Source: Planctomycetota bacterium
GTDB taxonomy: Bacteria > Planctomycetota > PLA2 > JAEUHO01
Reading direction: 5' to 3'
DNA: 64,000 bases
Assembly: GCA_965223505.1 (NCBI GenBank)
Contig: CBDCWP010000044.1
Coordinates: 64,001 to 128,000 of the forward strand
Shown: piece by piece, positions 1 to 64,000 of the stretch
How positions within the stretch are numbered: the stretch's first letter is position 1
Layout of the letters: the number at the start of each line of letters is the position of its first letter
Notes under the pieces: model-generated
Seen by the model: only the letters and a program-made list of their open reading frames with translations
What the model was told of the DNA's origin: nothing
Databases searched by the model: none
Made by a program: the position numbers and the translations under genes

Positions 1-212
1 TCGCTCGGGCCGGGGCCCGCGGCGGGCATCTCGGCCGGCGCCTCGGCGACGGGCGCATCCGCCGGCGTATCGGCGGCGGGCGCATCGGCGACGACGACCG
101 GTCCGCTAGCGGGACTGTCGGCGACGATCACGCGGCGGCCGCGGCAGGCGCCGACGACGAGCACGAGGACCAGAAGGATTGCAATCGGTGCGAGTCGGAT
201 GTTGCGGAACAT
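1..212 (-). CDS. Lipoprotein, 5' part only (runs off window); probable paralog of the secretin at 11135..13900
   Basis: Not in ORF track. Read manually from ATG at 212: MFRNIRLAPIAILLVLVLVVGACRGRRVIVADSPASGPVVVADAPAA..., with a lipobox (VGA/C) and a GAGGAG RBS upstream. The N-terminus resembles LTAC-QGRRRIVA of the secretin. Confidence 0.75.
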   Translation of the reverse strand, partial: MFRNIRLAPIAILLVLVLVVGACRGRRVIVADSPASGPVVVADAPAADTPADAPVAEAPAEMPAAGPGPS

Positions 213-421
213 GGATCTGTTCAGCTCCTCTCGGTGCCGTTCGAAAACAGCGACAAACGATGCGAGAGATTGAGCAGAGACCCTCTCTCTGCCCTGCCTG
301 ACCGAGCCGCTTCCGCGAACGGAACCGACTCCGCCTCCCTACGACGCGATAGAACAATCGAGGGTGGTCACGCCCGTGTCATAAACCGTGACAGGAAAAC
401 GGATTCCGGCGCGTGGGCGGG

Positions 422-2224
422 CTAGCGGCAGACGCGGTTGTAACGGTTCTGTTGGCGGGTCGTCGTGCACAGTTTTCGCGCCGCGTCGCACGCCGCCTCC
501 GCGGCCTCCGATTGTCCCAATTTCTGTAGAATTTTGGCCTTTAGGAGCCACATCTGACAGGTCCAGTGGGGCAACTGCTTGCCCGCCGTCTCGAGGCGCT
601 CGAGCATCGCGGCGTCGCGACCGAGCGCGTTCACGCCGCACCAGGCAACCAACGTCCGCGACGTCTTGCGGCCGAGCTCCCACGCGCGTCCGAAGGCCTG
701 CTCGGCCTGCGCGGCCAGATGGGGGCGGTCGAAGCCCGCGAGGGTCCGACGCGCCTCGCCCAGGCGAAAGTGCGCCTCCGGGTTGGTCGGGTCGCCGTTG
801 GTCGTGATCCGTTCGGCGGCCCGGACGAGGTCGCTCAGCGCCTGGGTGTCCCCCCGCATCTGGGCGGCGCGCACGTCCAGGGCGAGCTGGTTCAGGACGC
901 TCACCAGCCCGATCTTCTCGTGCGGGTCGGGGCGGCGCGCGTTCTCCGGGCCGGGCAGGAACGGCTCCACGATGGCGGAGCCGCCGTAGTACTGGGGCGC
1001 GCTCCCGCCGCGGTCGTCCACCCGCACCTCCAGTTCCTTGTATTCAACAAGGATCTGGTTCAGCCTCGCCAGGTTCTGCGCCGCTTTGGCGGGCTGCAGC
1101 ACGGGCTCCGTGCGCCAGGCCGCGCGCTCGAGCCAGTACGCGCGTCCCTCGCCGACGTCGATGAGGGTGCCGGACGGCGAGACGGCCGCGGCGAGCTGGG
1201 CCCAGCCGTAGCGGTTGTGGCCGTACAGGGACTCGGCCACCCGGGCCCGGTCCGGCGGCTGGGTCCCCGCCATCACGTCCCGGCCCATGCCCGGCCCCTC
1301 GACGGCGGGCCAGGGCACGCCGCACAGGCCCGCCAGCGTCGGGGCGACGTCGGCGATGTCGGCGGGATCCGAGCGTACGCCGGCCGGGATGCCGGGGCCG
1401 GCGAGCAGGAACGGGACGCGCAGCGTGGCATCGCCGAGCAGGATGCCGTGACTGGCCTCGCCGAGGTTGCCCAGGCCCTCGCCGTGGTCGGCCGTGAGCA
1501 GGATCAAGGCATCGCCGCGGCCTGCGGCGCGCAGGCCCTTGCGCAGGCGGCCGAAGATGGCGTCGGCGGCCTTGACGTCGTCGACGTAGCGTCCGGTCGT
1601 GTACGGCGCATGGGGCTCGAAGATGTGCACGAAGAGGAACAGCGGCTGCTCCGTGCCGGCCTCCCGGGCGTACCGAACCGCGGCGTCGACGGTGTCGGCG
1701 CCCGGCCGCTCCGCGACGTTCAGGGCGTCCGTGTCGCCGAGATCGCCGTCGTCGTAGCGGTCGAAGCCCTGGTCGAGCCCGAATCCGGCGGCCAGGACAC
1801 CGGCGGAGACGAACGCGCCCGTCCGCCAGCCCGCGGCCTGGAGCCGCTCCGCCAGCAACGGGAAGCCGCGCGTGTCCGGCGGGCGCAGACGGCCGAAGGT
1901 GTTCAGCCGTACGCCGGTGGCAGCCGGCGGTCGCCCGGTCAGCATGGTGGTGTGTCCGGGGAGCGTGAGCGGCACCGGGGAGCGGGCGTCGTCGAAGCGC
2001 AGGCCCGACTCGGCCCAGGCGTCGATGTTGGGGGTGCGTACCGGCGGACGCTCGCCGTCGGGCGTGTAGACGGAGACGTGATCGCGCCGCAGCGTGTCGA
2101 TCGCGAAGAGCACGATCGTGCGCGACGCGCCGCGGTTCAGCTCGGTCGCGCGCCAAGGCTGCCAGATGGCCAGGCCGATGGCGGCCAGGACGGCAATCGA
2201 GAGACCCCACATCCGATGCGACAT
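422..2224 (-). CDS. Sulfatase/alkaline-phosphatase superfamily hydrolase with N-terminal TM/signal and C-terminal TPR-like region
   Basis: Motifs IDTLRRDH, TPNID, PLTLPGHTTMLTG, HIFEPHAPY, TADHGE, VPFLL and DVAPT. Confidence 0.85.
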   Translation of the reverse strand: MSHRMWGLSIAVLAAIGLAIWQPWRATELNRGASRTIVLFAIDTLRRDHVSVYTPDGERPPVRTPNIDAWAESGLRFDDARSPVPLTLPGHTTMLTGRPPAATGVRLNTFGRLRPPDTRGFPLLAERLQAAGWRTGAFVSAGVLAAGFGLDQGFDRYDDGDLGDTDALNVAERPGADTVDAAVRYAREAGTEQPLFLFVHIFEPHAPYTTGRYVDDVKAADAIFGRLRKGLRAAGRGDALILLTADHGEGLGNLGEASHGILLGDATLRVPFLLAGPGIPAGVRSDPADIADVAPTLAGLCGVPWPAVEGPGMGRDVMAGTQPPDRARVAESLYGHNRYGWAQLAAAVSPSGTLIDVGEGRAYWLERAAWRTEPVLQPAKAAQNLARLNQILVEYKELEVRVDDRGGSAPQYYGGSAIVEPFLPGPENARRPDPHEKIGLVSVLNQLALDVRAAQMRGDTQALSDLVRAAERITTNGDPTNPEAHFRLGEARRTLAGFDRPHLAAQAEQAFGRAWELGRKTSRTLVAWCGVNALGRDAAMLERLETAGKQLPHWTCQMWLLKAKILQKLGQSEAAEAACDAARKLCTTTRQQNRYNRVCR

Positions 2225-2353
2225 GGGGGGACTGTATCAGGGGTGCGGGTGCGCGCATCGGACCCGCACCCCGTCACCGATGCCGCCCCCGCGCCGGATC
2301 CCGGCGCCCGGATCGGTATCGGGTTGGGAGACCCGACCGGTCGGGTTCGGACG

Positions 2354-2968
2354 CTACGGCGCGACGCGGTTCTTCAGCGGCGACTGGGTGCCTTCGAAGT
2401 GCACCTTGCTCAAGCCGGCGGCGACGAACGTGTCCAGCACGCGGATCACGTCGCCGTGCGGCACGCTCATGCCGTACGGCGGCGGCGCCACGATCTCGGC
2501 GCGCGTTTCGGGATCGCGGTCGACGAACGCCCACTTGGCCTCGATCACGCGCTGAATCCGTTCCATGACCTCGTCGTACGCGGCAATCCGCGACGCCTCG
2601 TTGCTCTTGTCGATGCTCCACTCGCCGGCCGGCAAGCGGTACGTGTGACTGCCGTCGATCTTCACGAGCGTGTACGCCTCTGCGGGATTCTCGCGGTTCT
2701 TGCGGAACAGCTTGATCTTGATCCGCGGCGCCGTGTCCTCGATGAGTTTGGGAATGTCGGTCGGCCCGCGGTCCTTGGGCATGCTGGCGTCGATGCGTTG
2801 GTCGACGGTTTTGAACTTCAGGCTGAGCAGGAAGAAGATGATGAGCTGAAACACGATGTCGATCATCGGTGTCATGTTCATCTCGGTGTCGTCCCCGGTG
2901 GCCCAGACGGTGGGTCTGCGCCCACTGCCGTCACTCGGGGGAGACCCTGCGTTGGAAGAGTCTGTCAT
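2354..2968 (-). CDS. ExbD/TolR family biopolymer transport protein (copy 3)
   Basis: EMNMTPMIDIVFQLIIFFLL TM motif with the conserved Asp, and C-terminal VPHGDVIRVLD. Start moved to ATG 2968, which has an AGGAG RBS. Confidence 0.85.
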   Translation of the reverse strand: MTDSSNAGSPPSDGSGRRPTVWATGDDTEMNMTPMIDIVFQLIIFFLLSLKFKTVDQRIDASMPKDRGPTDIPKLIEDTAPRIKIKLFRKNRENPAEAYTLVKIDGSHTYRLPAGEWSIDKSNEASRIAAYDEVMERIQRVIEAKWAFVDRDPETRAEIVAPPPYGMSVPHGDVIRVLDTFVAAGLSKVHFEGTQSPLKNRVAP

Positions 2969-3034
2969 TTGTCCGCTCCTGGTGAAGGTGCGGACGGCCG
3001 AACACGGATGTGTCGGCGAACGGGGGTCTGCCGA

Positions 3035-3063
3035 CAGCTTACCTTGGTAGGCGAACGCGACAA
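3035..3063 (-). promoter_or_regulatory. Candidate sigma70-like promoter for exbD copy 3 (TTGTCG-N16-TAAGCT)
   Basis: Read on the minus strand; followed by a TGTCGGC/GCCGACA hairpin in the leader. Confidence 0.35.
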
Positions 3064-3277
3064 CAGGGAGAAAGTCGTTCGGGCTTGGGCGACGCGCGCT
3101 GCTCACTCGCATACGGGAAGCGGGAGCGAGGCCGGGACCGGGAGCGGCGTCAACGGCCGTCGATGAGTGCGCGGAGCGACCGCCGTGCGCCGAGGGCTCC
3201 GCTCGACACTCCCGCTAGCCGTTTGCAGAACGGAAGCTGGGCGTCACGCAATGTCGCGTTGGATCGACGACCAACGG

Positions 3278-3859
3278 CTACTTCTGCAGTCCTTGCCCGG
3301 TCATGGTGCCGCCTTCGCTGCTGCGCAGCGGCGGAGCCGCACCCTCGAAGACGACCTGCTGGATGCCGATGTCCACCAGCATGTCCAGCACGCGCACGAT
3401 GTCGCCGTGCGGAACCGCGCCGCCGTCCGGCGGCATCGCGGCGATCTCGCCCTTCACTTCGGGGCTGCGCTGCTGCGCCGCGAACTTCGCGTCGACGACC
3501 TGCTTGATCTGCCCGAACAGGTTGTCGTACAGCGCGAGCCGCGCTTCCGAACCCTTTGCATCCTTCGGCCACGGGCCCTTCGGCAGGTTGAACGTGTGGG
3601 TGTTGTCGATGCGGATCTTCGTGTACGCCTCGAGCTCCTTGCCCTTCTCCTTGCGGAAGAGCTTCACCTTGATCTTCTCGAATTCCGGCGGGAAGGAGGG
3701 CGTGGGGGCCAGGCCGCGGTCCTTCGGCAGCTGGCTGTCGATGCGTCGGTCCACCTCTTTGAACTTCAGGCTGAGCAGGAAGAAGATGATGAGCTGGAAC
3801 ACGATGTCGATCATCGGCGTCATGTTCATTTCGGTGTCGTCGCCTTGCGCGATGTCCAT
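3278..3859 (-). CDS. ExbD/TolR family protein (copy 2)
   Basis: EMNMTPMIDIVFQLIIFFLLSLKFK motif; AGGAG RBS overlapping the upstream stop. Confidence 0.9.
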   Translation of the reverse strand: MDIAQGDDTEMNMTPMIDIVFQLIIFFLLSLKFKEVDRRIDSQLPKDRGLAPTPSFPPEFEKIKVKLFRKEKGKELEAYTKIRIDNTHTFNLPKGPWPKDAKGSEARLALYDNLFGQIKQVVDAKFAAQQRSPEVKGEIAAMPPDGGAVPHGDIVRVLDMLVDIGIQQVVFEGAAPPLRSSEGGTMTGQGLQK

Positions 3860-3868
3860 GATCGACTC

Positions 3869-4381
3869 CTACTTGTCCGTTTCCTTGACCGGCTGCTTCA
3901 CGGCGAACTGCATCTTGTAGATCTTGATCTTCTGGTCCGCACAGACCTGCATGATCCACTGCACGTACTGCCACTTCGCGGCGCGGTCACCGTGGATCAG
4001 GACCGGAATCATGCTCGACGAGTCCGGCTCGCTGAACTTCGGGTCCGCCGTGAGCGCCATGAGCTCTTGACGCAGCGCCCGAAGCGCCATTTCCTGCGCC
4101 ATCGGATCGGCCGACGACAGGCTCCACGAGTTGCCCTTGAACGTGACGGTGCCGTTCGACTCGAGGTTGATGACGAACCGCGGCGTCTTGTCCGTCGGAT
4201 CCTCTTCGTCCTCGATGCCCTTGTACGCGTGCGGAAGATCGACCGGCACGAACTCCTTGGTCGTGAGGTCGATCGTCAGCATGAAGAACACGACCAACAG
4301 GAAGGTCATGTCGATCATCGGCGTGAGGTTCATGTTGGCTTCGTCGGAATCGACGACAGCCTTGCTCCGCTTACCAGCCAT
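3869..4381 (-). CDS. exbD: ExbD/TolR family protein (copy 1)
   Basis: NLTPMIDMTFLLVVFFML, VDLP and VLIHGDRAAKWQYV motifs. Confidence 0.92.
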   Translation of the reverse strand: MAGKRSKAVVDSDEANMNLTPMIDMTFLLVVFFMLTIDLTTKEFVPVDLPHAYKGIEDEEDPTDKTPRFVINLESNGTVTFKGNSWSLSSADPMAQEMALRALRQELMALTADPKFSEPDSSSMIPVLIHGDRAAKWQYVQWIMQVCADQKIKIYKMQFAVKQPVKETDK

Positions 4382-4439
4382 TGCGCCTCCTCGGATTCAC
4401 CGGGTCGGACTTCTTGTTCATCGAGCTGCCAGCGGGCGA

Positions 4440-5132
4440 CTAGCGGCTGCGGAATCGCTCCGTCATATCCTCGAGGATACCGGCGAAGTCGATCGAGATG
4501 CGCGTGGCCTTGTTCCGGAAGTACTGGTACGCGCTCACCGCGGGAATCGCGACGAGCAGACCCAGGAAGGTCGTGACCAGCGCGGCCGAGATCCCACCGG
4601 CGAGGTCCTTCGGCGTCACCTTCGCGCCGAGCGCGACGATGGCTTTGAAGGCCCCGATCATGCCGTACACCGTTCCGAACAGGCCGAGCATCGGCGCGAC
4701 GTTCGAAAGGAACAGCATCCAGCTCACCTTCTGCTGAAGCTTGACGGCCTCGATGCCGGCGGCGGCCTCGATGGCCTCCTTGACCTTCGGGTAGCCCTCG
4801 TTCAGGCGCGGAAGGCCGGCGGCCAATGAGTTCGTCAGGAAGTTCGGCTCCGACTCACAAAGCTCGAGCGCCTCCTGGTACTCATCTTCTTCCAGCAACG
4901 CTTCGAGCTCGTCGATGAGCTCGGGCGGGCAGATCTTGTCGCGCCGCACGTTGACCGAGAACTCGATGACGAGCGCCAACGTCGCGATGGACAGGAAGAT
5001 GATGACCCAACCGATGGCGCCACCCTTGGTCACGACGTCGGAAAGGATCGAGTCGGCGTGTGCGGACGCGGGGAACACGACGGCCGTGAGAACGAAGAGG
5101 GCAGTCAACACTGCGAAGGTCGTCTTGGACAT
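4440..5132 (-). CDS. exbB: MotA/TolQ/ExbB proton channel protein
   Basis: APMLGLFGTVYGMIGAF and LAGGISAALVTTFLGLLVAIPA motifs; start at ATG 5132 with a GGAG RBS. Confidence 0.93.
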   Translation of the reverse strand: MSKTTFAVLTALFVLTAVVFPASAHADSILSDVVTKGGAIGWVIIFLSIATLALVIEFSVNVRRDKICPPELIDELEALLEEDEYQEALELCESEPNFLTNSLAAGLPRLNEGYPKVKEAIEAAAGIEAVKLQQKVSWMLFLSNVAPMLGLFGTVYGMIGAFKAIVALGAKVTPKDLAGGISAALVTTFLGLLVAIPAVSAYQYFRNKATRISIDFAGILEDMTERFRSR

Positions 5133-5359
5133 GGCTCCAAAGCACTCCAAATGGGGGCCCCGAGGGGTTCTCGGGGCGGGCGTACGGGCGTCGAAGGGTA
5201 CCTCCCACGCTTGTTTCTTGCTACTCCGTACCAAGCGCTGGGCGCCGGGTCCGTCGCAGCTTCACGAGGTTGCGCCCTTTTCGGGCCTCCGTCGGGGCGG
5301 CCGCCTCGCGCGATCGGTTGTCGGGTCTCCTGAATCGACCGGGAATGGTGTGGGCCGCG

Positions 5360-6763
5360 CTACTTCCGCGCCCACTCCGTGTCTGAGTAGTTGGACTTGA
5401 GCGCCTTGCGCGCCTGGTCCCGCATCTTCTCGTACATCTCCTTCGCGGCGGGCTTCTTGGCGGACTCGGCCGCCTTCGACGCCGCTTCGGCGAGGTAGTA
5501 GTGGGCCAGCGCCGCCTGGTCCCGGACGCCGAAGTTCTTGACACGCACCGTGTCGAAATGGACCAGCGCCTCGACGGCCTTGCCTTCGTGCAGGTACGCC
5601 AACCCCAGGCCGTTCGAGGCGACCGCCTGCACCTCCGGGTCGCGCGCGCCGCTCACGATCGCGTCGGTCACCGCCTTGGACTGCCCGGCGAACTTCGACT
5701 TCAACGCGTCCGGCATGCCGGCCTCGATGAAGACCCGCAGCCGGTTGTAGGTCGCCGCGTTGTCCGCCTCGAGCGCCTGATCGAGCTTGACCTTCGCTGC
5801 GCGAATCCGCGCCCGACTGTAGTACCGACCGAGCTCGAGCTGGAGGCACTTGCGCATCTCGTTCTTGAGGAGCTGGCTTACGATCGTCAGCGCAGACTGG
5901 TACGCCTTCGACGCGTCCTCCGCGTTGCCCTTTGCTTCCTCGATGATGCCGCCGCCCAGCGCCGCTTCGTACGCCCAGCGAGGCGAGAGCCCGAGCGTGG
6001 CGTCGATCGCGTGACCCTGGAGCTCGTCGAAGACCTTCTTCGCCTCCGGGTACTTGCCGAGCCCCACGAGCGTCTTCGCATGCAGGAGCATCGCCTCGGG
6101 ATACCAGCGGCTGTTGCCGTTGGCGAACCGCGTGAGGAAGCCGCCGGTCGTCTTGAACTCGTCGTCCTCGGCGACCTGGTCCGGCCGCGGCATGTCCACC
6201 AACGCCATCAGGGCCTGCCCGAGGATGTCCTTGTTCTTCTCCTTCATGCCGCGCAGGTACAGCGCCTTGCAATAGAAGAAGTGTGCGTACTCACTCTGCC
6301 AACGGGGGCGCTGGTTGCCCTTCGTCGGGTCGCCGGCCATGAAGCTCTTGTACTTGGGCTCCTCGCCGAGCGTGTCCCAACCGCCGCCGTGGACCGTGAA
6401 CAAGGCCTCTGCGGCTTCCTGATAGCTCCCGCGCCGGATGAGGTCCCGCGCCGACTTGATCGTCTCGGCCTCCGCGTCGTTCACGTCGCCGCGCCGCACG
6501 GACGCGACCTCGATCGTGGGGATCTTCTGCTCGGGGCCCTTCGCGCGCTCGCGGTACATCACGAACTGCCAGGTCTCCGACGTGACCTCGTAGACGGTGC
6601 GCGTCGATCGCTCGCACGTCCGGAGATCGATGACCTCGATCTCGTCCGCGGCGGCCTGCGTCGCAAAGGAGAGTCCCAGGACGAAGAGTCCCAGGAGTGC
6701 CAAGCCTCGAATGGATGCGTGCATGGGTGCGGTCCTCTTGATTGCGTCGTTCATGGCGGCCAC
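5360..6763 (-). CDS. Exported TPR-like protein
   Basis: Signal peptide (LALLGLFVLGLSFATQAAA/D) and helical TPR-like repeats (EAMLLHAKTLVGLGKYPEAKKVFD, NGLGLAYLHEGKAVEALVHF). Start could be 6763, 6754 or 6724. Confidence 0.75.
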   Translation of the reverse strand: MAAMNDAIKRTAPMHASIRGLALLGLFVLGLSFATQAAADEIEVIDLRTCERSTRTVYEVTSETWQFVMYRERAKGPEQKIPTIEVASVRRGDVNDAEAETIKSARDLIRRGSYQEAAEALFTVHGGGWDTLGEEPKYKSFMAGDPTKGNQRPRWQSEYAHFFYCKALYLRGMKEKNKDILGQALMALVDMPRPDQVAEDDEFKTTGGFLTRFANGNSRWYPEAMLLHAKTLVGLGKYPEAKKVFDELQGHAIDATLGLSPRWAYEAALGGGIIEEAKGNAEDASKAYQSALTIVSQLLKNEMRKCLQLELGRYYSRARIRAAKVKLDQALEADNAATYNRLRVFIEAGMPDALKSKFAGQSKAVTDAIVSGARDPEVQAVASNGLGLAYLHEGKAVEALVHFDTVRVKNFGVRDQAALAHYYLAEAASKAAESAKKPAAKEMYEKMRDQARKALKSNYSDTEWARK

Positions 6764-9700
6764 TACTCGTCCCCGTCCCCGTTGGGCTTCGGCTTCTCGG
6801 GTTGCTCGTCGTTCTCTGCGTCCGCGGCCATGTCCTTGGGCATCTTGCGCAGGTCCAACACGAGCTTCGGCTGGATCATGTCGTTGAGCCGCTTCAGTGC
6901 GGTTTCGAGGTCCGCGATGGTCCCCGGCCGCTCCGATTCGCCGAGCCGCGGATAGCGCGACTTGAGGCCGCGCAAGATCTTGCCCGCGTACTCGAGCATC
7001 GTCTTGGCATCCGCCTTGGCGGCGCCGGGGCTCGCACCGCGCGCCCGCTCGGCGGCGTTCAGCATGGCGTTGAGCCGGATGACCTGCGTTTCCCAGAACT
7101 CCTCGGAGTCGTCGTCGACCTGCATGAGCCCGCGCAGCAGCGTGCCGCAGAGGTTGATGGCTTTCACGTCGTCGCCCTCACGGCCCGACTCGGCGTAGGA
7201 CTGCGCAAGCGCCATGCGGAACGAGCGACGGTAGTCGCCGTGGATCCGGTAGAAGACGGCGTCGAAGCCGGCGTTCTTGAACGCCGCCACCGTGCGCTTC
7301 AGCGTCTGGTCGTCTTCCTTCGCCATCTCGCTCTTGAAGCGGCCGAGCGCCTCCTTGTAGGTGCGGTCGGCGCGGGCGCTTTCGAACTTCGGGATGGGCG
7401 TGCCGCCGGGACTCCCGAGCTCCTTGACCGCTTTGCGGAAGCCGGCGACGTCCGACACGCGCGGCATCGGAAAGCGGAAGGAGCGCTTCTCGATCGGGTC
7501 GGTCCACGGCAGGACCACGAAGTCGCCCGCGAGCATGCCGACCAGGAGGTCGTTGTTCTCCGGAATGTTCGCGACCGCGCCTTGCAGCAGCTCGACGGCC
7601 TTCAGATTGAGCTCGCGCGCCGTCTTCTCGTCTTGCGCCGTGCTGGCGAGGTGCGAGTAGATCTTGCCGAGCTTGCCGAGCGCCTTCGAGCGGTCCTCGG
7701 CGGTGATGCCGGGCAGCTTCAGGTAGGCCTCGTTGAGCTCCTTCGCGCGCTCCCAGTTCTCGCGAACCTCGGGCTTGAGCTCCGTCGCGTAGAAGTACAT
7801 GTACGCGAACTTGTACAGATGCGACGGCGTCAGGGACTCCTTCAGCGCGACCATCGTCTTGTACCAGAGATAGTACTTCTCCGCGGCCTTCACCAGGTGC
7901 GGGTACATCTCCAGCTTGTACGCGTCGATCTTCTTGCGCTCTTCGATGAGCTCAGCTTCGAGCGTTTCGCGTTTCGCCGTCAGCTCGCGCAGCTCCTTGT
8001 TCAGCCGCGCGATCGTCTTGATGATGCCGTCGCGGATGAGCTGCTCGTTTGGGTTCTTCTCGTCCTTGAAGTCCGGGCGGCCCTTGAGGTCCTTCTCGGC
8101 CTCGTCGCGCTCCGTCTTGCCGATCTTGGTATCACCGCCGCTCGCCATGGCGCGGTCGTACGTGTCGATCAGCTCCTGCTTCTTGCGGCGTGAGCCGTTG
8201 AGGTCGACGAGACGCTCCGCGACGCGGTTCTCGTCCTTCTCCGCGACCTTGAGCCGGTAGAGCAGGCCCTTGGCGCGTTCGTCTGGCGGACCCTGGATCT
8301 TGGCCAGCGAGGCCTTGAGGTTGGTTTCGATCTCCGAGTACTTGCTCTCGAAGTAGCGGGCCAGCCCGAACGTGATCTTGTGCAGCTTGTTGTAGGTCGG
8401 GTACTTGGCCACGAGCTTGTCGAGGTACTTCTCGGCGTTCTCGATGTCGCCCTTGCCGACGTAGGCCTGCACCTGGTTCCCCAGCGCGCCCGACAGATAC
8501 GGAAGGGGATCGAGGTCGCTGTGTTCGGCGGCGAACGTCTTCAGGAGATCGAGCACCGCGTCCCACTGCTCGAGCTCGACCAACGCGAGGCTCTTCCAGT
8601 AGATGGTTTGGCCGCGCGCCTTGCGTGCACGCTTCGCCCAGTCCGACTCGCTCTGCTTGAACTTCGCCTGCGCGACCGGACCGTCCCAGTACTTCAGGGC
8701 GGCGTCGGACTCCTTGATCATCCCGCGCCAATCCTTGCGGGCGAGCGCGCAGCGAATGATGTAGACGAACGCTTCGTTCTGCAGGCGCGCTTCGGGGTCC
8801 TTCGCAACGCGCCGGAATCCGGACTCCGCCTTCGACAGCGTCGACTTCCAGCCGCTCTTGCCCTCGTTGCGCTCCTTGATCGCCTGCTTGCGGTTGGCGA
8901 TCGCGGCCTGGATCTCGCTTTCCTGCTCGGACGGATGGCCGCGATAGTCGCTCGGGAACGAGTCCTGCACGGCTTTGAAGCGATCGAGATAGATCTTGGC
9001 GTCCGTCTGCACGTAGAGCTGGTCGAGCAGGCCCATCGCCTGTCGTCGAAGGTTGCCCGCCATGACGAGGTTCTCGTCGTTCTCGTCGTTCGTCGTGCGC
9101 GGAATGCGCCCGTCGATCCACGCCTCGTGGATCGGCTCCAGCGCCAGGCTCGCCGACAACAGGTCCCCGAGGTTCTTGTAGCAGATGGCGATCTTGCGCC
9201 ACGACGGGACGCCGAACTTCATCAGGTCGTCCGTGCTGTCGGTCATGGCGACGATCACGCGCTGGTAGGCGCCGATCGCGTCCGTGTAGCGCCCCTTCGA
9301 AAACTGGCTGTCCGCCACGCCCATCAGGACCTCCGCCGACTGGCCGCTGCCGCCGTTGGTGGTCCCGCCGCGCGTCACGAATTTCTCGAGCAGATCGTTG
9401 GCCTTCTTCTCGAGGTAGCCCTTGCCCTTCTCGCTCGCGATGCTGGCGGCCTGGCTGGCGATCTTGATCGCCTCGTTGGTCCGATCCTGGGCGTCCTCGA
9501 GCCGCGCCCACTGCAGGAGCGCGTGGATGCCGTCGTCCGTGTCACCGATCGTCGGGTGCCGCACCATCATCTTCTTGAGGTACGTGCTCCCGGTGCGCAG
9601 GAAGTTCTCCCCACCGACGCGGCCGGCGCTCAGGCAGAGCTGGCCGATGTGGTTGTAGCCGCGCGCGATGATGCGCAGCGTGTCCCCGTCCACGTGCTGG

Positions 9701-10563
9701 GTCTCGACCGTGGTGTCGAACCACTGCAGCGACTGGCGGTACCAGCTGAGTTGATCTTCCTCGCGCTGGGCGCACTTCGCGAGCTCCCAAAGCGCCTGTC
9801 CGTAGATGTCGGATGCGTACGCCGCGACGGTCTCGCCGTCGAAGAACCCGATGAACTCGTCCAGGTCGTTGTTGACCGACTTCAGCGCGTTCTCCGCCTG
9901 CGCGCTGCACGGATCGTGCACGAGCGCCGCGTAGAACTTGCAGACCACGAAGTAGTACTGCGCGATCTGCTGCATCGCGGTCGCCTTCTCGTCGTCCCAG
10001 CCGCGGCGCAGGGTGTCGAAGTAGCTGATGGCGCCCTCGACCATGTCGCGCGCGTCCGCTTGCACCTGCGTCGCGTTCGTTCCGCGCTCCTCCATCATCT
10101 CGGGCTCGCTCATGAGCCGGCTCTGCGCCCACTGGACGAACTCGAGGCGCGTCGTTCCGATCAGGTTCTTCGCCTCGTTGACGCGCGGGTGATCGGCGTT
10201 CTTGCGAACGAACGTCTCCATGTCCTCGACCGCGCTCTTGAAGAGCTTCACGACCTGCTCGTACGGAACGTCCGGGTTCGCGCGGGCGGCGATCGCGGCG
10301 TTGCGCGTGAGATCCGCGAGGCCGTACTTGGCGAGGTCCTTCTCGGACTCGCTGCGGTTCCGGTCGTCGAGCATGCGCTGGTAGACCTTGCGCGCGAGGT
10401 CGAACCACGACGAGTCGGCGGTCTGACGGCCCTTGGCGGCCAGCTGTTGGCCGAACTCGAAGTCGTCACTGCCCGCGCAGGCGGACGGCGTGCCGAAGGC
10501 GAGCAAGAGGAGAGAGAGGAATACCGTGGGGAGAACCAGACGTCGTACGCGACGAGTCAACAT
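6763..10563 (-). CDS. Large exported TPR/alpha-solenoid protein with coiled-coil segment (1266 aa)
   Basis: Signal peptide, many TPR-like repeats (e.g. VADSQFSKGRYTDAIGAYQRV), host-like codon usage, AAGGAAG RBS; coupled to the next gene. Confidence 0.8.
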   Translation of the reverse strand: MLTRRVRRLVLPTVFLSLLLLAFGTPSACAGSDDFEFGQQLAAKGRQTADSSWFDLARKVYQRMLDDRNRSESEKDLAKYGLADLTRNAAIAARANPDVPYEQVVKLFKSAVEDMETFVRKNADHPRVNEAKNLIGTTRLEFVQWAQSRLMSEPEMMEERGTNATQVQADARDMVEGAISYFDTLRRGWDDEKATAMQQIAQYYFVVCKFYAALVHDPCSAQAENALKSVNNDLDEFIGFFDGETVAAYASDIYGQALWELAKCAQREEDQLSWYRQSLQWFDTTVETQHVDGDTLRIIARGYNHIGQLCLSAGRVGGENFLRTGSTYLKKMMVRHPTIGDTDDGIHALLQWARLEDAQDRTNEAIKIASQAASIASEKGKGYLEKKANDLLEKFVTRGGTTNGGSGQSAEVLMGVADSQFSKGRYTDAIGAYQRVIVAMTDSTDDLMKFGVPSWRKIAICYKNLGDLLSASLALEPIHEAWIDGRIPRTTNDENDENLVMAGNLRRQAMGLLDQLYVQTDAKIYLDRFKAVQDSFPSDYRGHPSEQESEIQAAIANRKQAIKERNEGKSGWKSTLSKAESGFRRVAKDPEARLQNEAFVYIIRCALARKDWRGMIKESDAALKYWDGPVAQAKFKQSESDWAKRARKARGQTIYWKSLALVELEQWDAVLDLLKTFAAEHSDLDPLPYLSGALGNQVQAYVGKGDIENAEKYLDKLVAKYPTYNKLHKITFGLARYFESKYSEIETNLKASLAKIQGPPDERAKGLLYRLKVAEKDENRVAERLVDLNGSRRKKQELIDTYDRAMASGGDTKIGKTERDEAEKDLKGRPDFKDEKNPNEQLIRDGIIKTIARLNKELRELTAKRETLEAELIEERKKIDAYKLEMYPHLVKAAEKYYLWYKTMVALKESLTPSHLYKFAYMYFYATELKPEVRENWERAKELNEAYLKLPGITAEDRSKALGKLGKIYSHLASTAQDEKTARELNLKAVELLQGAVANIPENNDLLVGMLAGDFVVLPWTDPIEKRSFRFPMPRVSDVAGFRKAVKELGSPGGTPIPKFESARADRTYKEALGRFKSEMAKEDDQTLKRTVAAFKNAGFDAVFYRIHGDYRRSFRMALAQSYAESGREGDDVKAINLCGTLLRGLMQVDDDSEEFWETQVIRLNAMLNAAERARGASPGAAKADAKTMLEYAGKILRGLKSRYPRLGESERPGTIADLETALKRLNDMIQPKLVLDLRKMPKDMAADAENDEQPEKPKPNGDGDE

Positions 10564-10730
10564 GAGAACGCTTCCTTCTCGGGTCGGTCGAATCCAGGAG
10601 CGGATCGGGACGGGGAATGTGTCCGACGGGGCGGCGGGTTCTGGGGTCCCGGCGCTTGCCCTACTGCGTTGCCCACCAGAGCGCGCGAAATAGGGGATGC
10701 GAGCAGCCCACCCGGATTCCCAGGGCGCGG

Positions 10731-10759
10731 ATTCTACGGGTGCCCTCGTAGGGGGTCAA
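10731..10759 (-). promoter_or_regulatory. Sigma70-type promoter TTGACC-N17-TAGAAT for the TPR-TPR-exbB-exbD operon
   Basis: Near-consensus -35 (10754-10759) and -10 (10731-10736) with exact 17-nt spacing. A CTACG/CGTAG inverted repeat lies in the spacer and overlaps the -10. Confidence 0.7.
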
Positions 10760-10981
10760 TCGGACCCGGAACGTTCGTTCCCGGGTTGCCGAAGACCGCG
10801 TGAGGTCGCGCAGTCCGCGCATGGTGAATCGATGGACGGTTGCCCGGTACCAGAAGGGCGAGAGAAGCCGGCGGGAGCGGGTCGGCGCGGCAAGAGCCAC
10901 CATAGCGCAATCGGAAGGCGGTGCAACGGACAAAAGTCGCGCGCTGAGGGGGGCGCCCGATCGAATCGGGATGGGGACGTT

Positions 10982-11048
10982 GTAGCGACCCTCGTGGTCG
11001 CCCAATCCGTCGCCTGCCCCGCTGGGCAGCCACGAGGGCTGCCCCGAC
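10982..11048. repeat. GTAG-family REP doublet (REPIN-like inverted pair)
   Basis: GTAGCGACCCTCGTGGTCGCCC ... GGGCAGCCACGAGGGCTGCCCCGAC; same family as 14867 and 16959. Confidence 0.8.
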
Positions 11049-11074
11049 GCCGACGCATCTTCGGCAACGAATGG

Positions 11075-11105
11075 AAAAGGGGCCGCGCTGAGCGAGCGCG
11101 GCCCC
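11075..11105 (-). terminator. Intrinsic terminator of the secretin gene
   Basis: Minus strand reads GGGGCCGCGCT-CGCTC-AGCGCGGCCCC-TTTT, 30 nt after the stop. Confidence 0.75.
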
Positions 11106-11134
11106 TCTCGGGATGTCCGTGATGTCCGGAAGGA

Positions 11135-13900
11135 CTAGCGGCGGAACCAGCGGCGCGGGTTGCCGACGCCCGGAAGGCCCTTGTCCTCGGGGCCCGTGCT
11201 GTCCGGACAGCCGCACGAGGGCGGAGCCTCGTCGGCCGGCCGCACCGGCGTCCAGCGGTTGGACGGGATCTCCGGCACGTTCAGGTTGTCCTTCGGCTCC
11301 AGCTCCTCCAGGTTCACGATCTCGGCCGTGATGAGGACGAGCAGGTTGCGGCGGTTCACGTAGTTGCCCTTGCGGGACAGCAGGAACGAGAGCACCGGCA
11401 GCTTCGAAAGGAAGGGCGTGCCGCTCTCGAGCGTCTCCTGCTCGTAGAACTTGAGACCGCCGAGCAGCAGCGTGCCGCCGTCGGGCATGTTGACCGTCGT
11501 GCGGACGCGGCTGACGCGCAACTCCGGAATCTGGATGACGACCGGGGCCGACGCCGTGACCGGACCCGAGGCGAGCGACGTGCTGAACGTCGCGATCGGG
11601 CGGGTCAGGACGGCCACCGTCGGGCGCAGCTCCAGGTTCACGAAGCGGCGGTCCGCGGAGACCACCGGGCGGACGTCGAGGACGATGCCGTCGAGGATCG
11701 TCTGGACGACCGGGTTCGCGATGTTGGACGCCTGCGCGATCTCGACCTCGTAGTCAGCCACGTAGGCGACCTGGTTGAGCACCTGCACGTTCGCGCGCTG
11801 CGTGTTGTAGACCGTGACGCGCGGGGCGGTGATCTGCTGGATGCGCTCGCTCTTCTCGACCGCGCGCAGGATCACCTCGATCTGGGTGTCGTCCAGGAAG
11901 GTGTGCTGGAAGGAAAGGCCGCCGGAGCCCGTGAGGACCTCGGGGTTGCCGAGCAGCACGTCGAACAGGTTCTCGACGCGAGCCGAGTAGGCGCCGTCTT
12001 GACCGTCGTTGTAGAAGATACCGGCGTCGTTGGCCGTACCGACCGAGGACGGCTCCGGGTTCACGCCGAACGGCACGCCGAACGGGTTGCCGGGCGACCC
12101 GAAGAAGACGTCGTCCTGGACGACCGCCGTACCGAGACCCGGCACGCCGATGCCCTGCGAGTTGTCGCCCAAGCCGCGCACGTCGACACCGACGTCGCGC
12201 AGGAAGTTGTCCTCGGCCGTCAGGAAGCGGACTTCCAGGTTCACCAGGATGCCCGTGTTCGCGCGGAGCTCCTCGAGAAGGTTGCCGATCTGGTTCAGGA
12301 TCGGCTTCGTGTTGCGCACGATCAGGATGCCGTTGCGCGCCTCGATGTTCGCCGGGTCGTCCCAGGCGCCTTCACCACCGATGGTCTCGCGGATCAGGTC
12401 CGGGAGGTTCTCGGCCGGGAAGATCGGAAGCGGATCCGGGAGCTCCGGCGGCTCCGGCGGCGTGAAGTTCGAGGGCGTCAGGTTGATCTCCTGGCCGACG
12501 AAGTTCTGAATCGCGACGTTGAGATCCTTCACGTCGAAGTAGCGCAGCTTCATGGTGCCGCTGATCTCGTCCTTGGTGGCGATCTTGATGACGCCGCCCT
12601 CGGCGATCCACTTGAGCTCGTAGTCCTCGGTGATGAGGTCCAGCACCGTGGAGACGCTGACGTCGTCGAGCTTGAGCGTGATCTGGACGTCCTCGCCCTT
12701 CTCCTCACGCGCCTTGGCGGTGATGAAGAAGTTGAGGCCGGTCAGGGTGCGCAGCAGGGCGACGGCGTCGTCCAGCGACGCGTCTTCCCAGTTCAGGCCC
12801 TGAATGCGCTGGTTCTCGATGACCGAGAGGATGCCGCCGAGCGACGCGTCCTCTGCCGCGTCGTCCGCGTCGCCGACCGCGCGGGGCTGGCGATGGGCGA
12901 TCTCCTCGAGCCAATCCTCGGGGAACTCGACCGTGCGGACCTGCGGCAGCGCGTCGTTCTCGACCTGCTGCATGATGCGCTTCCACTGGTCGTCGAAGCG
13001 ACGGCGCGCACTGATGTCCTCTTGCATGTGCTGCGCGTCGTAGCTGATCGTCATCAGACGCTCGGCATCGTCGTTCGTCGGGTCTTCGCGCAGGATCTGC
13101 CTCGCGTACTCGCGGGCCAGCTCGTAGTTGCCCTGGCGGAACGCCACGTTGGCTTCCTGGAAGTACGCGTGCATGCGGCCGAGACGACGCTCGCGCTCTG
13201 CGTTCAGCGCGTTCTCCTGCTCGATCTGCGCCTCGCGGATCTGCTCTTCGTGCGCGCTCCGCTCGGCGAGCTCCGACTTGTAGTTCGTGCGGTCGATGAG
13301 ATCGCGAATGCGCTCCGCGCTCATGCCGAAGTCCGCCGTCTCGTCGTACCAGGAGATGATGGCCAACGCCTTGCGGTACTCCTTGACCGCGCCGGCGTAG
13401 TTCTCCTGGCCTTCGAGCGTGCGACCGCGGTCGAGGTAGTTGCGAACCTCGGCGGCCGCCTGCTGGCGACGGACGTCTTCGACGCTCTTGCGCTCGCTCA
13501 TGTACGCGGCCGTCGTGCTGGGACGGTCGGACATGAGGTTCTCGAGCCCGTCGCGCGCTTCGATGTTGCTCGCGTCGAGGTCGAGTGCCTTCGCGAAGAG
13601 ATCCTTCGCCGTGTCGTAGTCGCCCTTGCTGACCGCGTCGTTGGCGCGATCGATGAAGTTCTTGATCAGGAACTTCTGACGGTCGGCTTCGACGGCGGCG
13701 GCGGCGGACTTCTCGTCGAGGTACTCGACGGCTTCCGGTGTCGCGGAGACGTCTCCGCCTTCGCCTTCCGCTTCCGCGACCACGACCGCGGTGTCGTCCG
13801 GCGAGCCGTCGCTCTTGGCGACGATGCGACGACGGCCTTGGCAGGCAGTCAGAGCGACGATCAAGACAGCTACAAAAAGGACGTGAACGGTGCGCTGCAT
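11135..13900 (-). CDS. Secretin-family (GspD/PilQ-like) outer membrane lipoprotein with N-terminal TPRs
   Basis: Lipobox LTA/C; TPR-like repeats; C-terminal secretin motifs VNLEVRFL, APRVTVYNTQRA, GIVLDVRPVVSADRRFV, TTVNMPDGGTLLLGGL, PFLSKLPVLSFL and LLVLITAEIV. Confidence 0.9.
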   Translation of the reverse strand: MQRTVHVLFVAVLIVALTACQGRRRIVAKSDGSPDDTAVVVAEAEGEGGDVSATPEAVEYLDEKSAAAAVEADRQKFLIKNFIDRANDAVSKGDYDTAKDLFAKALDLDASNIEARDGLENLMSDRPSTTAAYMSERKSVEDVRRQQAAAEVRNYLDRGRTLEGQENYAGAVKEYRKALAIISWYDETADFGMSAERIRDLIDRTNYKSELAERSAHEEQIREAQIEQENALNAERERRLGRMHAYFQEANVAFRQGNYELAREYARQILREDPTNDDAERLMTISYDAQHMQEDISARRRFDDQWKRIMQQVENDALPQVRTVEFPEDWLEEIAHRQPRAVGDADDAAEDASLGGILSVIENQRIQGLNWEDASLDDAVALLRTLTGLNFFITAKAREEKGEDVQITLKLDDVSVSTVLDLITEDYELKWIAEGGVIKIATKDEISGTMKLRYFDVKDLNVAIQNFVGQEINLTPSNFTPPEPPELPDPLPIFPAENLPDLIRETIGGEGAWDDPANIEARNGILIVRNTKPILNQIGNLLEELRANTGILVNLEVRFLTAEDNFLRDVGVDVRGLGDNSQGIGVPGLGTAVVQDDVFFGSPGNPFGVPFGVNPEPSSVGTANDAGIFYNDGQDGAYSARVENLFDVLLGNPEVLTGSGGLSFQHTFLDDTQIEVILRAVEKSERIQQITAPRVTVYNTQRANVQVLNQVAYVADYEVEIAQASNIANPVVQTILDGIVLDVRPVVSADRRFVNLELRPTVAVLTRPIATFSTSLASGPVTASAPVVIQIPELRVSRVRTTVNMPDGGTLLLGGLKFYEQETLESGTPFLSKLPVLSFLLSRKGNYVNRRNLLVLITAEIVNLEELEPKDNLNVPEIPSNRWTPVRPADEAPPSCGCPDSTGPEDKGLPGVGNPRRWFRR

Positions 13901-14110
13901 CCGGTGGCCATCCCTTCCCGTTTACGTAAGTCTGGTGCGTTCTCGACGGCCGGAAAGCCCGCCCGAAAGAACATCCCTCCCTTGGGACGCGCATTTGGTA
14001 GGCGGGACCTGTCACGCCACCGTCACATTGCGTGCGCGTAAACCGCGAATACGTCGGTAGCTGCGTCGACTGAGCGCCGAGCGGGGTCACCGGAACGTAG
14101 GATTCCGTTC

Positions 14111-14866
14111 GTGACCCCCGAAAACGACCCCCGCCCGCCCTCGCTGCACGCCGAGGCCCGGCTGTATCTCGAGTGGATGCGCGGCGCCGGGGGACGGTGG
14201 CTTCCGGCGGACGGACCGCCGCCGGCGCTCGAGACCCCGAAGCCGGTCGCGTCCGGCGCTCGCGGTGACGCGTCGCCGAAGCTCACACGGCCCGAGCGGG
14301 CCGCGTATCTGGCTGCGATGGCGGACGACGTGAAGCGCTGCACGCGCTGCCGCCTCTGCGAGACGCGCAACGAGACGGTGTTCGGCGAGGGCAGCCAGGC
14401 GCCCAAGCTCGTGGTCGTGGGGGAGGCGCCCGGCGCGGACGAGGACCGCACGGGCCGGCCGTTCGTGGGGCGCGCGGGGCAGCTGCTGACGAAGATGCTC
14501 GCCGCCATCGGGCTCGCGCGTGAGGACGTGTACATCTGCAACGTGCTGAAGTGCCGCCCGCCGAACAACCGCAATCCGCGGCCCGACGAGGTCGGCTCCT
14601 GCCGGCCGTTCCTGCAGGAGCAGCTCACCCTGCTCGATCCGCCGCTGATCCTCGCGCTGGGCAGCCCTGCGTCCCGCGAGCTGCTCGGCACGGAGCGGGG
14701 GATCGGCAGCCTCCGGGGCCGATTCGCCCGCACCCGGGGCGGATTCCGCGTGATGCCGACCTATCACCCCGCGTACCTGCTGCGCAATCCGGCCGCGAAG
14801 CGCGACGTGTGGCATGACCTGAAGAAGGTTGCGGCCGACCTGGGGCTGGAGATCCCGGGGCGGTAG
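14111..14866 (+). CDS. udg: Uracil-DNA glycosylase family 4 (Fe-S)
   Basis: CTRCRLC, VGEAPGADED, GRPFVGRAGQLL, NVLKCRPPNNRNP and TYHPAYLLR. Confidence 0.95.
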   Translation: MTPENDPRPPSLHAEARLYLEWMRGAGGRWLPADGPPPALETPKPVASGARGDASPKLTRPERAAYLAAMADDVKRCTRCRLCETRNETVFGEGSQAPKLVVVGEAPGADEDRTGRPFVGRAGQLLTKMLAAIGLAREDVYICNVLKCRPPNNRNPRPDEVGSCRPFLQEQLTLLDPPLILALGSPASRELLGTERGIGSLRGRFARTRGGFRVMPTYHPAYLLRNPAAKRDVWHDLKKVAADLGLEIPGR

Positions 14867-14953
14867 GTAGGGGCAGCCCTTGTGGCTGCCCAACCGCACA
14901 TGCGTTGAGACCTGATCGACGAGCGCGTGGGCGACCACGAGGGTCGTCCCTAC
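14867..14953. repeat. GTAG-family REP doublet between convergent genes
   Basis: GTAGGGGCAGCCCTTGTGGCTGCCC ... GGGCGACCACGAGGGTCGTCCCTAC; the right GTAG contains the TAG stop of the methyltransferase. Confidence 0.85.
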
Positions 14954-15582
14954 TGCGGGCGCAGGACGGCGACCCACAGCTCGCGGCGGTACGCGGCAAG
15001 GCCGCGTGCGTCCACCATCCGCAGGCCCGCGGCCGCAGCCTCCTCACGTAACTCCTTTTTCGACAAGGTGTAACGGTCCCCGCGCCGCCTGGTGAACAGG
15101 CGCCGGATGCCCCGGCTCAGGTTGTGGAAGCTCACCGGGTGGTGGAAGGACAGCAGCAGCGTGCCCTGGGTCAGGGCCCGCAGGCCGCGAAGCACGCGCT
15201 CGCGGTGCGCCGCGTCCGGGAGGTGATGGAGGAACCGGAAGCAGACCACCAGGTCGGCGGGCGTGGCATCGGCGGGCACGGCTTCGAGGTCGATCGTCTC
15301 CAGCCCCAAAAAATGGGGCTTTCCGGACAGGCGGCGCTCGGCCTCGGCGCGCATCGCCGGCGACAGATCTGCGGCGCGGGTGGGAATCCCGCGTCCCATC
15401 AGCTGCTCCGCAATGCGTCCCGTGCCGCAGGGCACGTCCAGTGCGCTGCCGGGCGGCTGCGGCAGGTCGTCGAGCAGGCGGGAGAGCAGGGTCCATTCTT
15501 CGGCGTCGCGTTTGGCGCTGCGCGCGGCGTAAGCCCGGGCCTTGCCCGGTTCGTCGTACTTGGTGCGGCCGGCGTAGGACAT
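14950..15582 (-). CDS. Class I SAM-dependent methyltransferase
   Basis: ALDVPCGTGR, ADLSPAM and DLVVCFRFLHHL motifs. Confidence 0.88.
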   Translation of the reverse strand: MSYAGRTKYDEPGKARAYAARSAKRDAEEWTLLSRLLDDLPQPPGSALDVPCGTGRIAEQLMGRGIPTRAADLSPAMRAEAERRLSGKPHFLGLETIDLEAVPADATPADLVVCFRFLHHLPDAAHRERVLRGLRALTQGTLLLSFHHPVSFHNLSRGIRRLFTRRRGDRYTLSKKELREEAAAAGLRMVDARGLAAYRRELWVAVLRPQ

Positions 15583-15680
15583 CGGCCCGAATGTAGGGGA
15601 TGGGATAGGAGGTGGCAGCCCTGATCCTCGGTCGTGCCAAGTGTGTTTACGGCATCAGCCGAGGAAGGAACTGCCACCCC

Positions 15681-16727
15681 ATGACTGCGTACCACGTCGG
15701 AATCGACCTGCACAAGAGTGTCGCCCAAATCTGCGTCCGTGATGCGAAGGGCGAGATCGAAGAGGAGCGGCGGTGGCGCCTGCCGGATCGAAAGGCGGCC
15801 GCGGCGCTGGTTGCGTTTCTTGGCACCTACGGCGGCGGGCGCTTCGCGGTGGAAGCGTTGGGCTGCAACCGCTGGTTCGTGCTGGCCTGCCGCGAAGCGG
15901 GTTTGGAGATGCTTGTGGTGGACGCCACGAAGCTCGATCTGAAGAAGCAGGGCAAGAAGACGGATCGACGCGACGCCCAGGAGATCTCGCGCCGGCTGTA
16001 CCTTGGCGACCTGGACCGCTACGCACTGACCTACTTCGCCACCGAAGCCGAGTTCGGCCAGCGCAAGGTGTTGCGGGTTCGGCATCAGCTCGTTCAGCAT
16101 CGAACCAGCGTGCTGGCGCACATCCGCGGCATGCTCAACGCGTACCTGCTGCGAGCGCCGGTGACGCAGCTGTACACCAAGCGCGGGATCCAGTGGCTTC
16201 GCGAGCAGCGACTGGGTGATGAGAACCAGGATCTGGCGCTGCAGTCGCTGGTGGATGTCGTTGCGGCTCTGCAGGAGCGCATCGAGAAGCTCACCGCTCG
16301 AATCCGCGAGTTGGCCGAGCAGGACGAAGTCTCAGGCTGGATCGTTCGGAATCTGCCACAGGCGGGAGCCCAGACGGCTCTGACGCTTCAAGCTGAGTTG
16401 GGTGACGCAACCCGCTTCCGCGGTGCTCGACAGATCTCGAGCTATGGGGGTGTCGTTCCACGCGTTTCGGCCTCGGCGGATCGAGCGCACCACGGCCGCA
16501 TGACCAAACGCGGAAACGCCGAGTTGCGTTGGGTGCTGGGGCAATGGGCGGTTCGGTTGCTGGCCTTCGACCCAGAGGTGAAGGCGTGGGCACAGCCGAT
16601 GCTCAGGCGCATGCACCGCAACAAGGTTCGAATGGCGCTTGCACGCCGGCTACTGGTGGGCGTGTGGGTGATGTTCTCGCGTGGCGAGGTGTTCTCGCTG
16701 CGTCGGTGCCTAGGCCAGGCTGCCTGA
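15681..16727 (+). CDS. IS110 family transposase/recombinase (DEDD RuvC-like plus Tnp20 domain)
   Basis: VGIDLHK, AVEA and KKTDRRDAQ (DEDD); ELGDATRF, SYGGVVPRVSASA, KRGNAELRWVL and MALARRLL. ATG 15681 follows an AGGAAGG RBS. Confidence 0.95.
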   Translation: MTAYHVGIDLHKSVAQICVRDAKGEIEEERRWRLPDRKAAAALVAFLGTYGGGRFAVEALGCNRWFVLACREAGLEMLVVDATKLDLKKQGKKTDRRDAQEISRRLYLGDLDRYALTYFATEAEFGQRKVLRVRHQLVQHRTSVLAHIRGMLNAYLLRAPVTQLYTKRGIQWLREQRLGDENQDLALQSLVDVVAALQERIEKLTARIRELAEQDEVSGWIVRNLPQAGAQTALTLQAELGDATRFRGARQISSYGGVVPRVSASADRAHHGRMTKRGNAELRWVLGQWAVRLLAFDPEVKAWAQPMLRRMHRNKVRMALARRLLVGVWVMFSRGEVFSLRRCLGQAA

Positions 16728-16729
16728 GC

Positions 16730-16958
16730 GAACGCACTGAGAGAGAGGAAGCGAAACCAGGAATCGGACACCAACGGGCGCGTACTCCGGCGGGCCGCTG
16801 AGCGCATCAGCTCGTGTAGGCGATTGAGAGGCGCGTCCGACTCCCCCTCATGACGCCGCCCGAATAGGCGAGCTCGAAAACCCGAGTGGACGGATCCGAC
16901 CCTGGCGACGCGGAAAGGACGCACGGCCGACAGAAAAGGGCTTGCCATTCCCTAAACC
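16730..16958 (+). ncRNA. Candidate bridge/seek RNA region of the IS110 element
   Basis: About 230-nt 3' non-coding end. A stem AGCTCG(16809)/CGAGCT(16869) encloses TGTAGGCGAT (matching the reconstructed insertion site), an inner hairpin and CGCC. IS110 non-coding ends are known to encode such RNAs. Confidence 0.6.
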
Positions 16959-17051
16959 GGCGATCCTTGTGGTCGCCCAACTCGGCGTCTTGGGCAGCCA
17001 CAAGGGGCTGCCCCTACCTACGGCTTGGGCAGCCACAAGGGCTGCCCCTAC
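16959..17051. repeat. REP cluster (one IS-interrupted REP and two inverted copies)
   Basis: GGCGATCCTTGTGGTCGCCC; GGGCAGCCACAAGGGGCTGCCCCTAC (16992-17017); GGGCAGCCACAAGGGCTGCCCCTAC (17027-17051). Confidence 0.85.
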
Positions 17052-17055
17052 ACCG

Positions 17056-17353
17056 TCACGTGGACGTGGACGTGAACGTGAACCTGCACGACACCTGGAT
17101 CGCTCAGCGGTTCCACGCATACGACCCGTCCGCGCCGACCGCTGCGCCCACTGGCGTCCATGTCTGCGCGGGATCGCGATCGGGATCGGGATCGGGTGCG
17201 GGGGGGCCGCGCCGTGAAGGGTCCTCACGTGAACGTGGACGTGGACGTGAACCTGCACGACACCTGGATCGCTCAGCCGTTCCATGCACTCGGCCCGTCG
17301 GCGCCGACCGCGGTGCCCACTGGCGTCCCTGCGCGGGATCGGGATCGGGATCG
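17056..17353. repeat. Two direct repeats (period about 169 bp), each bounded by (GTGRAC)n and (GGGATC)n hexamer arrays
   Basis: Both copies (from 17056 and 17225) share GTGAACCTGCACGACACCTGGATCGCTCAGC...CCCACTGGCGTCC...CTGCGCGGGATC. Confidence 0.85.
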
Positions 17354-17361
17354 TGGGCTCC

Positions 17362-17385
17362 GTAGGGGCGGGGCGAGCCCCGCCC
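17362..17385. repeat. Second GTAG REP-like family (GTAGGGGCGGGGCGAGCCCCGCCC)
   Basis: GTAG plus palindrome; a near-identical copy lies at 43087-43112. Confidence 0.65.
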
Positions 17386-17448
17386 GTCGCGTGAACACCC
17401 CGGGGGGCAGACATTGCGACCCCTGCGCCCGCCGACCAACGCAAGACC

Positions 17449-18213
17449 ATGACCCAACCCGGGTTCCATGACGCGCCCGCAAGGACCTGGAGACCCGTCA
17501 TTCCCGTCAGCTTCGTCATCCCCTGCTACCAGGAAGAAGAGTCCCTGGCCGACTTCGCCGAACACCTCGCGCAAGTGCCCGGGGACGAGATCGTCTTCGT
17601 CGACGACGGGTCCCGCGACGGCACGGCGGCCGCGCTTGCCGAGCTGGCCTCGCGCGACGAGCGCGTGCGCATCGAGACCCACGAGCGCAATCGGGGCGTC
17701 GGCGCCGCCATGCGCACCGGCTTCGACGCGGCCCGGGGTGACATCGTGGTCGTCTACGACGTCGATCGAACGTACCCGCTCGACGATGCGCGGAAGCTGA
17801 TCGACGCGGTCGCGAACGGCGCGTGTGACGTCGCCTCGGCCACGCCCTTCGCGCACGGCGGCGGGCTCGAGCGCGTGCCCGTCTTCCGTCGTCTACTCTC
17901 GCGCGGTGCCGTCTGCGCCTATCGGGTCGTGCTGGCCGGCCGCACCCAGGGCATGACGACGTACACGTGCGCCTTTCGCGCCTACCGCGCCTCGCAGCTC
18001 GAGACCCTGCGGTTCGCGAGCGACGGGTTCCCGGCCGCTGCGGAGATCATCGGGCGCCTGCTGTTGCGCCGCGCGCGCGTGGTCGAGGTGCCGTCGACGC
18101 TGCGGGCCCGGACGGAGGGTTCCAGCAAGATGCGCGTCGGCCGAACGTTGCTCGGCCACCTCTGGAACTGCGCGCGTCTTCTCTGGATTCGTGTGACGCC
18201 TTCGCGGGCCTGA
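17449..18213 (+). CDS. GT2 glycosyltransferase, polyprenol-phosphate sugar synthase (DPM1/Ppm1-like)
   Basis: VIPCYQEEES, VFVDDGSRDGT, HERNRGVGAA, YDVD and EGSSKM. Confidence 0.88.
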   Translation: MTQPGFHDAPARTWRPVIPVSFVIPCYQEEESLADFAEHLAQVPGDEIVFVDDGSRDGTAAALAELASRDERVRIETHERNRGVGAAMRTGFDAARGDIVVVYDVDRTYPLDDARKLIDAVANGACDVASATPFAHGGGLERVPVFRRLLSRGAVCAYRVVLAGRTQGMTTYTCAFRAYRASQLETLRFASDGFPAAAEIIGRLLLRRARVVEVPSTLRARTEGSSKMRVGRTLLGHLWNCARLLWIRVTPSRA

Positions 18214-18281
18214 CGCGCCGGATCGCGGGTCGGAACGCACCCCCGCGCCAAATGACGCGCGAATGACCGGCCCTGACGACG

Positions 18282-19004
18282 ATGCCGCCCGTGACCGCCA
18301 CCCTCTCCCCTGTCGTGCCCGCGCCGACCGACCTGCGTTCGTGGAACCAGGCGCTCAACCGCACCCACGCCATGGCCGACATGCGCGCCCGCGCCGGCTG
18401 GATCGTGCGTGCGATCGAGGAGCGCCGCCGCGGCTGGGTGGCGCGCACGGTCGCGCGGCTGGCGCCGGCGACCGTCGTCGACGTCGGCTGCGAGGACGGT
18501 TGGATGGCCGAGGCCTACGCCGACGACGTGGACCGGCTCGTTCTCAGCGATCTCGATGCCGACGTCCTGCGTGGTGCAGCGCTCGCCGCGCGACCGGACG
18601 TCGAGACCGTCGTCAGCGACGCACTGCACCCGGACGCGTTGTTCGATCACATGGCGGGCGGCCGCGCCGACCTGATCGTGCTGAGCGCCTTGCTCGAGCA
18701 CGTGCCGCGGCCGGGCGACGTGTTGCGCGCGCTCACGCCCCTGCTGCGGGAAGGCGGGCGCTTCGTCGTCTACGTGCCGGCCGACGGCCCCATCCTGTTC
18801 TTGAAGTCGATCCTGAAGCGAACGCGGCTCGGCGCCCTGGTGCGCGGGCTGTCGCTCGATCCCGCGCCCGGGCACCTGCACGTGTTCGACCGCGCGCGCT
18901 TCTCCGCGTTGCTGCGTCCGTTCGGCGAGATCGAGCAGCTCGCGTTCGATCCGCTGTGCCTCGGGTACGTCGCCGTCCTGCGACCCGACGCGAGGGGCGC
19001 ATGA
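18282..19004 (+). CDS. Class I SAM-dependent methyltransferase
   Basis: VVDVGCEDG, DLIVLSALLEHVPRP and LREGGRFVVYVP. Confidence 0.85.
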   Translation: MPPVTATLSPVVPAPTDLRSWNQALNRTHAMADMRARAGWIVRAIEERRRGWVARTVARLAPATVVDVGCEDGWMAEAYADDVDRLVLSDLDADVLRGAALAARPDVETVVSDALHPDALFDHMAGGRADLIVLSALLEHVPRPGDVLRALTPLLREGGRFVVYVPADGPILFLKSILKRTRLGALVRGLSLDPAPGHLHVFDRARFSALLRPFGEIEQLAFDPLCLGYVAVLRPDARGA

Positions 19005-19005
19005 C

Positions 19006-20775
19006 ATGTGCGGCTTCGTAGGCGTTCTCCAACCGCGCAGCGCGGGACCGGTGCGCGTCGAGACGTTGCGACGGTTGCTGCCGGCCATCCGGCACCGTGG
19101 CCCGGATCAAGAAGCGGTGCACGTCGACGGCGGCTTCGGCGTCGCGGCGGCGCGTCTCGCCATCCGGGGCGGGCCGGAGGGTGATCAGCCGCTTCGGCGT
19201 GACGGGTGCGCGATCGTCTTCAACGGCGAGCTGCTCTGCGCGGCGGCGCCGCTGCAGGGCATCTCCCATGCCGAGAACGACTCGGTGGCGTTCCTCGCCG
19301 GCGCGTCCACTTCGACGGCATCGAGACTCCTGCGCGGCAACATGGGCGCGGTCGCGATTCACGACGCCGATCACGCGCTGCACCTGCAGGCGGACCCGCT
19401 CGGCATCAAGACGATCTTCACCGCCGACGGCCCCGACGGTGCGCTCTGGTTCGGATCGGAGATCCGCGCGCTGCTGCATGCCGTGCCTTCCGCGCGGGCG
19501 ATGGACAGGACGGGCATGGCGGAGCTGCTTCGCTGGCAACGTCCGCGTTTCCACACACCCTTCCGCCACGTCCACGGCCCCATCCGCGGTCCCGGCCTGA
19601 CCGTCATCGAAGACGATCGCGGTCTGCAACGCGTTGTCGAGCAGGCGCCGACGATGCCGATCGCGCGATCGACGCACGATCCGGTGCGCGCGCTGCGCGA
19701 AGCGTGGCGCACGTCGGCTGCCGCGGCGGCGGTGGCGGACGAGCCCGTCTGCCTGTTCCTATCGGGCGGCCTCGACTCGTCCGCGGTCGCGGCGTTCGCC
19801 GATTGCCCCGAACTGATCGCGTTGACGGGGCGGTTCGAGGGCGCCGCGTTCGACGAGAGCGCGTCAGCGGCGGCCGTCGCCAAACACACGGGCATCCGTC
19901 ACGAGGTCGTGGACCTTCGCGACGAAGACCTCCTGCTGGACCTGCCCGACGTCATTCGCGCGCTCGAGATGCCGATGGCGGGCCCCGGCTCGCTCGCGCT
20001 GTGGCGCATGGCGAAGCGCGCGCGCGAACACGCCCGCATCGTGCTCACCGGCACCGGCGGCGACGAGCTGTTCGGCGGCTACGCGCGGACGGCGATCACG
20101 CTCGGTCGCGCCGGCATCTGGACGCGCGGGTACGAGTCGCTGCGTTCGAAGATCGAGTCGGCGGGCACGAACGCCCAAGCCCGGCTCAACGCAGCATTCG
20201 ATCGGTCGTCCGACCTCGAGCCGCTGCTCACGCGGGAGTTCCTGCACAGCTTGCCGGCGCCCGATCCGATCGAGACGGACGAACGTTCCGATCTCGACGC
20301 GGCGCTCGCCGAAGAGCGCACCGGTACGCTGAAGACGCTCCTGCACGTCGAAGACCGCGTGACGATGGCGCACGGCATCGAAGGCCGTCCCGTCGCGTGC
20401 CTCGGCTCGTTGCCGGAGATTTCGCGGCAGATTCCCGAAGCGTGGCTGGTGGGGCCCGACGGAGAGGGCAAACGCGCCCTGCGCGCCGCGCTGGAGGGCT
20501 GCATTCCCGAAGCGGTGCGTACGGACACGCGCAAGCGCGGCTTCCCGACGCCGTTCGCGCGCGCTGCGCGCGGCGCCGGCCGCGACATCGTGCTGCAGAT
20601 GCTGCACGACCGCCGCTTCGTGGAGCGCGGTTGGTGGAACGTCGAAGCCTGCCGGGCGCTCTTGGACGAAGCGCGCCCGGACTACGACCGCGCGTTGTGG
20701 GCGTTGCTTTCCTGGGAGACGTGGGCGCGCCTCTTTCTGGACGGTGACGCGTTCGAGGAGAGCTCCGTAGCGTGA
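19006..20775 (+). CDS. asnB: Asparagine synthase (glutamine-hydrolysing) family amidotransferase
   Basis: N-terminal MCG, HRGPD, FNGE, FLSGGLDSS, TGTGGDELFGGY and KRGFPTP. Confidence 0.88.
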   Translation: MCGFVGVLQPRSAGPVRVETLRRLLPAIRHRGPDQEAVHVDGGFGVAAARLAIRGGPEGDQPLRRDGCAIVFNGELLCAAAPLQGISHAENDSVAFLAGASTSTASRLLRGNMGAVAIHDADHALHLQADPLGIKTIFTADGPDGALWFGSEIRALLHAVPSARAMDRTGMAELLRWQRPRFHTPFRHVHGPIRGPGLTVIEDDRGLQRVVEQAPTMPIARSTHDPVRALREAWRTSAAAAAVADEPVCLFLSGGLDSSAVAAFADCPELIALTGRFEGAAFDESASAAAVAKHTGIRHEVVDLRDEDLLLDLPDVIRALEMPMAGPGSLALWRMAKRAREHARIVLTGTGGDELFGGYARTAITLGRAGIWTRGYESLRSKIESAGTNAQARLNAAFDRSSDLEPLLTREFLHSLPAPDPIETDERSDLDAALAEERTGTLKTLLHVEDRVTMAHGIEGRPVACLGSLPEISRQIPEAWLVGPDGEGKRALRAALEGCIPEAVRTDTRKRGFPTPFARAARGAGRDIVLQMLHDRRFVERGWWNVEACRALLDEARPDYDRALWALLSWETWARLFLDGDAFEESSVA

Positions 20776-23700
20776 GGATTCCCTTTGCCCGACTGATCTG
20801 GGAACGCTTCATCGCGTTGTGCGGCCGGCTCGGCGAGGGCGGTGCGGGCGGCGCCGCACGATGGGTCGTCTTCGTCGCGCTGATCGCCCATCTCGGCTGG
20901 TATCCCGGCGCCGGCAGCAGCGCGCTCAACGCCGACCCGATCAACTACGACGACCCGCAGGTGCTCGACGCGGCCGAGCGCAGCTCCGTGAAGGACATCC
21001 TCACCGGTCCGACGTACTACGCGTACAAGCCGATCTACTTCCTCAGCCTGAAGCTCGACCGGCTCTTCGGCGATCCCGTTCACGTCGGCCACACGATGAA
21101 CTGGTTGCTGCACGCGCTCTGCGCGGTGCTGTTGACGGTGCTGCTCGCCCACGTCTTTCGAAATGCGTGGTTGGCCGGGATCGCGGGCGCGCTGTTCGCC
21201 GTGCACCCGGCCCACGCGGAGAGCGTGGCGTGGCTGGCCGAACGCAAGGACGTCCTGTCGCTGGCGTTCGTCCTGTGGGCGCACATCTCCTTCCGCCTGC
21301 GCCGCGAAGACCGCGAACGCGGCGATCGCCCGTTCCGACCCGGCGACGCGTTCGTGCCCGCCCTCTGGCTGCTGCTCGGCGGCCTGACGAAAGGCACGGT
21401 CTGGTCGTACGCGGGCATCATCGCGATCGACGAGATCCTCCATCAGGCGCGCAAGGACGAGAGCGCGCGAGCGGGCGTCGTCGCCCGCTTGGCGCCGCTG
21501 TGCGTGGTCGCCGTCGGCGGGGTGGTGCTGGACGCGTGGATGGGGGCCGCGTACGGCCCCGGCGCCGTCAAACACGGCGTCGGCAACGGTGAGCTCGTCG
21601 CCGCCATGGGCGGCGTGCATCTGCAGTACCTCCTGAACGTGCTCGTTCCCGTCAACCTGGCGTTGGACTACGCGATCGACCCCGCGGGCTCGTTCGGTCT
21701 CGGCGCCTGGCTCGGCATCCTGCTCGCGGTGCTGGCCGTCGTCGGTCTCTTCGTGAGCCTGCGCCGTCGTTCGCTGCTCGGCGCGTTCGCGTGCAGCTTC
21801 TGGATCTTCGGCCTCGCGCCCGTGAACAACATCTGGCCGCGCACCTCGATCCTCATGGCCGATCGCTACCTCTACATTCCCGCGATCGGGGCCTATCTCC
21901 TGATCGCCTACGCGATCAACCGTTCTTCGACGTTCCGCAAACCGATTGCGGTCGCCGTCGTGGTCTTGCTCGGCACGCTCTGCATCGAGCGCACGCGCGA
22001 CTTCGCGGACTCCGAGACCGTATGGGCCGACACCATCGAGAAGGTGCCGCACAGCGCGCTGGCGTACATCCAGCTCGGGCAGGAGCACGCGCGGATGGGG
22101 CAGGGGCGCAAGGTCTACTACGAGCGCGCGCTCGAAGACGTCGATCACGTCTTCCGCATCGAGCCGCGGCCGCGCCTGGAGTTCCTGCTGCGCGCGCGGC
22201 TCGTGAAGTGCGCGGCGCTGGCCGGTCTCGGACGCATCAACGATCTCGCATGGGAGGCGGACGCGGCGATGGAGCTGGCGAACCAGCTCGAGCGCAGCCC
22301 GCTGTTGGGCGGCGACGTCAACGGCCTGAAGTCCGAGATCGAGATCTTTCGCGGACAGGCGCTCGAGGCGAAGGGCCTGACGCGGCCGGCGATCGAGGCC
22401 TACGATCGCGCCGTCAAGGCGGACCCGGACAACGGCGTGGCCCGCTACAACTTCGCCACGGCGCTCGCGGGACTGGGTGGCGAAGAGCTGCTGGAGGAGG
22501 CGGAGTTCAACCTCCGTTGCGCCCGTGAGCTCTTGCGCGGCGGCGACATCCACACGCTCGCGACGATCCAGCTCGCGACCGTGCTCGGCACCCGGGCGAC
22601 CGGCGCCCGCACCGACAGCGAGCGGGACGGGCTCGTGAGCGAGGCGCTTCGGCTCTTGCGCAACCACATGAAGCGCGTCGGACGCACGCCGGAGCTTCTG
22701 TACGCGTCGGCGATGATCCACCTCAACGTGCGGCGGGATCTGCCGCGGGTGAAAGAGCTGCTGTACGAGCTCAGCCAGGAGCACCCCGATCACGAGAAAG
22801 GCACGCGCCTGCAGGCGCAGATCTACTTCAACGAGGGCCAGCGCGAGCTGCGCAAGGGACGCAACAAGGAAGATCGCGCCGCGTTGCGCGAGGCGGTCCA
22901 GCGTTTCAAGTTCGCCCTCGAAGCAGATCCGTCTTTCTGGGAGGCGCACGTCGCGGCCGGCGACGCGTGGTCCGAGCAGGGGCTCTTCAACCGCGCGCGC
23001 GACCGCTACAAGAAGGCTGCGCAGATCGAGCGCGGCGCGCCCTGGATCAAGGGGCTCGTCGCTCGCACCCACGTGCTCGAGTGCTACATCCGCGAACAGG
23101 AGGCCGAAGACGAAGCCGCGCTTCGAAGCGCCGCTCAGGTCATGGCCGGCGGGATGCGACTCGACGTCGACCGCATCGACCTCGGCTTCATTCCGCTCGA
23201 AGACGAGCTGCCGTTGGTGCGAGAGGTCGCCGCTCTGCTCGAGGCAAACGAGGAGCCCGCGGCGACCCACGCCGCGAAGGCCTTGCGCGCCGTCGCGCGG
23301 CTGTGCGCCGGCGACCAGGACGGCGCGCTGGGGCTCGCCAACGAGGTGATGGCGGCGCTCGGCAGCGCCAGCCCGTCGCCGCTGCGCGACACGTGCCTCT
23401 TGATCCGCGCGGTCGTCTACACGCGCCGCACCGACTTCGACGAGGCGTACGACGCGTATCGACGGCTCGAGAAGAGCCGGCCGAAGGACGTCTTGCCGAA
23501 GCTGAGCATCCTGCAGCTCGACCAGCGCATCGCGCACGCGCGCCTCAACATCGCGCTCGGCGGCGGCAACCAGGCGCGCAAGGACGAAGCGAACGCGCGC
23601 GTCGCGGCCGTCGCGGATCGCATCCGGGCGTTTGCGGACGCGCACCCGGCGTCGGTGACCGCGGGGTTGCTGGCCACCGAGAGCGACATGCAGCAGGCGC

Positions 23701-25013
23701 GCTGGGTGCAGGCGCTCGCCCGCCTCAACGAGATGGCCGAGCGCTTTCCGAAGCACCCGTCGATCTATCGTGGTCGCAGCTACGTCCACATGGCGCAGCG
23801 CACGTCCACGCAGGACGAGATGCTGGGCCCGCACCTGATCAAGCTCGCCGGACGCGAGCTGCAGTACGCGCGCGCGCTCGATCCGCGCGACGTGCGCACG
23901 CACCTGGACGCCGCGAAGCTGAATCTGATGGCGCAGAACATCCGCGGCGCCGTGCAGCATGCGGAGCGCGCACGCGAGCTCGAGAGCTACGACGGCGGCC
24001 CGGCGTCGCGGTTGCTGGCGACGCTGTACGTCCGGTTGGCCCGGCAGGCGATCGAGGGGCGCCAGGTCAAGGAAGCCCAGCGGTTCATCGCGCGGGCGCG
24101 CAAGCTCGACCCGCAGAGCCCGGCGACCTACGTGCTGGAAGGCGAGCTGCTGCTCAACTCCACGGAACGGGACCGGCTCGCGCGCGCGCTCGAGCTCGGC
24201 AACACCGCCAAGAGCCTCGCGCCGCTCGACCTCGAAGCGCACCGATTCCTCGCGAAGTGCCATCGTCAAAAGGGCATCCAGGCGATGCTCGCCATCATGC
24301 GCATTCCCATGCCGAAGAACCCCGTGAACCAACCCGGGTTCGAGGCGCTGTCGCCGGACGAGCGCTCGAAGCTGCAGACGAAGTGGGCGATCGAGACGGA
24401 CAAGGCGCGCAAAGCCAAGGCGCGCTTTCGCGAGGCGGCGCTGGGGTCGTTCGACCTCGCGCTGACCCTCGATCCGGACGCCGAGGACGCGCCGGACATC
24501 CGCACGCGCATGGAGGAGCTGCGCAAGAGCGACCCCTCCTACAGGCGACGGCAGCTCATGGAGGCGCAGGAGCTGATTCCCAAAGCACGCGACCTGCGCG
24601 TGGCCGGCAAGGACCGCGACGCGCTTCGGCTCTACGAGGAGATCGTCGCGCTGGATCCGGCGAACCAGTTTGCGCACCAACACATCCTCGCGCTGACGTG
24701 GAAGCTGCTTCCGGGCTGGCGCAAGGACATCCCGGAGGAGCGCAAGCAGGAGCAATGGCTCGTCAACCGCGCGTTCACGTCGCTCCACATGCTGGACAAG
24801 CTCGACAAGAGCGGCGTGATCTTCGAGCGCCACCTCTTCCGGGGACTGCTCAACGCGCACCTCTACAAGCAGGAGAAGAGCGAGGAGCTGCGGGTCGTGG
24901 CCAAGCGCGAGCTCCAGCGCTACCTCGAGCTCACGAAGGACCGGCCGGACAGCCCGAACGTCGCCCGGGCCCGGAGCTGGTTGGAGCGGGTGAAGTCCAA
25001 GAAGGGCGGTTAG
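20772..25013 (+). CDS. TMTC-like multi-TM GT-C glycosyltransferase with long C-terminal TPR array
   Basis: NYDD acidic motif, YKP, NWLLHAL, LFAVHPAHAESVAWLAERKDVL, ADRYLYIP and W..TI motifs of TMTC-like proteins, followed by about 900 aa of TPR-like repeats. Confidence 0.8.
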   Translation: MRIPFARLIWERFIALCGRLGEGGAGGAARWVVFVALIAHLGWYPGAGSSALNADPINYDDPQVLDAAERSSVKDILTGPTYYAYKPIYFLSLKLDRLFGDPVHVGHTMNWLLHALCAVLLTVLLAHVFRNAWLAGIAGALFAVHPAHAESVAWLAERKDVLSLAFVLWAHISFRLRREDRERGDRPFRPGDAFVPALWLLLGGLTKGTVWSYAGIIAIDEILHQARKDESARAGVVARLAPLCVVAVGGVVLDAWMGAAYGPGAVKHGVGNGELVAAMGGVHLQYLLNVLVPVNLALDYAIDPAGSFGLGAWLGILLAVLAVVGLFVSLRRRSLLGAFACSFWIFGLAPVNNIWPRTSILMADRYLYIPAIGAYLLIAYAINRSSTFRKPIAVAVVVLLGTLCIERTRDFADSETVWADTIEKVPHSALAYIQLGQEHARMGQGRKVYYERALEDVDHVFRIEPRPRLEFLLRARLVKCAALAGLGRINDLAWEADAAMELANQLERSPLLGGDVNGLKSEIEIFRGQALEAKGLTRPAIEAYDRAVKADPDNGVARYNFATALAGLGGEELLEEAEFNLRCARELLRGGDIHTLATIQLATVLGTRATGARTDSERDGLVSEALRLLRNHMKRVGRTPELLYASAMIHLNVRRDLPRVKELLYELSQEHPDHEKGTRLQAQIYFNEGQRELRKGRNKEDRAALREAVQRFKFALEADPSFWEAHVAAGDAWSEQGLFNRARDRYKKAAQIERGAPWIKGLVARTHVLECYIREQEAEDEAALRSAAQVMAGGMRLDVDRIDLGFIPLEDELPLVREVAALLEANEEPAATHAAKALRAVARLCAGDQDGALGLANEVMAALGSASPSPLRDTCLLIRAVVYTRRTDFDEAYDAYRRLEKSRPKDVLPKLSILQLDQRIAHARLNIALGGGNQARKDEANARVAAVADRIRAFADAHPASVTAGLLATESDMQQARWVQALARLNEMAERFPKHPSIYRGRSYVHMAQRTSTQDEMLGPHLIKLAGRELQYARALDPRDVRTHLDAAKLNLMAQNIRGAVQHAERARELESYDGGPASRLLATLYVRLARQAIEGRQVKEAQRFIARARKLDPQSPATYVLEGELLLNSTERDRLARALELGNTAKSLAPLDLEAHRFLAKCHRQKGIQAMLAIMRIPMPKNPVNQPGFEALSPDERSKLQTKWAIETDKARKAKARFREAALGSFDLALTLDPDAEDAPDIRTRMEELRKSDPSYRRRQLMEAQELIPKARDLRVAGKDRDALRLYEEIVALDPANQFAHQHILALTWKLLPGWRKDIPEERKQEQWLVNRAFTSLHMLDKLDKSGVIFERHLFRGLLNAHLYKQEKSEELRVVAKRELQRYLELTKDRPDSPNVARARSWLERVKSKKGG

Positions 25014-25017
25014 GGCG

Positions 25018-25758
25018 GTGGCGACCGCAGGCGACAAGCGCGGTCCCGGCCCCGAGCGGGCCTTCGCCGATCCGCTGCCGGACGCCGGGGCCGTGACGCT
25101 CGGCGACGCCGAGTCCGCGCATCTGGTGCGCTCGCGCCGGGTGCGCGAGGGCGACGCGGTCGTGCTCTTCGACGGGAAGGGCGGCTCCGTCCTCGGGCGT
25201 CTCACCGTCGCGGACGCCAAGGCCGCGGTGATCGAGGTCGAGGGTCCGTACCCGGACCGCGAGCCCGCGCGCGTCGTGCGCATTGCGGTGTCGCTCCCCG
25301 AGTCGGGCCGGGCCGACGGCATGGTCGCGACCCTCGCGGAGCTCGGCGTGACGACACTTCGGCCGCTTCGCTGCGCTCGCACCCCGCCCAAGCGGGCGCA
25401 GCCGTCCGCCAACCGAATCGGGCGCTGGCAGCGCATCGTGCGCGAGGCGGCCAAGGTCAACGGCCGCAGCCGGCTGATGGACGTGCTGCCCGCGCGCGCG
25501 CTGGACGAGCTGCTCGCCGCCGACCCCTGCGTCCTGCTCGACCCGGACCCCGACGCGCAACCGCTCGCAAGCGTATTGCCCCGGCAATCGGACGTACCCT
25601 GGTTGCTGGTGGGGCCCGAGGGCGGGTTTACGGAAGACGAGATGCGCGCGGCCGCGCAGGCCGGCGCGGCGACCGCCCGCCTCGGCCGAACGGCACTGCG
25701 AACCGACACCGCGGCCGTCGCTGCGGCATCCATCGCGCTCGCGTGCTCGGTGAATTAG
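25018..25758 (+). CDS. rsmE: 16S rRNA (uracil1498-N3)-methyltransferase
   Basis: HLVRSRRVREGD, ELGV, VGPEGGFT and LGRTALRTDTAA. Confidence 0.9.
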   Translation: MATAGDKRGPGPERAFADPLPDAGAVTLGDAESAHLVRSRRVREGDAVVLFDGKGGSVLGRLTVADAKAAVIEVEGPYPDREPARVVRIAVSLPESGRADGMVATLAELGVTTLRPLRCARTPPKRAQPSANRIGRWQRIVREAAKVNGRSRLMDVLPARALDELLAADPCVLLDPDPDAQPLASVLPRQSDVPWLLVGPEGGFTEDEMRAAAQAGAATARLGRTALRTDTAAVAAASIALACSVN

Positions 25759-25800
25759 CTTTCTGCCAAGGCGGTCTGGCATTTGCGGAGAGGCGTCGCC

Positions 25801-27819
<2,019 letters not shown>

Positions 27820-28201
27820 GTGCGCAGCGCTCGGCAACTTCCTTACCGGCGAGTGCAAAGGCACTTACCAATCCGATCCGGATGCCAAGGCGGGATGGTC
27901 ACCGAGTTGGCAGCCGACGGATCCGCCACAGTTCGCCACGAACGTAACACCCTGTCCAAAAGAGAGTTCTGACGTCGCAAGGAGTGCAGATCAAAGGAAT
28001 GGGCGTTGCATTGGCGGGCTGCAGCCCGGTAGTGTTCCGCCTTCGAGCGGGGGGTCGCTTCTCGACCCGGATTTTCGCCGCTGAAGCCACGTTCGCCGGG
28101 TCCGAACCCAGATTCGATCGAGGAGAACGCCGGTGGAAGGGCTCAGCAGCCGCTCGCTGCAGCAGGAACCGAACGACGGGTCCCACGAGGAGAAGGCTGG
28201 T

Positions 28202-30712
28202 ATGGCGCGTCTGATCGTCAAGTCCGGGGATGAGTCATCCACCGTCGAGCTCGACGCGGGGGAGGCCGCGCGCATCGGTCGCGACCCCGCGAACCAGGTC
28301 CCGCTCGGCGACGCCCAGGGCGTGTCGCGGCAGCACTGCCAGATCACGCCCGTTTCGAGCGGGGGGCGCACGCACTGGGAGCTGGTCGACCTCGGCGCGA
28401 CCAACAAAACGCGCGTCAACGGGAAGCCCACCGACCGCGTCGTGCTGACGACCGGCGACGTCATTCGCGTCGGCAAGGTCGAGATCACGTTCGAGGATCC
28501 GGACGAGGAAGCCGCGCTCAAGGACGCCGGGAGCAAGGGCGTCTGCTACCTCGAGTGGGTCGGCGGCGACAAGAAGGGCGACAAGATCTGGTTGGACGCG
28601 CCGCGCGTCACCTTCGGCCGGCGCGAGTCCAACACCGTCCCGCTCGACGACCGGATGAGCTCGGGGCACCACTGCGAGATCACCAAGGACCTGAACGGCT
28701 ACACGATTCGGGACCTCGGCTCGACGAACGGCACGCTGCTCAACGGCGAGCCCACGACCGAGGCCACGCTCACGCACGGCAACCGCATTCGCATCGGCAA
28801 CAGCCGCTTCGCCTTCAAGGACCCCTCGATGAAGGACATCGAGGTCGAGTTGTCGCAGTTCGAGGAGGACGGCGACTGGGGCATGATGGGGGACATCGAC
28901 CTGACGAAGGCCAAGGGCTCCTACGCCGGCCTGCTCATCGGGCTCGTCATCATGGGCGGCGCGGCGTTCGGCGGGTGGTGGATCTCGCAGCAGCCGCCGA
29001 AGAGCGAGACGGAGTCGGGTGATCGCGGAAACCTCGTGGCCGGCGGCACCTACGACAACGTCGAAGACGCCGCCGACCTGCCGTGGACGACCGACGCGGA
29101 CGAGGAGTCGGTGTCCGTCTCGGTCGACCCCAAGGCGGGCCGCAACAGCCCCGGTCTGCTCATTCGCAACCTCACCACGGAGGAGGAGGGTGGCAGGGCC
29201 ATCGACGTCCTCTACTCCGAGGAGTTCGATCTGCTCGCGCGCGAGCCGCTGCGCGTCGAAGCCGCGATTCGACGCCGGTCCGGGTCCGGCGAGGCGCAGC
29301 TGCTCGCAACGTGGCACAACGTCGCGCGCAGCCTGGCCCACACCATCGAGATCGGTCATGCAGGTCCCGGCTGGTCGGTCGTCGGCGCGGAGCTGCCGAA
29401 GCCCACCTGGGCGAGCTCGCTCAGCCTGGGCGTGCGTGTCGCGCCGGGCGTCGCGCTCGCGATGGACGACGTGCGCGTCACACGCGTGAAGGAAGGCGGG
29501 TCGCAGCTCGTTTCGCTCAACGCGCCCGGAGGCGCGAGCGCGCATGCCGACGCCACCGGCGGTCTCGACATCGTCGACAGCATCCAGGAGCCGCTCGTCG
29601 TCGGCGCGCGGCCCGTGGCGAAGCTCGCCGACGGCACGGTCCTGCACGGATTCTCGCCGTCGGGCGACCCGACGTCCGCCGGCGGCGGCGTCGAGATCAG
29701 CGGTGCGTTCGACAACGACGGCGACGACGTGCCGGCGACCATCCGCTGGTCGACGACCGAAGAGGGCGTCAAGGCGACGGTCACGTGCGCAGGCGCCGCG
29801 GCGGTCGGCGTCGCGGCGAATCTGCCGCGCGCCCAGGTCGGCGACCTGGTCAACGTGTTGACCGGCACGCGCGCGCTCACGCTCCCCGCCTCCGGCGGCG
29901 CGACGGTCGACGACGTACGCAAGACCCTGGCGGGCAGCACCGACCAGAGCGGCGGGTCCCGCTTCTCGTTGGTCACGTTCGTGCCCGACCGCAGCGCATC
30001 GCTGGCGCTGAACGACGCGCTCGACGACTCGATTCTGAACGTCGTGCACTGGGTGAAGGGCGGCGAGGGCGCGGTCGAGCTGGTGACGCACTACGACAAG
30101 CAGCGCGACGCGGCGCAGGCGGCGCTGACTGCCGGGCTCCAGCTCCTGCGGGAGCGTCCGGGCGAGGGCATCGAGCGTCTGCGCGAGATCGCGCAGGAGT
30201 TCCCGTTCGACGAGGCCGTGAAGCGCACCGCCGGCGAGAAGGCCAACGCTGCGGAGAAGCAGGCGAACGAGGACGTGGCCGCGCTGAAGCAGGCGCTCGA
30301 CGCATTCCGGATCTACGGATCCGAGGAAGCGCTGGACGACGTCTCGACCCGGCTCGCCGCGCTGCAGGCGCAGTTCCCGCCGCGCGAGGGCGGCGGCGGC
30401 ATCATCGAGAGCGAGGTGGCCGAGATCGCGGCGGCGGTCGAGAGCGAACGCGCGGACTACTACGCCCGCTTCGCCGGTCCGGAGCTGAGCCGGCTGGAAC
30501 GGTTGGCGGACCTGCTGAAGGGCATCGAGGGCTACAAGCCGATGGCCGCGATGTTCTATCGCGCGATCGTCACTCGATTCGCGCACTTGAAGGGGGACGA
30601 CACGCCGTTGGGACGGCGCGTTCTCGCCGCGCAGAAGAACTTCGACGAGCTCATGGCGAACAAGAGCGTCGCGGACGCCGTTCCGCCGGCTCCCGCGAAG
30701 AAGGGAAACTAG
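28202..30712 (+). CDS. Double-FHA bitopic membrane protein with extracytoplasmic beta-rich (CBM-like) and helical domains
   Basis: Two FHA motifs (IGR..VSRQH..NKTRVNG and FGR..SSGHH..NGTLLNG), TM LLIGLVIMGGAAFGGWWI; ATG 28202 with RBS. Confidence 0.8.
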   Translation: MARLIVKSGDESSTVELDAGEAARIGRDPANQVPLGDAQGVSRQHCQITPVSSGGRTHWELVDLGATNKTRVNGKPTDRVVLTTGDVIRVGKVEITFEDPDEEAALKDAGSKGVCYLEWVGGDKKGDKIWLDAPRVTFGRRESNTVPLDDRMSSGHHCEITKDLNGYTIRDLGSTNGTLLNGEPTTEATLTHGNRIRIGNSRFAFKDPSMKDIEVELSQFEEDGDWGMMGDIDLTKAKGSYAGLLIGLVIMGGAAFGGWWISQQPPKSETESGDRGNLVAGGTYDNVEDAADLPWTTDADEESVSVSVDPKAGRNSPGLLIRNLTTEEEGGRAIDVLYSEEFDLLAREPLRVEAAIRRRSGSGEAQLLATWHNVARSLAHTIEIGHAGPGWSVVGAELPKPTWASSLSLGVRVAPGVALAMDDVRVTRVKEGGSQLVSLNAPGGASAHADATGGLDIVDSIQEPLVVGARPVAKLADGTVLHGFSPSGDPTSAGGGVEISGAFDNDGDDVPATIRWSTTEEGVKATVTCAGAAAVGVAANLPRAQVGDLVNVLTGTRALTLPASGGATVDDVRKTLAGSTDQSGGSRFSLVTFVPDRSASLALNDALDDSILNVVHWVKGGEGAVELVTHYDKQRDAAQAALTAGLQLLRERPGEGIERLREIAQEFPFDEAVKRTAGEKANAAEKQANEDVAALKQALDAFRIYGSEEALDDVSTRLAALQAQFPPREGGGGIIESEVAEIAAAVESERADYYARFAGPELSRLERLADLLKGIEGYKPMAAMFYRAIVTRFAHLKGDDTPLGRRVLAAQKNFDELMANKSVADAVPPAPAKKGN

Positions 30713-30714
30713 AC

Positions 30715-32628
30715 ATGCCCAGTGTCGGACTCGGGGTGACGATCGGCAGCCACTCGCTGCGCGCCGTGAAGCTGCGCCGCAAGGGTGAGGGGTTCGTGGT
30801 GCAGCGCGTGTTCTCGGACCGCGTGGACGACTCGACCCGTCCGGTGGCCGGCCGTGCGCTGGCTGCCCGCGGTTTCAAGGGAACGGACGCCACGCTCGGG
30901 CTGACCGGACGCGACGTCATCATCCGCTACACGCAGGTGCCGCCCGTCCCGGACTGGCGACTGCGCAACCTGATGAAGTTCGAGGTCGAGGAGGTGAGCA
31001 GCCAGTCGGGCGGCGACGTGTCGGCCGACTACCGCAAGCTCAACCTGCCCGACCCCGAAGCCGAGCGTGACGACGACACGATTCTCGTCGCCCTGGCGCG
31101 CAACCGCCATCTCGACAAGCAGATCCGATCCCTCGACGCCGGCGGCATCAAGCTCGGCGGCGGATGTCCGAACAGCGTCGCGTTGTTCAACGCGTTCGCC
31201 GTCAATGCGACGTACACCGAGGACGAGACGGCGCTTCTGGTCAACATCGGATCGGACAACGTCGACATCGCCATTCAGGAAGGCGGCGAGCTGCTGTTCG
31301 CGCGCAACGCGACGCCCGGCGGTCTCGCGTTCACCGAGGCGGTCAAGACCGCGTTCGGGACCACGGACAGCAAGGCCGAGAAGATGAAGCGTACGAAGGG
31401 TGACGTGACGCCCAAGGGCGAGGCGCGCTACCCGGATCCGACGAGCGAGAAGGTCGCCAACGCGATGATGGGCGTGGCCGGTCAGATGTCGTCCATGATC
31501 CAGTCGACGTTGATGATCGCGAAGGCGCAGACGCGCCTGCCGGAACTGAAGATCGACCGCGTGCTGCTCTCCGGCGGCGGCGCGAGCCTCAAGGGCCTCG
31601 ACAAGTACCTGAAGCAGGCGATGGGCGTCCCGGTCGAGCGGTTCAACCCGTTCGACATCTGCGACCTGAGCCAGCTTGGCGACGACGAAGCGAAGATGAT
31701 CGAAGACGCGCCGCATGAGTTCGCGGTCGCGGTCGGTCTGGCGCAGACGTCGCTGGCGCCGGCGGCGTTCGAGCTCTCGGTGCTGCCCGCAGCGCTGAAG
31801 CGCACGCGCGACTTCCTGAAGAAGGGGATCTACTCGGTCGCCGCCGCGCTGGTCATGGCGGGTGTGCTCGTGCTCATGTACATGGGCCGCAGCGAGGCCT
31901 CGCAGAAGGCGAACGACGACCTCAGGAAGATCTCGCGCAAGCTGAAGGAAGCCGATCGCAAGGACGAGCAGCTCCGCAAGGTGCTCAAGGTCGCGCAAGA
32001 GGAAGAGGTCAAGCACCGCCTGCTCGCGCAGCGTGTCGCGCCGGGCGTCCTGCTCAGCAACGTCTTCGCGGAGCTCGAGAACAACCTCAAGGACAGCAAG
32101 GCGCAGGACATCTACATCAAGGAGATCGACCTGCGGGTGCGCGAGGAGACCAATGCGTTCCAGTACTACAAGCCGCTCCAGGAGAAGAAGAACGCGACGG
32201 GCTACAAGGCGACGACGCGCACGCGCTATCAGAAGCGCGACGCGACGGTACGGGTGCTCGGGCGCATCGGCGGCCGCAACGCGGCCCAGCTCTACCAGGA
32301 CTTCTATCAGGCGTGCCTGAACAACAAGCGCGGCCTGGTCGTGGAGGCGCCCGAGGGTCTGCGCCCGGGGCGCGGCGGACGCGCGAGCGAGTTCGAGCTG
32401 CTGTTTCGGCCCGGCCACTCGCTGCAGCTGGAGCAGGAGAGCGGTCAGCCGCTCGAGATCGTCATGCGCGATCTGAAGCTCGACGACCCCGAGGATCCGA
32501 CGAAGTTCGTCGGGCGCCGCGCGGACGGCGTCCCCATCGAGATCGAGATCGAGAAAGTGGACCGCTCACAACGCAGGCGGCTCCTGGAAGACCTCCAGAG
32601 CGCGGCGAAGCCGGCGGAAGGGAACTAG
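30715..32628 (+). CDS. pilM: PilM-like actin-fold protein fused to a TM and PilN-like coiled-coil/periplasmic region
   Basis: GVTIGSHSLRAVKL, LVNIGSD, GGLAFTEAV, AEKMKR, LLSGGGASLKGL, VPVERFNPF and FAVAVGLA, followed by LSVLP and a TM helix. Real start is ATG 30715. Confidence 0.85.
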   Translation: MPSVGLGVTIGSHSLRAVKLRRKGEGFVVQRVFSDRVDDSTRPVAGRALAARGFKGTDATLGLTGRDVIIRYTQVPPVPDWRLRNLMKFEVEEVSSQSGGDVSADYRKLNLPDPEAERDDDTILVALARNRHLDKQIRSLDAGGIKLGGGCPNSVALFNAFAVNATYTEDETALLVNIGSDNVDIAIQEGGELLFARNATPGGLAFTEAVKTAFGTTDSKAEKMKRTKGDVTPKGEARYPDPTSEKVANAMMGVAGQMSSMIQSTLMIAKAQTRLPELKIDRVLLSGGGASLKGLDKYLKQAMGVPVERFNPFDICDLSQLGDDEAKMIEDAPHEFAVAVGLAQTSLAPAAFELSVLPAALKRTRDFLKKGIYSVAAALVMAGVLVLMYMGRSEASQKANDDLRKISRKLKEADRKDEQLRKVLKVAQEEEVKHRLLAQRVAPGVLLSNVFAELENNLKDSKAQDIYIKEIDLRVREETNAFQYYKPLQEKKNATGYKATTRTRYQKRDATVRVLGRIGGRNAAQLYQDFYQACLNNKRGLVVEAPEGLRPGRGGRASEFELLFRPGHSLQLEQESGQPLEIVMRDLKLDDPEDPTKFVGRRADGVPIEIEIEKVDRSQRRRLLEDLQSAAKPAEGN

Positions 32629-32630
32629 CC

Positions 32631-33581
32631 ATGGACGAGCTCTGGCAGCGCTATCGAACGTTCTGGACGCCGGTTCTCATCGGCCTCGGCATCTTCCTGG
32701 TGGGCATCATCGCCGTGCACATCATGACGGACGACCCCGACGACGCGAAAGCGACGCTCAAGCGCGAGAAGAACAAGCTCACGAGCAAGAAGCAGCCGTC
32801 GAACAAGAAGATCAAGGATCTCAAGCTTCGCGGCGACGCGCTGAAGGATCGCGTCGCCGCCTGGTCGCAGCGACTCGATCAGACCTCCGGGGCGGAGGGC
32901 GACGTCATCTCGCTCGCCGTGGACCAGGCGCTTCGGGCCGCCATCCTGCGCGGTGCGAGTGTGGACGAGGCGCGTAGCGACGCGTCGCTCGCCGCGCGTT
33001 ACTTCGACGGCGACGATGTCGCTGCGGCGAAGGCGCGCCGGCGCTTCGAGAACATGCGCCAGGAGCGCATCGACCTGCTGCGGACCGCGGATCCCAACGT
33101 GGGCTTCAGCCGTCTACTGATCGACGTCTACAACGAGATGCGCGCCCGGGCGAACCGCCAGGACGTCGACATCAAGGCCGATCGGTTCGGGTTCGCGTCG
33201 GTCACGTCGGTCAACCGCGCGTCCCTGCCCCAGCGGCTGCTCAATCTCGCGCTGGTCGCGCGCATCGTCAGCGCCGCCATCGAGAACGGCGTCGAGTCGA
33301 TCCAGCAGATCCAGGTGGATCGCGCGGCGCCGGGCCGCCCGGACGCGTTCCTGCACGAGTGGGGCGTTCGCGTCCTGATGGTCGGCGACATGGCCGCCTG
33401 CAAGCGCGTGCTCGACCTCCTGACCGATCCGTCGGCGCCCGTGGCGATGGCCAACACGCGTCTCTCCATTCCGAAGAACACGTCGCCGCTCACCGGATTG
33501 GTCGAGCTCGACGTGAAGGCCTACAGCGTCGTGGTCAACGCCGACGCGTCGCTCAACCTCGAATCGGAGGAAGAAGAATGA
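32631..33581 (+). CDS. PilO/GspM-like bitopic membrane protein
   Basis: N-terminal TM, coiled coil and ferredoxin-like C-terminal pattern; position directly after pilM/N. Confidence 0.55.
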   Translation: MDELWQRYRTFWTPVLIGLGIFLVGIIAVHIMTDDPDDAKATLKREKNKLTSKKQPSNKKIKDLKLRGDALKDRVAAWSQRLDQTSGAEGDVISLAVDQALRAAILRGASVDEARSDASLAARYFDGDDVAAAKARRRFENMRQERIDLLRTADPNVGFSRLLIDVYNEMRARANRQDVDIKADRFGFASVTSVNRASLPQRLLNLALVARIVSAAIENGVESIQQIQVDRAAPGRPDAFLHEWGVRVLMVGDMAACKRVLDLLTDPSAPVAMANTRLSIPKNTSPLTGLVELDVKAYSVVVNADASLNLESEEEE

Positions 33582-36559
33582 TCGTCCTCGCAGGTGCGGG
33601 AAGTTTCTTTCTCTACATGTTGCTCGGCCTGGGCGCGCTCGTGTTCACGGCGATGCTCGACGGCAAGCTCGGCAAGGAGAAAGCGCTCCTCGTCTACGCC
33701 GTTCTCCTGCTCGTCTTGACCTTCGTGAACGCGCCGGAGGCGCCCGCCGTCGGGCAGCTTCGTGCGGGCGACGAGAACCAGGTGCCGGCGAAGCAGCTCG
33801 ACGCGGTCGGTGATCCCTTCAAGCGACCCGACTACGACTACGATGTCGGCCGCAACGTGTTCCGCGAGTACTCGGACACGCGTCCGCTGCCGCCGGAGCC
33901 GCTCCCGACGCCGCCGTGGATCGAGTTCGCGTTCCCGCTGCCGCCCACGATTCCCGGTCCCGCGCCGGCGCATCGCCGGGTGCTGCGCGGAGAGCTTCCG
34001 GCGCTGAGCGCCGGTGACGGCAGCACGATCGCGGCCATTCCCGAGGCCGTATTCACGGAGTACGAGCCGCAGCCCGAAGACGTCTACGACTGGATCGTGG
34101 ATGGCGGCAAGACGTACTACGTCTACATCCTCGCCATCGACCCGGGTGACGGGCGCTGGGTGGAAGAGAAGGATCCGGGCTTCGACACGCTTAAGTTCCA
34201 GCTCGCCGGCAACGCGCCCGAGAAGGCGAACATGACCGTGAAGTACGCCGTGGTCGGCACAAAGGAAAAGGCCGCCAAGAAGCTGGAGCGCACGGCCGTG
34301 CTCGCGGCGCGCAAGGAGTTCCAGTCCGAGCTCGAGGCCTCGAAGTTCGAAGAGTGGGGCCTGCGTCGCACGGTCGACAACATGTACGTCGAGGCCTTGC
34401 GCAGCTCGGGTCTGAACCTCGATCTCAAGAACGCCAGCATCTCGGCGCTTCGACGCGCGGCGGAGAAGATGGCGGCGGTCGGCAAGACCGGCAAGGAGTC
34501 GAAGGAAGGGTGGCGTCGCGCGGCGACCCTGCTCGAGAAGGCGCTCGCCGAGGCGCGCGTGGCCGCGGCGCCCGCGTTGCGAGCGGACATCCTGCTGTCG
34601 CTGCTCGAGGCCTACCGGGCGTTGAAGGACGACAAGGCGATCCTGACGGCGCTCGCGGAATACGTCCGCACGAGTCCGCGTAGTCAGGAGCCGTGGCTGT
34701 GGCTCGGCGACTTCAGTTTGGCCGAGCAAGGGTTGGCGGACGTGTCGCTGGACTACTACCTGGCGGCGCGCGAGCGCAATGCGGTGAACCCGTACGCGCA
34801 CATCGGCGAGGGCAACGCCCGCGCCTTTGCCGGCGATCACGCCGAAGCGCTCCGCGCCTATCGCAAGGCCGGCGGCTCGGCGCTCGCCAGCTTGAAGCGC
34901 GGCGAGGCGCTGCTTCGTCTGGGCGAGCTCGACAACGCGCGCAGCGAGATCGACAGCGCGCTGGCGAGTGATCCGGCCTACGCGCCGGCCATCCTCGTGC
35001 GCGGCGCGATCTACTACGCCAAGGGCGATCTCGAAACCGCACGGACGTCGTTCGAGCGGGTCGCGACCATGGACGCGGCACGCGACGAGCGGGCAATGGC
35101 CTGCTTCAACCTCGGGCTCACGTGCGTGCGCATGGGGCAGAACGATGCCGCCATCGCGGCGTTCGACGCGTGCGAGAAGGCCATGCAGCTCGGCGCCGCG
35201 CCCGGTCCCTTCCCGGACGAGACCGTGTCGCCCGCGTTGGGCCGCGCGTTCGTGGCGCTCGGGCAGGGCAACATGGGCGAGGTGCGCGCGCAGCTGGGCG
35301 TCGCGCGGCAGGAAGCGCCGCTGTCCTCGTACGTCGAGTTCCTCGCCGGCGTGCTCGGGTACGCCGAGGGAAACACGACGTCGTCGATTCGGGCATTGAC
35401 CAGCGCGCTGGCGCGCGCGAACGACTACCGTGAGCTCGACGGCTGGCTGGCGAAGACGTACCTGGACATCGCGGAGCAGCAGGTCGCGACGGGCGCCGAG
35501 CCGTCCGCGTACAACGAGACGTTCCGCAAGGCCGTGGCGTTCGCGAAGCGGGCCGCCGACAACGAGGAAGACGCGGACAAGCGCGCGACGAAGATGCGCC
35601 TGCGTCAAGCGCTCATCGAGCTGGCCGCGGCCCACGTCCCGACGAAGCAACGCTTCTCGACGGCGTTGGCGACCGCGGACTACGTCATCAAGCGCGTGCC
35701 CGGTGCGCGCGACAACCCCGCGGCGCACGCCATTCGCGGGTACTGCCACTACGGCCTCGGCGGCGACGAGAACGTGAAGCAGTGCATGCGCGACTTCCAG
35801 AAGGTGCTCGACGACGTCCCGGAAGAGGACCAGGGCTACTGGAAGAAGTGGCGTCAGTACGCCGACGCGCGACTCAAACAGGTCAAGCACTGGGACTCGC
35901 TCGAAGAGAAGACGATTCGCTTCGAGGGCACACGGTTGAGCAGCGACTGGGACTACTCCGAAAAGAACGGCGTGCGGATCCTCATCGACGAGGGCACGCT
36001 CGTCTTCAAGGACGAGTCCTCGCGCGACGGCACGTACCTCGAGCCGACGGTCTACATGTTCAATGCCAACGGCAGCGCGATGTTCAAGCGCGAGGCGTTT
36101 GAAGAGGTCACGATGATGGTGCGCGCCCCGAAGCAGATTCAGGGCGTCTCTTCCAACAACGTGACGTTCGGCGTCCAGGTCCGCAGCGGCGGTAGCGGCA
36201 GCAAGGCGCGCACGCCGGGCATCGGCATCTTCTTCGACAAGGCGAAGGTCGCCGTGCGCGTGGGCGGCGGCCAGAACGACGGACTCAAGGACGGCTTGCC
36301 GAAGCGCACGTGGGTCGGACGGGAAGCCGAGCAGGAATGGCCGAGCAACGACTGGGTCGAGGTGCGCATCGCGCGGCTGGATGCCGACAAGGGGCTGATG
36401 GCCGTCTTCTTGAACGGCGAAGAGGTGTTCCGCGACAACGTGTCGGGTTTCAAGCGAACGCGCGGCAAGGCGTCGCTGTGGATCGGCGGGTGGTCCAACC
36501 AGGCCGAGGAATTCCACATCGAGGTCAAGGACATTCGGGTGATTCGGAGGAAGGGCTGA
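33578..36559 (+). CDS. Membrane-anchored TPR protein with C-terminal LamG/concanavalin-like domain
   Basis: Two N-terminal TMs, Pro-rich linker, TPRs (RGEALLRLGELDNARSEID, FNLGLTCVRMGQ) and C-terminal WVEVRI...AVFLNG...LWIGG; ATGA overlap with the upstream gene. Confidence 0.75.
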   Translation: MIVLAGAGSFFLYMLLGLGALVFTAMLDGKLGKEKALLVYAVLLLVLTFVNAPEAPAVGQLRAGDENQVPAKQLDAVGDPFKRPDYDYDVGRNVFREYSDTRPLPPEPLPTPPWIEFAFPLPPTIPGPAPAHRRVLRGELPALSAGDGSTIAAIPEAVFTEYEPQPEDVYDWIVDGGKTYYVYILAIDPGDGRWVEEKDPGFDTLKFQLAGNAPEKANMTVKYAVVGTKEKAAKKLERTAVLAARKEFQSELEASKFEEWGLRRTVDNMYVEALRSSGLNLDLKNASISALRRAAEKMAAVGKTGKESKEGWRRAATLLEKALAEARVAAAPALRADILLSLLEAYRALKDDKAILTALAEYVRTSPRSQEPWLWLGDFSLAEQGLADVSLDYYLAARERNAVNPYAHIGEGNARAFAGDHAEALRAYRKAGGSALASLKRGEALLRLGELDNARSEIDSALASDPAYAPAILVRGAIYYAKGDLETARTSFERVATMDAARDERAMACFNLGLTCVRMGQNDAAIAAFDACEKAMQLGAAPGPFPDETVSPALGRAFVALGQGNMGEVRAQLGVARQEAPLSSYVEFLAGVLGYAEGNTTSSIRALTSALARANDYRELDGWLAKTYLDIAEQQVATGAEPSAYNETFRKAVAFAKRAADNEEDADKRATKMRLRQALIELAAAHVPTKQRFSTALATADYVIKRVPGARDNPAAHAIRGYCHYGLGGDENVKQCMRDFQKVLDDVPEEDQGYWKKWRQYADARLKQVKHWDSLEEKTIRFEGTRLSSDWDYSEKNGVRILIDEGTLVFKDESSRDGTYLEPTVYMFNANGSAMFKREAFEEVTMMVRAPKQIQGVSSNNVTFGVQVRSGGSGSKARTPGIGIFFDKAKVAVRVGGGQNDGLKDGLPKRTWVGREAEQEWPSNDWVEVRIARLDADKGLMAVFLNGEEVFRDNVSGFKRTRGKASLWIGGWSNQAEEFHIEVKDIRVIRRKG

Positions 36560-37224
36560 TGCGCAACAAGACGCACTCGCAACGCGGATTCTCGTTCATC
36601 GAGATCCTCATCGTGATGGGGATCATCGCCACGTTGGCCGGCCTCACGATCGTCGCCGTCCAGATCTTCGCCCGCGAAGGTCCCGAGATGCAGACGAAGA
36701 CGTCGCTGCAGAAGGTGCAGGCGTTGATCGACACGGTGAAGCGGCAGTTCGAGATCTACCCGCCGCTGGACATCACGCGCTGCCCGAACCTCTACATGCA
36801 GGGGCCGGACAAGATCCGACCGCCGGGGAACGATTCGAACGCCGGCATCGAGGTCGTGTACCAGTCGATCTACTGGGACGGCATGAACGTCGAAGCCGGA
36901 TTCGGCGACGCGGAGCTCGGCAACACCGACGAGGACGAGCTCGGCAAGGCCGTGATCTCGTCGGGGAACCCCGCGTTGCTCGAGATCGTGGACGCGTGGG
37001 GCAACCCGCTCGTCTACATTCCGGCGACGGAGTACGCGAAGGTCGAGTCGAACCCGGTGCACATCATCCTCGGGGACCTGGACCGCGGAGGCGAGCTCGT
37101 CGAAGCGCGACCCTGGAAGAGCGAGCATGGTGGGTACGCCCGTCCGAACTCGTTCCAGCTCTACAGCATGGGGCCGGACGGCGAACCGAACACCGAGGAC
37201 GACATCAAGGCTTGGGAAGGCTAG
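36559..37224 (+). CDS. Prepilin/pseudopilin, GspG-like
   Basis: QRG/FSFIEILIVMGIIATLAGL; DAWGNPLVY; FQLYSMGPDGEPNTEDDI. Confidence 0.9.
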   Translation: MRNKTHSQRGFSFIEILIVMGIIATLAGLTIVAVQIFAREGPEMQTKTSLQKVQALIDTVKRQFEIYPPLDITRCPNLYMQGPDKIRPPGNDSNAGIEVVYQSIYWDGMNVEAGFGDAELGNTDEDELGKAVISSGNPALLEIVDAWGNPLVYIPATEYAKVESNPVHIILGDLDRGGELVEARPWKSEHGGYARPNSFQLYSMGPDGEPNTEDDIKAWEG

Positions 37225-37898
37225 CCATCGCAGACGTACGCGCCACGATCCGACGCCGAGCGCAGCGAGGGTACTCGTTCGTCGAGGTGCTCATCGTCAT
37301 GGCGATCATCGCCGTGTTGACGACGCTTTCCATTGCGGCGTTGCGCGTCTGGCAGACGCAGCAGGCGCAGAGTGAGACGAACGAGGCGATTCGGCGGACG
37401 TCGTTCCTGATCACGGACGTCGAGCAACGGCGGGACATGATCCCGCCGATGCGGCTTCGCGACCTGGCGCGGCTGTTCCCGGACGGACCGCGCCCGATCT
37501 CGTCGGACAACGACACCAACGAAGGGATCGAGACGGTGGTGCAGGCCGGAACCGGACCGGGCGTCGCGTCCCGTGTCGATCTTGCCGACCGCATGCTCGG
37601 GAACACGGATAGGGACGTGCTTTCGCGCGTATTCAGCGCGTTGGGACACGCGACGTTGCTCGAGGTGCTGGACGCGTGGGGCAACCCGCTCGTCTACATC
37701 CCGCACATGGAGTACGGCAAGGTCGCGAAGCATCCGGTCACATACGTGCTCGAGAGCGGCGAGGAGGTGGAGGTGCGGCCGTGGCGAAGCGCCTACGGCC
37801 ACTTCGAGCATCCCCATTCGTTCCAGCTCTTCAGCATGGGCCCGGACCGTACGCCCAACACGGACGACGACATTCGGTGGGGGAGGAGCGAGTCGTGA
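37212..37898 (+). CDS. Second GspG-like prepilin (paralog of the upstream gene)
   Basis: QRG/YSFVEVLIVMAIIAVL; DAWGNPLVYIP; FQLFSMGPDRTPNTDDDI. Start uncertain (TTG 37212 or ATC 37227; no ATG nearby). Confidence 0.82.
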   Translation: MGRLAIADVRATIRRRAQRGYSFVEVLIVMAIIAVLTTLSIAALRVWQTQQAQSETNEAIRRTSFLITDVEQRRDMIPPMRLRDLARLFPDGPRPISSDNDTNEGIETVVQAGTGPGVASRVDLADRMLGNTDRDVLSRVFSALGHATLLEVLDAWGNPLVYIPHMEYGKVAKHPVTYVLESGEEVEVRPWRSAYGHFEHPHSFQLFSMGPDRTPNTDDDIRWGRSES

Positions 37899-39100
37899 TG
37901 AGACGTCGGCGCCCCCAGCGGGGCTCTTCGTTCATCGAACTGCTGATGGTCATGGGCGGCATGGCGATCCTGATGGGATTGGCCGTGGGGTTCTTGAGCA
38001 ACATCGGCGGCGCCACGCACCTGGCGCAGGCGAAGGCGCTCATGGTCGAGGCGGCCTACGAGTGCATCGGCAAGAGCAGCGGCGGCGGACGGGCCACGTT
38101 CACGTTGCGCGAGTCGCCCGACGAGGGTCTGCAGCTGCGCGCGATCACGGCATCGCCGGTGCTCACGCACCAGTTCGAGGACCTGCAGTTCGCCAGCGGC
38201 GCGCGCGAGCCGCAGGTGCTCGGCAACGTCGAGTCCGTGCGGGGCGGGCGGACCGGCAAGGCGGCCAAGTTCTCGAGCGGCGGCTATCTCGAATTCGGCG
38301 CCGAGTCGGGCTTCGCGATGACCGAGGGCCTCGAGCTGGAGGCGTGGATCAAGCCCGCCGCCGGCCCGCAGCGGATGTACATCATCCGGGCCGCTTCGCA
38401 TGACGAGGACGTCTACGCCGTCACCCTCGAGCAAGAGGGCCAGGGCAGCGTCTACAAGCTGCAGCTGCAGCTCAAGCTGCGCGGCGCGGAGGAGAGCGAG
38501 CGCACGCCCGGTCTGGTGAAGACGATCCGCACCGAGGGCGCGCCGGTCGTCGCGGACGGCAGCTGGCAGCACATCTCCGTGCGCTTCGACGGCGTCGCCG
38601 CGTCGTTCCGCGTCAACGGCATCGACGTGCCATCCGACGACACCAAGACGAAGCGGCGGGACACCGCGACGGCCGACGTCGCCGAGATGTCCCGCATCGT
38701 GATTCCGGAGTCCGGGGTCCTCAAGCTGACGATCTCCGCGCCGAGCAGCTCGTTCAAGGGCCTCATCGACGGGCTGCAGCTGCGGGGCGTCTTCCGCATC
38801 GTCGAGCAGGAGCTGCCGGGCCGACTGACCGTCATCGCGCCGAAGCTGCCGATCTTCGTCGAGTATGCGAACGGCCGTCTCGACCCCGCGTATCACACGG
38901 ACGCCGTGACGATCCGCTTTCGCGACGAGGCGAACCCCGGCGGCGTCCCGCTGCGCTTGACGTTGGACACGTACGACGTCGAAGCCAAGTTCACCCGGCG
39001 CACGTCCGACGCCGTGCGGCGCTCGTCCGGCGGCGCCGACGACGAGCCCGATCCGGGATCGACGCTCGACCGGCTGAAGAAGAACCAGGGAGGCGGCTAG
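37898..39100 (+). CDS. Minor prepilin (GspH/FimU-like) with LamG-like domain
   Basis: QRG/SSFIELLMVMGGMAILMGL; LEAWIKP...WQHISVRFDG...FRVNG...FKGLID (LamG pattern). Confidence 0.8.
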   Translation: MRRRRPQRGSSFIELLMVMGGMAILMGLAVGFLSNIGGATHLAQAKALMVEAAYECIGKSSGGGRATFTLRESPDEGLQLRAITASPVLTHQFEDLQFASGAREPQVLGNVESVRGGRTGKAAKFSSGGYLEFGAESGFAMTEGLELEAWIKPAAGPQRMYIIRAASHDEDVYAVTLEQEGQGSVYKLQLQLKLRGAEESERTPGLVKTIRTEGAPVVADGSWQHISVRFDGVAASFRVNGIDVPSDDTKTKRRDTATADVAEMSRIVIPESGVLKLTISAPSSSFKGLIDGLQLRGVFRIVEQELPGRLTVIAPKLPIFVEYANGRLDPAYHTDAVTIRFRDEANPGGVPLRLTLDTYDVEAKFTRRTSDAVRRSSGGADDEPDPGSTLDRLKKNQGGG

Positions 39101-39102
39101 CG

Positions 39103-40365
39103 ATGCGCGCTTCCACCCAACGCAGCGAACGCGGCTTCACGATGCTCGAGCTGATCATCGCGATGGCCATCTTCACGTTGCTCGGAACGATGGTCATCAT
39201 GATGATGCGCCAGAGTCTCGACATCTTCTATCAAGGCATCAAAGAGGACGCGCTGTTCAACCGCATGGACACGGCGCTTCCGGTGGTCGCGGAAGACATC
39301 GAGTCGATCTACATCGGCGACGAGTTCGACCCGCCGCCGCCGCCGCTGACCGAAGAGCAGCGCCTCGAGCTCGACCGCATGGGGCAGAAAGAGCGGCCGC
39401 GGGGCAAGCCGTCGGTCGTGCGCATGCGCTCGGGCACGATCATCCTCCAGCAGCAGCCGGAGGGACCGCTCAAGGACTATCCGATGCGTTGGTTCGCGCT
39501 CATCGCGGATCGCACCGGGAGGGTCGATCCGATCCTCGTCAAGGCCGGCAACTACGCCGGGCCCGAGGCCGTCGACTACACGCCGAAGACCGCCAAGGCC
39601 TACCAGCTCGACCGCAGCATCCGCTTCAAGGCCACGGGCGGGTTGATGGAGGTTTGCTACATCGCGGTGCCGGACGAGCGGTTCCCCGAGCTGCTCAGCC
39701 TGTACCGCGGCTACCGCGCGCCGATCGGCGACCCGAAGCACAGCCTGCTGATTCCCGAGAACCTCGACACGATCGAGGAGATCAAGGAACGCTGCACGCT
39801 CGTCGCCAGGGGCCTCCTCTACTTCAACGTCACGTGGCGACGGATCCACGCGACCTCGTGGGAGGAAGACGCCACCGCCGTGGGACAGGACGCGCCGTAC
39901 GTGGGATCGATCTGGGATTCGACGCGCGCGATCGACAAGACGTTTCCCTTGTACGCCGGCGCCGACAGCCTCGTCGACCCCAGCGACGACGTGTTTCCCG
40001 GGTTCGTTCGGCTGCAGCTGTCGTTGAGCCCCGGGGGCAACGCGGGCTACGGCAAGGGCGAGCTCACGCTGGAGAGCGGGATCGGCCCCGACGACACGGA
40101 GCTCTCGGTCTCGGACCCGCAAAAGCTGCTGCAGGGACGCGGCAACGAGCGCTACCTGAAGATCGGCACCGAGTGGATGAGCTACGGCCCGCGTGACGTC
40201 AACACCCAGAAGAAGACGGTGCGTGTCGATCGGGGCGCGCGCGGGACCACCAAGCAGTCGCACGACGCCGGTTGGATCCACGTCGGCATGGACGCCGCGC
40301 AAGAGATCAAGATGCCCGTGTACCGCGACAGCTACACGGTCGGCGTCGGGGAGAAGGGACCGTGA
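39103..40365 (+). CDS. Minor prepilin (GspJ/PilW-like)
   Basis: ERG/FTMLELIIAMAIFTLLG. Confidence 0.85.
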   Translation: MRASTQRSERGFTMLELIIAMAIFTLLGTMVIMMMRQSLDIFYQGIKEDALFNRMDTALPVVAEDIESIYIGDEFDPPPPPLTEEQRLELDRMGQKERPRGKPSVVRMRSGTIILQQQPEGPLKDYPMRWFALIADRTGRVDPILVKAGNYAGPEAVDYTPKTAKAYQLDRSIRFKATGGLMEVCYIAVPDERFPELLSLYRGYRAPIGDPKHSLLIPENLDTIEEIKERCTLVARGLLYFNVTWRRIHATSWEEDATAVGQDAPYVGSIWDSTRAIDKTFPLYAGADSLVDPSDDVFPGFVRLQLSLSPGGNAGYGKGELTLESGIGPDDTELSVSDPQKLLQGRGNERYLKIGTEWMSYGPRDVNTQKKTVRVDRGARGTTKQSHDAGWIHVGMDAAQEIKMPVYRDSYTVGVGEKGP

Positions 40366-40784
40366 TGCGGCAGCCGCCTCCCACCCACGCGCAACGCGGA
40401 TTCTCGTTTCTCGAGGTGTTGATCGCGATGTCGATCCTCATCGTGGGAAGCGTTTCGATCTTGTCGCTCTTCGTCATCGGCGTTCACAACCAGGTGGAGC
40501 GCCGGATCGAGAAGCGACTCGAGGAGGTGCGTCCGGAGGTCATGACGATCGTCCAGGAAGCGGTCGACACGCTCGCCTCCGACGCCAAGCTCACCGAAAA
40601 CACCGTGAAGGGCCGTCCGCTGTCGAAGCGCGGCTACACGGTGGACGTTCGTTGGACGCCGAATCCGTTCGGCGGCCCGGGATGGTTCGCCCACGCGGTC
40701 ATCCTCTTCCGTGACGAGCCGGTCGCGACGCTGAAACCGATCCCGGTGACGCGTTCGACGCTCAATCCGAACAAGCCGAAGTGA
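40365..40784 (+). CDS. Minor prepilin (GspI/PilV-like)
   Basis: QRG/FSFLEVLIAMSILIVG; short protein. Confidence 0.85.
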   Translation: MRQPPPTHAQRGFSFLEVLIAMSILIVGSVSILSLFVIGVHNQVERRIEKRLEEVRPEVMTIVQEAVDTLASDAKLTENTVKGRPLSKRGYTVDVRWTPNPFGGPGWFAHAVILFRDEPVATLKPIPVTRSTLNPNKPK

Positions 40785-40816
40785 AAGAGACGAACCCGCG
40801 GAGAATGGAGTTCGAT

Positions 40817-42313
40817 ATGCGCGCGACAAACAAGACCTGGGCACGGCCGCTGACCGTGTGTGCGTTCGCATTGGTGTTTTCCCTCGTCATGCAGCCGCTG
40901 CTCGCTCCTCCCGCGGCGGCCGACGTGGTGCACCTGCGAACGGGCGAGGCCATCAAGGGCCGCGCGATCCAGGAGGACAGCGACGAGCAGAAGTTGATCA
41001 TCATCGACTACAAGACCGGTGCGCGCCGCAGTCTCTCGTGGCAAGCGGTCGATCCCGCCGACAGGGACCGCATCCAGGACGAGTGGGGCTGGAAGAACAA
41101 GTCGCAGCGCACGATCTCCGGCCATCGCGTGACGCAGAAGTTCTCCAACGGCTCGACCGACGATCTGCTCGGTCTGGTCGAGAGCGGCTGGAAGGACGGA
41201 TCGTTCACGGGCGGGCCGGTCAAGCTCCGCCGTCGCGGGCAGGTGCTCGACATTCCCGTCGATCAGATCGTCGAGGTGACCGACGAGGAGATGGATCCGC
41301 GCGACATCTGGACGCCGGAACAGCTCTACGACCAGTTCCTCGACGAACTGCGCGCCGATTCCAAGGTGAACGTCGACGACATGGACTCGCGCACGCACTT
41401 CCGCGCGGCGCAGTACGCCGAGTGGGCGGAGGCGCTGGAGATCGCGCTCAAGCACTACCAGACGTGCGCGGCCGACCCGGACTTCCTCCAGGCGGGCGTT
41501 GCGAAGGACCGTGCTGCGCGCGTCGAGAGTCTGCTGCGCGACCAGGAAGCACTCGCGACGATTCGCGACATCAAGATGCGGCTTGCGATGAACAACTTCC
41601 GCAAGTGCAAAGAGCTGCTCGACACCTTCGGGGAGGTCCACGCGGACGCCAGCGAGGCGGTCATGTCGCGTGTCGAGCGCTTGCGCAACGAGTTCACGAA
41701 GAAGCGCACCGAGTACTTCCAACAGGAGGCGAAGCGCGCCTTCGTCAAGATCTGCGAGAAGATGATCGAGAAGAAGGTGAAGGAGAAGGACATCGGCCTG
41801 ACCGACGCCACGGCGTGGACGCGCAAGCAGCTGCCCGAAGACGCGTTCAAGGCATTGGCCGAGCGCATGGGCAAGCGCGACGACGTGACCCCCGAAGAGG
41901 CGCAGACCTTCTGGGACGGACGCAAGAAGCGCCAGTGGACGAACCGCAGCTACGGCGCGGGGACGTTCATCGTGAAGCCGCCGCAGATCAAGCCGCCGTC
42001 GAGCAAGCCGCGCGGGGGCGGGGGCAACCGTCAAGGCGGGGGTGGAGCGGCGCCGCGCATCAAGATTCCGAAGCCGCCGACACGTGATCAGTGGTGGGCG
42101 AAGGCGAAGTCGAAGGAACGCGCCTCCTGGGTGATGGCGTACTTCGCGCAGAACTCCGGCCTGTTCGAGGTCGGCGATCCCAAGTTCTCGCCCTGCAAGC
42201 TGTGCCACGGCGCGGGGCTGCTGCACAAGCAGATGCAGACGGGGGCGACGCTCTCGTACCTCTGCATCCGCTGCGGCGGCGCGCAGCAGGACATGAAGGT
42301 GCACTTCAGATAG
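40817..42313 (+). CDS. Exported hypothetical protein with C-terminal CxxCxGxG...CxxCxG Zn-finger
   Basis: Signal peptide ending AAA/DVVHLRTG; C-terminal CKLCHGAG...CIRCGG. Start could be 40781, 40805 or 40817. Confidence 0.75.
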   Translation: MRATNKTWARPLTVCAFALVFSLVMQPLLAPPAAADVVHLRTGEAIKGRAIQEDSDEQKLIIIDYKTGARRSLSWQAVDPADRDRIQDEWGWKNKSQRTISGHRVTQKFSNGSTDDLLGLVESGWKDGSFTGGPVKLRRRGQVLDIPVDQIVEVTDEEMDPRDIWTPEQLYDQFLDELRADSKVNVDDMDSRTHFRAAQYAEWAEALEIALKHYQTCAADPDFLQAGVAKDRAARVESLLRDQEALATIRDIKMRLAMNNFRKCKELLDTFGEVHADASEAVMSRVERLRNEFTKKRTEYFQQEAKRAFVKICEKMIEKKVKEKDIGLTDATAWTRKQLPEDAFKALAERMGKRDDVTPEEAQTFWDGRKKRQWTNRSYGAGTFIVKPPQIKPPSSKPRGGGGNRQGGGGAAPRIKIPKPPTRDQWWAKAKSKERASWVMAYFAQNSGLFEVGDPKFSPCKLCHGAGLLHKQMQTGATLSYLCIRCGGAQQDMKVHFR

Positions 42314-42397
42314 GCCGGGAGCGCCGTCTCTGCCCGACCCGAGCCCTCCACGTCGGGTTTTGAAGACCTGCCGGTGCGTGCTGGCTACACTGGAGGG

Positions 42398-43090
42398 ATG
42401 ATGCCTCGACTCGGTACGCTGTGCGCCTTGCTTGCCGTTCTCTTGCTTTGCACCAGCGTCGCGTTCGCGCGCGGCGGCCGTGGCCCGGGCGGCAACAACA
42501 ACCCGAACCCGGCAAAGGGGGAAGAGGGCGCCGACCCGAACGATCCGAACGCGAAGCCCAAGCCCGAGCCGTTGCCGGAGAGCACGGTGCAACGGCTGCG
42601 GGGCCGCTTGGCGAAGCTGGGTGAGCGGCTGCTGGAGCTGAAGCAGCTCGCGGACAGCGATCCGCGCGAGATGGAGATCCGCAAGTACCGCGAGTTCAAG
42701 CTCGCCGCGTTCAAAGACAAGAAGCGCAGTCCGAAGGCGGAAGATCTGATCGCCTGGATGTTCGAGCCGGACAAGAAGACGAAGAAGTTGGCGCCGTTCA
42801 CGTTGCGCGAGGCGGCACTGAAGGCGTTGGTCGACCAGAAGATGCGCGATCCGGATCTTTCGTCGTCGGACTCGGGCTCGCGCGGCAGTCCGCGGGCCAA
42901 GCTGTGCAAGGACGAGGTCGTGAAGCACCTGAAGGACGACGACCCGACGACGCGCGAGCTGGCGAACCAGCTGTTGAACCAGCTTTGGACGCGCCCGCCG
43001 GAGCCGGCGATCATCAACTACGATGCCCGCGTCGAGGAGACGTGGAAGCCGGCCATCAGGGCCTGGAACAAGCACCTCAAGAAGAAGTAG
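42398..43090 (+). CDS. Exported helical (HEAT-like) hypothetical protein
   Basis: Signal peptide (AFA/R); VVKHLKDDDPTTRELANQLL HEAT-like motif. Confidence 0.7.
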   Translation: MMPRLGTLCALLAVLLLCTSVAFARGGRGPGGNNNPNPAKGEEGADPNDPNAKPKPEPLPESTVQRLRGRLAKLGERLLELKQLADSDPREMEIRKYREFKLAAFKDKKRSPKAEDLIAWMFEPDKKTKKLAPFTLREAALKALVDQKMRDPDLSSSDSGSRGSPRAKLCKDEVVKHLKDDDPTTRELANQLLNQLWTRPPEPAIINYDARVEETWKPAIRAWNKHLKKK

Positions 43091-43112
43091 GGGCGGGGGC
43101 GAGGCCCCGCCC
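43087..43112. repeat. GTAG REP-like hairpin overlapping the stop codon
   Basis: GTAGGGGCGGGGGCGAGGCCCCGCCC; matches 17362-17385. Confidence 0.6.
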
Positions 43113-43245
43113 GCCCGTTTGGACACCTCGGTTGTGCGTCGCATACGGTGATCGATCGCCGTCGATTGCGTCCATGGCGAGCATCTTCGGCATCGCGAGG
43201 GCATCGGGCACGGCTTCGACACCGGGTTGTCGGTACGCTGAGCCC

Positions 43246-44157
43246 ATGTCCCAGCATGCTTGGTTCGTCGTTCTGCTCCTGCTCTTCCTTCTGGTGCCGT
43301 CGTCGGCGACCGCCGAGCCCAGCCGACACGTCGCCACCCTCGACGGCCGCGGCCTGTCCAAAGACCGGCTGATCCAATACTGGTTCGATCGCTATCCGGC
43401 CGAGTACGGCCGCACGCTCACCGAGCTCATCGAAGCCTACGTCGTAGCGGACGGCGCCCGCGCCGCGGGACTCGACGTGCCCCGGGCCACACTGGACAAG
43501 GCCGTCGACGACGAGGTCGCCGCGCGCCGCAAGTGGCAACGCGAGCTCTACGGCGACGGCGCCGACCTCGCCGCCTGGGTGCGCAACGGGTACGGCATGT
43601 CGATCGACGCCTGGCAGCGCACCATCCTCCGGCCGCGTCTGCGCGCGCGCATGCTGAAGCAGCGCGTCATTCGGGCCGACACACGCCGGGAGCTGCTGGT
43701 CTACGCGCGCATCATCATCGTCGCCGACGAGACGCGTGCGCGCCGGATCGCCGCCAAGCTGCGCAACGGCGCCGACTTCAGCCTCACGGCGCTCAAGCAG
43801 AGCGAGCACGAGACGAAGAAGGCCGGCGGCACCCTGCCGCCGATCGCCCGCGGCGACATGGCGCGCTTCCCCGTCATCGAGCGACGGCTCTTCGAGGCCC
43901 GACCGGGGCAGCTGATCGGTCCCTTGCGCGTGCAGATCGACGGCGCACCGCAGTGGCAGATCTACAAGCTCATTCGTCGCAGCGAGCCATGGCACGACAC
44001 CGGTCCCGCGCTGCGCGCTCGCATCGAAACGGACCTCGCCGACCTGCCCGTCACGCGCGGCGAGCTGGAACGCTGGCAGGCGCGGATCCGCCGCAAGCAT
44101 CGCATCGAGCTGTTCGCGCCGAACGGTCGTCCTTGGTCCCCGCCCAGCGGCGGGTAG
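43246..44157 (+). CDS. SurA/PrsA-like parvulin (PpiC-type) PPIase/foldase
   Basis: Signal peptide; ARIIIV...KLRNGADFSLTALKQSEH...GGTLP...F...PGQLIGPL. Confidence 0.8.
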   Translation: MSQHAWFVVLLLLFLLVPSSATAEPSRHVATLDGRGLSKDRLIQYWFDRYPAEYGRTLTELIEAYVVADGARAAGLDVPRATLDKAVDDEVAARRKWQRELYGDGADLAAWVRNGYGMSIDAWQRTILRPRLRARMLKQRVIRADTRRELLVYARIIIVADETRARRIAAKLRNGADFSLTALKQSEHETKKAGGTLPPIARGDMARFPVIERRLFEARPGQLIGPLRVQIDGAPQWQIYKLIRRSEPWHDTGPALRARIETDLADLPVTRGELERWQARIRRKHRIELFAPNGRPWSPPSGG

Positions 44158-44215
44158 CCCGCGCCGTGAGCGCGAGGCTCGCGCCGTGGGATCCCTCGTT
44201 TAGCCTTCAGGCCTC

Positions 44216-44887
44216 ATGCCCGAGTCGACGACGTCACCCGAGAACAGCACCGAGCCCGAGGCGCACCGCGACGAAGCGGCCGCGTCGCAGGACGCGACCC
44301 AATCGCAGCCGGCGGACGCGGAGCCGGCGAAGTCCGCCGACGAGGGGAAGAAGTGGAAGCCGCCGCCCCCGGCGCGGCTCGAGGGAGCGGTCGAAGCGCT
44401 GCTCCTGACGTCGGGCGACGTCGTGAAGTGGGAGCGGTTGCGGGATCTCCTCGGGCTGGATTCCCTCGTGCACGTCAAGGAGGCGGTCGGCCGCATCAAG
44501 AAACGCTGGGAGACAGCGAAGCTGGCGATGGAGCTCGAGGAGGTCGCAGGGGGCGTACGCGCCGTGACGCGGCCGGAGTTCGCGGAGTACGTCGACCGGC
44601 TCCGGCGCCGTCCCGCATCCGACAAGCTCAGCCGCAGTCTGCTCGAGACGCTCTCGATCGTCGCCTACAAGCAGCCGGTTCCCCGGGCGGAGGTGGAGCG
44701 GATTCGCGGTGTTCAGGGCGGCGACGCCCTGCGCGCGTTGTTGGAGCGGCGCCTGATCAAGGTGGCCGGCCGTAGCGATCAGCCCGGCCGCCCGCTGCTG
44801 TACGGAACGACGCAGCGCTTCCTGACGCTGTTCGGCCTGCGCAGCCTCAAGGACCTGCCGTCGGGCGGGGATCTCAAGCGTCTGTAG
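44216..44887 (+). CDS. scpB: SMC-Scp complex subunit ScpB
   Basis: VEALL, EVAGG, LETLSIVAYKQPVPRAEVERIRGV and PGRPLLYGTTQRFL..FGL.SL.DLP. Confidence 0.93.
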   Translation: MPESTTSPENSTEPEAHRDEAAASQDATQSQPADAEPAKSADEGKKWKPPPPARLEGAVEALLLTSGDVVKWERLRDLLGLDSLVHVKEAVGRIKKRWETAKLAMELEEVAGGVRAVTRPEFAEYVDRLRRRPASDKLSRSLLETLSIVAYKQPVPRAEVERIRGVQGGDALRALLERRLIKVAGRSDQPGRPLLYGTTQRFLTLFGLRSLKDLPSGGDLKRL

Positions 44888-45113
44888 CTTCCCCGGGACC
44901 CGCGGCCGCTCCCGTCCTCGAAGCCGGGACCCGGTCTCGGGATCGGCCGCGGGACCGGGTCGTCCTGCGGATTCGTACGGCCGGAACCGGGTGCCGGCGC
45001 CAGGAATCCCACCCGCCGACGCCCGTTACTAGACGGGCGCGCAATGTGGCCCCGCCCGGCGCCACCGGTACACTCGCACGCTTGCCATCCCAATTCCGCC
45101 CTCGGAGGCTGCC

Positions 45114-48100
45114 ATGGCCAAGATCGCCAAGGCGATGAAGAAATACGAGCGCAACTTCCTCATCGGCCTGGTCGTGCTCCTGCTCGCGACGTTCTCGATC
45201 GGAGGCGCCCAGACCTGCGCCGAGCAGCAGGGCGGCGTGAGCGACTACCAGCTCGGAGGCACCTTCAAGGTGTCGCCTTCGGAGCGCATGGAGATCTCCA
45301 ACGAGGAGTACGAGACCCGCTACCGCGAGTACCGCCGGCTCATGTCGGCGATCTACTCGCCCTCGCTCGCGTTCGGGATCCCCGGCCAGGACCGCGAAGA
45401 TCCCTTCAAATCGACGTGGGCGCACATCCTCGCCTACGAGGCCGCGAAGCACGCAGGGTACCGCGTCGGCGAGCAGCAGCTGCGCCGAGCGGTCAAGGAA
45501 GTCGTGAGCCGTCGCATGGGGATGGAGTACTCCGACGTCACCCACCAGCGCTTCCTGCAGCAGCGATTCCACGGAAGTCCCAGCGACTTCCAGGAGGCGT
45601 TGCGGCAGATCGTGTTGAAGGACTCGTTCGTCACGCCGCTGGTCGAGTCGGCGCGATACCAGACGACCTACGCCGACGCGTTCGAAGAGTGGAAGAACGA
45701 GCGCGAGCGGATCGACCTCCGCTATGTCGCGCTCGCGGCGGAACCGTTCGCCGACTCGGTGGAACGCGTCGAGCGGACGCGCGCGACGATCGAGAAGCAG
45801 GAGACCCGCCTGCGGCGCCTCTCGGCGGTCGCGGTCGAGGTTCGCCGATACGACAACCTGATCAAGAGCTACTTCGAGAAGAACGAGAAGTACCCCGCCG
45901 ACTTCGCGGAGCTCCTGACGGCGCAGGGACCCGGCCGGGCGACGAACACGCCGGTCGACGGTTGGGGCAACGATCTACGCTACACGCTCGAGAACGACAC
46001 TCCCGATCTTCGAAGCGCAGGTCCGGACGGCGCGTTCGACACCGCCGACGACGTCACGCCGCAGCTTCAAAAGCGGTTCGAGACCCTCAAGTCGTTGTTC
46101 AACCTCGCGGACGCGCTGCAGCGTTCGTTCAAGGCCACGGAAGCGTGGCCCGAGGGCACGGCAGCCTTGCTCGAGCCGCCGAAGCCCGGACAGCTCGCCA
46201 TCCTGAAGGCGCTGCCCAAGGACGGCTGGGATCGTGACATCGCCTACGCGCTGAAGGATGGCGTCCCGACGTTGACGGCGCTGGGGGAGGACGGCGAAGC
46301 CGGCGGCGAGGACGACATCACGGTCACCGCGGTCGAGGAGGGAGCGGCCGTCGTCTCGCCCGGCTCGTTCCTGGCCGCCCACGTGATCGCGGACACGAAC
46401 GACAGCTGGGAGCGGCCGATCCGCATGCGGCTGCGCTCTGCCGAACCGCTCTCGTTCAGGGTCTGGAGCGCGGGGCCCGACGGTGAGGACGAGAACGACG
46501 ACGACGTCGACCGCGGCAACGGCGCCGAGATCCGGAACTTCTTTTCGGCGCCGGCGGTGAAGGCCAAATTCCGTCTCGAGCCGCGGCGCATGATGGAGGC
46601 CCTCTACGTGCACCTGCCGCTGCTGAGCGACGAGGTGTTCGAGAAGCTCTGGGAGGCCTTCCCCCAGCACCGCCCCGACGACGAGGAGAAGCTCTACGCG
46701 TACTGGAGCGACTATCGCACTGGCGGAATCGTCTACAAGGCCGCCATGCCCGGCGATGCCGAGAACGGCCACGGCAGCGAGCTGATCCAGCGTCTGCGCG
46801 AGGAGGGCGAGCTTGCCGAAGATGCCGAGACGTACCTGGTCCCCAAGGGCGAGTTCCTCGCGGCGCCGCTGAAGCCGATCGAGCCCAAGGACGACGACGG
46901 GGAGGGCGAGGACGCCGGCGACGACGACGGCGGGGACGACGAACCCGGCAAGCAGGGAGGTGACGACGGCGACGACGGGGACGGCGAAGAAGACGACGAC
47001 GAAGAGCCGAATCCGGGCGACGGTGAGCCCCAGCCGGGCGACGAAGAGGCCAAGCCGGAGGAGAGCGCGGACGCGAAGCTGCGCAAGGAGTACACCGAGA
47101 ACGGCTGGCGCGAGATCGTCATCCGCGAAGAGTTCATGGAGCGCTTGCTCAACGATCTGCTCGTGCGCTGCGACAAGAGCGCCAAGGCGGTCGCCGAGTG
47201 GGAGCGTAAGAAGAACCAGCCGGGCGGCGTCGGCGTCCTGGCGCGCCCCGAAGAGGTGACGTTCGAGACGTTGCTTGCGGGCGAGCTCAGCGAGTTCCTC
47301 GTAGGCGCGGCCGAAGCGGACAAGGGGCTGCAGTCATTCCGCTACTGGAAGACGGACAAGCACCTCACGCGCGAGGAGGTCGAGGCGCATCCGCATCTCG
47401 GGCACCCGAACCTCTCCGTGATGATGTCGAGCCGGCGGGGCGAGGGCGAGTACTCGCCGGCCGCGATCCAACTGCACTCGCGCCGGACCAAGGCGCTGGT
47501 TCGCAATCTCGAGCATCTGCCCGCCGAGGACCCGCCGCTCGAGGACGTCTACGACGGCGTCTTCGAGGAGTACCTGAAGAAGAAGCGCCTCGACCGCGCG
47601 GTCGAAGAGCTGAAGAAGCTGCAGGAGTTGGTTGGTCAGAAGGAGTCGGAGGACGCCGACGGCGGGTGGGACGCCGCCCTCAAGGCGTGGGGCGATCGCA
47701 TCGCCGTTCCGTACGTCGTGGAGTCGACGGGCCTGTTCCTCGGTAGCTCGCCGCCCGATCCGATCGAGGTCGACGACGACGCCACCGACGAGGCCTCGAT
47801 GGCGACCAAGCGCCGCAACTACGTCTTGCGCACCGGCTACTCGACCGTACGTCCCTCCGCTTCGAAACAGGACACCGTCGAAGCGGCGCCGGGTACGTTC
47901 GGGCGCCGGATCCTCCAGGATCGCCCGACCGCCGAAGGCGGAACCGAGAGCGCGTTCCTGATTCGCGTGGCCGACCGCCGGTATCCGAGCAAGGCCGAGC
48001 TGTCGCCGGAGCGCTATGCGCGTTTCCTCGTGAACAAGATCTTCGGTGGGCCCGAAAACCGATCACCGCGGATCCGGTTGGGGGACATGACCGGCTCGTA

Positions 48101-48203
48101 CTTCGAGGCGCTTTCGCGACACTTCGACCTCGAGAGCATGCAACGCAGCTACGACCTGGGCACCAACAAGGACCTGGACTTCAACCTGGATCGTACGGAG
48201 TAG
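45114..48203 (+). CDS. Membrane-anchored PpiD/SurA-N-like protein with internal GspG-like repeats and an acidic tract
   Basis: N-terminal TM; SurA_N-like A..AGYRVGEQQLR..V and ERIDLRYV; three D.W...Y/M...S(A/L)G.DG....DD(V/I) modules; GGAGG RBS. Confidence 0.65.
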   Translation: MAKIAKAMKKYERNFLIGLVVLLLATFSIGGAQTCAEQQGGVSDYQLGGTFKVSPSERMEISNEEYETRYREYRRLMSAIYSPSLAFGIPGQDREDPFKSTWAHILAYEAAKHAGYRVGEQQLRRAVKEVVSRRMGMEYSDVTHQRFLQQRFHGSPSDFQEALRQIVLKDSFVTPLVESARYQTTYADAFEEWKNERERIDLRYVALAAEPFADSVERVERTRATIEKQETRLRRLSAVAVEVRRYDNLIKSYFEKNEKYPADFAELLTAQGPGRATNTPVDGWGNDLRYTLENDTPDLRSAGPDGAFDTADDVTPQLQKRFETLKSLFNLADALQRSFKATEAWPEGTAALLEPPKPGQLAILKALPKDGWDRDIAYALKDGVPTLTALGEDGEAGGEDDITVTAVEEGAAVVSPGSFLAAHVIADTNDSWERPIRMRLRSAEPLSFRVWSAGPDGEDENDDDVDRGNGAEIRNFFSAPAVKAKFRLEPRRMMEALYVHLPLLSDEVFEKLWEAFPQHRPDDEEKLYAYWSDYRTGGIVYKAAMPGDAENGHGSELIQRLREEGELAEDAETYLVPKGEFLAAPLKPIEPKDDDGEGEDAGDDDGGDDEPGKQGGDDGDDGDGEEDDDEEPNPGDGEPQPGDEEAKPEESADAKLRKEYTENGWREIVIREEFMERLLNDLLVRCDKSAKAVAEWERKKNQPGGVGVLARPEEVTFETLLAGELSEFLVGAAEADKGLQSFRYWKTDKHLTREEVEAHPHLGHPNLSVMMSSRRGEGEYSPAAIQLHSRRTKALVRNLEHLPAEDPPLEDVYDGVFEEYLKKKRLDRAVEELKKLQELVGQKESEDADGGWDAALKAWGDRIAVPYVVESTGLFLGSSPPDPIEVDDDATDEASMATKRRNYVLRTGYSTVRPSASKQDTVEAAPGTFGRRILQDRPTAEGGTESAFLIRVADRRYPSKAELSPERYARFLVNKIFGGPENRSPRIRLGDMTGSYFEALSRHFDLESMQRSYDLGTNKDLDFNLDRTE

Positions 48204-48215
48204 TCGCGCGTTCCG

Positions 48216-48428
48216 TTACGGAACCGGATCGAGCCCTCCGCCGCCGCCCGGCCGGCAGCGCAACAACCTTCGTGTCGTGAGCCAGAGCCCGCGCACCACG
48301 CCGTGCTTGCGCACGGCGCCCATGGCGTACTCCGAACAGGTGGGCTCGAAGCGGCACGCCGCTGGCAGGAGCGGCGACAGCAGTCCCTTGTACAGACGCA
48401 GCACCAGCAGCACGCCGCTGCGAATCAT
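48216..48428 (-). CDS. yidD: Membrane protein insertion efficiency factor
   Basis: YK..LSP..CRFEPTCSEYAMGAV.KHG..RG.WL..RR LLRC.P...GG.DPVP. Confidence 0.92.
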   Translation of the reverse strand: MIRSGVLLVLRLYKGLLSPLLPAACRFEPTCSEYAMGAVRKHGVVRGLWLTTRRLLRCRPGGGGGLDPVP

Positions 48429-48793
48429 CGCGTCGCCCCACGGGCCCGCGGAGGTGCGGGACGCCGCCGCTTCACGGACGCGATGTCTTCACGTAGGCCG
48501 TCGAACGTCGGCTCGGCGAGCGACTTGCGCGGCGAGACCAGGAAATCGTACGGCCCCAGCTCGGACGCCAGGGCTCGGAACGCTTCGCGCACGAGCCGAC
48601 GAAAGCGGTTGCGGCGAACGGCGTTGCCGTATCGCCGCGGTGTCGAGATCCCCAGGCGCGGTCCGGCGCCCTCGTTGGGGAGCCGCCGCACGAGGCACTC
48701 GCGACCGGGGTAGACCTCGCCCCGCCGCAGCACCGCCTGATATTCGGTGCGTGTTCGTAGTCGCGCGGTTTTGGGGTAGCCCTGATCGGCCAT
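48425..48793 (-). CDS. rnpA: Ribonuclease P protein component
   Basis: YPKTARL, RLGISTPRRYGNAVRRNRFRRLVREAFR (RNR motif); start at ATG 48793. Confidence 0.92.
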   Translation of the reverse strand: MADQGYPKTARLRTRTEYQAVLRRGEVYPGRECLVRRLPNEGAGPRLGISTPRRYGNAVRRNRFRRLVREAFRALASELGPYDFLVSPRKSLAEPTFDGLREDIASVKRRRPAPPRARGATR

Positions 48794-48895
48794 GGAGGCA
48801 GACTCCCGGCGCTCCGGCTCCAGGCCGGGGCAGCCACTCCCGATCCTTATAGGATGGCTACCCGGTCGCGGCACGCTGCGACCGCCCCGAACGCC

Positions 48896-49525
48896 ATGCG
48901 AATCCTGCTGCCCCTCTCCGTGATCCTGATCGGCGCGGTCGTCGCGGCCTGCGCCGTGTCCCCGAATTCCGCGCCCAGGGCCGCGGCGCCGACGAACGTG
49001 GTGGACGCATCGCAGACCGCCGTCCACGGCGATCCCGTGGCGCGGCTCGCCAGTGCCGACTTCGTCGAGCGCTCGCGCGCGTCCGAGGTGTTGGTTCGGG
49101 CCGGAGCGTCGGCGCTTCCGGCGCTCGGCGCCGCCGGCGCGCAGCCGGTTACGGTTGCGGGCGGTTCACGGGTGAGCACGACGGAGCCCGTCGTGCGTGC
49201 GATCCTGGCCGAAGCCGACATGGACGTACTGGCGTCGCAGCTGCGTGCGCCGTGGCCCAACGTGCGCCGCGCGGCCGCGGAAGAGCTGGGGCTGCGCGGT
49301 AGCTGGGATCCGATCCCCGAGTTGATCGTACGACTCGAAGACGGCGACGCCGGTGTGCGCGCAGCCTCCGCCCAGTCGCTGCGACGTCTGACGAACAACT
49401 TCTTCGGCTTCAAGGCGCTCGCCGACAGCGCGTCACGCAAGGCCGCGACCGATCGGTGGGCCACGTGGTGGTCGTCCGAGGGCGTGAACGCCGAGCGCCG
49501 GACGGCCAGCACCTCGGGTCGCTGA
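48896..49525 (+). CDS. HEAT-repeat lipoprotein
   Basis: Lipobox VAA/C; VRRAAAEELG and LEDGDAGVRAASAQSL HEAT motifs. Confidence 0.75.
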   Translation: MRILLPLSVILIGAVVAACAVSPNSAPRAAAPTNVVDASQTAVHGDPVARLASADFVERSRASEVLVRAGASALPALGAAGAQPVTVAGGSRVSTTEPVVRAILAEADMDVLASQLRAPWPNVRRAAAEELGLRGSWDPIPELIVRLEDGDAGVRAASAQSLRRLTNNFFGFKALADSASRKAATDRWATWWSSEGVNAERRTASTSGR

Positions 49526-49562
49526 CGCGGATGCCGAGCGTGCGCGAGGTACGATCCCGCCC

Positions 49563-50672
49563 GTGAACCGGCGTTTCCTGTACTACGGCGAAGTGCTCTT
49601 GCGCCTCTTGCCCGAGGACGACTACGCGGTGCATCTCGAGGCTCTCGCGGAAGCGCTGCCGATCGAAGTGGCGGCGACGGACGCGTCGGGCCGGGTGATC
49701 GTCTGGAACGCGGCGCTCGCCGAAGCGGCCGGCTCGCGCGACGACGCCCTCGGACGTCCCCTCGTCGAGGCGCTGCCGTGGCTGCAAGACGACCCCAATG
49801 TCGACTGGGCCGCCGTCCTGCGCGACGTGCTCGCCGGCGGCGGGCCGCAGACGTTCGCGCGGCAGCCGCTCGGTCCGCGCGTCGTTCGCGCAACCATCGG
49901 CCCGATGCGCGGCGCGGGAACGCGGGTTCTGGGCGCCGTGCTCTCCCTCGAAGACATCACCCACGGTGCACGCGAGGAGGAGCGGCGGCGCATGCGCGAC
50001 CGCACCCACGCCGTTCACGATCTCGGCGCCGGGATCGCGCACGAGGTGCGCAATCCGCTGAACGCGCTCTCGCTCAACCTACAGCTGCTGCGGGAGCGGC
50101 TCAGTGATCCCAACGAGAGCCGCGAGAGCGTCCTGGCGCGCGTCGAGAAGATGATCGCCGAGACGGGCCGCATGGAGACGCTCATCGGTCACCTGCTCGA
50201 GGTGAGCCGCGGCGGCGCGCTGGAACGCACGCCGGAACGGGTCGATCCGCTGGTCACCGGCGTGCTCGAGCGGCTCGAGGGCACGGCGCGGGCGGCCGGA
50301 TGCAGCCTGCACTTCGAGGGGCACTCGGATCGCACCTTGCCCGTGGATCGCGTCCGGATCGAGCGGGCGCTGCACAACCTCGTGCGCAACGCCATCGAGG
50401 CGTCGGCGGAAGGCGGACGCCATGTCTGGATCACCACGCGCGACGATCCCCACAGCACGGTCGTCGTGATCGACGACGACGGCCCGGGCATCCGGCCGGA
50501 AGACCGCTCGCAGGTCTTCGTGCTGTACACGACCGGAAAGCGCAGCGGCACCGGGCTCGGCTTGCCGCTCGCACGCGAGGACGTCATTCGACACGGCGGT
50601 GAGATCGAAGTGCTTTCCCGGCCCGGCGGCGGCGCGCGGTTCGTCGTCCACCTGCCGTTGGGGACCGACTAG
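49563..50672 (+). CDS. Cytoplasmic PAS-domain histidine kinase
   Basis: PAS (TDASGRVIVWN), H-box IAHEVRNPLN, NLVRNAIEA, DDGPGI and GTGLGL; no TM seen. Confidence 0.92.
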   Translation: MNRRFLYYGEVLLRLLPEDDYAVHLEALAEALPIEVAATDASGRVIVWNAALAEAAGSRDDALGRPLVEALPWLQDDPNVDWAAVLRDVLAGGGPQTFARQPLGPRVVRATIGPMRGAGTRVLGAVLSLEDITHGAREEERRRMRDRTHAVHDLGAGIAHEVRNPLNALSLNLQLLRERLSDPNESRESVLARVEKMIAETGRMETLIGHLLEVSRGGALERTPERVDPLVTGVLERLEGTARAAGCSLHFEGHSDRTLPVDRVRIERALHNLVRNAIEASAEGGRHVWITTRDDPHSTVVVIDDDGPGIRPEDRSQVFVLYTTGKRSGTGLGLPLAREDVIRHGGEIEVLSRPGGGARFVVHLPLGTD

Positions 50673-52055
50673 ATGGCTCGACTCCTCATCGTCGAAGACG
50701 AGAAGCACGCCCGCGAGGCGCTCGGCGAGGTCTTCGCGGACGAACACGACGTCCGGCTCGTCGAGGACGTGGACGGCGCGCTGCAGGCGCTCGAGCAGCA
50801 CGTCCCGGACTTGATCCTCACGGACGTCGTCCTGCCGGGCGACCGGGACGGTCTCGACCTGCTCCGCGAGGTCAAGCGAGCGTATCCCGGCACGCCGGTC
50901 ATCGTCATGACCGCCTACGGGAGCGTCGAGAAGGCGGTGCGCGCCATGCGCGACGGCGCACACGACTTCCTCGAGAAGCCCTTGGACCTGTCCCGCCTGC
51001 GCAACCTCGTCGCGTCGACCCTGCGTGTACCTCAGGAGGCGCCGCACAGCGAGGCGTACCGCCGGGATCTCTCGAGGGCAGGCGTGCCGGACGGCTTCAT
51101 CGGGTCGGCCCCGGCGATCCTGGATCTGTTCGAGCTCGTCTCGAAGGCCGCGCCGACGAACGCCACGGTCCTGATCCTGGGGGAGTCCGGCACGGGCAAG
51201 GAGCTGGTGGCCGAGGCCATTCACAAGGCCAGCAGCCGCGCGCGCGGACCGTTCATCAAGGTCAACTGCGCGGCATTGCCGGAGGGACTGCTCGAAAGCG
51301 AGCTGTTCGGACACGTCAAGGGCGCGTTCACCGGGGCGGTGAGCGACCGTGCCGGACGCTTCGAAGCCGCGAGCGGCGGGACCCTGTTCCTGGACGAGGT
51401 CGGCGAAATCCCGTTGCACACCCAGGTGAAGCTCTTGCGTGTGCTGCAGAACCGAGAGGTGGAGCGTGTCGGTGACAACCGTTCCCAGCCGGTGGACGTG
51501 CGACTCGTCGCGGCGACGAACGCCGACCTCGACCAGCGCGTTCGCACCGGGGCGTTTCGCGACGACTTCTACTTCCGTTTGAAGGTCGTGACCTTGCGCA
51601 TGCCCGCGCTGCGCGAGCGGCGCGGCGACATCCCGGCGCTGGCCGAGCACTTCCGCGCGTTGTACGGCGAGCGGCACGGCCGCGATGTCGCGTCGATCTC
51701 ATCCGATGCGATGGAGGTGCTTCGCAGTCACGACTGGCCGGGCAACGTGCGCGAGCTCGAAAACGTGATCGAGGCCGCCGTCGTGCTCACGGAGGGCGCG
51801 GAGATCACACCCGACGTCCTGCCGGTGGAGGTCGGCGGTGCGCAGCGCGTCGAGGATCTTCCGGACGGCGACGTCATTCGCATTCGGGCCGGTACGTCCC
51901 TGCCGGATGCCGAGAAGACGATCATCCTCGATACGCTCGAACGAACCGGCGGAAACAAGACAGCGGCGGCGCGCATCCTCGGGATCGGCCTGCGCACGCT
52001 GTACCGCAAGCTGGAACAGTACGAGGCGGACGGCGAGCGTTCCGCCGCGCCGTAG
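50673..52055 (+). CDS. NtrC-family sigma54 response regulator
   Basis: REC (VEDE, TDV, MTAYG, FLEKP), [22 protein letters not shown] and Fis-type HTH. Confidence 0.94.
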
Positions 52056-52154
52056 GTCCACAGTTTGCGCAAGCGCGCGATGTAGCCTGTGTTCATGCAA
52101 CATGCGGGCTCAGCGCAACCGTGAGGTTCGCGGCGCGTGTTCGAGGAGATCGTG

Positions 52155-53138
52155 ATGCGTACCGCAATCGCACTGCTTTGCGTCTTCGCGTTGGGTTGGA
52201 CGGCCTCTCGATGGCACGACCCGGCGCCGGCGTCGGCCGCGGGTCCCGGGGACTTCAGCGACGTCATCGAGACGGCGGGACCGTCGATCGTGCACGTCAC
52301 CAACCGCCTGAAGCGCGGCGCCATGCCCAAGTCGCGCGACGACGCCGTCGGCGCCGGATTCCTGGTCTCCGCCGACGGGTTGATCGTCACCAGCCGGCAC
52401 GTGCTGAGCGGGGCGGACGTGGTCGTCGTTGGGGTCCCGGGGCGGGGCGTTCACCGCGCCGAGGTGCTCGGTGTCGATGACGCCACGGACATCGCGCTTT
52501 TGCGCGTCCCGGTTCGCGGGTGTCGTCCGCTGCCCGTCGGCCGGCCGGCTTCGCTGCGCCTCGGGCAGTGGGTGCTCGCCGCAGGGAGTCCCTACCGCCT
52601 GGCGCACTCCTGGTCCGCAGGCATCGTCAGCGGTCTGCATCGCAAGGGCATCGGCGTCAACCCGCGCGGCTACGAGAGTTACATCCAGACCGACGCCGCA
52701 GCGCACCTCGGCAACTCCGGCGGACCGTTGCTCGACATGAGCGGCAGCGTGGTCGGCGTGGTCACGGCGACGTTCTCCGGAAAGGGCGGCTATCAGGGCA
52801 TCACGTTGGCCATACCGATCGACGTCGTCATGCAGACGGTCCGGCGCATGCAGGGCGGCGGCGGGACGCCGCCGACGCTGGGGTTGCGCGGACGCGACGT
52901 CACGATCGCCGGACGGGCCGGCCTCCAGATCACGGGATTCGATCCCGGCTCGCCCGCGGCCCGTGCCGGACTCGCGGTCGGCGATCTCATCGTCGCCTTC
53001 GAGGGGAAGCCGATTGGATCAGCCGCCGAGCTTCGCCGTGCCGTGGGGATGCTCGAGCGCGGCGCGCGTGTGACGATCAGGTATCGACGTCCGCCGACTT
53101 CGACGAAGTCGACGGACGTTCAGGTCACGCTCAGGTAG
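52155..53138 (+). CDS. HtrA/DegQ-type trypsin-like serine protease with PDZ domain
   Basis: VTSRHV, TDIALL, IQTDAA.HLGNSGGPL; PDZ GSPAARAGL.VGDLI. Confidence 0.92.
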   Translation: MRTAIALLCVFALGWTASRWHDPAPASAAGPGDFSDVIETAGPSIVHVTNRLKRGAMPKSRDDAVGAGFLVSADGLIVTSRHVLSGADVVVVGVPGRGVHRAEVLGVDDATDIALLRVPVRGCRPLPVGRPASLRLGQWVLAAGSPYRLAHSWSAGIVSGLHRKGIGVNPRGYESYIQTDAAAHLGNSGGPLLDMSGSVVGVVTATFSGKGGYQGITLAIPIDVVMQTVRRMQGGGGTPPTLGLRGRDVTIAGRAGLQITGFDPGSPAARAGLAVGDLIVAFEGKPIGSAAELRRAVGMLERGARVTIRYRRPPTSTKSTDVQVTLR

Positions 53139-53198
53139 CCGCAGCACGACTTGCACGCGTAGCGAGAGCGTCGCTCAGCGCAGCAAGAGCATCGCGGG

Positions 53199-53807
53199 CT
53201 AGTAGCGACGGAGAATGCCGCGAACCACGCCGCGGATGTCGAGCTGCTGCGGCGGACGCACGTAGATCGGCTCCATCGCGCTGTTGCTCGGCTGCAGACG
53301 CATGGTCTGCCCGTCCGCTTCGCGATAGAGACGCTTCAACGTCGCTTCGCCGTCGACGATCGCCACGACGATGTCGCCGTCGCGCGCCTGCAGCGTGCTG
53401 TCGACCATGACGAGGTCGCCGTCGGCGATGTGATCCTCGATCATGCTCTGACCCACGACCCGCAGGAGATACGACTCGCGACCGGGCTCGATCGGCAGGA
53501 GCTCGTCCAGCGTGTAGATCTCGGGGTCTTCGACCGCCTCGATGGGGCGGCCGGCCGCGATGCGACCCAGCACCTTGACCGTCGGATCGGGCAGGTAGTC
53601 CCGATCGAGGATCTCGATGGAGCGCGAGCGCTGCGGCAGTTTGCGGATGGCGCCCTTCTTCACGAGCGCCGCAACGTGCTGATGCACGGTGACCCGGTGT
53701 ACCCCCAGCGAGTTCCCAATCTCCTCCAGTGTCGGAGAAGTGTTGTTCTGCTGACGGTAGTCCCGGATGAAGCTCATGATTTGGAGCTGCTTCGGTGTGT
53801 AGTTCAT
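53199..53807 (-). CDS. lexA: SOS repressor LexA
   Basis: TPKQ...PTLEEIG wHTH, IAAG cleavage site, GQSM catalytic Ser, ATLKR catalytic Lys; start at ATG 53807. Confidence 0.93.
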   Translation of the reverse strand: MNYTPKQLQIMSFIRDYRQQNNTSPTLEEIGNSLGVHRVTVHQHVAALVKKGAIRKLPQRSRSIEILDRDYLPDPTVKVLGRIAAGRPIEAVEDPEIYTLDELLPIEPGRESYLLRVVGQSMIEDHIADGDLVMVDSTLQARDGDIVVAIVDGEATLKRLYREADGQTMRLQPSNSAMEPIYVRPPQQLDIRGVVRGILRRY

Positions 53808-54008
53808 GTCCGGTCCCTCCCAACGGTCTGGATCGGTCGCACCCGCGAATCCCTTTGGGCATTGTTCTGTTGGAACCGCGTAAGGAGCACGTGGGGCGAT
53901 CCGGAGGGGGTGAAGTGATTGGGCGAACAACGTCCTATCGGCATTTGCAGGGTTGGATACCTCCAGAATCCGGGTCCTTTACATTTCGTCCTCGAAATCG
54001 ACCACTCG

Positions 54009-54233
54009 TCAGGCGCAGAGGGCCAATAACAGGGCTGTGGCGAGACCCGCCGCCGCCACGGCCTCGGCGAGCCGACCTCCTCCGTCGCGGGACGGAACGG
54101 AGGCAACGGACCCGGCCTGCGGGAAGGGTCGTCCGTACGGTCCGGGATCCGCTGCCTCCTGAACGAAGCGCCGCGCGCGCGAATCGCGCTTCGTTGCGAG
54201 GGCTCGGAGGATGTCGGGCTGGGTGAGTTCCAT
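54009..54233 (-). CDS. Small hypothetical protein with C-terminal hydrophobic helix, upstream of lexA
   Basis: 74 aa; AGGA RBS; AT-rich promoter-like region directly upstream; C-terminus AVAAAGLATALLLALCA. Confidence 0.45.
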   Translation of the reverse strand: MELTQPDILRALATKRDSRARRFVQEAADPGPYGRPFPQAGSVASVPSRDGGGRLAEAVAAAGLATALLLALCA

Positions 54234-54514
54234 ACGTTCATCCTAACCTAACGAGACACGTACACAAGATATTTGTTCGTATTTGCGTAGCGTCGATTTG
54301 AGCATCTTCGTTCCCAAGATCGTCCCGCTGTCTGCCTCGACCCCTCTCCCTCCCTCTCCCGCCCCCGCTCCCTCCGGCGCCCCCGCTCCCTCTCCGGCCA
54401 CGCTCCCGCTCCCGCTCCTGCATCCAAAAGAAGAGCGCCGGCGATTCGTGATTCCTCGTGACGTGTGCTTCACCATTCGCATCTAGCCTTCGCCGCTCGC
54501 GTGGGAGATCAGAC

Positions 54515-56818
54515 ATGGTTCGACGCACGGCGCTGTGGATGCTCCTGCCGCTGTTGGCGGCCTGCAGCGTGCGCCTGCCGCTTCCCGAGCGCCTGGGCGG
54601 CAGCGCGGGCCGCGCTCCGCTCTGGCCGGCCGCGGGCGCACCGATCCCGCCGTTGGTCCAGGAAGCGCGCACGGACGTGCGTGAGCACCGTCGCGGCGAG
54701 GCGCGCCGCAAGCTCGAGGAGGCCGGCGGCCTGGACCCGGCCCATCCCGAGCGCAGCTGGCTGCTCACGGCGCTTTGGACCGAGGACTGCGGTACGGCCC
54801 ACGCACGAAGCGAGACCGCGAAACTCCCCGCCGGGCCGTTCACCGCGGCCCTGCGCGCGCTCGCCGCCGAAGATCCCGCGCAAGCCCTCGACGACCTGCG
54901 GCCGTACCACCCGTGCGCCTGCCCCTGGGTGCACCTGGCGGCCGGCATCAACCACGGACGTCTGGGCGACACGAAGCGCGCGCTGTCGTCGGGACGCTTT
55001 GCCCTGCGCGGTGCGCCGGACCTGGTCCGCATGGAGGCGCACATGACGCGCGCGCGCGCACACCTTGCGGAGGGACGCGTGGAGGCGGCGGCGCGCTCGG
55101 CCGAGCTCGCCGACGTCCAGGGCGCCGATGCGCGCGTACCCGCGTTGCGTGCGCAGATCGCGCGCGCCACGGGGGCGCTGGACGAGGCAGCGGCGCATCT
55201 GCTCGACGCGATCGAGCGAGCGCCCGGCTCCGAGGTCCTTCCGCGTCGGCTCGCCGATCTGCTCCGGGATCGCGATGTAACGCTCGACTGGGAGGAGATG
55301 GAGCGCCGCTTCGCCGGGGCTGCGTCTACGAATCCCGAGCGGATCGCCTTGCGGGGCTGGATCGCCGGCAAGACCGGGCGGCGCAGCGATGCGATCTCGC
55401 ACTACCGCAGCGCGATCGAGCACAAGGCGGTGCCCGTACCCATCGATCGCGACCTGCGACGCGTTCTCTTCGAGGACGGCAGGTACGCCGAGGGGATCGA
55501 TCTGCTGCGTGCAGCCGTGCCGCCGGACGTGCTCAACGACCGCCGCAATCTGCGGAAGCCGCACTGGGACGCACTCTGGAACGCCGCTGCGGACGCCGAG
55601 GACGTTCGCGCTCCCGACGCCGCACGCGCCGCACTCGGCAAGGCGCTCGTCGGCGTGGGCGCGCTGCCGGAGGCGCTCTCCGTGCTGGCCGAGGTCGACA
55701 GTGACGACGCGCGCTCGCTCGCTGCGCGGGTCCAGGGGCATGTGGACTTCGAGAACGCGCTGCGCGAGATGATGGAAGCCGAGTACCGGGTCGGCATTCG
55801 ACAAGACGAGCCGGCGTCCTTCGAACAGGTCCTTCGACGCATCGCCGCGCTTGCCCGAACGCACGTCGCACCCGAGGACCGCGCCGCCTTCCGCAACCCG
55901 GCGCGCGGACTCAAGTCGTTCCCCTTCGTCGGTACGTGGCTCGATCACCACACCCACACGTCGAGCCCCGTCGTCGCGCACTTTCGCAAGTACGGACGAT
56001 TCGCGATGCTCGGTCAGCGTAGCGGCAGCCCGTCCGAAGCGATCGTCATGTCGATGGCGTCGCTCACCTGTCTGGAGCCGCTGCAGACGGCCGGCGGCAC
56101 CGTGCCGCACGACGTCGCGATCGGGTACGACCGAACGTTGCAGGGGTTCACGGGCGCCCAGGGCGGCGAGATCGGCGGCGCGTGCCTCGCGGACGGCATC
56201 TGGCTCGACGCGGACTCGGCGCGCATGGTCGAGTACGAGATTCGGCGCGCGCTCGAACGCGACGAGCACTTGCTGGCGACCGCCAACCGCGTCCGCCCGC
56301 CGCTCGCCAACACGATCGACGGACCGTTCGCGATGGGGGACGAAGGGTGCGCCGTCGTGCGTCTCATTGCCCGCTACGTGGAGCGTCGCAAGGACTCGGT
56401 GTGGGGCAGCTTCGGGACGCTCCGCGCCCACGAGTTCGGACACGCGCTCGACATCCACCGGCACCTGCCCGTCTTGCAGGGGCTGCCCGCGAGCCTCGCG
56501 CTGCTGTTCCGCAACGGGCTGTCGCCGACCAAGATCGAGATGGAGCTCGAGGAGCGCGCGCAGCTGACCGCGTGTGTCTTCGCGCCGGATCCGGACCTCG
56601 CGCTGGCCGAGATGCTGCTCGCGTTTCCCGTGACCGAGCGCGTCCCCGAGGTGCACGCCGGCGGGTACCGCGACGGCGTCGCGCGGATCTGCCGGCACGT
56701 CTACGCGCGGCCCGATCTCTACCCGCAGATCGACCGCTCGCGCCGCATCGTGGCGCAGCTCGACCAACTCACGAACGAGCAGATCCGCAGGGCGGCCCGC
56801 GCCGCGCTGCGCCGGTAG
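54515..56818 (+). CDS. TPR-like lipoprotein with C-terminal HExxH metallopeptidase motif
   Basis: Lipobox LAA/C; TPR-like repeats; RAHEFGH followed by EMELEERA. Confidence 0.7.
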   Translation: MVRRTALWMLLPLLAACSVRLPLPERLGGSAGRAPLWPAAGAPIPPLVQEARTDVREHRRGEARRKLEEAGGLDPAHPERSWLLTALWTEDCGTAHARSETAKLPAGPFTAALRALAAEDPAQALDDLRPYHPCACPWVHLAAGINHGRLGDTKRALSSGRFALRGAPDLVRMEAHMTRARAHLAEGRVEAAARSAELADVQGADARVPALRAQIARATGALDEAAAHLLDAIERAPGSEVLPRRLADLLRDRDVTLDWEEMERRFAGAASTNPERIALRGWIAGKTGRRSDAISHYRSAIEHKAVPVPIDRDLRRVLFEDGRYAEGIDLLRAAVPPDVLNDRRNLRKPHWDALWNAAADAEDVRAPDAARAALGKALVGVGALPEALSVLAEVDSDDARSLAARVQGHVDFENALREMMEAEYRVGIRQDEPASFEQVLRRIAALARTHVAPEDRAAFRNPARGLKSFPFVGTWLDHHTHTSSPVVAHFRKYGRFAMLGQRSGSPSEAIVMSMASLTCLEPLQTAGGTVPHDVAIGYDRTLQGFTGAQGGEIGGACLADGIWLDADSARMVEYEIRRALERDEHLLATANRVRPPLANTIDGPFAMGDEGCAVVRLIARYVERRKDSVWGSFGTLRAHEFGHALDIHRHLPVLQGLPASLALLFRNGLSPTKIEMELEERAQLTACVFAPDPDLALAEMLLAFPVTERVPEVHAGGYRDGVARICRHVYARPDLYPQIDRSRRIVAQLDQLTNEQIRRAARAALRR

Positions 56819-56888
56819 GGTGGGGCCGCCCGGGGCGCGCGACGACTCGGTCCGTCGCTCCCCGCCGCGGAGGTGGTACGCTCGATCC

Positions 56889-59800
56889 ATGGCTTCGCAG
56901 CGAGCCCGCGCCGGTCGTTCTGCACACCGCCCGCGGGCGGTGTGGTGGATCCCGGTCTGCTTGCTCGTCTGGTGTGCCGGCAGCCGCGCCGAAGACGAAC
57001 CGCAAGACACGAAGCCGCCGGTCGAGGTCATTCGCCTCGCGAACATCCAAGCGGACCCGGGCGGCGACGCCGAGCGGCTCGCCCGGCAGGCCGTCACGGC
57101 GTTCGGCGAGCAACGCTTCGACGACGCGTATCACGAGCTCGTCGCGCTCGCCGAACAGCACCCGCGCGTGCCCGTCGCGGTCCGGCCCATGGCCCAACCC
57201 TTCGGCGGCGAGGACGACGACGCGCTGCGCTGGCCCGCCAGGCTCGCAGCGAACGTCATGCTCGCGCGCCTGCCCGAGCCCGTGCAGGAGCGCTTGCAGG
57301 CGCGTTGGGGCGCGGCAGCGCGGATCCTGTTCGACCGCGTCCGCCGGAACGATCGCGACGCCCTCCAGACGCTTGCGTACGACTTCGGTGCGCTGAAGGC
57401 AGGCGGCTACGCGCTGCGCCTGCTCGCCGATCACGCGCTCGCCGCCGGTGACTTCGCCGCCGTCGCGAGGCACCTGGAGACCTGGTTCGTGCTGCGGCCC
57501 GCCGCGTCCGTGTCGCAGCGGTTGGCGGTGACCGCGCGGTTGGGTTCGGCCTACATCGCCCTCGACGACGCCGGCGGTCTCAAGCGCCTCGTTCGCGCGC
57601 AGGACGACCTGCTTGGAGAGCGCATCGAGATCGGCGGGACGCCGACGACCTTGAGTCGCTTCCTCGCGCGCAAGCGCAAGCCCGACCTTCGCGCGGAGCA
57701 CGTCGACGCCAAGCTGCCCGACGCGGTCCGGCTCCTCTGGACGCGATCCGTGCGTGACACGCGTTGGCTGCGTCCGCGCGCGCAGCGGCCGTTCGTGCAA
57801 CATCGCCCCGTCGTCGCCGGCGCACTCGCCGAGCCGGACACGCTCGTTCTCCACGAAGGCCGGACGGTTCGCCGCGTCGATCCGGTGACCGGCGCGGAGC
57901 TATGGCGCTACCCGCGGGTTCCGCATCCGAGGCTGCACGCACCGTCGTCGCGGTACTGGCCGCACGATCTGCCCATGCGCGACGTCACCCGCGCGGGCAA
58001 TCTGGTCTTCGTGGCGCTGGGGCACTCGTCCGCCGCCGGCCAATACCCCTTCCTGGCCGAGATGATCGACCCCAACGAGTTCGGGCAGGAGCTGCGCGTT
58101 CGGCTGCTCGCGCTCGACGTCCGCACGGGTGACGTCCGGTGGATGAGCGGAGCGCCCACGGACACGCATCCGATTCTCGGCGACCGCGCGACGGGCTGCG
58201 CGTCGCCGCCGCTGATCGTCGGCGACAAGCTCTACTGCGTGTTCGCGCGCGGCCGCGGCATCGGCGAGTTCTTCCTCGCCTGCCTCGACGCTCGAACCGG
58301 CGAGCCGCACTGGGTCACCGGCATCGCGGGGGGAAGCAGCGGCCGGACGCCGGACACCTCCGAGATCGAGCGCTTCGCCGGGCAATTCCTCGAGGCGTTG
58401 CCGTGGGGGGCGCGGCCTTCACTCGCCGACGACGAAGTCTGCGTGCTCACCCACGCCGGCTTCGCAGCCGGAGTGGGAGCCCGCAAGGGCACGCTTCGTT
58501 GGCTGCGCGCGCTGCCGCGCTACGACCAACGCACGCAAATCGACGCGAGGGCGGGCCACAGCGCGCGCAACGCGCCGCTCGCCTGGGGCGACAGCTGGAT
58601 TCTCGCACCGTTGGACTGTCCGCGGCTGCTGTGCATCGCGCGCGGCACCGGCGCGCTGCGGTGGCACGTCGGTCAACCCTCCGCCGATCAGGCGCCGCCG
58701 TGGCGCGATCTGCTGGGTGTCGGATACGACCCCGCCGGCCGTGCCCTCTTGCGCTTGAACGACGCGCGCCTGACGCGTCTCGATCCGCGCAACGGACAGT
58801 TCCCTCCGATCGAGCTGAGCGGACAGTGGAACTTCGGCATGACCGGACCCCTGGCCGTGCGGCCGTTCGAACAGGACGGACAGATCGTGACGGTACAAAA
58901 CGGACTGCTGCAGGCACTTGCCTGGAGTCCGCGCACGGCCGCGCCGGCGGGTGTCGCACCGGAGCCGGTGACCGTGGAGCTGCCGGACGGATGCCCGCGA
59001 TACGGCGACGTCTATCGCTGCGGCGACATCTGGCTGGTGCTCAACGACGACCGGGTCGCCGCCTTCGCGGACGCGGGGTACGAGCCGGATGCCGGCGGCG
59101 CGGGGACCGGACCGATCGCCAGCGTGCGTGCGGCCCAGCGCTCGCGCCTCGACGACGATCCCGCGGCGTTCGAGAGGGCGCTGACCGCGATCGAGGCGAT
59201 GTCCGACGCCGACGAACGCGCGATCGCGTTCCGCGGCGCCGCCCGCGTGCTCCGTCATTGGCTGTGGCGCCGCACCCTGGACACGGACTCGCTGGGCGAG
59301 CCGGCGGTCCGGCGCCTCGTTCGCACGGCGGCGACGTGGGTCGCACGCTTCCCGTCCGACCTGCGCGGCGAGCTGTACGCGCAGGTGATCGACGCGCTCG
59401 TCGAACATCGTCAAACGTCACGCGCCGTCCGCCTGATCGACGAGTGGATCGCGGACCCGGGCTCGCGCCTGATTCTGCATCCCGACGATGCCGATTTGCG
59501 CTTCGAGCGCGAAGACGGGACGCTGCGACGGTCCGTGCCGCCCGAGCCGGACGACGAAGGCGGCGTCAGGCTGCGCGGCGATCTTCTCGCAGCGTCCTAT
59601 CTGCGCAAGCTCCGCGCCCGGCCCTTCGCGCAACAGTCGCTGACGCTGCGCGACGCGGAACACGCGCTCACCATGGGCAAGGCGCTGGAGGCCGACGAGA
59701 AGACGCTGCGCGAAGCGATTCGTCACGCCGTGGGATCCGAAGCCGCCGCCCGCGGACGGCTCGCGCTCCTGGCCCGCATGGAGCGGGACGCGCGGTGGAC

Positions 59801-61721
59801 CGCGGCGGCGGCCGTCTCGGCCGACCGGCGGCTCGATCCGACGCCCCGTCAGCGCGCGCGGGCGCAGGCATTCCTGCGCGATGCCGCGCGCTGGCAGATG
59901 AAGGAGTCCGGGTGGTGGGCGGATCGCAGCGCGCCCGATCACGCGCGTTCGCTCGCGGCGGACCTGGTGCAGTGGGCGCCCGCAGGTGTGCAGGACGTGC
60001 TGGGTCGCACTCCGGCGCGCTGGCGGCAGCTGCTGCGGGACACCTACGCCGTCGAGCCGGTCCGCAGCGATCCGGCGCCCTTCGACATCGACGCGTGGCG
60101 GGGCCTACCGGATCCCACCAGCCGCGATGCGTTGTCCGGCGTCCGGTTTGCGGGTTTGCACGGACCGGGGATGACGAGCTGGGACGAAGACAACCTCGTC
60201 CTCGTGCGCGGTTTGAGCGTCGAGGTGTGGTCGGCACAGCGCGGCGAGCGGCGAGGCGCGCTGCCGGGGAACGACGAGGGGTGGTTCGGCGGCAGCTTGA
60301 ACGGCGTGCACGCCTGCGTGCCGGGCGGCGGCATTCTCGTCACGAACGTGGTCGCGGCGGAACCGGCGGACAAGTCCGGCGTGCACAGCGGCGACTGGAT
60401 TCGCACGTGGAACGGCGAGCCGGTCGCGGACATGCCCGCGTTCATGCGTCGCGTGTCCGAGACCGCGCCGGGCCGCACGGTCCCGGTCGAGGTCTATCGC
60501 AACGGCAAGCTGATCCTGGAGAAGTTCACGGCCGGTCGCCGTCCCGTCGAGGAGAAGCCGCCGATGGAGTACGGCGAGCTCTGGGTCGCCGAAGACGGCC
60601 GCGTGCTGTTCCCGGGCCGGCGCGGCTTGAGCTGGGTCGATCCGGTCGCGCTGACCCGCGAGCCGGCGTGGACCTGGGACGGCGACGGCGTCGTGCGGCG
60701 CGTGCGGGTCATCGGCGGCGAGGCCTACGTGCACGTCGAGCGTCGCGACTTGGGCGACTTCGTGGTGCGCGTCGACATGGAGCGCGGCGAAGAGCTGTGG
60801 CGGCGTCGCGTGGACGGGCGGGTGCTCGACATGCAGGCCACCGGCAGCGCGTTGTGGGTGCGGGTGACCCGGCCCGCGGCCGGTTGGCTCCTGGATCGTC
60901 ATGACGGCACCGTGCGCGGCGCGTATCGCGCCATTGACATGCGCCGTGACGAGTACCGGCGCACTTGGGTGCCCGGGCACGCGACGGACGCGGCCCCGGC
61001 CGGCCGAGCGTTCGTCGTCGACGGCGACGTCTTCGATCCGATCCTGCACTACATCAACACGACGACGGGCCTCGTCGAACACAGCGAGGAGTGGACCGCG
61101 CCGGAGCCGCAGTTCGACCCGATGGTCTCCGCGGACGCCTTCGTGGCCGTCATTCGCGGCGCCAGCAATTTCCACTTCCACGTGGCCGACCCGCTCGGCC
61201 GCACGCCGCCCGAGAGTCACTCACAGACCGTCGAGAGCACGCTGCTGTTCGTGGACCAGACGAACGGCGGTCGCTTCAGTGCGGATGCGCGAATCCGTGT
61301 GCTCGGCAATCGCGTCTACATCGTGCGCAACACGCCGGCGCACAAGGTCACGGTCTGGATCGCCGAGCTGGACGTCTCGGAGCTTCCGGAGCGTGTCGGC
61401 CGTCCGTCCTCCAGCGCGCCGCAGCGCGCCGGCCAGCCGCTGAAGATCCAGACGCGCGCGATGATGCTCTCCGGCGCCCGCTACTGGCCCTACGTGTTGC
61501 AGATCGACCCGACGTTCGAAGGCGTCTTCGTGACGGCGGCGTTTCTCGGCAACGATCACGACGTCCACGTCAGCTTCATCACGCCGACCATGACGGCGCG
61601 GCCGTTCTTCGACGGCAAAGTGCAGGACGCACGCCGTCACGGTCCGGTGCGATCCGGCAACCGCGTCGTGATTCCGCACGACCGCGGCGCGCGCATCGTC
61701 GGCCTCGCGAAACCCGAGTAG
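56889..61721 (+). CDS. Large exported PQQ-like (BamB-like) beta-propeller protein with PDZ domain
   Basis: Repeated xDxxTGxxxW motifs (VDPVTGAELW, LDVRTGDVRW, LDARTGEPHW); PDZ EPADKSGVHSGDWIRTWNG. Confidence 0.78.
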   Translation: MASQRARAGRSAHRPRAVWWIPVCLLVWCAGSRAEDEPQDTKPPVEVIRLANIQADPGGDAERLARQAVTAFGEQRFDDAYHELVALAEQHPRVPVAVRPMAQPFGGEDDDALRWPARLAANVMLARLPEPVQERLQARWGAAARILFDRVRRNDRDALQTLAYDFGALKAGGYALRLLADHALAAGDFAAVARHLETWFVLRPAASVSQRLAVTARLGSAYIALDDAGGLKRLVRAQDDLLGERIEIGGTPTTLSRFLARKRKPDLRAEHVDAKLPDAVRLLWTRSVRDTRWLRPRAQRPFVQHRPVVAGALAEPDTLVLHEGRTVRRVDPVTGAELWRYPRVPHPRLHAPSSRYWPHDLPMRDVTRAGNLVFVALGHSSAAGQYPFLAEMIDPNEFGQELRVRLLALDVRTGDVRWMSGAPTDTHPILGDRATGCASPPLIVGDKLYCVFARGRGIGEFFLACLDARTGEPHWVTGIAGGSSGRTPDTSEIERFAGQFLEALPWGARPSLADDEVCVLTHAGFAAGVGARKGTLRWLRALPRYDQRTQIDARAGHSARNAPLAWGDSWILAPLDCPRLLCIARGTGALRWHVGQPSADQAPPWRDLLGVGYDPAGRALLRLNDARLTRLDPRNGQFPPIELSGQWNFGMTGPLAVRPFEQDGQIVTVQNGLLQALAWSPRTAAPAGVAPEPVTVELPDGCPRYGDVYRCGDIWLVLNDDRVAAFADAGYEPDAGGAGTGPIASVRAAQRSRLDDDPAAFERALTAIEAMSDADERAIAFRGAARVLRHWLWRRTLDTDSLGEPAVRRLVRTAATWVARFPSDLRGELYAQVIDALVEHRQTSRAVRLIDEWIADPGSRLILHPDDADLRFEREDGTLRRSVPPEPDDEGGVRLRGDLLAASYLRKLRARPFAQQSLTLRDAEHALTMGKALEADEKTLREAIRHAVGSEAAARGRLALLARMERDARWTAAAAVSADRRLDPTPRQRARAQAFLRDAARWQMKESGWWADRSAPDHARSLAADLVQWAPAGVQDVLGRTPARWRQLLRDTYAVEPVRSDPAPFDIDAWRGLPDPTSRDALSGVRFAGLHGPGMTSWDEDNLVLVRGLSVEVWSAQRGERRGALPGNDEGWFGGSLNGVHACVPGGGILVTNVVAAEPADKSGVHSGDWIRTWNGEPVADMPAFMRRVSETAPGRTVPVEVYRNGKLILEKFTAGRRPVEEKPPMEYGELWVAEDGRVLFPGRRGLSWVDPVALTREPAWTWDGDGVVRRVRVIGGEAYVHVERRDLGDFVVRVDMERGEELWRRRVDGRVLDMQATGSALWVRVTRPAAGWLLDRHDGTVRGAYRAIDMRRDEYRRTWVPGHATDAAPAGRAFVVDGDVFDPILHYINTTTGLVEHSEEWTAPEPQFDPMVSADAFVAVIRGASNFHFHVADPLGRTPPESHSQTVESTLLFVDQTNGGRFSADARIRVLGNRVYIVRNTPAHKVTVWIAELDVSELPERVGRPSSSAPQRAGQPLKIQTRAMMLSGARYWPYVLQIDPTFEGVFVTAAFLGNDHDVHVSFITPTMTARPFFDGKVQDARRHGPVRSGNRVVIPHDRGARIVGLAKPE

Positions 61722-61782
61722 CGCTGGGGTCGCGAGCGCGTGCCCGGCGCGACGAGAGGATTGCCGGGCGCAGCCGCAGAGC

Positions 61783-62247
61783 CTAGTTCGCCGCGACGAG
61801 CAGCTCGACGACCTCTTCGGGCGTCGCGTCCCCGATCACCTTCGCGCGCACCTCCTCGAGCTTGAGGCGCTTGGACAGCTGCGCGAGCAGCTCGAGATAC
61901 GGCTGTTGGGCGTCTTGCGGTCCGGCGATCAACACCGCGATGTGCACCGGCTTGGCGTCGATCGAGCCGAATTCGATGCCGGCCTGCTGCCGACCGACCG
62001 CCACCACGAATTCGGAAACGCTCGGGATGCGCGCGTGGGGGATCGCGATGCCGAGGCCGATGCCGGTGCTCAGCAGATTCTCGCGTTCACGGACCGCCGC
62101 GAGCAGCGCGTCGCGGTCGCCCACGCCGTCGGTTGCCGCCACTGCGTCCACGAGCTCAACCAACGCCTGGTCCTTGGTGCGTGCCGTCAAGTTCACCACA
62201 CGCGAAGGATCGAGGTGGTGCTTGAGGTCGACTTTCGCTCGCTCCAT
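61783..62247 (-). CDS. PTS EIIA domain protein (fructose/Ntr type)
   Basis: RERENLLSTGIGLGIAIPHAR and FGSIDAKPVH. Confidence 0.92.
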   Translation of the reverse strand: MERAKVDLKHHLDPSRVVNLTARTKDQALVELVDAVAATDGVGDRDALLAAVRERENLLSTGIGLGIAIPHARIPSVSEFVVAVGRQQAGIEFGSIDAKPVHIAVLIAGPQDAQQPYLELLAQLSKRLKLEEVRAKVIGDATPEEVVELLVAAN

Positions 62248-62298
62248 CGATGCGATCCTCGTTCGCGGCTTCCGGAATCGTTCCGCGCGCCGTGCAAG

Positions 62299-62700
62299 CT
62301 ACCGGTGTTTGCGTCCGCAGGAAACATTGCGTCGAACGATCACGCGGGATCGTCCGTCGTCGAAGAGCACCGTCACGAGATCGACGCGGACGACGCCCGC
62401 TTGGAACCGCGGCAGCCTGCGAAGGTACCGGGCGATCTCCGCGAGGCGCCGGCGTTTGCGACGATCGACCCGCGCGGCAAGTGTCGAAGGCGTGCACCCG
62501 GTTCCGCTCTTCACCTCGACGACCACGCACTGGCCCGCATGGCGTGCCAGCAGATCGACCTCGCCCGCGGGCGTGCGCCACCGGCGCGCGAGGATGCGGT
62601 AGCCCAACCGGCGGAGGTGGCGTTCCGCCAGGCGTTCACCACGCAAACCCAGGCGCGCCGCGGGCGAGCGATTCCGTCTTCGGATCGAGAACCACCGCAA
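62299..62700 (-). CDS. YraN/UPF0102 family endonuclease-like protein
   Basis: GERLAERHL..LGYRIL..RWR...GEVDL...VVVEVK...RVDLV. Confidence 0.88.
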   Translation of the reverse strand: MRWFSIRRRNRSPAARLGLRGERLAERHLRRLGYRILARRWRTPAGEVDLLARHAGQCVVVEVKSGTGCTPSTLAARVDRRKRRRLAEIARYLRRLPRFQAGVVRVDLVTVLFDDGRSRVIVRRNVSCGRKHR

Positions 62701-62749
62701 CGCGACCCCGTCTCGTTTGGGGGCGTCATCGCGCGACGGGGCGAGGGGG

Positions 62750-63202
62750 TTACTCCTCGACGGTCGATTCCACGACCTCCGCCGGCGCCTCGACGGGCTC
62801 CGGCTCGGGGTCCTTCGCCGGGGCCGCGCGCTTCGCGGACGTGGCCGCCGGCGGGCGCTTGCCGAGCACCTCGCGCAGGCGCGTCGCCTTGCCGACGCGG
62901 TCGCGCAGGTAGTAGAGGCGTGCCCGACGCACCTTGCCGTGCCGCGTCACCTTGATGCCGGCGATGATGGGGCTGTGGATCGGGAAGATCCGCTCGACGC
63001 CCTCGCCCTGGACGATGCGGCGCACCGTGAACGTCTTGCCGAGGCCGCCGCCGCGGATGCGAATCACCGTGCCGCTGAAGGTCTGGACGCGCTCTTTGCC
63101 GCCCTCTTTGATCTTGACCGCGACGTCCACGGAGTCGCCGACGGAGATCTCAGGAAGGTCGTCGCGGTAGTAGTCCGTTTCCGCTTGTCGGATGCGGGAC
63201 AT
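62750..63202 (-). CDS. rplS: 50S ribosomal protein L19
   Basis: [31 protein letters not shown] and [12 protein letters not shown]. Confidence 0.97.
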
Positions 63203-63358
63203 GTCTGCCTCCTTGGACGGCGCGGGCGGCGGTTCACGCGCCTTGCGGCCGATTCATCGAGCCAAGCCCCGGATCGTACCGGAGGTTCCCGCGCGGCCTC
63301 ATCTTTCCTCTGCCCCGATTCGTACGCGGTTCGCCCGTCCCGGCTACAACGGGCGGCC

Positions 63359-64000
63359 GTGCACGTCTCGATCGTGACCCTGTTCCCGGAGCTGTTCGAG
63401 CCCTACCTGCGGTCCACGGTGCTGGGGCGCGCCGTGCAGGCCGATCGGATTCGGGTCGATCTCGTGCCCCTGCGGGCGTTCGGCGAGGGCCGTCACAAGA
63501 TCGTCGACGACCGCCCGTTCGGCGGGGGGCCGGGGATGGTGCTGATGGCCGAGCCCGTCATTCGGGCGGTCGAGGCGGCGCGCGAGGCCCACGGTCCCAG
63601 GGCGCGCACTCTGCTGCTCAGCCCCCAGGGCCGCACCTTCGACCAGCCGCTGGCCGAGTCGCTCGCCGAGGCGCCGGACGGCTTCATCCTGCTTTGCGGG
63701 CGCTACGAGGGGATCGACGAACGCGCCATCGAGGTCCTGGCGCCCGAGGAGGTCTCCGTCGGCGACTTCGTACTGTCCGGCGGGGAGGCCGCGGCCCTGG
63801 TCGTGCTCGACGCCACGGCGCGCCTCGTGCCCGGGGTGCTGGGCCACGAGGGCAGCTCCAAGGCGGACTCGTTCTCCGGCGCCGACCGCATCCTCGACCA
63901 TCCGCACTACACGCGCCCGCTCGAGGTGCGCGGCCTCGGCGTCCCCGAGGTCCTGCGAAGCGGCGACCACGGCGCGATCGCGGCGTGGCGCCGGGACCGA
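63359..64000 (+). CDS. trmD: tRNA (guanine37-N1)-methyltransferase, 3' truncated by window
   Basis: Not in ORF track. From GTG 63359: MHVSIVTLFPELF...VDDRPFGGGPGMVL...LLSPQG...LCGRYEGIDER...SVGDFVLSGGE...DHPHYTRP. Confidence 0.95.
   Translation, partial: MHVSIVTLFPELFEPYLRSTVLGRAVQADRIRVDLVPLRAFGEGRHKIVDDRPFGGGPGMVLMAEPVIRAVEAAREAHGPRARTLLLSPQGRTFDQPLAESLAEAPDGFILLCGRYEGIDERAIEVLAPEEVSVGDFVLSGGEAAALVVLDATARLVPGVLGHEGSSKADSFSGADRILDHPHYTRPLEVRGLGVPEVLRSGDHGAIAAWRRDR

Follow-up and report, generated by a model that had tools for sequence, protein, structure and literature searches.

A TolQ/TolR-like motor operon between two pilus-type secretin genes in an uncultured lineage of Planctomycetota

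Genes of the block and their products

An uncultured lineage of Planctomycetota keeps a TolQ/TolR-like motor operon between two pilus-type secretin genes (Table 1). Coordinates refer to the window, by which we mean the whole 64,000-nucleotide stretch of DNA analysed here. A preliminary description had placed seven genes on the minus strand (a secretin, two TPR proteins, exbB and three exbD); all seven are where it put them, and Pfam assigns them to the families expected (curated cutoffs: Secretin 27.5 bits, MotA_ExbB 22.9, ExbD 25.4). It overlooked the alkaline-phosphatase-superfamily (AP) gene, the second secretin, and a cluster of PilM-like and pseudopilin genes at 28-48 kb.

Table 1. Features of the motor-secretin block, and the PilM-like gene outside it, in window coordinates
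Feature	Position	Strand	Description
Secretin B	1..212	-	N-terminal 70 residues in window; from translation and comparison with secretin B N-termini of related loci
Direct-repeat element upstream of secretin B	366..402	-	ATGAC(A/C)-N6-RTGAC(C), conserved
AP-superfamily esterase	422..2224	-	600 aa, predicted membrane-tethered; Pfam Sulfatase 97.6 bits, Phosphodiest 1.2e-9
exbD3 (extra type 2 copy)	2354..2968	-	TM Asp; likely ATG 2968, AGGAG 8 nt upstream
ExbD type 2	3278..3859	-	193 aa, TM Asp; Pfam ExbD 40.8 bits
ExbD type 1 (TolR-like)	3869..4381	-	170 aa, TM Asp; Pfam ExbD 62.4 bits
ExbB/TolQ-like proton-channel subunit	4440..5132	-	230 aa; N-terminal signal-like segment
TPR-S	5360..6724	-	454 aa, predicted secreted; likely start 6724 (P0001)
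TPR-L	6763..10563	-	1266 aa, predicted secreted helical-repeat protein; weak Pfam TPR matches only
Sigma-70-like promoter of TPR-L operon	10731..10759	-	TTGACC-N17-TAGAAT
Intrinsic terminator-like hairpin and T-run after secretin A	11075..11105	-	GC-rich, -28 kcal/mol, then TTTT
Secretin A	11135..13900	-	921 aa, predicted lipoprotein; Pfam Secretin 90.2 bits, TPR_2 at residues 245-276
PilM-like gene	30733..32628	+	Pfam PilM_2 1.1e-21; outside block

The exbB ORF runs from 4440 to 5234 and scores 93.1 bits against MotA_ExbB, but its true start is likely at 5132. Its product matches TolQ (8odt, 2.9e-13) better than ExbB (5sv0, 2.5e-7), has Ala at the position of TolQ's conserved TM3 Glu, and is 65-86% identical to its relatives. 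All three ExbD proteins keep the TM Asp, as had been noted; it sits in the motif TPMID(M/I), at the same alignment position as the Asp in ExbD chains of known structure. They fall into two types, each a clade with 100/100 support (14 rows for type 1, 21 for type 2). Type 1 matches the tolR model TIGR02801 at 6.6e-11, below the model cutoff, and every score of the motor genes against equivalog models is below cutoff. Type 2 has a conserved linker after the TM segment (IDRRI..LPKDRG) and a longer periplasmic domain, and it aligns to solved ExbD chains in the TM part only. exbD3 (ORF 2354-3112, 48.2 bits against Pfam ExbD) is an additional type 2 copy; such copies cluster inside sub-lineages, so we regard them as recent duplications. 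The earlier count of three exbD genes is therefore right for this window, but the conserved core in the tree is a heterologous pair.

The two TPR proteins are harder to place. The 467-aa ORF of TPR-S (5360-6763), like TPR-L, has weak Pfam TPR matches only, and TPR-L has no BLASTP similarity to the window's two other large TPR proteins. TPR-S has an N-terminal beta domain of six strands (residues 27-77) that leads into a helical-repeat solenoid. Its AF2 model (pLDDT 91.5, pTM 0.87) finds only generic TPR folds in the PDB, at TM-scores of at most 0.40, and the protein has only 39 relatives at E<=1e-3 among 1.84 billion representatives, which makes it a lineage-restricted family. A comparison of N-termini shows that TPR-L has a variable signal peptide but a conserved start of the mature protein, G(D/E)DDFEFG. 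Variable signal peptides before conserved mature N-termini argue that TPR-L and TPR-S are periplasmic or secreted and not TM-anchored. This and the other export signals of the block are read off the sequence.

The AP enzyme carries the Thr nucleophile motif T-L-P-x-H, with Thr at the Cys/FGly position when aligned to choline sulfatase, and has a helical part at the C-terminus. Residues D43, T87, H91, H200, E203, H205, D246, H247 and H259 are invariant in 9/9 orthologues.

Secretin A begins with the lipobox LTAC, followed by QGRR and an acidic linker. Behind these come a helical/TPR arm (about 55-317), N0-like (348-461) and N1-like (496-568) regions and the secretin domain (680-862). Its AF2 model has a pLDDT of 64, the N-terminal helices and N0/N1 domains being confident. 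Foldseek matches it to every secretin class (BfpB 3.7e-17, PilQ 1.3e-15), and by profile the nearest PDB entries are PilQ (9sh1/4av2, 2e-17). Its NCBIfam scores are 113.8 bits for the Amuc_1098 family, below the cutoff of 750, and 84.5 for PilQ, below that of 284. Close orthologues form 39 clusters at >=53% identity besides its own, and they are lineage-confined. Secretin B has the lipobox VGAC followed by RGRR before it passes the window edge. Judged by sequence, both are PVC PilQ-type TPR-liposecretins, and the lipobox suggests self-piloting without a separate pilotin. The Pseudomonas aeruginosa liposecretin HxcQ is part of a complete ATP-driven T2SS; it has an N-terminal lipobox as the secretins here do, whose own lipidation is a prediction.

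Conservation and transcription units

We compared the block with 15 related Planctomycetota MAG loci, all from one narrow lineage, and counted only loci whose contig reaches the gene in question. The order in these loci is secretin A, TPR-L, TPR-S, exbB, exbD type 1, exbD type 2 (1-4 copies), AP enzyme and secretin B. The genes are at the expected place in 9/9 loci for secretin A, 15/15 for TPR-L (at 30-42% identity), 13/13 for exbB, 12/12 for exbD type 1 and 11/11 for exbD type 2. The AP gene follows the exbD array in 10/10 assessable loci, and a full-length secretin B, 32-35% identical to secretin A, stands in 9/9. The preliminary description had proposed neighbourhood conservation as a check, and the adjacency of secretin A is indeed kept in all nine relatives whose contig extends that far. 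Secretin A and secretin B sequences split into two 9-row clades, both supported at 100/100 and alike in inner topology, on stems (1.26 + 1.57) that far exceed the crown depth. Long stems and matching topology mean that both copies have been held at the operon ends since before the lineage radiated.

The secretins are thus anciently diverged; they bracket the motor operon but are separately transcribed. The terminator and new promoter that had been reported between secretin A and the TPR-exbBD operon are both there. A crude scan finds a similar hairpin and T-run behind secretin A in 8/10 loci, the window included. The pattern TTGAC-N18-TANAAT occurs exactly once per locus in 11/15 loci, always upstream of TPR-L, and the promoter hexamers are invariant across 12/12 aligned sequences. 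Upstream of secretin B, and only there, lies a single direct repeat per locus whose core is invariant in 10/10 aligned loci. We found no convincing RNA structure for it (-4.3 kcal/mol); it may be like a Pho box. The element is missing at both other units, so there is no sign of shared regulation.

Separate transcription from different upstream elements is one argument that the secretins and the motor are independent neighbours, the secretins working with PilM/pseudopilins plus an ATPase encoded elsewhere and the motor with a TonB, TolA-like or vWA transducer elsewhere. The adjacency would then be inherited synteny. We consider this quite possible, though on the doubtful side. The housekeeping flanks are also syntenic (GT2, methyltransferase and UDG; HAD, RidA and Opp), with identities of 56-74% for UDG and 56-62% for the methyltransferase, and HAD adjoins secretin B in 8/9 loci. 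Because relatives share these flanks, the conserved adjacency is partly inherited synteny and is weak evidence alone. However, the flanks are altered in several loci: the orientation of UDG, methyltransferase or HAD is flipped, Pirin appears in one locus (L001) and IS110 in the window. Despite this rearrangement no junction within the block is broken in any locus, and the paralogous secretins flank exactly the motor operon wherever they can be assessed at either end.

A further argument for independence comes from the rest of the window. The PilM-like gene scores 148.7 bits against the NCBIfam Amuc_1101 family (cutoff 650) and 107 against pilM TIGR01175 (cutoff 133). Around it, up to 48.2 kb, lie genes for FHA proteins and at least 5 prepilin-type genes (N_methyl and T2SSG matches). 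With PilQ-type secretins and Amuc_1101-like PilM and pseudopilins in the same window, the secretins have a pilus or T2SS-like partner of the conventional kind within reach, and the PilM-like gene is possibly that partner. Akkermansia PilQ, Amuc_1098, as described with its Amuc_1098-1102 cluster (PMC4960237), has the same architecture as secretin A, about 900 aa with an N-terminal, pilotin-like TPR part and a C-terminal secretin domain, and a relative of its PilM, Amuc_1101, is in the window too. Unlike that cluster, the scores here are far under both Amuc cutoffs, and two paralogous secretins flank a motor operon and do not adjoin pilM. Neither PilB/GspE nor PilC/GspF is present in the window, which makes a connection to a pilus a conjecture as well.

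The motor and its possible partners

The Ton system consists of ExbB, ExbD, TonB and a TonB-dependent transporter, and Tol-Pal of TolQRA, TolB, Pal and CpoB, a periplasmic TPR protein. The block shares with them the ExbB/TolQ and ExbD/TolR subunits with their TM Asp, and a TPR protein as in CpoB. The other parts are absent from the window, as had been claimed: no TonB_C, TolA, Plug/TonB_dep_Rec, TolB, OmpA/Pal or VWA match was found by Pfam in 172 window ORFs (10 + 23 + 10 + 129), nor TonB_C, TolA or VWA in 32 flank ORFs of relatives. According to section 11 of PMC12204202, tonB rarely co-occurs with exbB-exbD, so a motor cannot be called TonB-less from a window alone, which again favours independent neighbours. 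The supplement of the same paper lists Planctomycetes without pal, so a classical Tol-Pal role for the motor is unlikely and independence loses some of its appeal.

One of the closest published likenesses is the PVC TPR-tolQ-tolR-tolR cluster; section 8 of that paper (PMC12204202, Mol Biol Evol 2025) describes it as having a vWA transducer but no secretins. In that description, as here, the tolQ-like gene and two dissimilar tolR-like genes come right after a TPR gene, in a PVC host with no TonB/TolA in cis; we draw the likeness from the published account. The present block differs: it lacks the vWA transducer and its SHLS TM helix, its TPR genes number two (TPR-L having 1266 aa), and it adds a terminal AP-superfamily esterase and two flanking secretins. 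The Myxococcus Agl-Glt system, as presented in PMC3169522 (AglR, AglQ, AglS; GltD, GltE, GltG, GltC), also joins one TolQ-like and two TolR-like subunits to exported TPR proteins. However, a GltG-type TonB-like protein is absent here, TPR-S and TPR-L match neither the GltE nor the GltG model of NCBIfam at E<=0.01, and the outer-membrane parts are secretins instead of Glt beta-barrels. The Aeromonas TonB-like protein ExeB (GspB) is reported in PMC4098917 to bind N0N1 of the secretin ExeD and to be required for ExeD to assemble. It offers a precedent for an inner-membrane Ton-type protein acting on a secretin, but ExeB is a single protein paired with the ATPase-like ExeA (GspA), with no ExbB/ExbD motor or TPR proteins in that account. 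TonB homologues are also reported to influence T4P-dependent transformation (PMC8811193).

We tentatively believe, while allowing that we are somewhat more apt to be wrong than right, that the motor operon is an accessory of the two secretins. The region would be a single conserved envelope block. Its central operon, on its own sigma-70-type promoter, would comprise TPR-L, TPR-S, a TolQ-like channel, an ExbD/TolR heterologous pair and a Thr-nucleophile esterase, and would build a TolQR-type proton motor with a presumed 5:2 stoichiometry and an ExbD heterodimer. Since there is no TonB/TolA/vWA-type anchor in cis, our proposal is that TPR-L and TPR-S, both predicted to be secreted, receive the motor output and may contact the secretins. 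The module would serve secretin assembly, peptidoglycan anchoring or gating, and the secretins themselves would most probably work for the PilM/pseudopilin system, whose genes lie 17-34 kb off. In favour of an accessory role are the intact block order, secretin paralogues held at both ends, the lineage confinement of TPR-S and secretin A, the want of TonB_C/TolA/VWA in window and flanks, the export of the TPR proteins and the published precedents. Against it stand the separate promoter and terminator, the distinct secretin B element, the shared flanks, the single narrow lineage, the vWA transducer and missing secretins of the published PVC module, and the generic TPR fold of TPR-S.

In the strong form of what the preliminary description proposed, the block would be a self-contained proton-driven secretin machine without a TonB-like adaptor or ATPase. 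TPR-L and TPR-S would bridge the ExbD dimer and the arms of the secretins, and a macromolecule would be moved in or out. A candidate task would be to take up organophosphate polymers, DNA for one, which the AP-family esterase would then process in the periplasm. The neighbourhood on which that description drew is real and conserved, all parts but the adaptor are in the block and kept intact, the operon holds what appears to be a catalytically complete AP-superfamily esterase, and the repeat before secretin B resembles a response-regulator site. No secretin is known to be driven by a 5:2 motor alone, and none of the few papers listed by our literature search deals with one by title or abstract. 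The TPR/ExbD/secretin contacts are purely hypothetical, as is the polymer substrate of an apparently membrane-tethered esterase, while PilQ-type secretins close to PilM and pseudopilins point to a filament-driven system of the conventional kind and the adjacency is partly inherited. Even with ExbB in a table of Pseudomonas stutzeri DNA-translocation proteins (PMC7660920), we find so strong a version improbable.

More improbable still is export of an exopolymer, in which periplasmic TPR scaffolds in an AlgK/BcsC-like role would conduct polysaccharide or slime towards nozzles formed by the secretins, the motor would energise or anchor the apparatus, and the AP enzyme, a candidate phosphoethanolamine- or phosphoglycerol-transferase-like protein, would decorate the polymer. 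TPR proteins are standard in the periplasm for synthase-dependent polysaccharide export, as one paper's introduction puts it, and a few kb from the block there are genes for a GT2, a methyltransferase and an asparagine-synthase-like protein. But UDG and the methyltransferase stand between the GT2 gene and the block, the block has no synthase, Wza or polysaccharide co-polymerase, and, generic TPR apart, nothing in sequence or fold ties TPR-S to AlgK-type proteins.

We return to the accessory role. The motor block may represent a planctomycetal form of the PVC TPR-tolQ-tolR-tolR module. A motor operon wedged between secretins is an unusual arrangement, and its functional coupling to them is plausible, a link that in our judgement falls just short of an even call.

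The conserved block and its gene content

The preliminary description saw an ExbB, three ExbDs, TPR proteins and a secretin, and proposed a secretin machine driven by proton-motive force (PMF). Its gene set holds up: the Secretin, MotA_ExbB and three ExbD domains score above the Pfam cutoffs, and TPR matches are weak for both the large and the small TPR protein (TPR-L and TPR-S). All three ExbDs have the transmembrane Asp it reported, aligned with that of solved ExbD chains. These matches and this alignment therefore confirm the observation of a motor with TPR proteins and a secretin. It is now enlarged by an alkaline-phosphatase-superfamily gene (the AP enzyme), a second secretin, and PilM and pseudopilin genes. 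The window is GC-rich (65-72%), and third-position GC picks out a single coding frame for each gene.

Features of the block, its surroundings and related loci (presence is counted over assessable loci)
Feature	Position	Strand	Remark	Present	Identity to window
Secretin A	13900-11135	-	921 aa; first in transcription order	9/9	58-65%
Secretin A C-terminal tail	11135-11320	-	last ~55 residues
Hairpin and T-run	about 11075-11105		after secretin A
Promoter-like TTGACC-N17-TAGAAT	10759-10731	-
Leader of TPR-L	10564-10730	-
TPR-L	10563-6763	-	1266 aa	15/15	30-42%
TPR-S	ORF from 6763, probable start 6724	-	454 aa		39-47%
ExbB	ORF from 5234, probable start 5132 (gene 4440-5132)	-	230 aa	13/13	65-86%
ExbD1 (exbD type 1)	4381-3869	-		12/12	48-60%
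exbD type 2				11/11
ExbD2	3859-3278	-
ExbD3	ORF from 3112, probable start 2968	-
AP enzyme	2224-422	-	600 aa, alkaline-phosphatase superfamily	10/10	43-58%
Direct repeat	366-402	-	between AP gene and secretin B
Secretin B	from 212	-	first 70 codons only inside window	9/9	32-35% (to secretin A)
IS110-family transposase	15612-16727	+	DEDD_Tnp_IS110 + Transposase_20
Pilus or T2SS-like gene set	28133-48203	+
PilM-like gene, Amuc_1101 family	30733-32628	+	148.7 bits, under family cutoff
Direct repeat in L001	11797-11815
Direct repeat in L002	16877-16895
Direct repeat in L006	15350-15368
Direct repeat in L009	10466-10484
Direct repeat in L011	15967-15985
Direct repeat in L015	13882-13900
Tandem exbD pairs and following ORF in L001	6719-9726
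Degenerate ExbD-like ORF in L001	9085-9726		no TPMID motif

An alignment of 21 of the 32 TPR-S homologues was used to scan genome contigs. Of 56 pattern matches 15 were confirmed, giving 15 loci (L001-L015), all in Planctomycetota, Planctomycetia or Planctomycetales MAGs. By tblastn and ORF classes they share one architecture: secretin A, TPR-L, TPR-S, exbB, exbD type 1, exbD type 2 in one to four copies, AP enzyme, secretin B. Presence counts take only loci whose contig reaches the gene's position; six stop short of secretin A. The adjacency of secretin and motor, on which the preliminary description staked its proposal, is conserved, with secretin A kept in all nine assessable loci.

The flanks are kept as well. 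Upstream lie genes for a GT2, a methyltransferase and a UDG (the last 56-74% identical), and downstream those for a HAD hydrolase, RidA and Opp ABC proteins; HAD adjoins secretin B in 8/9 loci and is replaced by Pirin in L001. Shared housekeeping flanks mean that these genomes are so closely related that even unrelated neighbours remain adjacent, which makes conserved adjacency, taken by itself, weak evidence. This bears on the view that the block genes are independent neighbours, which we take to be a serious if somewhat doubtful possibility. Two points favour the block as a unit. The first is that flank genes were inverted on several occasions and an IS110 entered the window, yet every junction within the block is intact. 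The second is the tree of the secretins, made from the last 600 residues of 18 of them (leaving out a partial copy in L010 and the window's fragment of secretin B). Secretins A and B each form a clade of nine rows with 100/100 support; the two clades have long stems, and their inner topologies mirror each other. This topology shows that both copies were in place at the operon's two ends before the radiation of the lineage, and have stayed there. As a unit of gene order, the block is real and conserved.

Two details of these genomes should be mentioned. The IS110 element lies between the methyltransferase and GT2 genes and seems private to the window genome, because GT2 directly adjoins the methyltransferase in L002 and L011. 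L010 and L013 come from one MAG (isolate Ww498), and each has the TPR-L/TPR-S/exbB part of the block, so this genome has either two block copies or a mixed bin.

A motor without a transducer in cis

ExbB belongs to the MotA/TolQ/ExbB family (PF01618, 93.1 bits against a gathering cutoff of 22.9). It is closer to solved TolQ (2.9e-13) than to solved ExbB (2.5e-7), and aligned to TolQ 8odt it keeps the GTV.G motif and the TM3 Thr. The TM3 Glu conserved in TolQ and ExbB is replaced by Ala; all 13 orthologues, the window's and those of 12 loci, have Ala or Ser here, with Ser in two relatives. ExbB falls below the equivalog cutoffs for both TolQ (TIGR02796, 81.9 against 221) and ExbB (TIGR02797, 45.2 against 206.2), and all TolQ, ExbB, TolR and ExbD equivalog models score far under their cutoffs on the motor proteins. 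The three ExbDs match PF02472 (62.4, 40.8 and 48.2 bits, cutoff 25.4), and the transmembrane Asp is present in all 35 ExbD ORFs of window and loci that have the TPMID motif. A tree of these 35, from which two ORFs lacking the motif were left out (one degenerate in L001, one partial in L010), has one deep split with 100/100 support on both sides: 14 rows belong to type 1 and 21 to type 2. What is conserved as the core is thus a heterologous pair, one ExbD of each type. The exbD arrays vary from two to five genes, and extra type-2 copies cluster inside sub-lineages, which marks the third ExbD of the window as a recent addition. The count of three in the preliminary description is correct for the window and does not describe the conserved core. 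In L001 the type 1 - type 2 pair is in tandem duplicate, followed by a degenerate ExbD-like ORF that has lost the motif and its Asp.

The gene order, with its two unlike ExbD types (100/100 clades), matches the TPR-tolQ-tolR-tolR-vWA module of PVC bacteria (PMC12204202). That module continues with an inner-membrane-tethered vWA-domain transducer carrying an SHLS/His TM helix, whereas the block has none: no window ORF matches Pfam VWA, and the downstream gene is the AP-superfamily esterase. The Pfam scan covered 172 window ORFs. Called genes and gap ORFs account for 43 of them; the other 129 are ORFs no shorter than 90 aa whose third-position GC is 0.60 or more. In agreement with the preliminary description, which reported no TonB/TolA, TonB-dependent receptor, TolB or Pal, these ORFs have no match to TonB_C, TolA, Plug/TonB_dep_Rec, TolB or OmpA/Pal. 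A TonB, defined as a TM helix with His, a Pro-rich spacer and a TonB_C domain, is absent along with TonB-dependent transporters from these ORFs and from the relatives' 32 flank ORFs, so these ORFs do not make up a Ton system. Nor do they make up Tol-Pal, since TolA, TolB and Pal have no Pfam match among the window ORFs and the supplement of PMC12204202 lists Planctomycetes without pal; the CpoB model TIGR02795 gives TPR-L 24.1 against a cutoff of 90.1. A small gene hidden in the 571-nt gap, an adaptor for example, was also sought; tblastx gave only scattered compositional matches there, and the gap's ORFs have no Pfam match. The motor lacks a transducer in cis. From this absence it does not follow that the organism is TonB-less: tonB and exbB-exbD are seldom found together (PMC12204202).

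The Agl-Glt core complex combines the TPR proteins GltD and GltE with the TonB-like GltG. The block differs in having neither a GltE or GltG match nor a TonB-like protein; TPR-S and TPR-L have no match at E<=0.01 to the NCBIfam models for GltE (NF033758), GltG (NF033760) or Tgl. An anti-phage defence motor of the Zorya kind is rejected because PADLOC gave 0 families for all eight block proteins.

Both TPR proteins begin with hydrophobic segments that differ between relatives, whereas the mature N-termini after them are conserved (GDDFEFG and DEIxVRD). This pattern is that expected of cleaved signal peptides, not functional TM anchors, so the two proteins are predicted to be secreted. TPR-S is modelled with high confidence (pLDDT 91.5, pTM 0.87) as a six-strand beta domain at residues 27-77 and a helical-repeat solenoid. 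Its PDB matches are generic TPR proteins (TM-scores 0.15-0.40), and the match to 9hmf_K, a periplasmic scaffold chain of the Campylobacter flagellar motor (TMq 0.32), is treated as repeat likeness only. A word-indexed search gave the 32 homologues, and when 1.84 billion representatives were searched exhaustively, no more than 39 matched at E<=1e-3 and 18 at E<=1e-30, so TPR-S is a lineage-restricted family. For TPR-L the Atlas pointed only to big TPR proteins of PVC phyla; all clusters that it gave for the block were generic PVC ones of TPR or ExbD proteins. TPR-L has no similarity to the window's other two large TPR proteins, and paralogy with them is rejected.

The AP enzyme scores 97.6 bits against Pfam Sulfatase. 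Aligned to choline sulfatase, it has T-L-P-G-H at the place of the sulfatase C/S-x-P-x-R, and T87, H91 and a complete metal-ligand set are invariant in 9/9 full-length orthologues. The T-L-P-x-H motif excludes a formylglycine-type sulfatase and, with the invariant ligands, marks the protein as a phosphoesterase or transferase type with a Thr nucleophile. Its N-terminal tether is a TM anchor, or a lipobox in some relatives; conservation is lacking in this anchor, and no His in it is kept among relatives.

The secretins and a possible pilus-type partner

Secretin A matches PF00263 (90.2 bits, cutoff 27.5), and Foldseek aligns it to solved secretins of all classes with E down to 3.7e-17. Its profile is nearest to Neisseria PilQ (2e-17, spanning N0/N1 and the C-terminus), followed by phage pIV, other PilQ, GspD and RcpA. 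Ring domains of N0/N1 type are present: profile positions 390-610 align to N. meningitidis PilQ 319-520, residues 348-461 and 496-568 are modelled by AF2 as beta-alpha domains (pLDDT about 70-84), and there is a weak Pfam STN match (E 0.005). PilQ and the Amuc_1098 family are its best-scoring classes, yet both lie under membership level (TIGR02515, 84.5 against 284.35; NF042912, 113.8 against 750), and it is also below the GspD cutoff (TIGR02517, 65.1 against 351.35). The monomer model is moderate (pLDDT 64, pTM 0.31) and does not tell secretin classes apart; the helical arm (residues 55-317) is modelled with confidence and is accompanied by domains like N0 and N1, but the secretin core is poorly resolved. 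The tail is Pro-rich with spaced Cys, a pattern also found in the alignment consensus (P.C..P...P..P....PC), and is modelled with low confidence. Both secretins start with a lipobox followed by x-G-R-R. Akkermansia PilQ (Amuc_1098), described in PMC4960237 as an outer-membrane protein with an N-terminal TPR and a secretin domain, has the same build as secretin A, so the TPR-secretin fusion is a PVC type already known.

A possible partner for such secretins lies in the same window. The pilus or T2SS-like set, before which stands a gene for a sigma-54 activator that has FHA and GAF domains, includes the PilM-like gene, a two-FHA-domain protein, a TPR protein of 1066 aa, five or more prepilin-type genes and a protein of 1029 aa containing a T2SSG domain. 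The set itself, at 28-48 kb, has no secretin, no PilB/GspE ATPase and no PilC/GspF platform gene, and none of the 172 window ORFs matches T2SSE or T2SSF. This pilus-type partner argues against coupling of the secretins to the motor. There are precedents that bring Ton-like functions and secretins together. According to PMC4098917, ExeB, 39% similar to TonB, binds N0N1 of the secretin ExeD and is needed for its assembly. PMC8811193 reports that Acinetobacter without TonB2 shows less T4P-dependent transformation, and it cites a TonB homologue required for T4P in Pseudomonas.

Transcription units and the case for coupling

The caveat of the preliminary description, that a terminator and a new promoter separate the secretin from the TPR-exbBD operon, is well founded. 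A GC-rich hairpin and T-run follows secretin A, and a crude scan detected a similar one in 8/10 loci. In 11/15 loci there is exactly one instance of the pattern TTGAC-N18-TANAAT, always upstream of TPR-L, and its hexamers are invariant in 12/12 aligned sequences. In the window and 11 loci this promoter precedes the codons of the mature TPR-L N-terminus by 275-410 nt, which gives the operon a long leader; the leader's sequence is not conserved beyond the promoter, and a search of the window with Rfam gave 0 matches. The stretch from the AP gene to secretin B contains the direct repeat ATGAC(A/C)-N6-RTGAC(C), whose period is 11 bp and whose core is invariant in 10/10 aligned loci. It occurs nowhere else in the loci, and a looser form of it is no commoner in the window than expected (4 observed, 4.9 expected). 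The secretin B leader has no convincing RNA fold (RNAalifold, weak at -4.3 kcal/mol), and the repeat is probably a DNA site for a regulator; its opposite strand may resemble Pho-box half sites. A regulatory motif common to the three units is rejected, the element being upstream of secretin B only. By its distinct terminator, promoter and repeat, the block is therefore divided into three transcription units, each with signals of its own.

Separate transcription, like the pilus-type partner, speaks against coupling. What speaks for it is only two-sided, long-kept adjacency within one narrow lineage. We believe the motor could well be functionally coupled to the secretins as an accessory, and we put this forward tentatively. 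The interpretation in the preliminary description thus stands for a conserved unit of gene order and a motor with no cis transducer, while its coupling to secretins comes down to adjacency. We consider the self-contained PMF machine it proposed unlikely. An apparatus for polymer export would have a parallel in secretins tied to slime export in gliding bacteria, as PMC12475490 describes; it is very improbable here.

It is also improbable, though worth stating, that the block is a proton-driven trans-envelope machine with two secretins, which lacks both a TonB-like adaptor and an ATPase of its own and gates polymer passage. The TolQ5-ExbD(type 1/type 2) motor would turn or pull secreted TPR-S and TPR-L, and these would grip the lipid-anchored helical/TPR arms of both PilQ-like secretins. 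The passage gated might be, for example, the uptake of extracellular organophosphate polymers, which the operon's putative Thr-nucleophile phosphoesterase would cleave in the periplasm. Control would come through the conserved direct repeat upstream of secretin B.

Proton motors of 5:2 build (MotAB, ExbBD, TolQR, AglRQS, GldLM, ZorAB) are being found on ever more outputs, and the range of these outputs in PVC bacteria was raised in print as a question in 2025. We know of no job for the TolQR-like motors of Planctomycetes, and our literature searches gave no paper on an ExbBD-secretin cluster in this group. A motor operon with no cis transducer and two lineage-specific secreted TPR proteins, kept between two paralogous secretins, is a testable candidate for a new output. 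It is an old observation that secretin-dependent export requires proton-motive force; a proton motor on a secretin, if true, would revive that observation. If the neighbours are independent, the block still defines a new TPR family together with a vWA-less variant of the PVC motor module.

Follow-up and report, generated by a model that had tools for sequence, protein, structure and literature searches.

REP-targeting members of the IS110 family have been known since 2006, and RNA guidance since 2024. IS621 of E. coli (8wt6) combines a DEDD and serine recombinase with REP targets, as does the element described here, and three further traits of IS621 have putative counterparts at our locus: a 2-nt core that is included in the guides and one guide per strand on either side of that core (both seen here in candidate guides), and a promoter formed at the circle junction (here predicted). 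In contrast, IS621 carries its bridge RNA in the left end with the guide order reversed, uses CT rather than GG as core and is without long subterminal inverted repeats, and its alignment with the protein studied here is confined to residues 195-318 of the latter. In the IS1111 group, ISPa11, ISPpu9 and ISPpu10 of Pseudomonas are described as inserting site-specifically into REPs, at a set dinucleotide and often where copies of opposite orientation form clusters, and as carrying a non-coding RNA region downstream of the transposase gene, all of which is paralleled here; they are further described as forming circular intermediates, with a hybrid junction promoter in ISPpu10 (PMC1525189, PMC12288879, PMC11187229). 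These three elements differ from ours in REP family, in host phylum and in the residue after the catalytic serine (S-A here), and ISPpu9 is given a core of AG, as opposed to GG. ISHvo10, from a Haloferax volcanii plasmid, has been placed as a diverged member beside the IS1111 cluster and is, unlike our element, archaeal and described with long non-coding regions on both sides of its gene (PMC11187229). As to the target, a superfamily of GTAG-tagged REPs, with 24 families described, has been reported from the PVC superphylum, including Planctomycetes (Di Nocera et al. 2013, PMC3733652).

We analysed a 64-kb stretch of DNA (64,000 nucleotides; hereafter the window) from a high-GC genome, in which a neighbouring secretin gene looks planctomycete-like. 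Very probably, the window contains an intact, previously uncatalogued IS110-family insertion sequence of the IS1111 type that is inserted site-specifically in a REP and, by analogy with the systems above, would move by an RNA-guided circle mechanism (Table 1). The element proper measures 1,359 bp, or 1,361 bp counting one GG, and has a GC content of 64-65% as compared to 70-74% in its flanks. As both REP targeting and RNA guidance are already known, we regard it as a new example of a well-described kind. A sequence-only reading of this DNA had proposed a new REP-targeting, RNA-guided recombinase with a GG core; the core is supported in three independent ways, whereas the novelty of kind does not hold.

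Table 1 Coordinates of the element, its candidate RNA segments and the adjacent features in the window
Feature	Position	Strand	Basis or remark
SAM-dependent methyltransferase gene	14950..15582	-	Pfam Methyltransf_25/11/12/23; ATG 17 nt from the element's left end
Left part of interrupted REP	15593..15597	+	GTAG tag and one G; aligns with the GTAG heads of other REPs
Left target (6 nt left of core)	15592 + 15593..15597	+	Sequence
Left copy of GG core	15598..15599	+	REP register; L002 has GG at the same place
Insertion sequence	15600..16958	+	Junctions, Pfam, NF033542, GC
-10-like hexamer GATAGG of predicted circle-junction promoter	15604..15609	+	Weak match; 4 nt from left end
Left subterminal inverted repeat	15606..15621	+	6 nt inside left end; local alignment against reverse complement of right end
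Strong hairpin, left end to start codon	15608..15680	+	3' arm covers ribosome-binding region
Transposase gene, 348 aa	15681..16727	+	DEDD/RuvC-like domain and Tnp domain with serine; PF01548, PF02371, NF033542
Candidate target-binding module	16776..16838	+	Outer stem 16776-16782 pairs with 16832-16838 (folds)
Candidate right-target guide	16792..16799	+	7/8 positions pair, 2 of them G-U
Central 4-bp hairpin between both target guides	16800..16813	+	Fold
Candidate left-target guide	16814..16822	+	Positions 2-7 equal the 6 nt left of core, then CG
Block conserved in all three elements	16870..16899	+	Alignment; contains candidate left-donor guide 16877-16884
Right subterminal inverted repeat	16938..16954	+	Ends 4 nt inside right end; includes -35-like TTGCCA 16942-16947
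Right copy of GG core	16959..16960	+	Junction sequence
Right part of interrupted REP (stem-loop)	16961..16984	+	nhmmer E 7e-05, part alone
Two intact REPs of the same cluster, unoccupied potential targets	16986-17022 and 17021-17056	-	Regular expression, nhmmer, guide fit

The target belongs to a family of short extragenic stem-loops with an unpaired GTAG at one end, a build shared with the GTAG-tagged REPs as described, whose intergenic copies are likewise paired in opposite orientation (PMC3733652). A regular expression recovered seven copies from the window, counting the interrupted one, in three intergenic clusters, and an nhmmer profile returned the identical seven (E ≤ 7e-5), with the next match at E 0.12; the copies at 10982 and 14867, on which the earlier claim of a REP family had been based, are both among them. 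The tag reads GTAG in six of the seven and GTCG in one, and the head GTAGGGGC is identical in three of the six intact copies. With a degenerate hairpin pattern, seven matches were obtained at four places, three on both strands (0.01 expected; seven or more in 0/100 shuffles). No REP copy was found in the 17.1-64 kb portion of the window. A second degenerate pattern proved badly designed and gave chance matches only (2 versus 0.71 expected).

At the left junction, the GTAG tag (15593-15596) is followed by a G (15597), by GG and by the element's 5' end, ATGGGATAGG; at the right junction, the 3' end CCCTAAACC runs to position 16958 and is followed by GG and by CGATCC from 16961. Excision of the element with one GG kept brings a GTAG-tagged REP back in register: joined through exactly one GG, the flanks keep the register of the six intact REPs in an ungapped MAFFT alignment, and joining them with zero or two GG yields a site that is 2 nt too short or too long. 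These junctions and this register bear out the precise insertion into a REP, and the GG on either side, that had been read from the sequence. That GG is the likely crossover core is supported by the REP register, which fits exactly one GG, by the flanks of a relative, L002, which form a perfect 14-bp palindrome when joined via one GG, and by segments of the putative right non-coding RNA that end in core-matching bases. The same short core flanks the element on both sides, and there are no terminal inverted repeats, the repeats beginning 6 and 4 nt inside the ends. A literature search found no report of a GG core for bridge RNA elements, a weak negative as cores are mostly given in figures and tables. 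Comparing the element with the 64-kb window by blastn revealed no further copy besides itself; the case for target specificity is thus built on a single copy at a single insertion site, together with one relative.

The transposase matches PF01548 in its N-terminal DEDD domain (E 5e-11), PF02371 in its C-terminal domain (E 2.8e-19) and the NCBIfam model NF033542, 'IS110 family RNA-guided transposase', with 181.5 bits (cut-off 140) over profile positions 2-342 of 343, which confirms the family originally assigned to it. Residues D9, E58, D95, D98, G257, P260 and S265 are invariant in 36/36 aligned sequences, namely the window protein, those of the two relatives L001 and L002, and 33 proteins taken from across a list of 120. 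S265 aligns with the serine of the SG motif in IS621 (8wt6) and is part of a motif G-V-V-P-x4-S-A, with the alanine conserved in ≥90% of the 36 sequences. For the IS1111 group, a motif GL-P----S(T)G and a transposase range of 330-350 aa, into which the present protein falls with its 348 aa, have been described; that description names SG, TG and occasionally TA, and SA is not among the variants named there (PMC11187229). The best annotated protein matches were ISHvo10 (33% identity over 97% of the protein) and ISPa25 (29%). In a plasmid collection, at least 5000 records matched at the protein level, all with <60% identity and the best with 33%, and no match to the element was found at the DNA level. 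Some 600 metagenomic protein relatives exist, mostly on contigs of 1.2-2.5 kb, and among 5.8 billion clusters there was no protein more than 79% identical. Relatives with DNA came from 105 pattern matches in genome contigs, none of them from the window's own genome; two encode distant relatives, L001 and L002 (55% and 47% amino-acid identity).

The non-coding ends of the element comprise 81 nt on the left and 231 nt on the right, and L001 and L002 share this architecture, in which the longer of the two ends lies 3' of the transposase gene. All three elements (3/3) have subterminal inverted repeats, their alignment scores being matched by 11/1000 shuffles for the window element, 2/1000 for L002 and 0/1000 for L001; in the window element (15606-15621 versus 16938-16954), they are within the 7-17 bp of the IS1111 group. 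Each of the three elements has a -35-like hexamer 11 nt from its right end, which in the window element is the outward-facing TTGCCA singled out by the sequence-only reading. Counterparts of the -10-like GATAGG occur at the same place in L001 (TATAGG) and L002 (TATAGA), both of which start with A-Y-GG-K-ATAG. When the ends are joined through one GG, the two hexamers are spaced by 17 nt in 3/3 elements, a matter of geometry only, and TTGCCA and GATAGG are the weakest such pair of the three. The left-end hairpin is very stable (MFE -42.8 kcal/mol; z -4.2; 0/200 shuffles as good) and has counterparts, built from other stem sequences, in L001 (z -3.95) and L002 (z -2.9). In addition, the element's left end resembles a REP arm, as the left end of ISPpu9 is described to contain a REP-like inverted repeat (PMC1525189, PMC12288879, PMC11187229).

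The right non-coding region holds a candidate bridge/seek RNA, with guide segments that match the element's own target and its own right end. In L002, the layout of the target module is repeated at positions 1249-1312 with an unrelated stem sequence; its candidate right-target guide pairs at 8/8 positions (one of them G-U), and its central hairpin (1273-1288) differs by one compensatory pair change, from A-U to U-A, which, with three sequences, provides no real covariation statistic. The candidate left-target guides of the window element and L002 each match their own flank at 6/6 positions and the flank of the other at 2/6. For L001, only two bases of the left flank (CT) are known, and they coincide with the final two of its predicted left guide; the missing right flank prevented its top-strand guide from being assigned. 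At the GG register, the window guides fit five of the seven REP copies, with the best fit, 7/7 and 7/8, at the unoccupied REP at 17021-17056. On the donor side, the hexamer after GAGCTCG agrees with the last 6 nt of its own element at 5, 5 and 4 of 6 positions and with those of the other elements at 2-4 of 6.

Defined as an 8-nt top-strand pairing (at most one mismatch), 8-30 nt and an exact 6-mer left of the core, the guide arrangement occurs once each in the right non-coding regions of the window element and L002, at homologous positions 48 and 43 nt before a conserved GAGCTCGA. Cross-tests of each RNA against the other element's target returned 0 arrangements. Shuffles contained the arrangement in 22/20000 (window) and 56/20000 (L002) cases, p-like numbers that are optimistic since the shuffles were mononucleotide ones and the arrangement was defined after being seen. 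In all candidate guides, the first core base is without a Watson-Crick match, the guide base being C in both bottom-strand guides but U in the top-strand one; taking the CG that follows the left guides to mean that the core is skipped would suit the target but not the donor, and was rejected. The search for a guide to the left end (right donor) yielded several complementarities of 4-7 nt, none of them homologously placed in all three elements, and these were rejected as well. The folds of the whole right non-coding regions are no better than those of shuffles (z +0.88, -0.60 and -1.75 for the three elements) and those of the target modules not clearly better (z -1.10, -2.05 and +0.30). An Rfam search (E up to 1) returned no family match (best E 0.42); two matches, of a miRNA model over the REP pair and of an archaeal sRNA model, were meaningless.

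Judged by its layout, the element is of the IS1111 type and not of the IS621 type, because of the long right non-coding end, the subterminal inverted repeats and the candidate top-strand guide (16792-16799) lying 5' of the candidate bottom-strand guide (16814-16822); L002 has the same guide order, which is that reported for IS1111-family seekRNAs (PMC11187229). The sequence-only reading had named IS621 beside some IS1111-group elements as known REP-targeting systems; it is the latter group that the element resembles in build. An IS621-like member of the IS110 subgroup, with its bridge RNA encoded 5' of the transposase gene in the left end, would account for the very stable left-end structure, and REP targeting and a 2-nt core are also described for IS621 (PMC11208160), but this assignment is hardly tenable: the 81-nt left end is almost wholly taken up by one hairpin over the ribosome-binding region and holds a single 6-nt target match, which does not touch the core, whereas it is downstream of the gene that the guide-like matches, the block conserved in all three elements and the longer non-coding region are located. 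The inverted repeats of 16-17 nt likewise speak against it, and IS621 aligns over the C-terminal domain only (E 2.3e-05).

Similar weighing applies to the core and the guides of the IS1111-type element. One insertion cannot discriminate between a core shared by donor and target and a 2-bp target-site duplication arising from staggered cleavage, GG standing on each side under both readings; duplication is nevertheless very improbable, as in the IS110 family the core is described to be present in both partners and to be exchanged, not duplicated (PMC11208160, PMC11208158), and the candidate donor guide runs past the right end, matching the second G in 3/3 elements. Alternatively, the guide-like matches could be a degenerate REP-like fragment or chance, with the target chosen by the protein or by DNA structure. 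The non-significant folds are consistent with this, chance alone is expected to produce matching 6-mers, and another, unrelated 8-mer common to 16858-16865 and the left flank (15585-15592) is chance-compatible, being found in 146/2000 shuffles; moreover, REP arms are palindromic, so a REP-like sequence anywhere matches in both sense and antisense. However, L002 has a different target and matches it at the homologous position, with the cross-tests failing, the donor hexamer tracks three different right ends, and RNA guidance has been experimentally shown in relatives from both subgroups (PMC11187229, PMC11208160), all of which makes a guide-free choice of target unlikely. It is only somewhat unlikely that we are dealing with a stranded element, present once and complete in structure, yet inactive and no longer mobile. 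Its solitary occurrence in 64 kb, the dearth of close protein relatives and the weak junction hexamers point in this direction, as do the failure to find a good Shine-Dalgarno sequence 5-10 nt before the transposase ATG and the vacancy of a better-matching REP 60 bp away. Against this, the reading frame is open with all five catalytic residues intact, and there is no damage to either end, to either GG copy or to either half of the REP.

By the proposed mechanism, the DEDD/serine recombinase would excise the element and circularise it, right end to left end, via one GG, a junction that would set the right-end -35-like hexamer 17 nt from the left-end -10-like hexamer. The recombinase would be bound by an RNA transcribed from the 231-nt right non-coding region, in which, beside the two target guides, a third segment would pair with the element's own right end; circle and REP would thereby be aligned, with strand exchange at GG. 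The formation of a circle, an active junction promoter and an RNA that is made, processed and paired in this way are inferred by analogy with the described systems.

As had been noted from the sequence, the insertion lies just upstream of the methyltransferase -10: a -10-like hexamer, TACATT, stops 7 nt short of the methyltransferase ATG (15582), and 4 nt upstream of this hexamer the element begins. A promoter consensus scan of 15400-17500 found 0 sites (0.2 expected), and the hybrid CTGCCA-17 nt-TACATT scores 8/12 only. The insertion may affect methyltransferase expression, and its local consequence may be the separation of this gene from its former upstream sequence. A more far-reaching joint reading, which we put forward tentatively and consider improbable, is that the element and its ~600 relatives form a separate Ser-Ala branch of bridge recombinases, with an RNA that never pairs with the first core base in Watson-Crick fashion (as in 3/3 elements) and a subterminal repeat that doubles as an outward -35 at both ends. 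If true, the mismatch at the first core base would point to an effective one-base core or to a strand-exchange geometry other than that of IS621, and an insertion 4 nt upstream of a -10, as here, would give the neighbouring gene a rebuilt promoter.

In other respects, as far as this genome is concerned, the element is an ordinary insertion sequence. From a planctomycete-like genome of a poorly sampled kind, it adds to the family an intact candidate bridge/seek-RNA recombinase with GG as core and a GTAG-REP as natural target; together with its two distant relatives, which have other targets, it may illustrate on a small scale how guides are reprogrammed in nature. Orthologues of this sort are of some use for collectors of recombinases with other core preferences.

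When its flanks are joined via one GG, the element leaves a sequence that aligns without gaps with six intact copies of a short palindromic repeat (REP), and therefore the empty site with a GG core that the sequence-only reading had reconstructed is right. A degenerate hairpin pattern matched the window seven times at four places, against 0.01 matches expected; a regular expression gave seven REP copies, the interrupted one included, and an nhmmer profile recovered the same seven and no others (E ≤ 7e-05; next match in the window, E 0.12). All copies fall into three intergenic clusters within the window's first 17 kb, with oppositely oriented pairs predominating. Because six of the seven carry an unpaired GTAG beside an 8-bp stem (GTCG in the other one) and most lie in opposed intergenic pairs, the repeat belongs, by its sequence features, to the GTAG-tagged REP superfamily, which has been reported from the PVC group including Planctomycetes (PMC3733652). 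The uracil-DNA glycosylase gene (gene end 14866) has its stop codon inside the doubled GGTAGGTAG head of REP 14862-14897; excerpts of the same paper describe a stop codon within the REP head as a general trait of GTAG REPs. A tandem duplication (17056-17353) lies in the intergenic stretch that separates this last REP cluster from the glycosyltransferase gene. Its 107-nt units (17056-17162 and 17225-17331) share 90% identity at a spacing of 169 nt; GTGGAC/GTGAAC hexamer runs stand at the head of each unit, and GATCGG-type short repeats come after it (17164-17200, 17329-17353).

Coordinates of the REP copies, element junctions, adjacent gene and candidate guide segments
Feature	Position	Strand	Remark
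REP copy	10974-11009	+	regular expression
REP copy	11018-11053	-	regular expression
REP copy	14862-14897	+	regular expression
REP copy	14923-14958	-	regular expression
REP copy	16986-17022	-	regular expression
REP copy	17021-17056	-	regular expression
GTAG tag of interrupted REP, then G	15593-15596 (tag)		sequence inspection
Left GG	15598-15599		element start 15600
Right GG	16959-16960		element end 16958
Right stem-loop of interrupted REP	after 16959-16960, to ~16984		sequence inspection
Methyltransferase gene	14950-15582	-	start 17 nt from element
5′ loop segment (candidate top-strand guide)	window 16792-16799; L002 1265-1272
3′ loop segment (candidate bottom-strand guide)	window 16814-16822; L002 1289-1297
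Candidate donor guide	window 16877-16884; L002 1347-1354; L001 1259-1266

The non-coding ends of the element measure 81 nt on the left and 231 nt on the right, and subterminal inverted repeats (15606-15621 and 16938-16954) start 6 and 4 nt inside it, with an alignment score matched by 11 of 1000 shuffles. End lengths and subterminal repeats match the IS1111 group, as its features are described in excerpts of PMC11187229 and PMC11208160, and not the IS621 type. The earlier interpretation as a REP-targeting IS110 recombinase with a GG core is supported, with one correction: the layout is IS1111-like instead of IS621-like. GC content is 64-65% in the element versus 70-74% in its surroundings. The left subterminal repeat (15606-15621) itself resembles a REP arm, being 81% complementary over 16 nt to 17005-17020 of the neighbouring REP, and recalls ISPpu9, which has a REP-like inverted repeat in its own left end (PMC12288879).

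On the methyltransferase strand, 7 nt separate the ATG from the end of a -10-like TACATT (15595-15590), as would be fitting for a leaderless mRNA. The element starts 4 nt upstream of this hexamer, so that the proposed insertion just upstream of the methyltransferase -10, which may or may not alter that gene's expression, holds as to geometry. At 17 nt from TACATT, the left subterminal repeat supplies CTGCCA (4/6), where the uninterrupted REP would give 3/6; a consensus promoter scan at this junction called none.

The sole long reading frame inside the element runs from an ATG at 15681, fixed by the N-termini of the proteins of two distant relatives (L001 and L002), to 16727. Its 348-aa product contains the Pfam domains DEDD_Tnp_IS110 and Transposase_20 and scores 181.5 bits (cut-off 140) against NCBIfam NF033542 (‘IS110 family RNA-guided transposase’), with the full length covered. 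D9, E58, D95, D98, G257, P260 and S265 are invariant in an alignment of 36 sequences, made up of the window protein, those of L001 and L002, and 33 out of 120 proteins listed from the protein collection. IS621 (8wt6) aligns with the window protein in the C-terminal domain only (E 2.3e-05), the serines sharing a column. The clade has G-x-x-P-x4-S-A at residues 257-266 (window 16449-16478), with alanine in at least 90% of the 36 sequences; excerpts of PMC11187229 give the residue pair at this motif as SG, TG or, rarely, TA. The window's own transposase did not turn up in the protein collection (5.8 billion clusters), where the nearest protein is 79% identical; 600 proteins, nearly all on 1.2-2.5 kb contigs, reached E ≤ 0.001 among 8000 candidates scored, and the best annotated relative is ISHvo10 (33%). 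The window's secretin, unlike its transposase, is present in the collection at 100%, on a contig of 313 kb; best named relatives of this gene (11138-13900), at 73% and below, are in planctomycete metagenome bins.

The two relatives with DNA sequence come from one pattern scan of genome contigs. L002 (47% identity, 1,530 bp) retains flanks of 53 nt on the left and 6 nt on the right, GG not counted; GG is present at both junctions and the flanks joined via one GG form a perfect 14-bp palindrome, which lends independent support to the end positions and the GG. L001 (55% identity) corresponds to a 1,370-bp contig of almost exactly one element; the contig (1-1370) begins 4 nt before the left end and stops exactly at the predicted right end, as expected if assembly broke at a repeated element. 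Like the window element, both start with A-Y-GG-K-ATAG, and all three have a conserved block in common within the right non-coding region. The score of the relatives' subterminal repeats was reached by 0/1000 (L001) and 2/1000 (L002) shuffles.

L001 and L002 carry the -35-like hexamers TTGACA and TTGACT at a distance of exactly 11 nt from their right ends, the spacing seen in the window element. With the ends joined via one GG, the -35-like hexamer of each element stands 17 nt from -10-like GATAGG (window), TATAGG (L001) and TATAGA (L002), a putative junction-promoter geometry kept in all three elements, the window's hexamers being the weakest. Excerpts of PMC12288879 and PMC11187229 record such hybrid promoters in IS621, ISEc11, ISEc21 and ISPpu10, and none in ISPpu9. 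The left end (15608-15680) folds at -42.8 kcal/mol (z -4.2); a hairpin with different stem sequences also forms in L001 (z -3.95) and L002 (z -2.9), where a good Shine-Dalgarno lies under its 3′ arm. Transcripts arriving from outside the element would fold here and remain untranslated, and a junction-promoter transcript would start within the 5′ arm.

The window element and L002 share a module of the right non-coding region at homologous positions, measured from the conserved GAGCTCGA, in the order outer stem, 5′ loop segment, 4-bp hairpin, 3′ loop segment. Positions 2-7 of the 3′ segment are exactly the 6 nt left of the GG in the element's own target, followed by CG (6/6 in both elements; 2/6 crosswise). 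This arrangement arose in 22/20000 shuffles for the window, 56/20000 for L002 and never crosswise, counts that are flattering because it was defined only once seen. The L001 counterpart 9-mer (1203-1211) has CT before its CG; the known flank of L001 consists of just these two bases. In all three elements, the hexamer right after the conserved GAGCTCG tracks the element's own last six bases, then CG, agreeing at 5, 5 and 4 of 6 positions with its own end versus 2-4 of 6 with the others. Candidate top-strand before bottom-strand guide is the order of IS1111-family seekRNAs and the reverse of that in IS621 and ISEc21 (excerpts of PMC11187229 and PMC11208160).

Several results weigh against the proposed guide RNA. 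The first core G makes a canonical pair with none of the candidate guides; it is faced by C in the bottom-strand guides (6/6 across the three elements) and by U in the top-strand guides (2/2), and the second G is matched in every one. Right non-coding regions and target modules fold no better than shuffled sequence, no Rfam model matches, and a left-end guide was searched for in the window, L001 and L002 and not found; for covariation, three sequences are too few for a proper test. An exact 8-mer at 16858-16865 in this region recurs in unique left-flank sequence beyond the REP (15585-15592) and was rejected as compatible with chance (146/2000 shuffles).

RNA guidance in the IS110 family has been known since 2024. 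Knowledge of REP-specific members goes back to 2006 (PMC1525189), and the present element is a new member of an already known kind. Its two target segments pick the GG register in five of the seven REP copies and fit the unoccupied REP 17021-17056 best (7/7 + 7/8, versus 6/7 + 7/8 at the occupied site); for this reason the element seems, judging by its candidate guides, to be tuned to the REP family rather than to the occupied site alone.

Follow-up and report, generated by a model that had tools for sequence, protein, structure and literature searches.

Downstream of a transposase gene in this stretch of Planctomycetota DNA (the window, meaning the whole 64,000 nt analysed) lie 233 nt of non-coding DNA (16728-16960), against 78 nt (15600-15677) upstream of the gene. 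The question raised by the locus is whether the downstream DNA encodes a programmable guide RNA and, if so, which of its segments read which DNA. The preliminary description had proposed a programmable bridge- or seek-type guide RNA of an IS110-family element, a proposal that the fold and the guide covariation reported below support. We conclude that 16757-16905 (+) very probably encodes the guide RNA of an IS110-family insertion sequence (15600-16960) whose layout is of IS1111 type. The conclusion is built on the observed fold, the covariation between guides and DNA, the element boundaries and the intact catalytic motifs.

The transposase (349 aa) matches the Pfam domains PF01548 (E 5.8e-11) and PF02371 (E 3.2e-19) and scores 181.5 bits against the NCBIfam model NF033542, 'IS110 family RNA-guided transposase' (cut-off 140). 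Its open reading frame (15612-16727) is open from a GTG at 15612, and the start at 15678 was chosen from homologue starts. The frame is intact and all catalytic positions are kept: D10, E59, D96, D99, G258, P261 and S266 are invariant among 38 aligned sequences, with S266 lying in a G258..P261....S266 motif. Motif and spacing only were used to match residues D10/E59/D96/D99/S266 to IS621 D11/E60/D102/D105/S241, the N-terminal halves having failed to align.

The protein collection contained 870 relatives, the best at 79% identity. A scan of reference genomes gave 71 loci, among which L001-L030 are 44-63% identical to the window transposase and are spread over Planctomycetota, Myxococcota, Gemmatimonadota and Krumholzibacteria as well as further assembled genomes; the other 41 (L031-L071) are distant, at ~25% identity. 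Some counts below omit loci without a usable downstream region (L004, L023, L026, L028 and L030), without an identifiable right junction (L001, L008 and L022) or without a left junction (L007). Four loci (L009, L010, L025 and L027) lie on one Myxococcota chromosome (OZ245002.1); their RNAs do not differ, nor do their right flanks over ~20 nt. Because no left end can be recognised in L025 and the transposase match of L027 begins only at residue 150, this chromosome carries whole and broken copies.

The element boundaries were taken from the aligned left ends (n = 30 sequences) and downstream regions (n = 25) of relatives and from REP-like paralogues. They place the element at 15600-16960 (+), 1361 bp including one core copy, with the following features.

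15592..15597 (+), TGTAGG, left target flank (LT): final 6 nt of the split REP-like element 5′ of the core, identical to 16815-20 in the RNA
15598..15599 (+), left copy of the GG core; the left ends of the family all begin with the core
15600, start of the element's left end, which opens ATGGGATAGG
15604-09, GATAGG, −10-like half of a putative junction promoter
15606..15622 (+), left sub-terminal inverted repeat, seen by eye in the window and aligned in relatives
15678..16727 (+), transposase/recombinase gene, 349 aa
16937..16954 (+), right sub-terminal inverted repeat
16942-47, TTGCCA, within the right repeat, −35-like half of the putative junction promoter
16958, last base of the element's right end, which finishes CCTAAACC
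16959..16960 (+), right copy of the GG core
16961..16986 (+), right target flank, starting CGATCC: the remainder of the interrupted REP-like palindrome
14867-14900 (+), 14920-14953 (−), 16985-17017 (−), 17019-17051 (−), 17362-17390 (+) and 43087-43120 (+), REP-like elements

Both ends are conserved among relatives. The left end reads core, then A/G-n-GG-TATAG, then one inverted-repeat arm; the right end reads TTGACn, the other arm, CTAAAn, then core. The element has an IS1111-type layout, with the longer non-coding region downstream of the gene and with sub-terminal repeats (15606-22 and 16937-54) that are imperfect by eye in the window and were found by local alignment in most relatives. A longer downstream non-coding region and sub-terminal inverted repeats of 7-17 bp are the published marks of IS1111 elements (PMC11208160, PMC11187229). 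At the right junctions of L005 and L007 the right end is followed by GC instead of GG, and the left junction of L005 has GG; either the core differs between the two sides or the register of the right junction is shifted in this sub-group.

When the flanks are rejoined through one GG, they run parallel to four REP-like copies in the window, at 14867 (+), 17010 (−), 17044 (−) and 14946 (−). These paralogues read GTAGG, then GG, then C. The empty site proposed earlier, TGTAGGCGATCC, which would have given a perfect 10/10 match to the RNA, is without one GG and is wrong, because it is missing the GG core that the paralogue alignment contains. In the REP-like unit, GTAGGGGC (or GTAGGGAC) precedes a GC-rich palindrome whose loop is of the CTTGTGG type, and the copies are intergenic. 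One copy is split by the insertion sequence and two others lie head to tail directly downstream of it. Among 17 repeat families in the 64-kb window there was no second copy of the element.

The element thus lies inside a REP-like repeat, with a methyltransferase gene on one side and a glycosyltransferase gene on the other. Between the insertion sequence and the glycosyltransferase gene there is a 107-nt direct repeat (17056-17162 and 17225-17331, 90% identical), accompanied by runs of GTGGAC/GTGAAC hexamers and of GGGATC. Elsewhere in the window (36571-40439), a 57-nt motif occurs five times at the starts of neighbouring open reading frames; it looks like a prepilin-type hydrophobic N-terminal segment and would suggest a pseudopilin gene cluster.

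Alignment of the downstream regions yielded an RNA domain with four predicted helices, P0 to P3.

16757..16905 (+), bridge/seek RNA domain of ~150 nt, with P0 as its closing helix
16757-61 and 16764-68 with 16895-99 and 16901-05, helix P0
16777..16837 (+), target-binding loop, with P1 (16777-83 and 16785-86 with 16829-37) as its closing helix
16800-03 with 16810-13, hairpin P2, at the tip of the target-binding loop
16852..16875 (+), hairpin P3 (16852-53 and 16855-59 with 16868-70 and 16872-75), which holds the family motif GAGCTCG

The four predicted helices are supported by compensatory changes. From 21 non-identical sequences, RNAalifold independently found ten pairs of P1 and three of P2, with compensatory changes in 11 of these 13. 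In a MAFFT alignment of the 21 RNAs, the hand-drawn P0-P3 structure (26 pairs) has 84.2% of its cells paired, compared with 66.9% in shuffles (0/500 reach the observed value); both partners have changed in 20 of the 26 pairs, and shifting the register by 1-3 columns gives at most 47.6%. Pairing is 93.8% in P1, where 8/10 pairs have both partners changed, 83.3% in P2, and 88.9% and 90.6% in the two parts of P3. All pairs of P3 are valid in the window, where the hairpin has one extra bulged C relative to the family alignment; we had at one stage read it as missing two bases, a description dropped in favour of the bulge. P0 was tested per sequence, its fixed columns being poorly aligned (59.0% and 60.9% paired in two runs): cognate strands give −11.05 kcal/mol versus −7.18 kcal/mol for non-cognate strands, with 0/20000 permutations as low, and the window duplex (−14.3 kcal/mol) ranks first of 22 partners. 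In the window, each of the 30 family pairs is a standard one, those of the outer P0 arm among them, and all are present in the minimum-free-energy fold of 16757-16905.

A covariance model built from these homologous 3′ ends, the check that the preliminary description had proposed together with guide/target covariation, identifies a conserved RNA. It gave 26 full-length matches in 72 sources, namely the window once and 25 of L001-L029, so that the RNA was found behind every related transposase with a usable downstream region. The window match spans 16745-16908 (118.3 bits, E 1.6e-32), and L029, which was outside the training set, scores 116.6 bits. The 41 distant loci gave no match, and the scan gave one partial hit, at E 0.066. 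Rfam returned 0 matches for the whole window at the gathering score and, for 15400-17200 at E ≤10, three weak unrelated matches only (mir-1956-like and isrG-like on REP hairpins, and one inside the gene).

The base strings cited in the preliminary description are all present: AGCTCG (16809-14), CGAGCT (16869-74), TGTAGGCGAT (16815-24), TGAGAGG (16825-31), CCCCTCA (16844-50), CGCC (16854-57), AAACC (16878-82), ATCC (16894-97), TGTAGG (15592-97) and TAAACC (16953-58). In the architecture drawn from them, a closing stem AGCTCG/CGAGCT surrounds a TGAGAGG/CCCCTCA hairpin, TGTAGGCGAT serves as a left guide of 10 nt, and the right guides are CGCC for the target and ATCC for the donor. The window sequence does allow the 6-bp stem. 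Across the 21 RNAs, however, these stems are 46.9% paired against 48.2% in shuffles, 459/500 of which are at least as high, and their covariation score falls below that of shuffles. In the family fold, AGCTCG is the 3′ arm of P2; the near-invariant motif GAGCTCG makes up the 3′ arm of P3; TGAGAGG belongs to that of P1; and CCCCTCA is the right donor guide. CGCC and ATCC sit in helices with covariation support, the former inside P3 and the latter in the 3′ arm of the closing helix P0. The 10/10 match, moreover, requires the GG-less empty site contradicted by the REP-like paralogues. We regard this architecture as extremely improbable and keep the P0-P3 fold. One further candidate, a 'CTCG/CGAG' hairpin at ~16873-86, was dropped, its loop being what would be the left donor guide.

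A different reading of the downstream region is that it works not as a guide RNA but as DNA, in transposase binding or end recognition, or as a 3′ stabiliser or terminator of the mRNA. The region adjoins the right inverted repeat, no sigma-70-like promoter of its own was found in 15500-17100, and its fold stability is not unusual: the 235-nt interval 16728-16962 gives z = +0.99, and 163/200 shuffles fold at least as well. Against this, compensatory changes keep four helices, and P1 contains U-G/G-U pairs that are compatible only with the + strand, on which the transposase gene also lies; on the other strand they would be C-A. Moreover, no terminator-like site occurs in 16728-16960; two such sites within 15500-17100 are both inside the gene. 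This reading is also disfavoured because the loop segments track DNA beyond the element across genomes, as detailed below, which is expected neither of a DNA site nor of a stabiliser. We therefore judge it very improbable and treat the region as the gene of a structured RNA.

In the fold so defined, P0 brackets the whole RNA, the P1 internal loop tipped by P2 would be the loop for target binding, and the strands between P1, P3 and P0 would be the donor-binding loop. In each loop, the 5′ strand would be antisense to the DNA right of the GG core, and the 3′ strand would have the same sense as the DNA left of the core and so pair with the bottom strand. The candidate guide segments are as follows.

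16789..16798 (+), right target guide, on the 5′ loop strand, antisense to the core (its second base) and the right flank; 5/8 in the window
16815-20 (+), left target guide TGTAGG, within 16815..16824, same sense as the last six bases of the left flank; 6/6 in the window
16844..16850 (+), right donor guide, antisense to core and left end (15598-15604); 5/7 in the window
16877-82 (+), left donor guide AAAACC, then C, G, A (16877..16885); 5/6 identical to the right end TAAACC at 16953-58

The four unpaired segments were compared with DNA at junctions fixed by coordinates. For the left target guide, cognate pairs match at 4.63 of 6 positions versus 1.94 for non-cognate pairs (n = 19; 0/20000 permutations), and the cognate site is best or tied in 18/19; L001 (3/6), L003 (3/6) and L006 (1/6) are the weak cases. 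TGTAGG, already named as the left target guide in the preliminary description, is thus borne out both by its 6/6 match in the window and by covariation in relatives. The right target guide gives 6.78 versus 3.72 of 8 (n = 18; 0/20000) as the best of three registers, which were allowed as sub-groups differ by 1-2 bases in register; with the register fixed at one setting, cognate pairs score only 3.5-4.1 of 8. Reducing the set to a single locus for each target type (n = 10) gives 4.70 versus 1.71 of 6 for the left target guide and 7.00 versus 3.47 of 8 for the right one, each with 0/200000 permutations reaching the observed value, and for the right guide the cognate site is strictly best in 9/10. 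The relatives document natural retargeting to at least ten different sites. Searching the window with the guide-predicted target, at ≤3 mismatches, gave one chance-level match. At L020/L021 and L016 the rejoined flanks are perfect or near-perfect palindromes around the core, which makes the two target guides within a single RNA partly complementary to each other.

Both donor comparisons link two parts of one element and are inflated by shared descent. With that proviso, the left donor guide scores 4.78 versus 3.08 of 6, with the cognate end best or tied in 18/18 loci, and it matches across the end types AACC, ATCC, AAGG, AAGA, AACG, AGGA, AAAG and GAAG. This covariation upholds the earlier assignment of AAACC at 16878 as the left donor guide; the alternative AAACC near 16754 was rejected, as it lies just 5′ of the outer P0 arm and has no counterpart in relatives. 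For the right donor guide, the best register has Watson-Crick pairs in 19, 18, 12, 7, 18, 16 and 16 of 21 loci over its seven positions, and the cognate score is 5.05 versus 4.53 of 8 for non-cognate ends, a weak contrast to which the same descent applies. All four putative guide segments, the core and the scaffold are readable from comparative data alone.

The window copy itself matches less well on its right side, which bears on whether a true bridge/seek RNA gene is here carried by an immobile relic, stranded at a poorly matching site with its signals weakened. Its right target guide, at 5/8, does no better than tie with non-cognate sites, and the four REP-like paralogues reach 6/8. The right donor guide has an A opposite the first core G, losing a pair present in 19/21 loci; the junction hexamers are TTGCCA/GATAGG where the family has TTGACN/TATAGN; and the element is single copy in 64 kb. 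Against decay stand the intact open reading frame with all catalytic positions conserved, a covariance score (118.3 bits) that ranks seventh of 26, the ability of all 30 family pairs to form, and the 6/6 and 5/6 matches of the left target and left donor guides. Some mismatch tolerance is also found in published IS621 data (PMC11208160, PMC11208158). We consider a relic unlikely, if not negligibly so. Given the weak right target match, the window copy may or may not be mobile; the assignment of 16757-16905 as a guide RNA gene is common to both cases.

The letters that follow TGTAGG in the RNA call for a reading of their own. TGTAGGCGAT (16815-24) had been described as a 10-nt left guide, and its first six bases stand as such. 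The last four, CGAT, had been taken as the right flank with the core skipped. That match is 4/4 in the window and 0-2/4 in each of 18 other loci, and 43590/50000 permutations score as high; the assignment was rejected, since in relatives CGAT tracks the core and the first two left-end bases. Every locus has C as the next letter in both left-guide strands, and this C equals the first core base in 0/20. The letter after C equals the second core base in 20/20 loci, including the locus with core GA, where the RNA has A. That locus, L018 from a Gemmatimonadales metagenome-assembled genome, is the sole one with GA rather than GG, at both junctions, and both of its left-guide strands have CA rather than CG.

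In the target loop, the following two letters equal the first two left-end bases in 17/20 and 15/20 loci, against non-cognate rates of 0.49 and 0.31. Pooled, the two letters match the left end at 32/40 positions (0/50000 permutations) and, without six loci with G-run targets, at 22/28 (115/50000), whereas the same letters match the right flank, without the G-run group, at 8/26 (11747/50000 permutations). Because RNA and left end belong to a single element, the left-end match is inflated by descent. In the window, TGTAGGCGAT matches the actual left junction (15592-15601) at 9/10 positions; with ≤1 mismatch it occurs 8 times in the window versus 1.75 expected, and 0/100 shuffles reach 8. On this comparative evidence, TGTAGGCGAT is six left-target bases, a putative spacer, the second core base and two left-end bases.

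One possible, if rather doubtful, reading of these letters is that the hand-over between target and donor in this clade takes place on the bottom strand. The left-guide strand would skip the first core base and read the recombination product, and the donor loop would consist of the single strands of a P0/P1/P3 three-way junction. If true, such a bottom-strand extension would be the mirror image of the IS621 handshake, and IS1111-type elements could then exchange strands in a different order.

The element ends also carry what look like two halves of a promoter. Joining the ends through one core brings the TTGACn of the right repeat to a distance of 17 nt from the left-end nATAGn in 13/16 relatives, among L002-L024, having both motifs; the window hexamers TTGCCA (16942-47) and GATAGG (15604-09), weaker than the family TTGACN and TATAGN, are likewise 17 apart by manual count. 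The halves reach this spacing only upon joining of the ends, and they are oriented into the transposase gene. A circle-junction promoter is described for the IS110 family (PMC13604230), and Pjunc of ISEc11 figures in a paper title.

A working scheme can be put together from these features, its steps resting on published work on IS621, ISEc11 and ISPa11; by analogy with that work, the RNA would be transcribed, bound by the transposase and used in recombination. The element would first be excised as a circle, whose joined ends would make both the donor site and a TTGNNN-17-nt-nATAGN promoter directed into the transposase gene. RNA-loaded transposase would then pair with the donor junction and with a REP-like target (GTAGG, GG, C), and DNA exchange at the GG core would leave GG on both sides.

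RNA-guided bridge recombinases are under development as genome-editing tools, and mechanistic work has dealt mostly with IS621 and a few relatives. The clade described here offers a compact recombinase of ~349 aa with a ~150-nt RNA. For the annotation of the window the outcome is ordinary, namely one insertion sequence inside a REP-like repeat.

The kind of system was already described in 2024, and what is new here is a member in little-studied phyla. The nearest published counterparts are IS1111 elements. The seekRNAs of ISEc11, ISPa11 and ISKpn4 (Siddiquee et al. 2024, PMC11187229) likewise come from a non-coding region downstream of the gene in elements with sub-terminal repeats, and the published long forms of 148-172 nt (PMC13604230, Table 1) compare with ~150 nt here. 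The guide order given for IS1111-type seekRNAs, with the top-strand-complementary segment 5′ of the bottom-strand one (PMC11187229), is the same as that predicted here. The ISPa11 target (PMC13604230, Table 1) is, as here, a repeated palindromic element; it also begins GTAGGG and has the insertion point GG*CG. Durrant et al. (PMC11208160) predict a bridge RNA in the right end of 93.0% of IS1111-group elements and report long inverted repeats for the group. Their predictions for ISCARN28, ISAzs32 and ISPa11, IS1111-group elements from ISfinder (PMC11208160, Extended Data Fig. 10), place the RNA in the right end, as here. The transposases nonetheless differ in sequence: the closest named plasmid elements are ISHvo10, at 33% identity to the window transposase, and IS5075/IS4321, at 24% over 95% of the length. 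The seekRNA account also differs in kind, describing target matches and 'donor flank' reprogramming with no donor-binding loop in the portions cited here (PMC11187229), whereas four candidate guides are named from sequence in the present RNA.

The bridge RNA of IS621 (Durrant et al. 2024, PMC11208160; Hiraizumi et al. 2024, PMC11208158) provides the other comparison. It has two loops, in each of which the left guide pairs with the bottom strand and the right guide with the top strand, as would be the case here. IS621 further shares a 2-nt core at both junctions, a recombinase of DEDD plus Ser type and a REP-type target, as well as extra guide letters that continue past the core to read the other DNA, the handshake (PMC11208160, PMC11208158). 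Several features set the two apart. The RNA lies in the left end of IS621 and in the right end here (PMC11208160), the guide order within each loop is reversed here, and the core is CT in IS621 and GG here (PMC11208160, PMC11208158). The left-guide strands here match the first core base in none of the 20 loci, unlike those of IS621, and the handshake letters, which in IS621 come after the right guides and pair with the top strand, lie here on the left-guide strand and would read the left end's bottom strand (PMC11208160, PMC11208158). At the protein level, the solved IS621 and ISCro4 structures align with the window transposase over the C-terminal domain only (E ~2e-5; 2.3e-5 for IS621).
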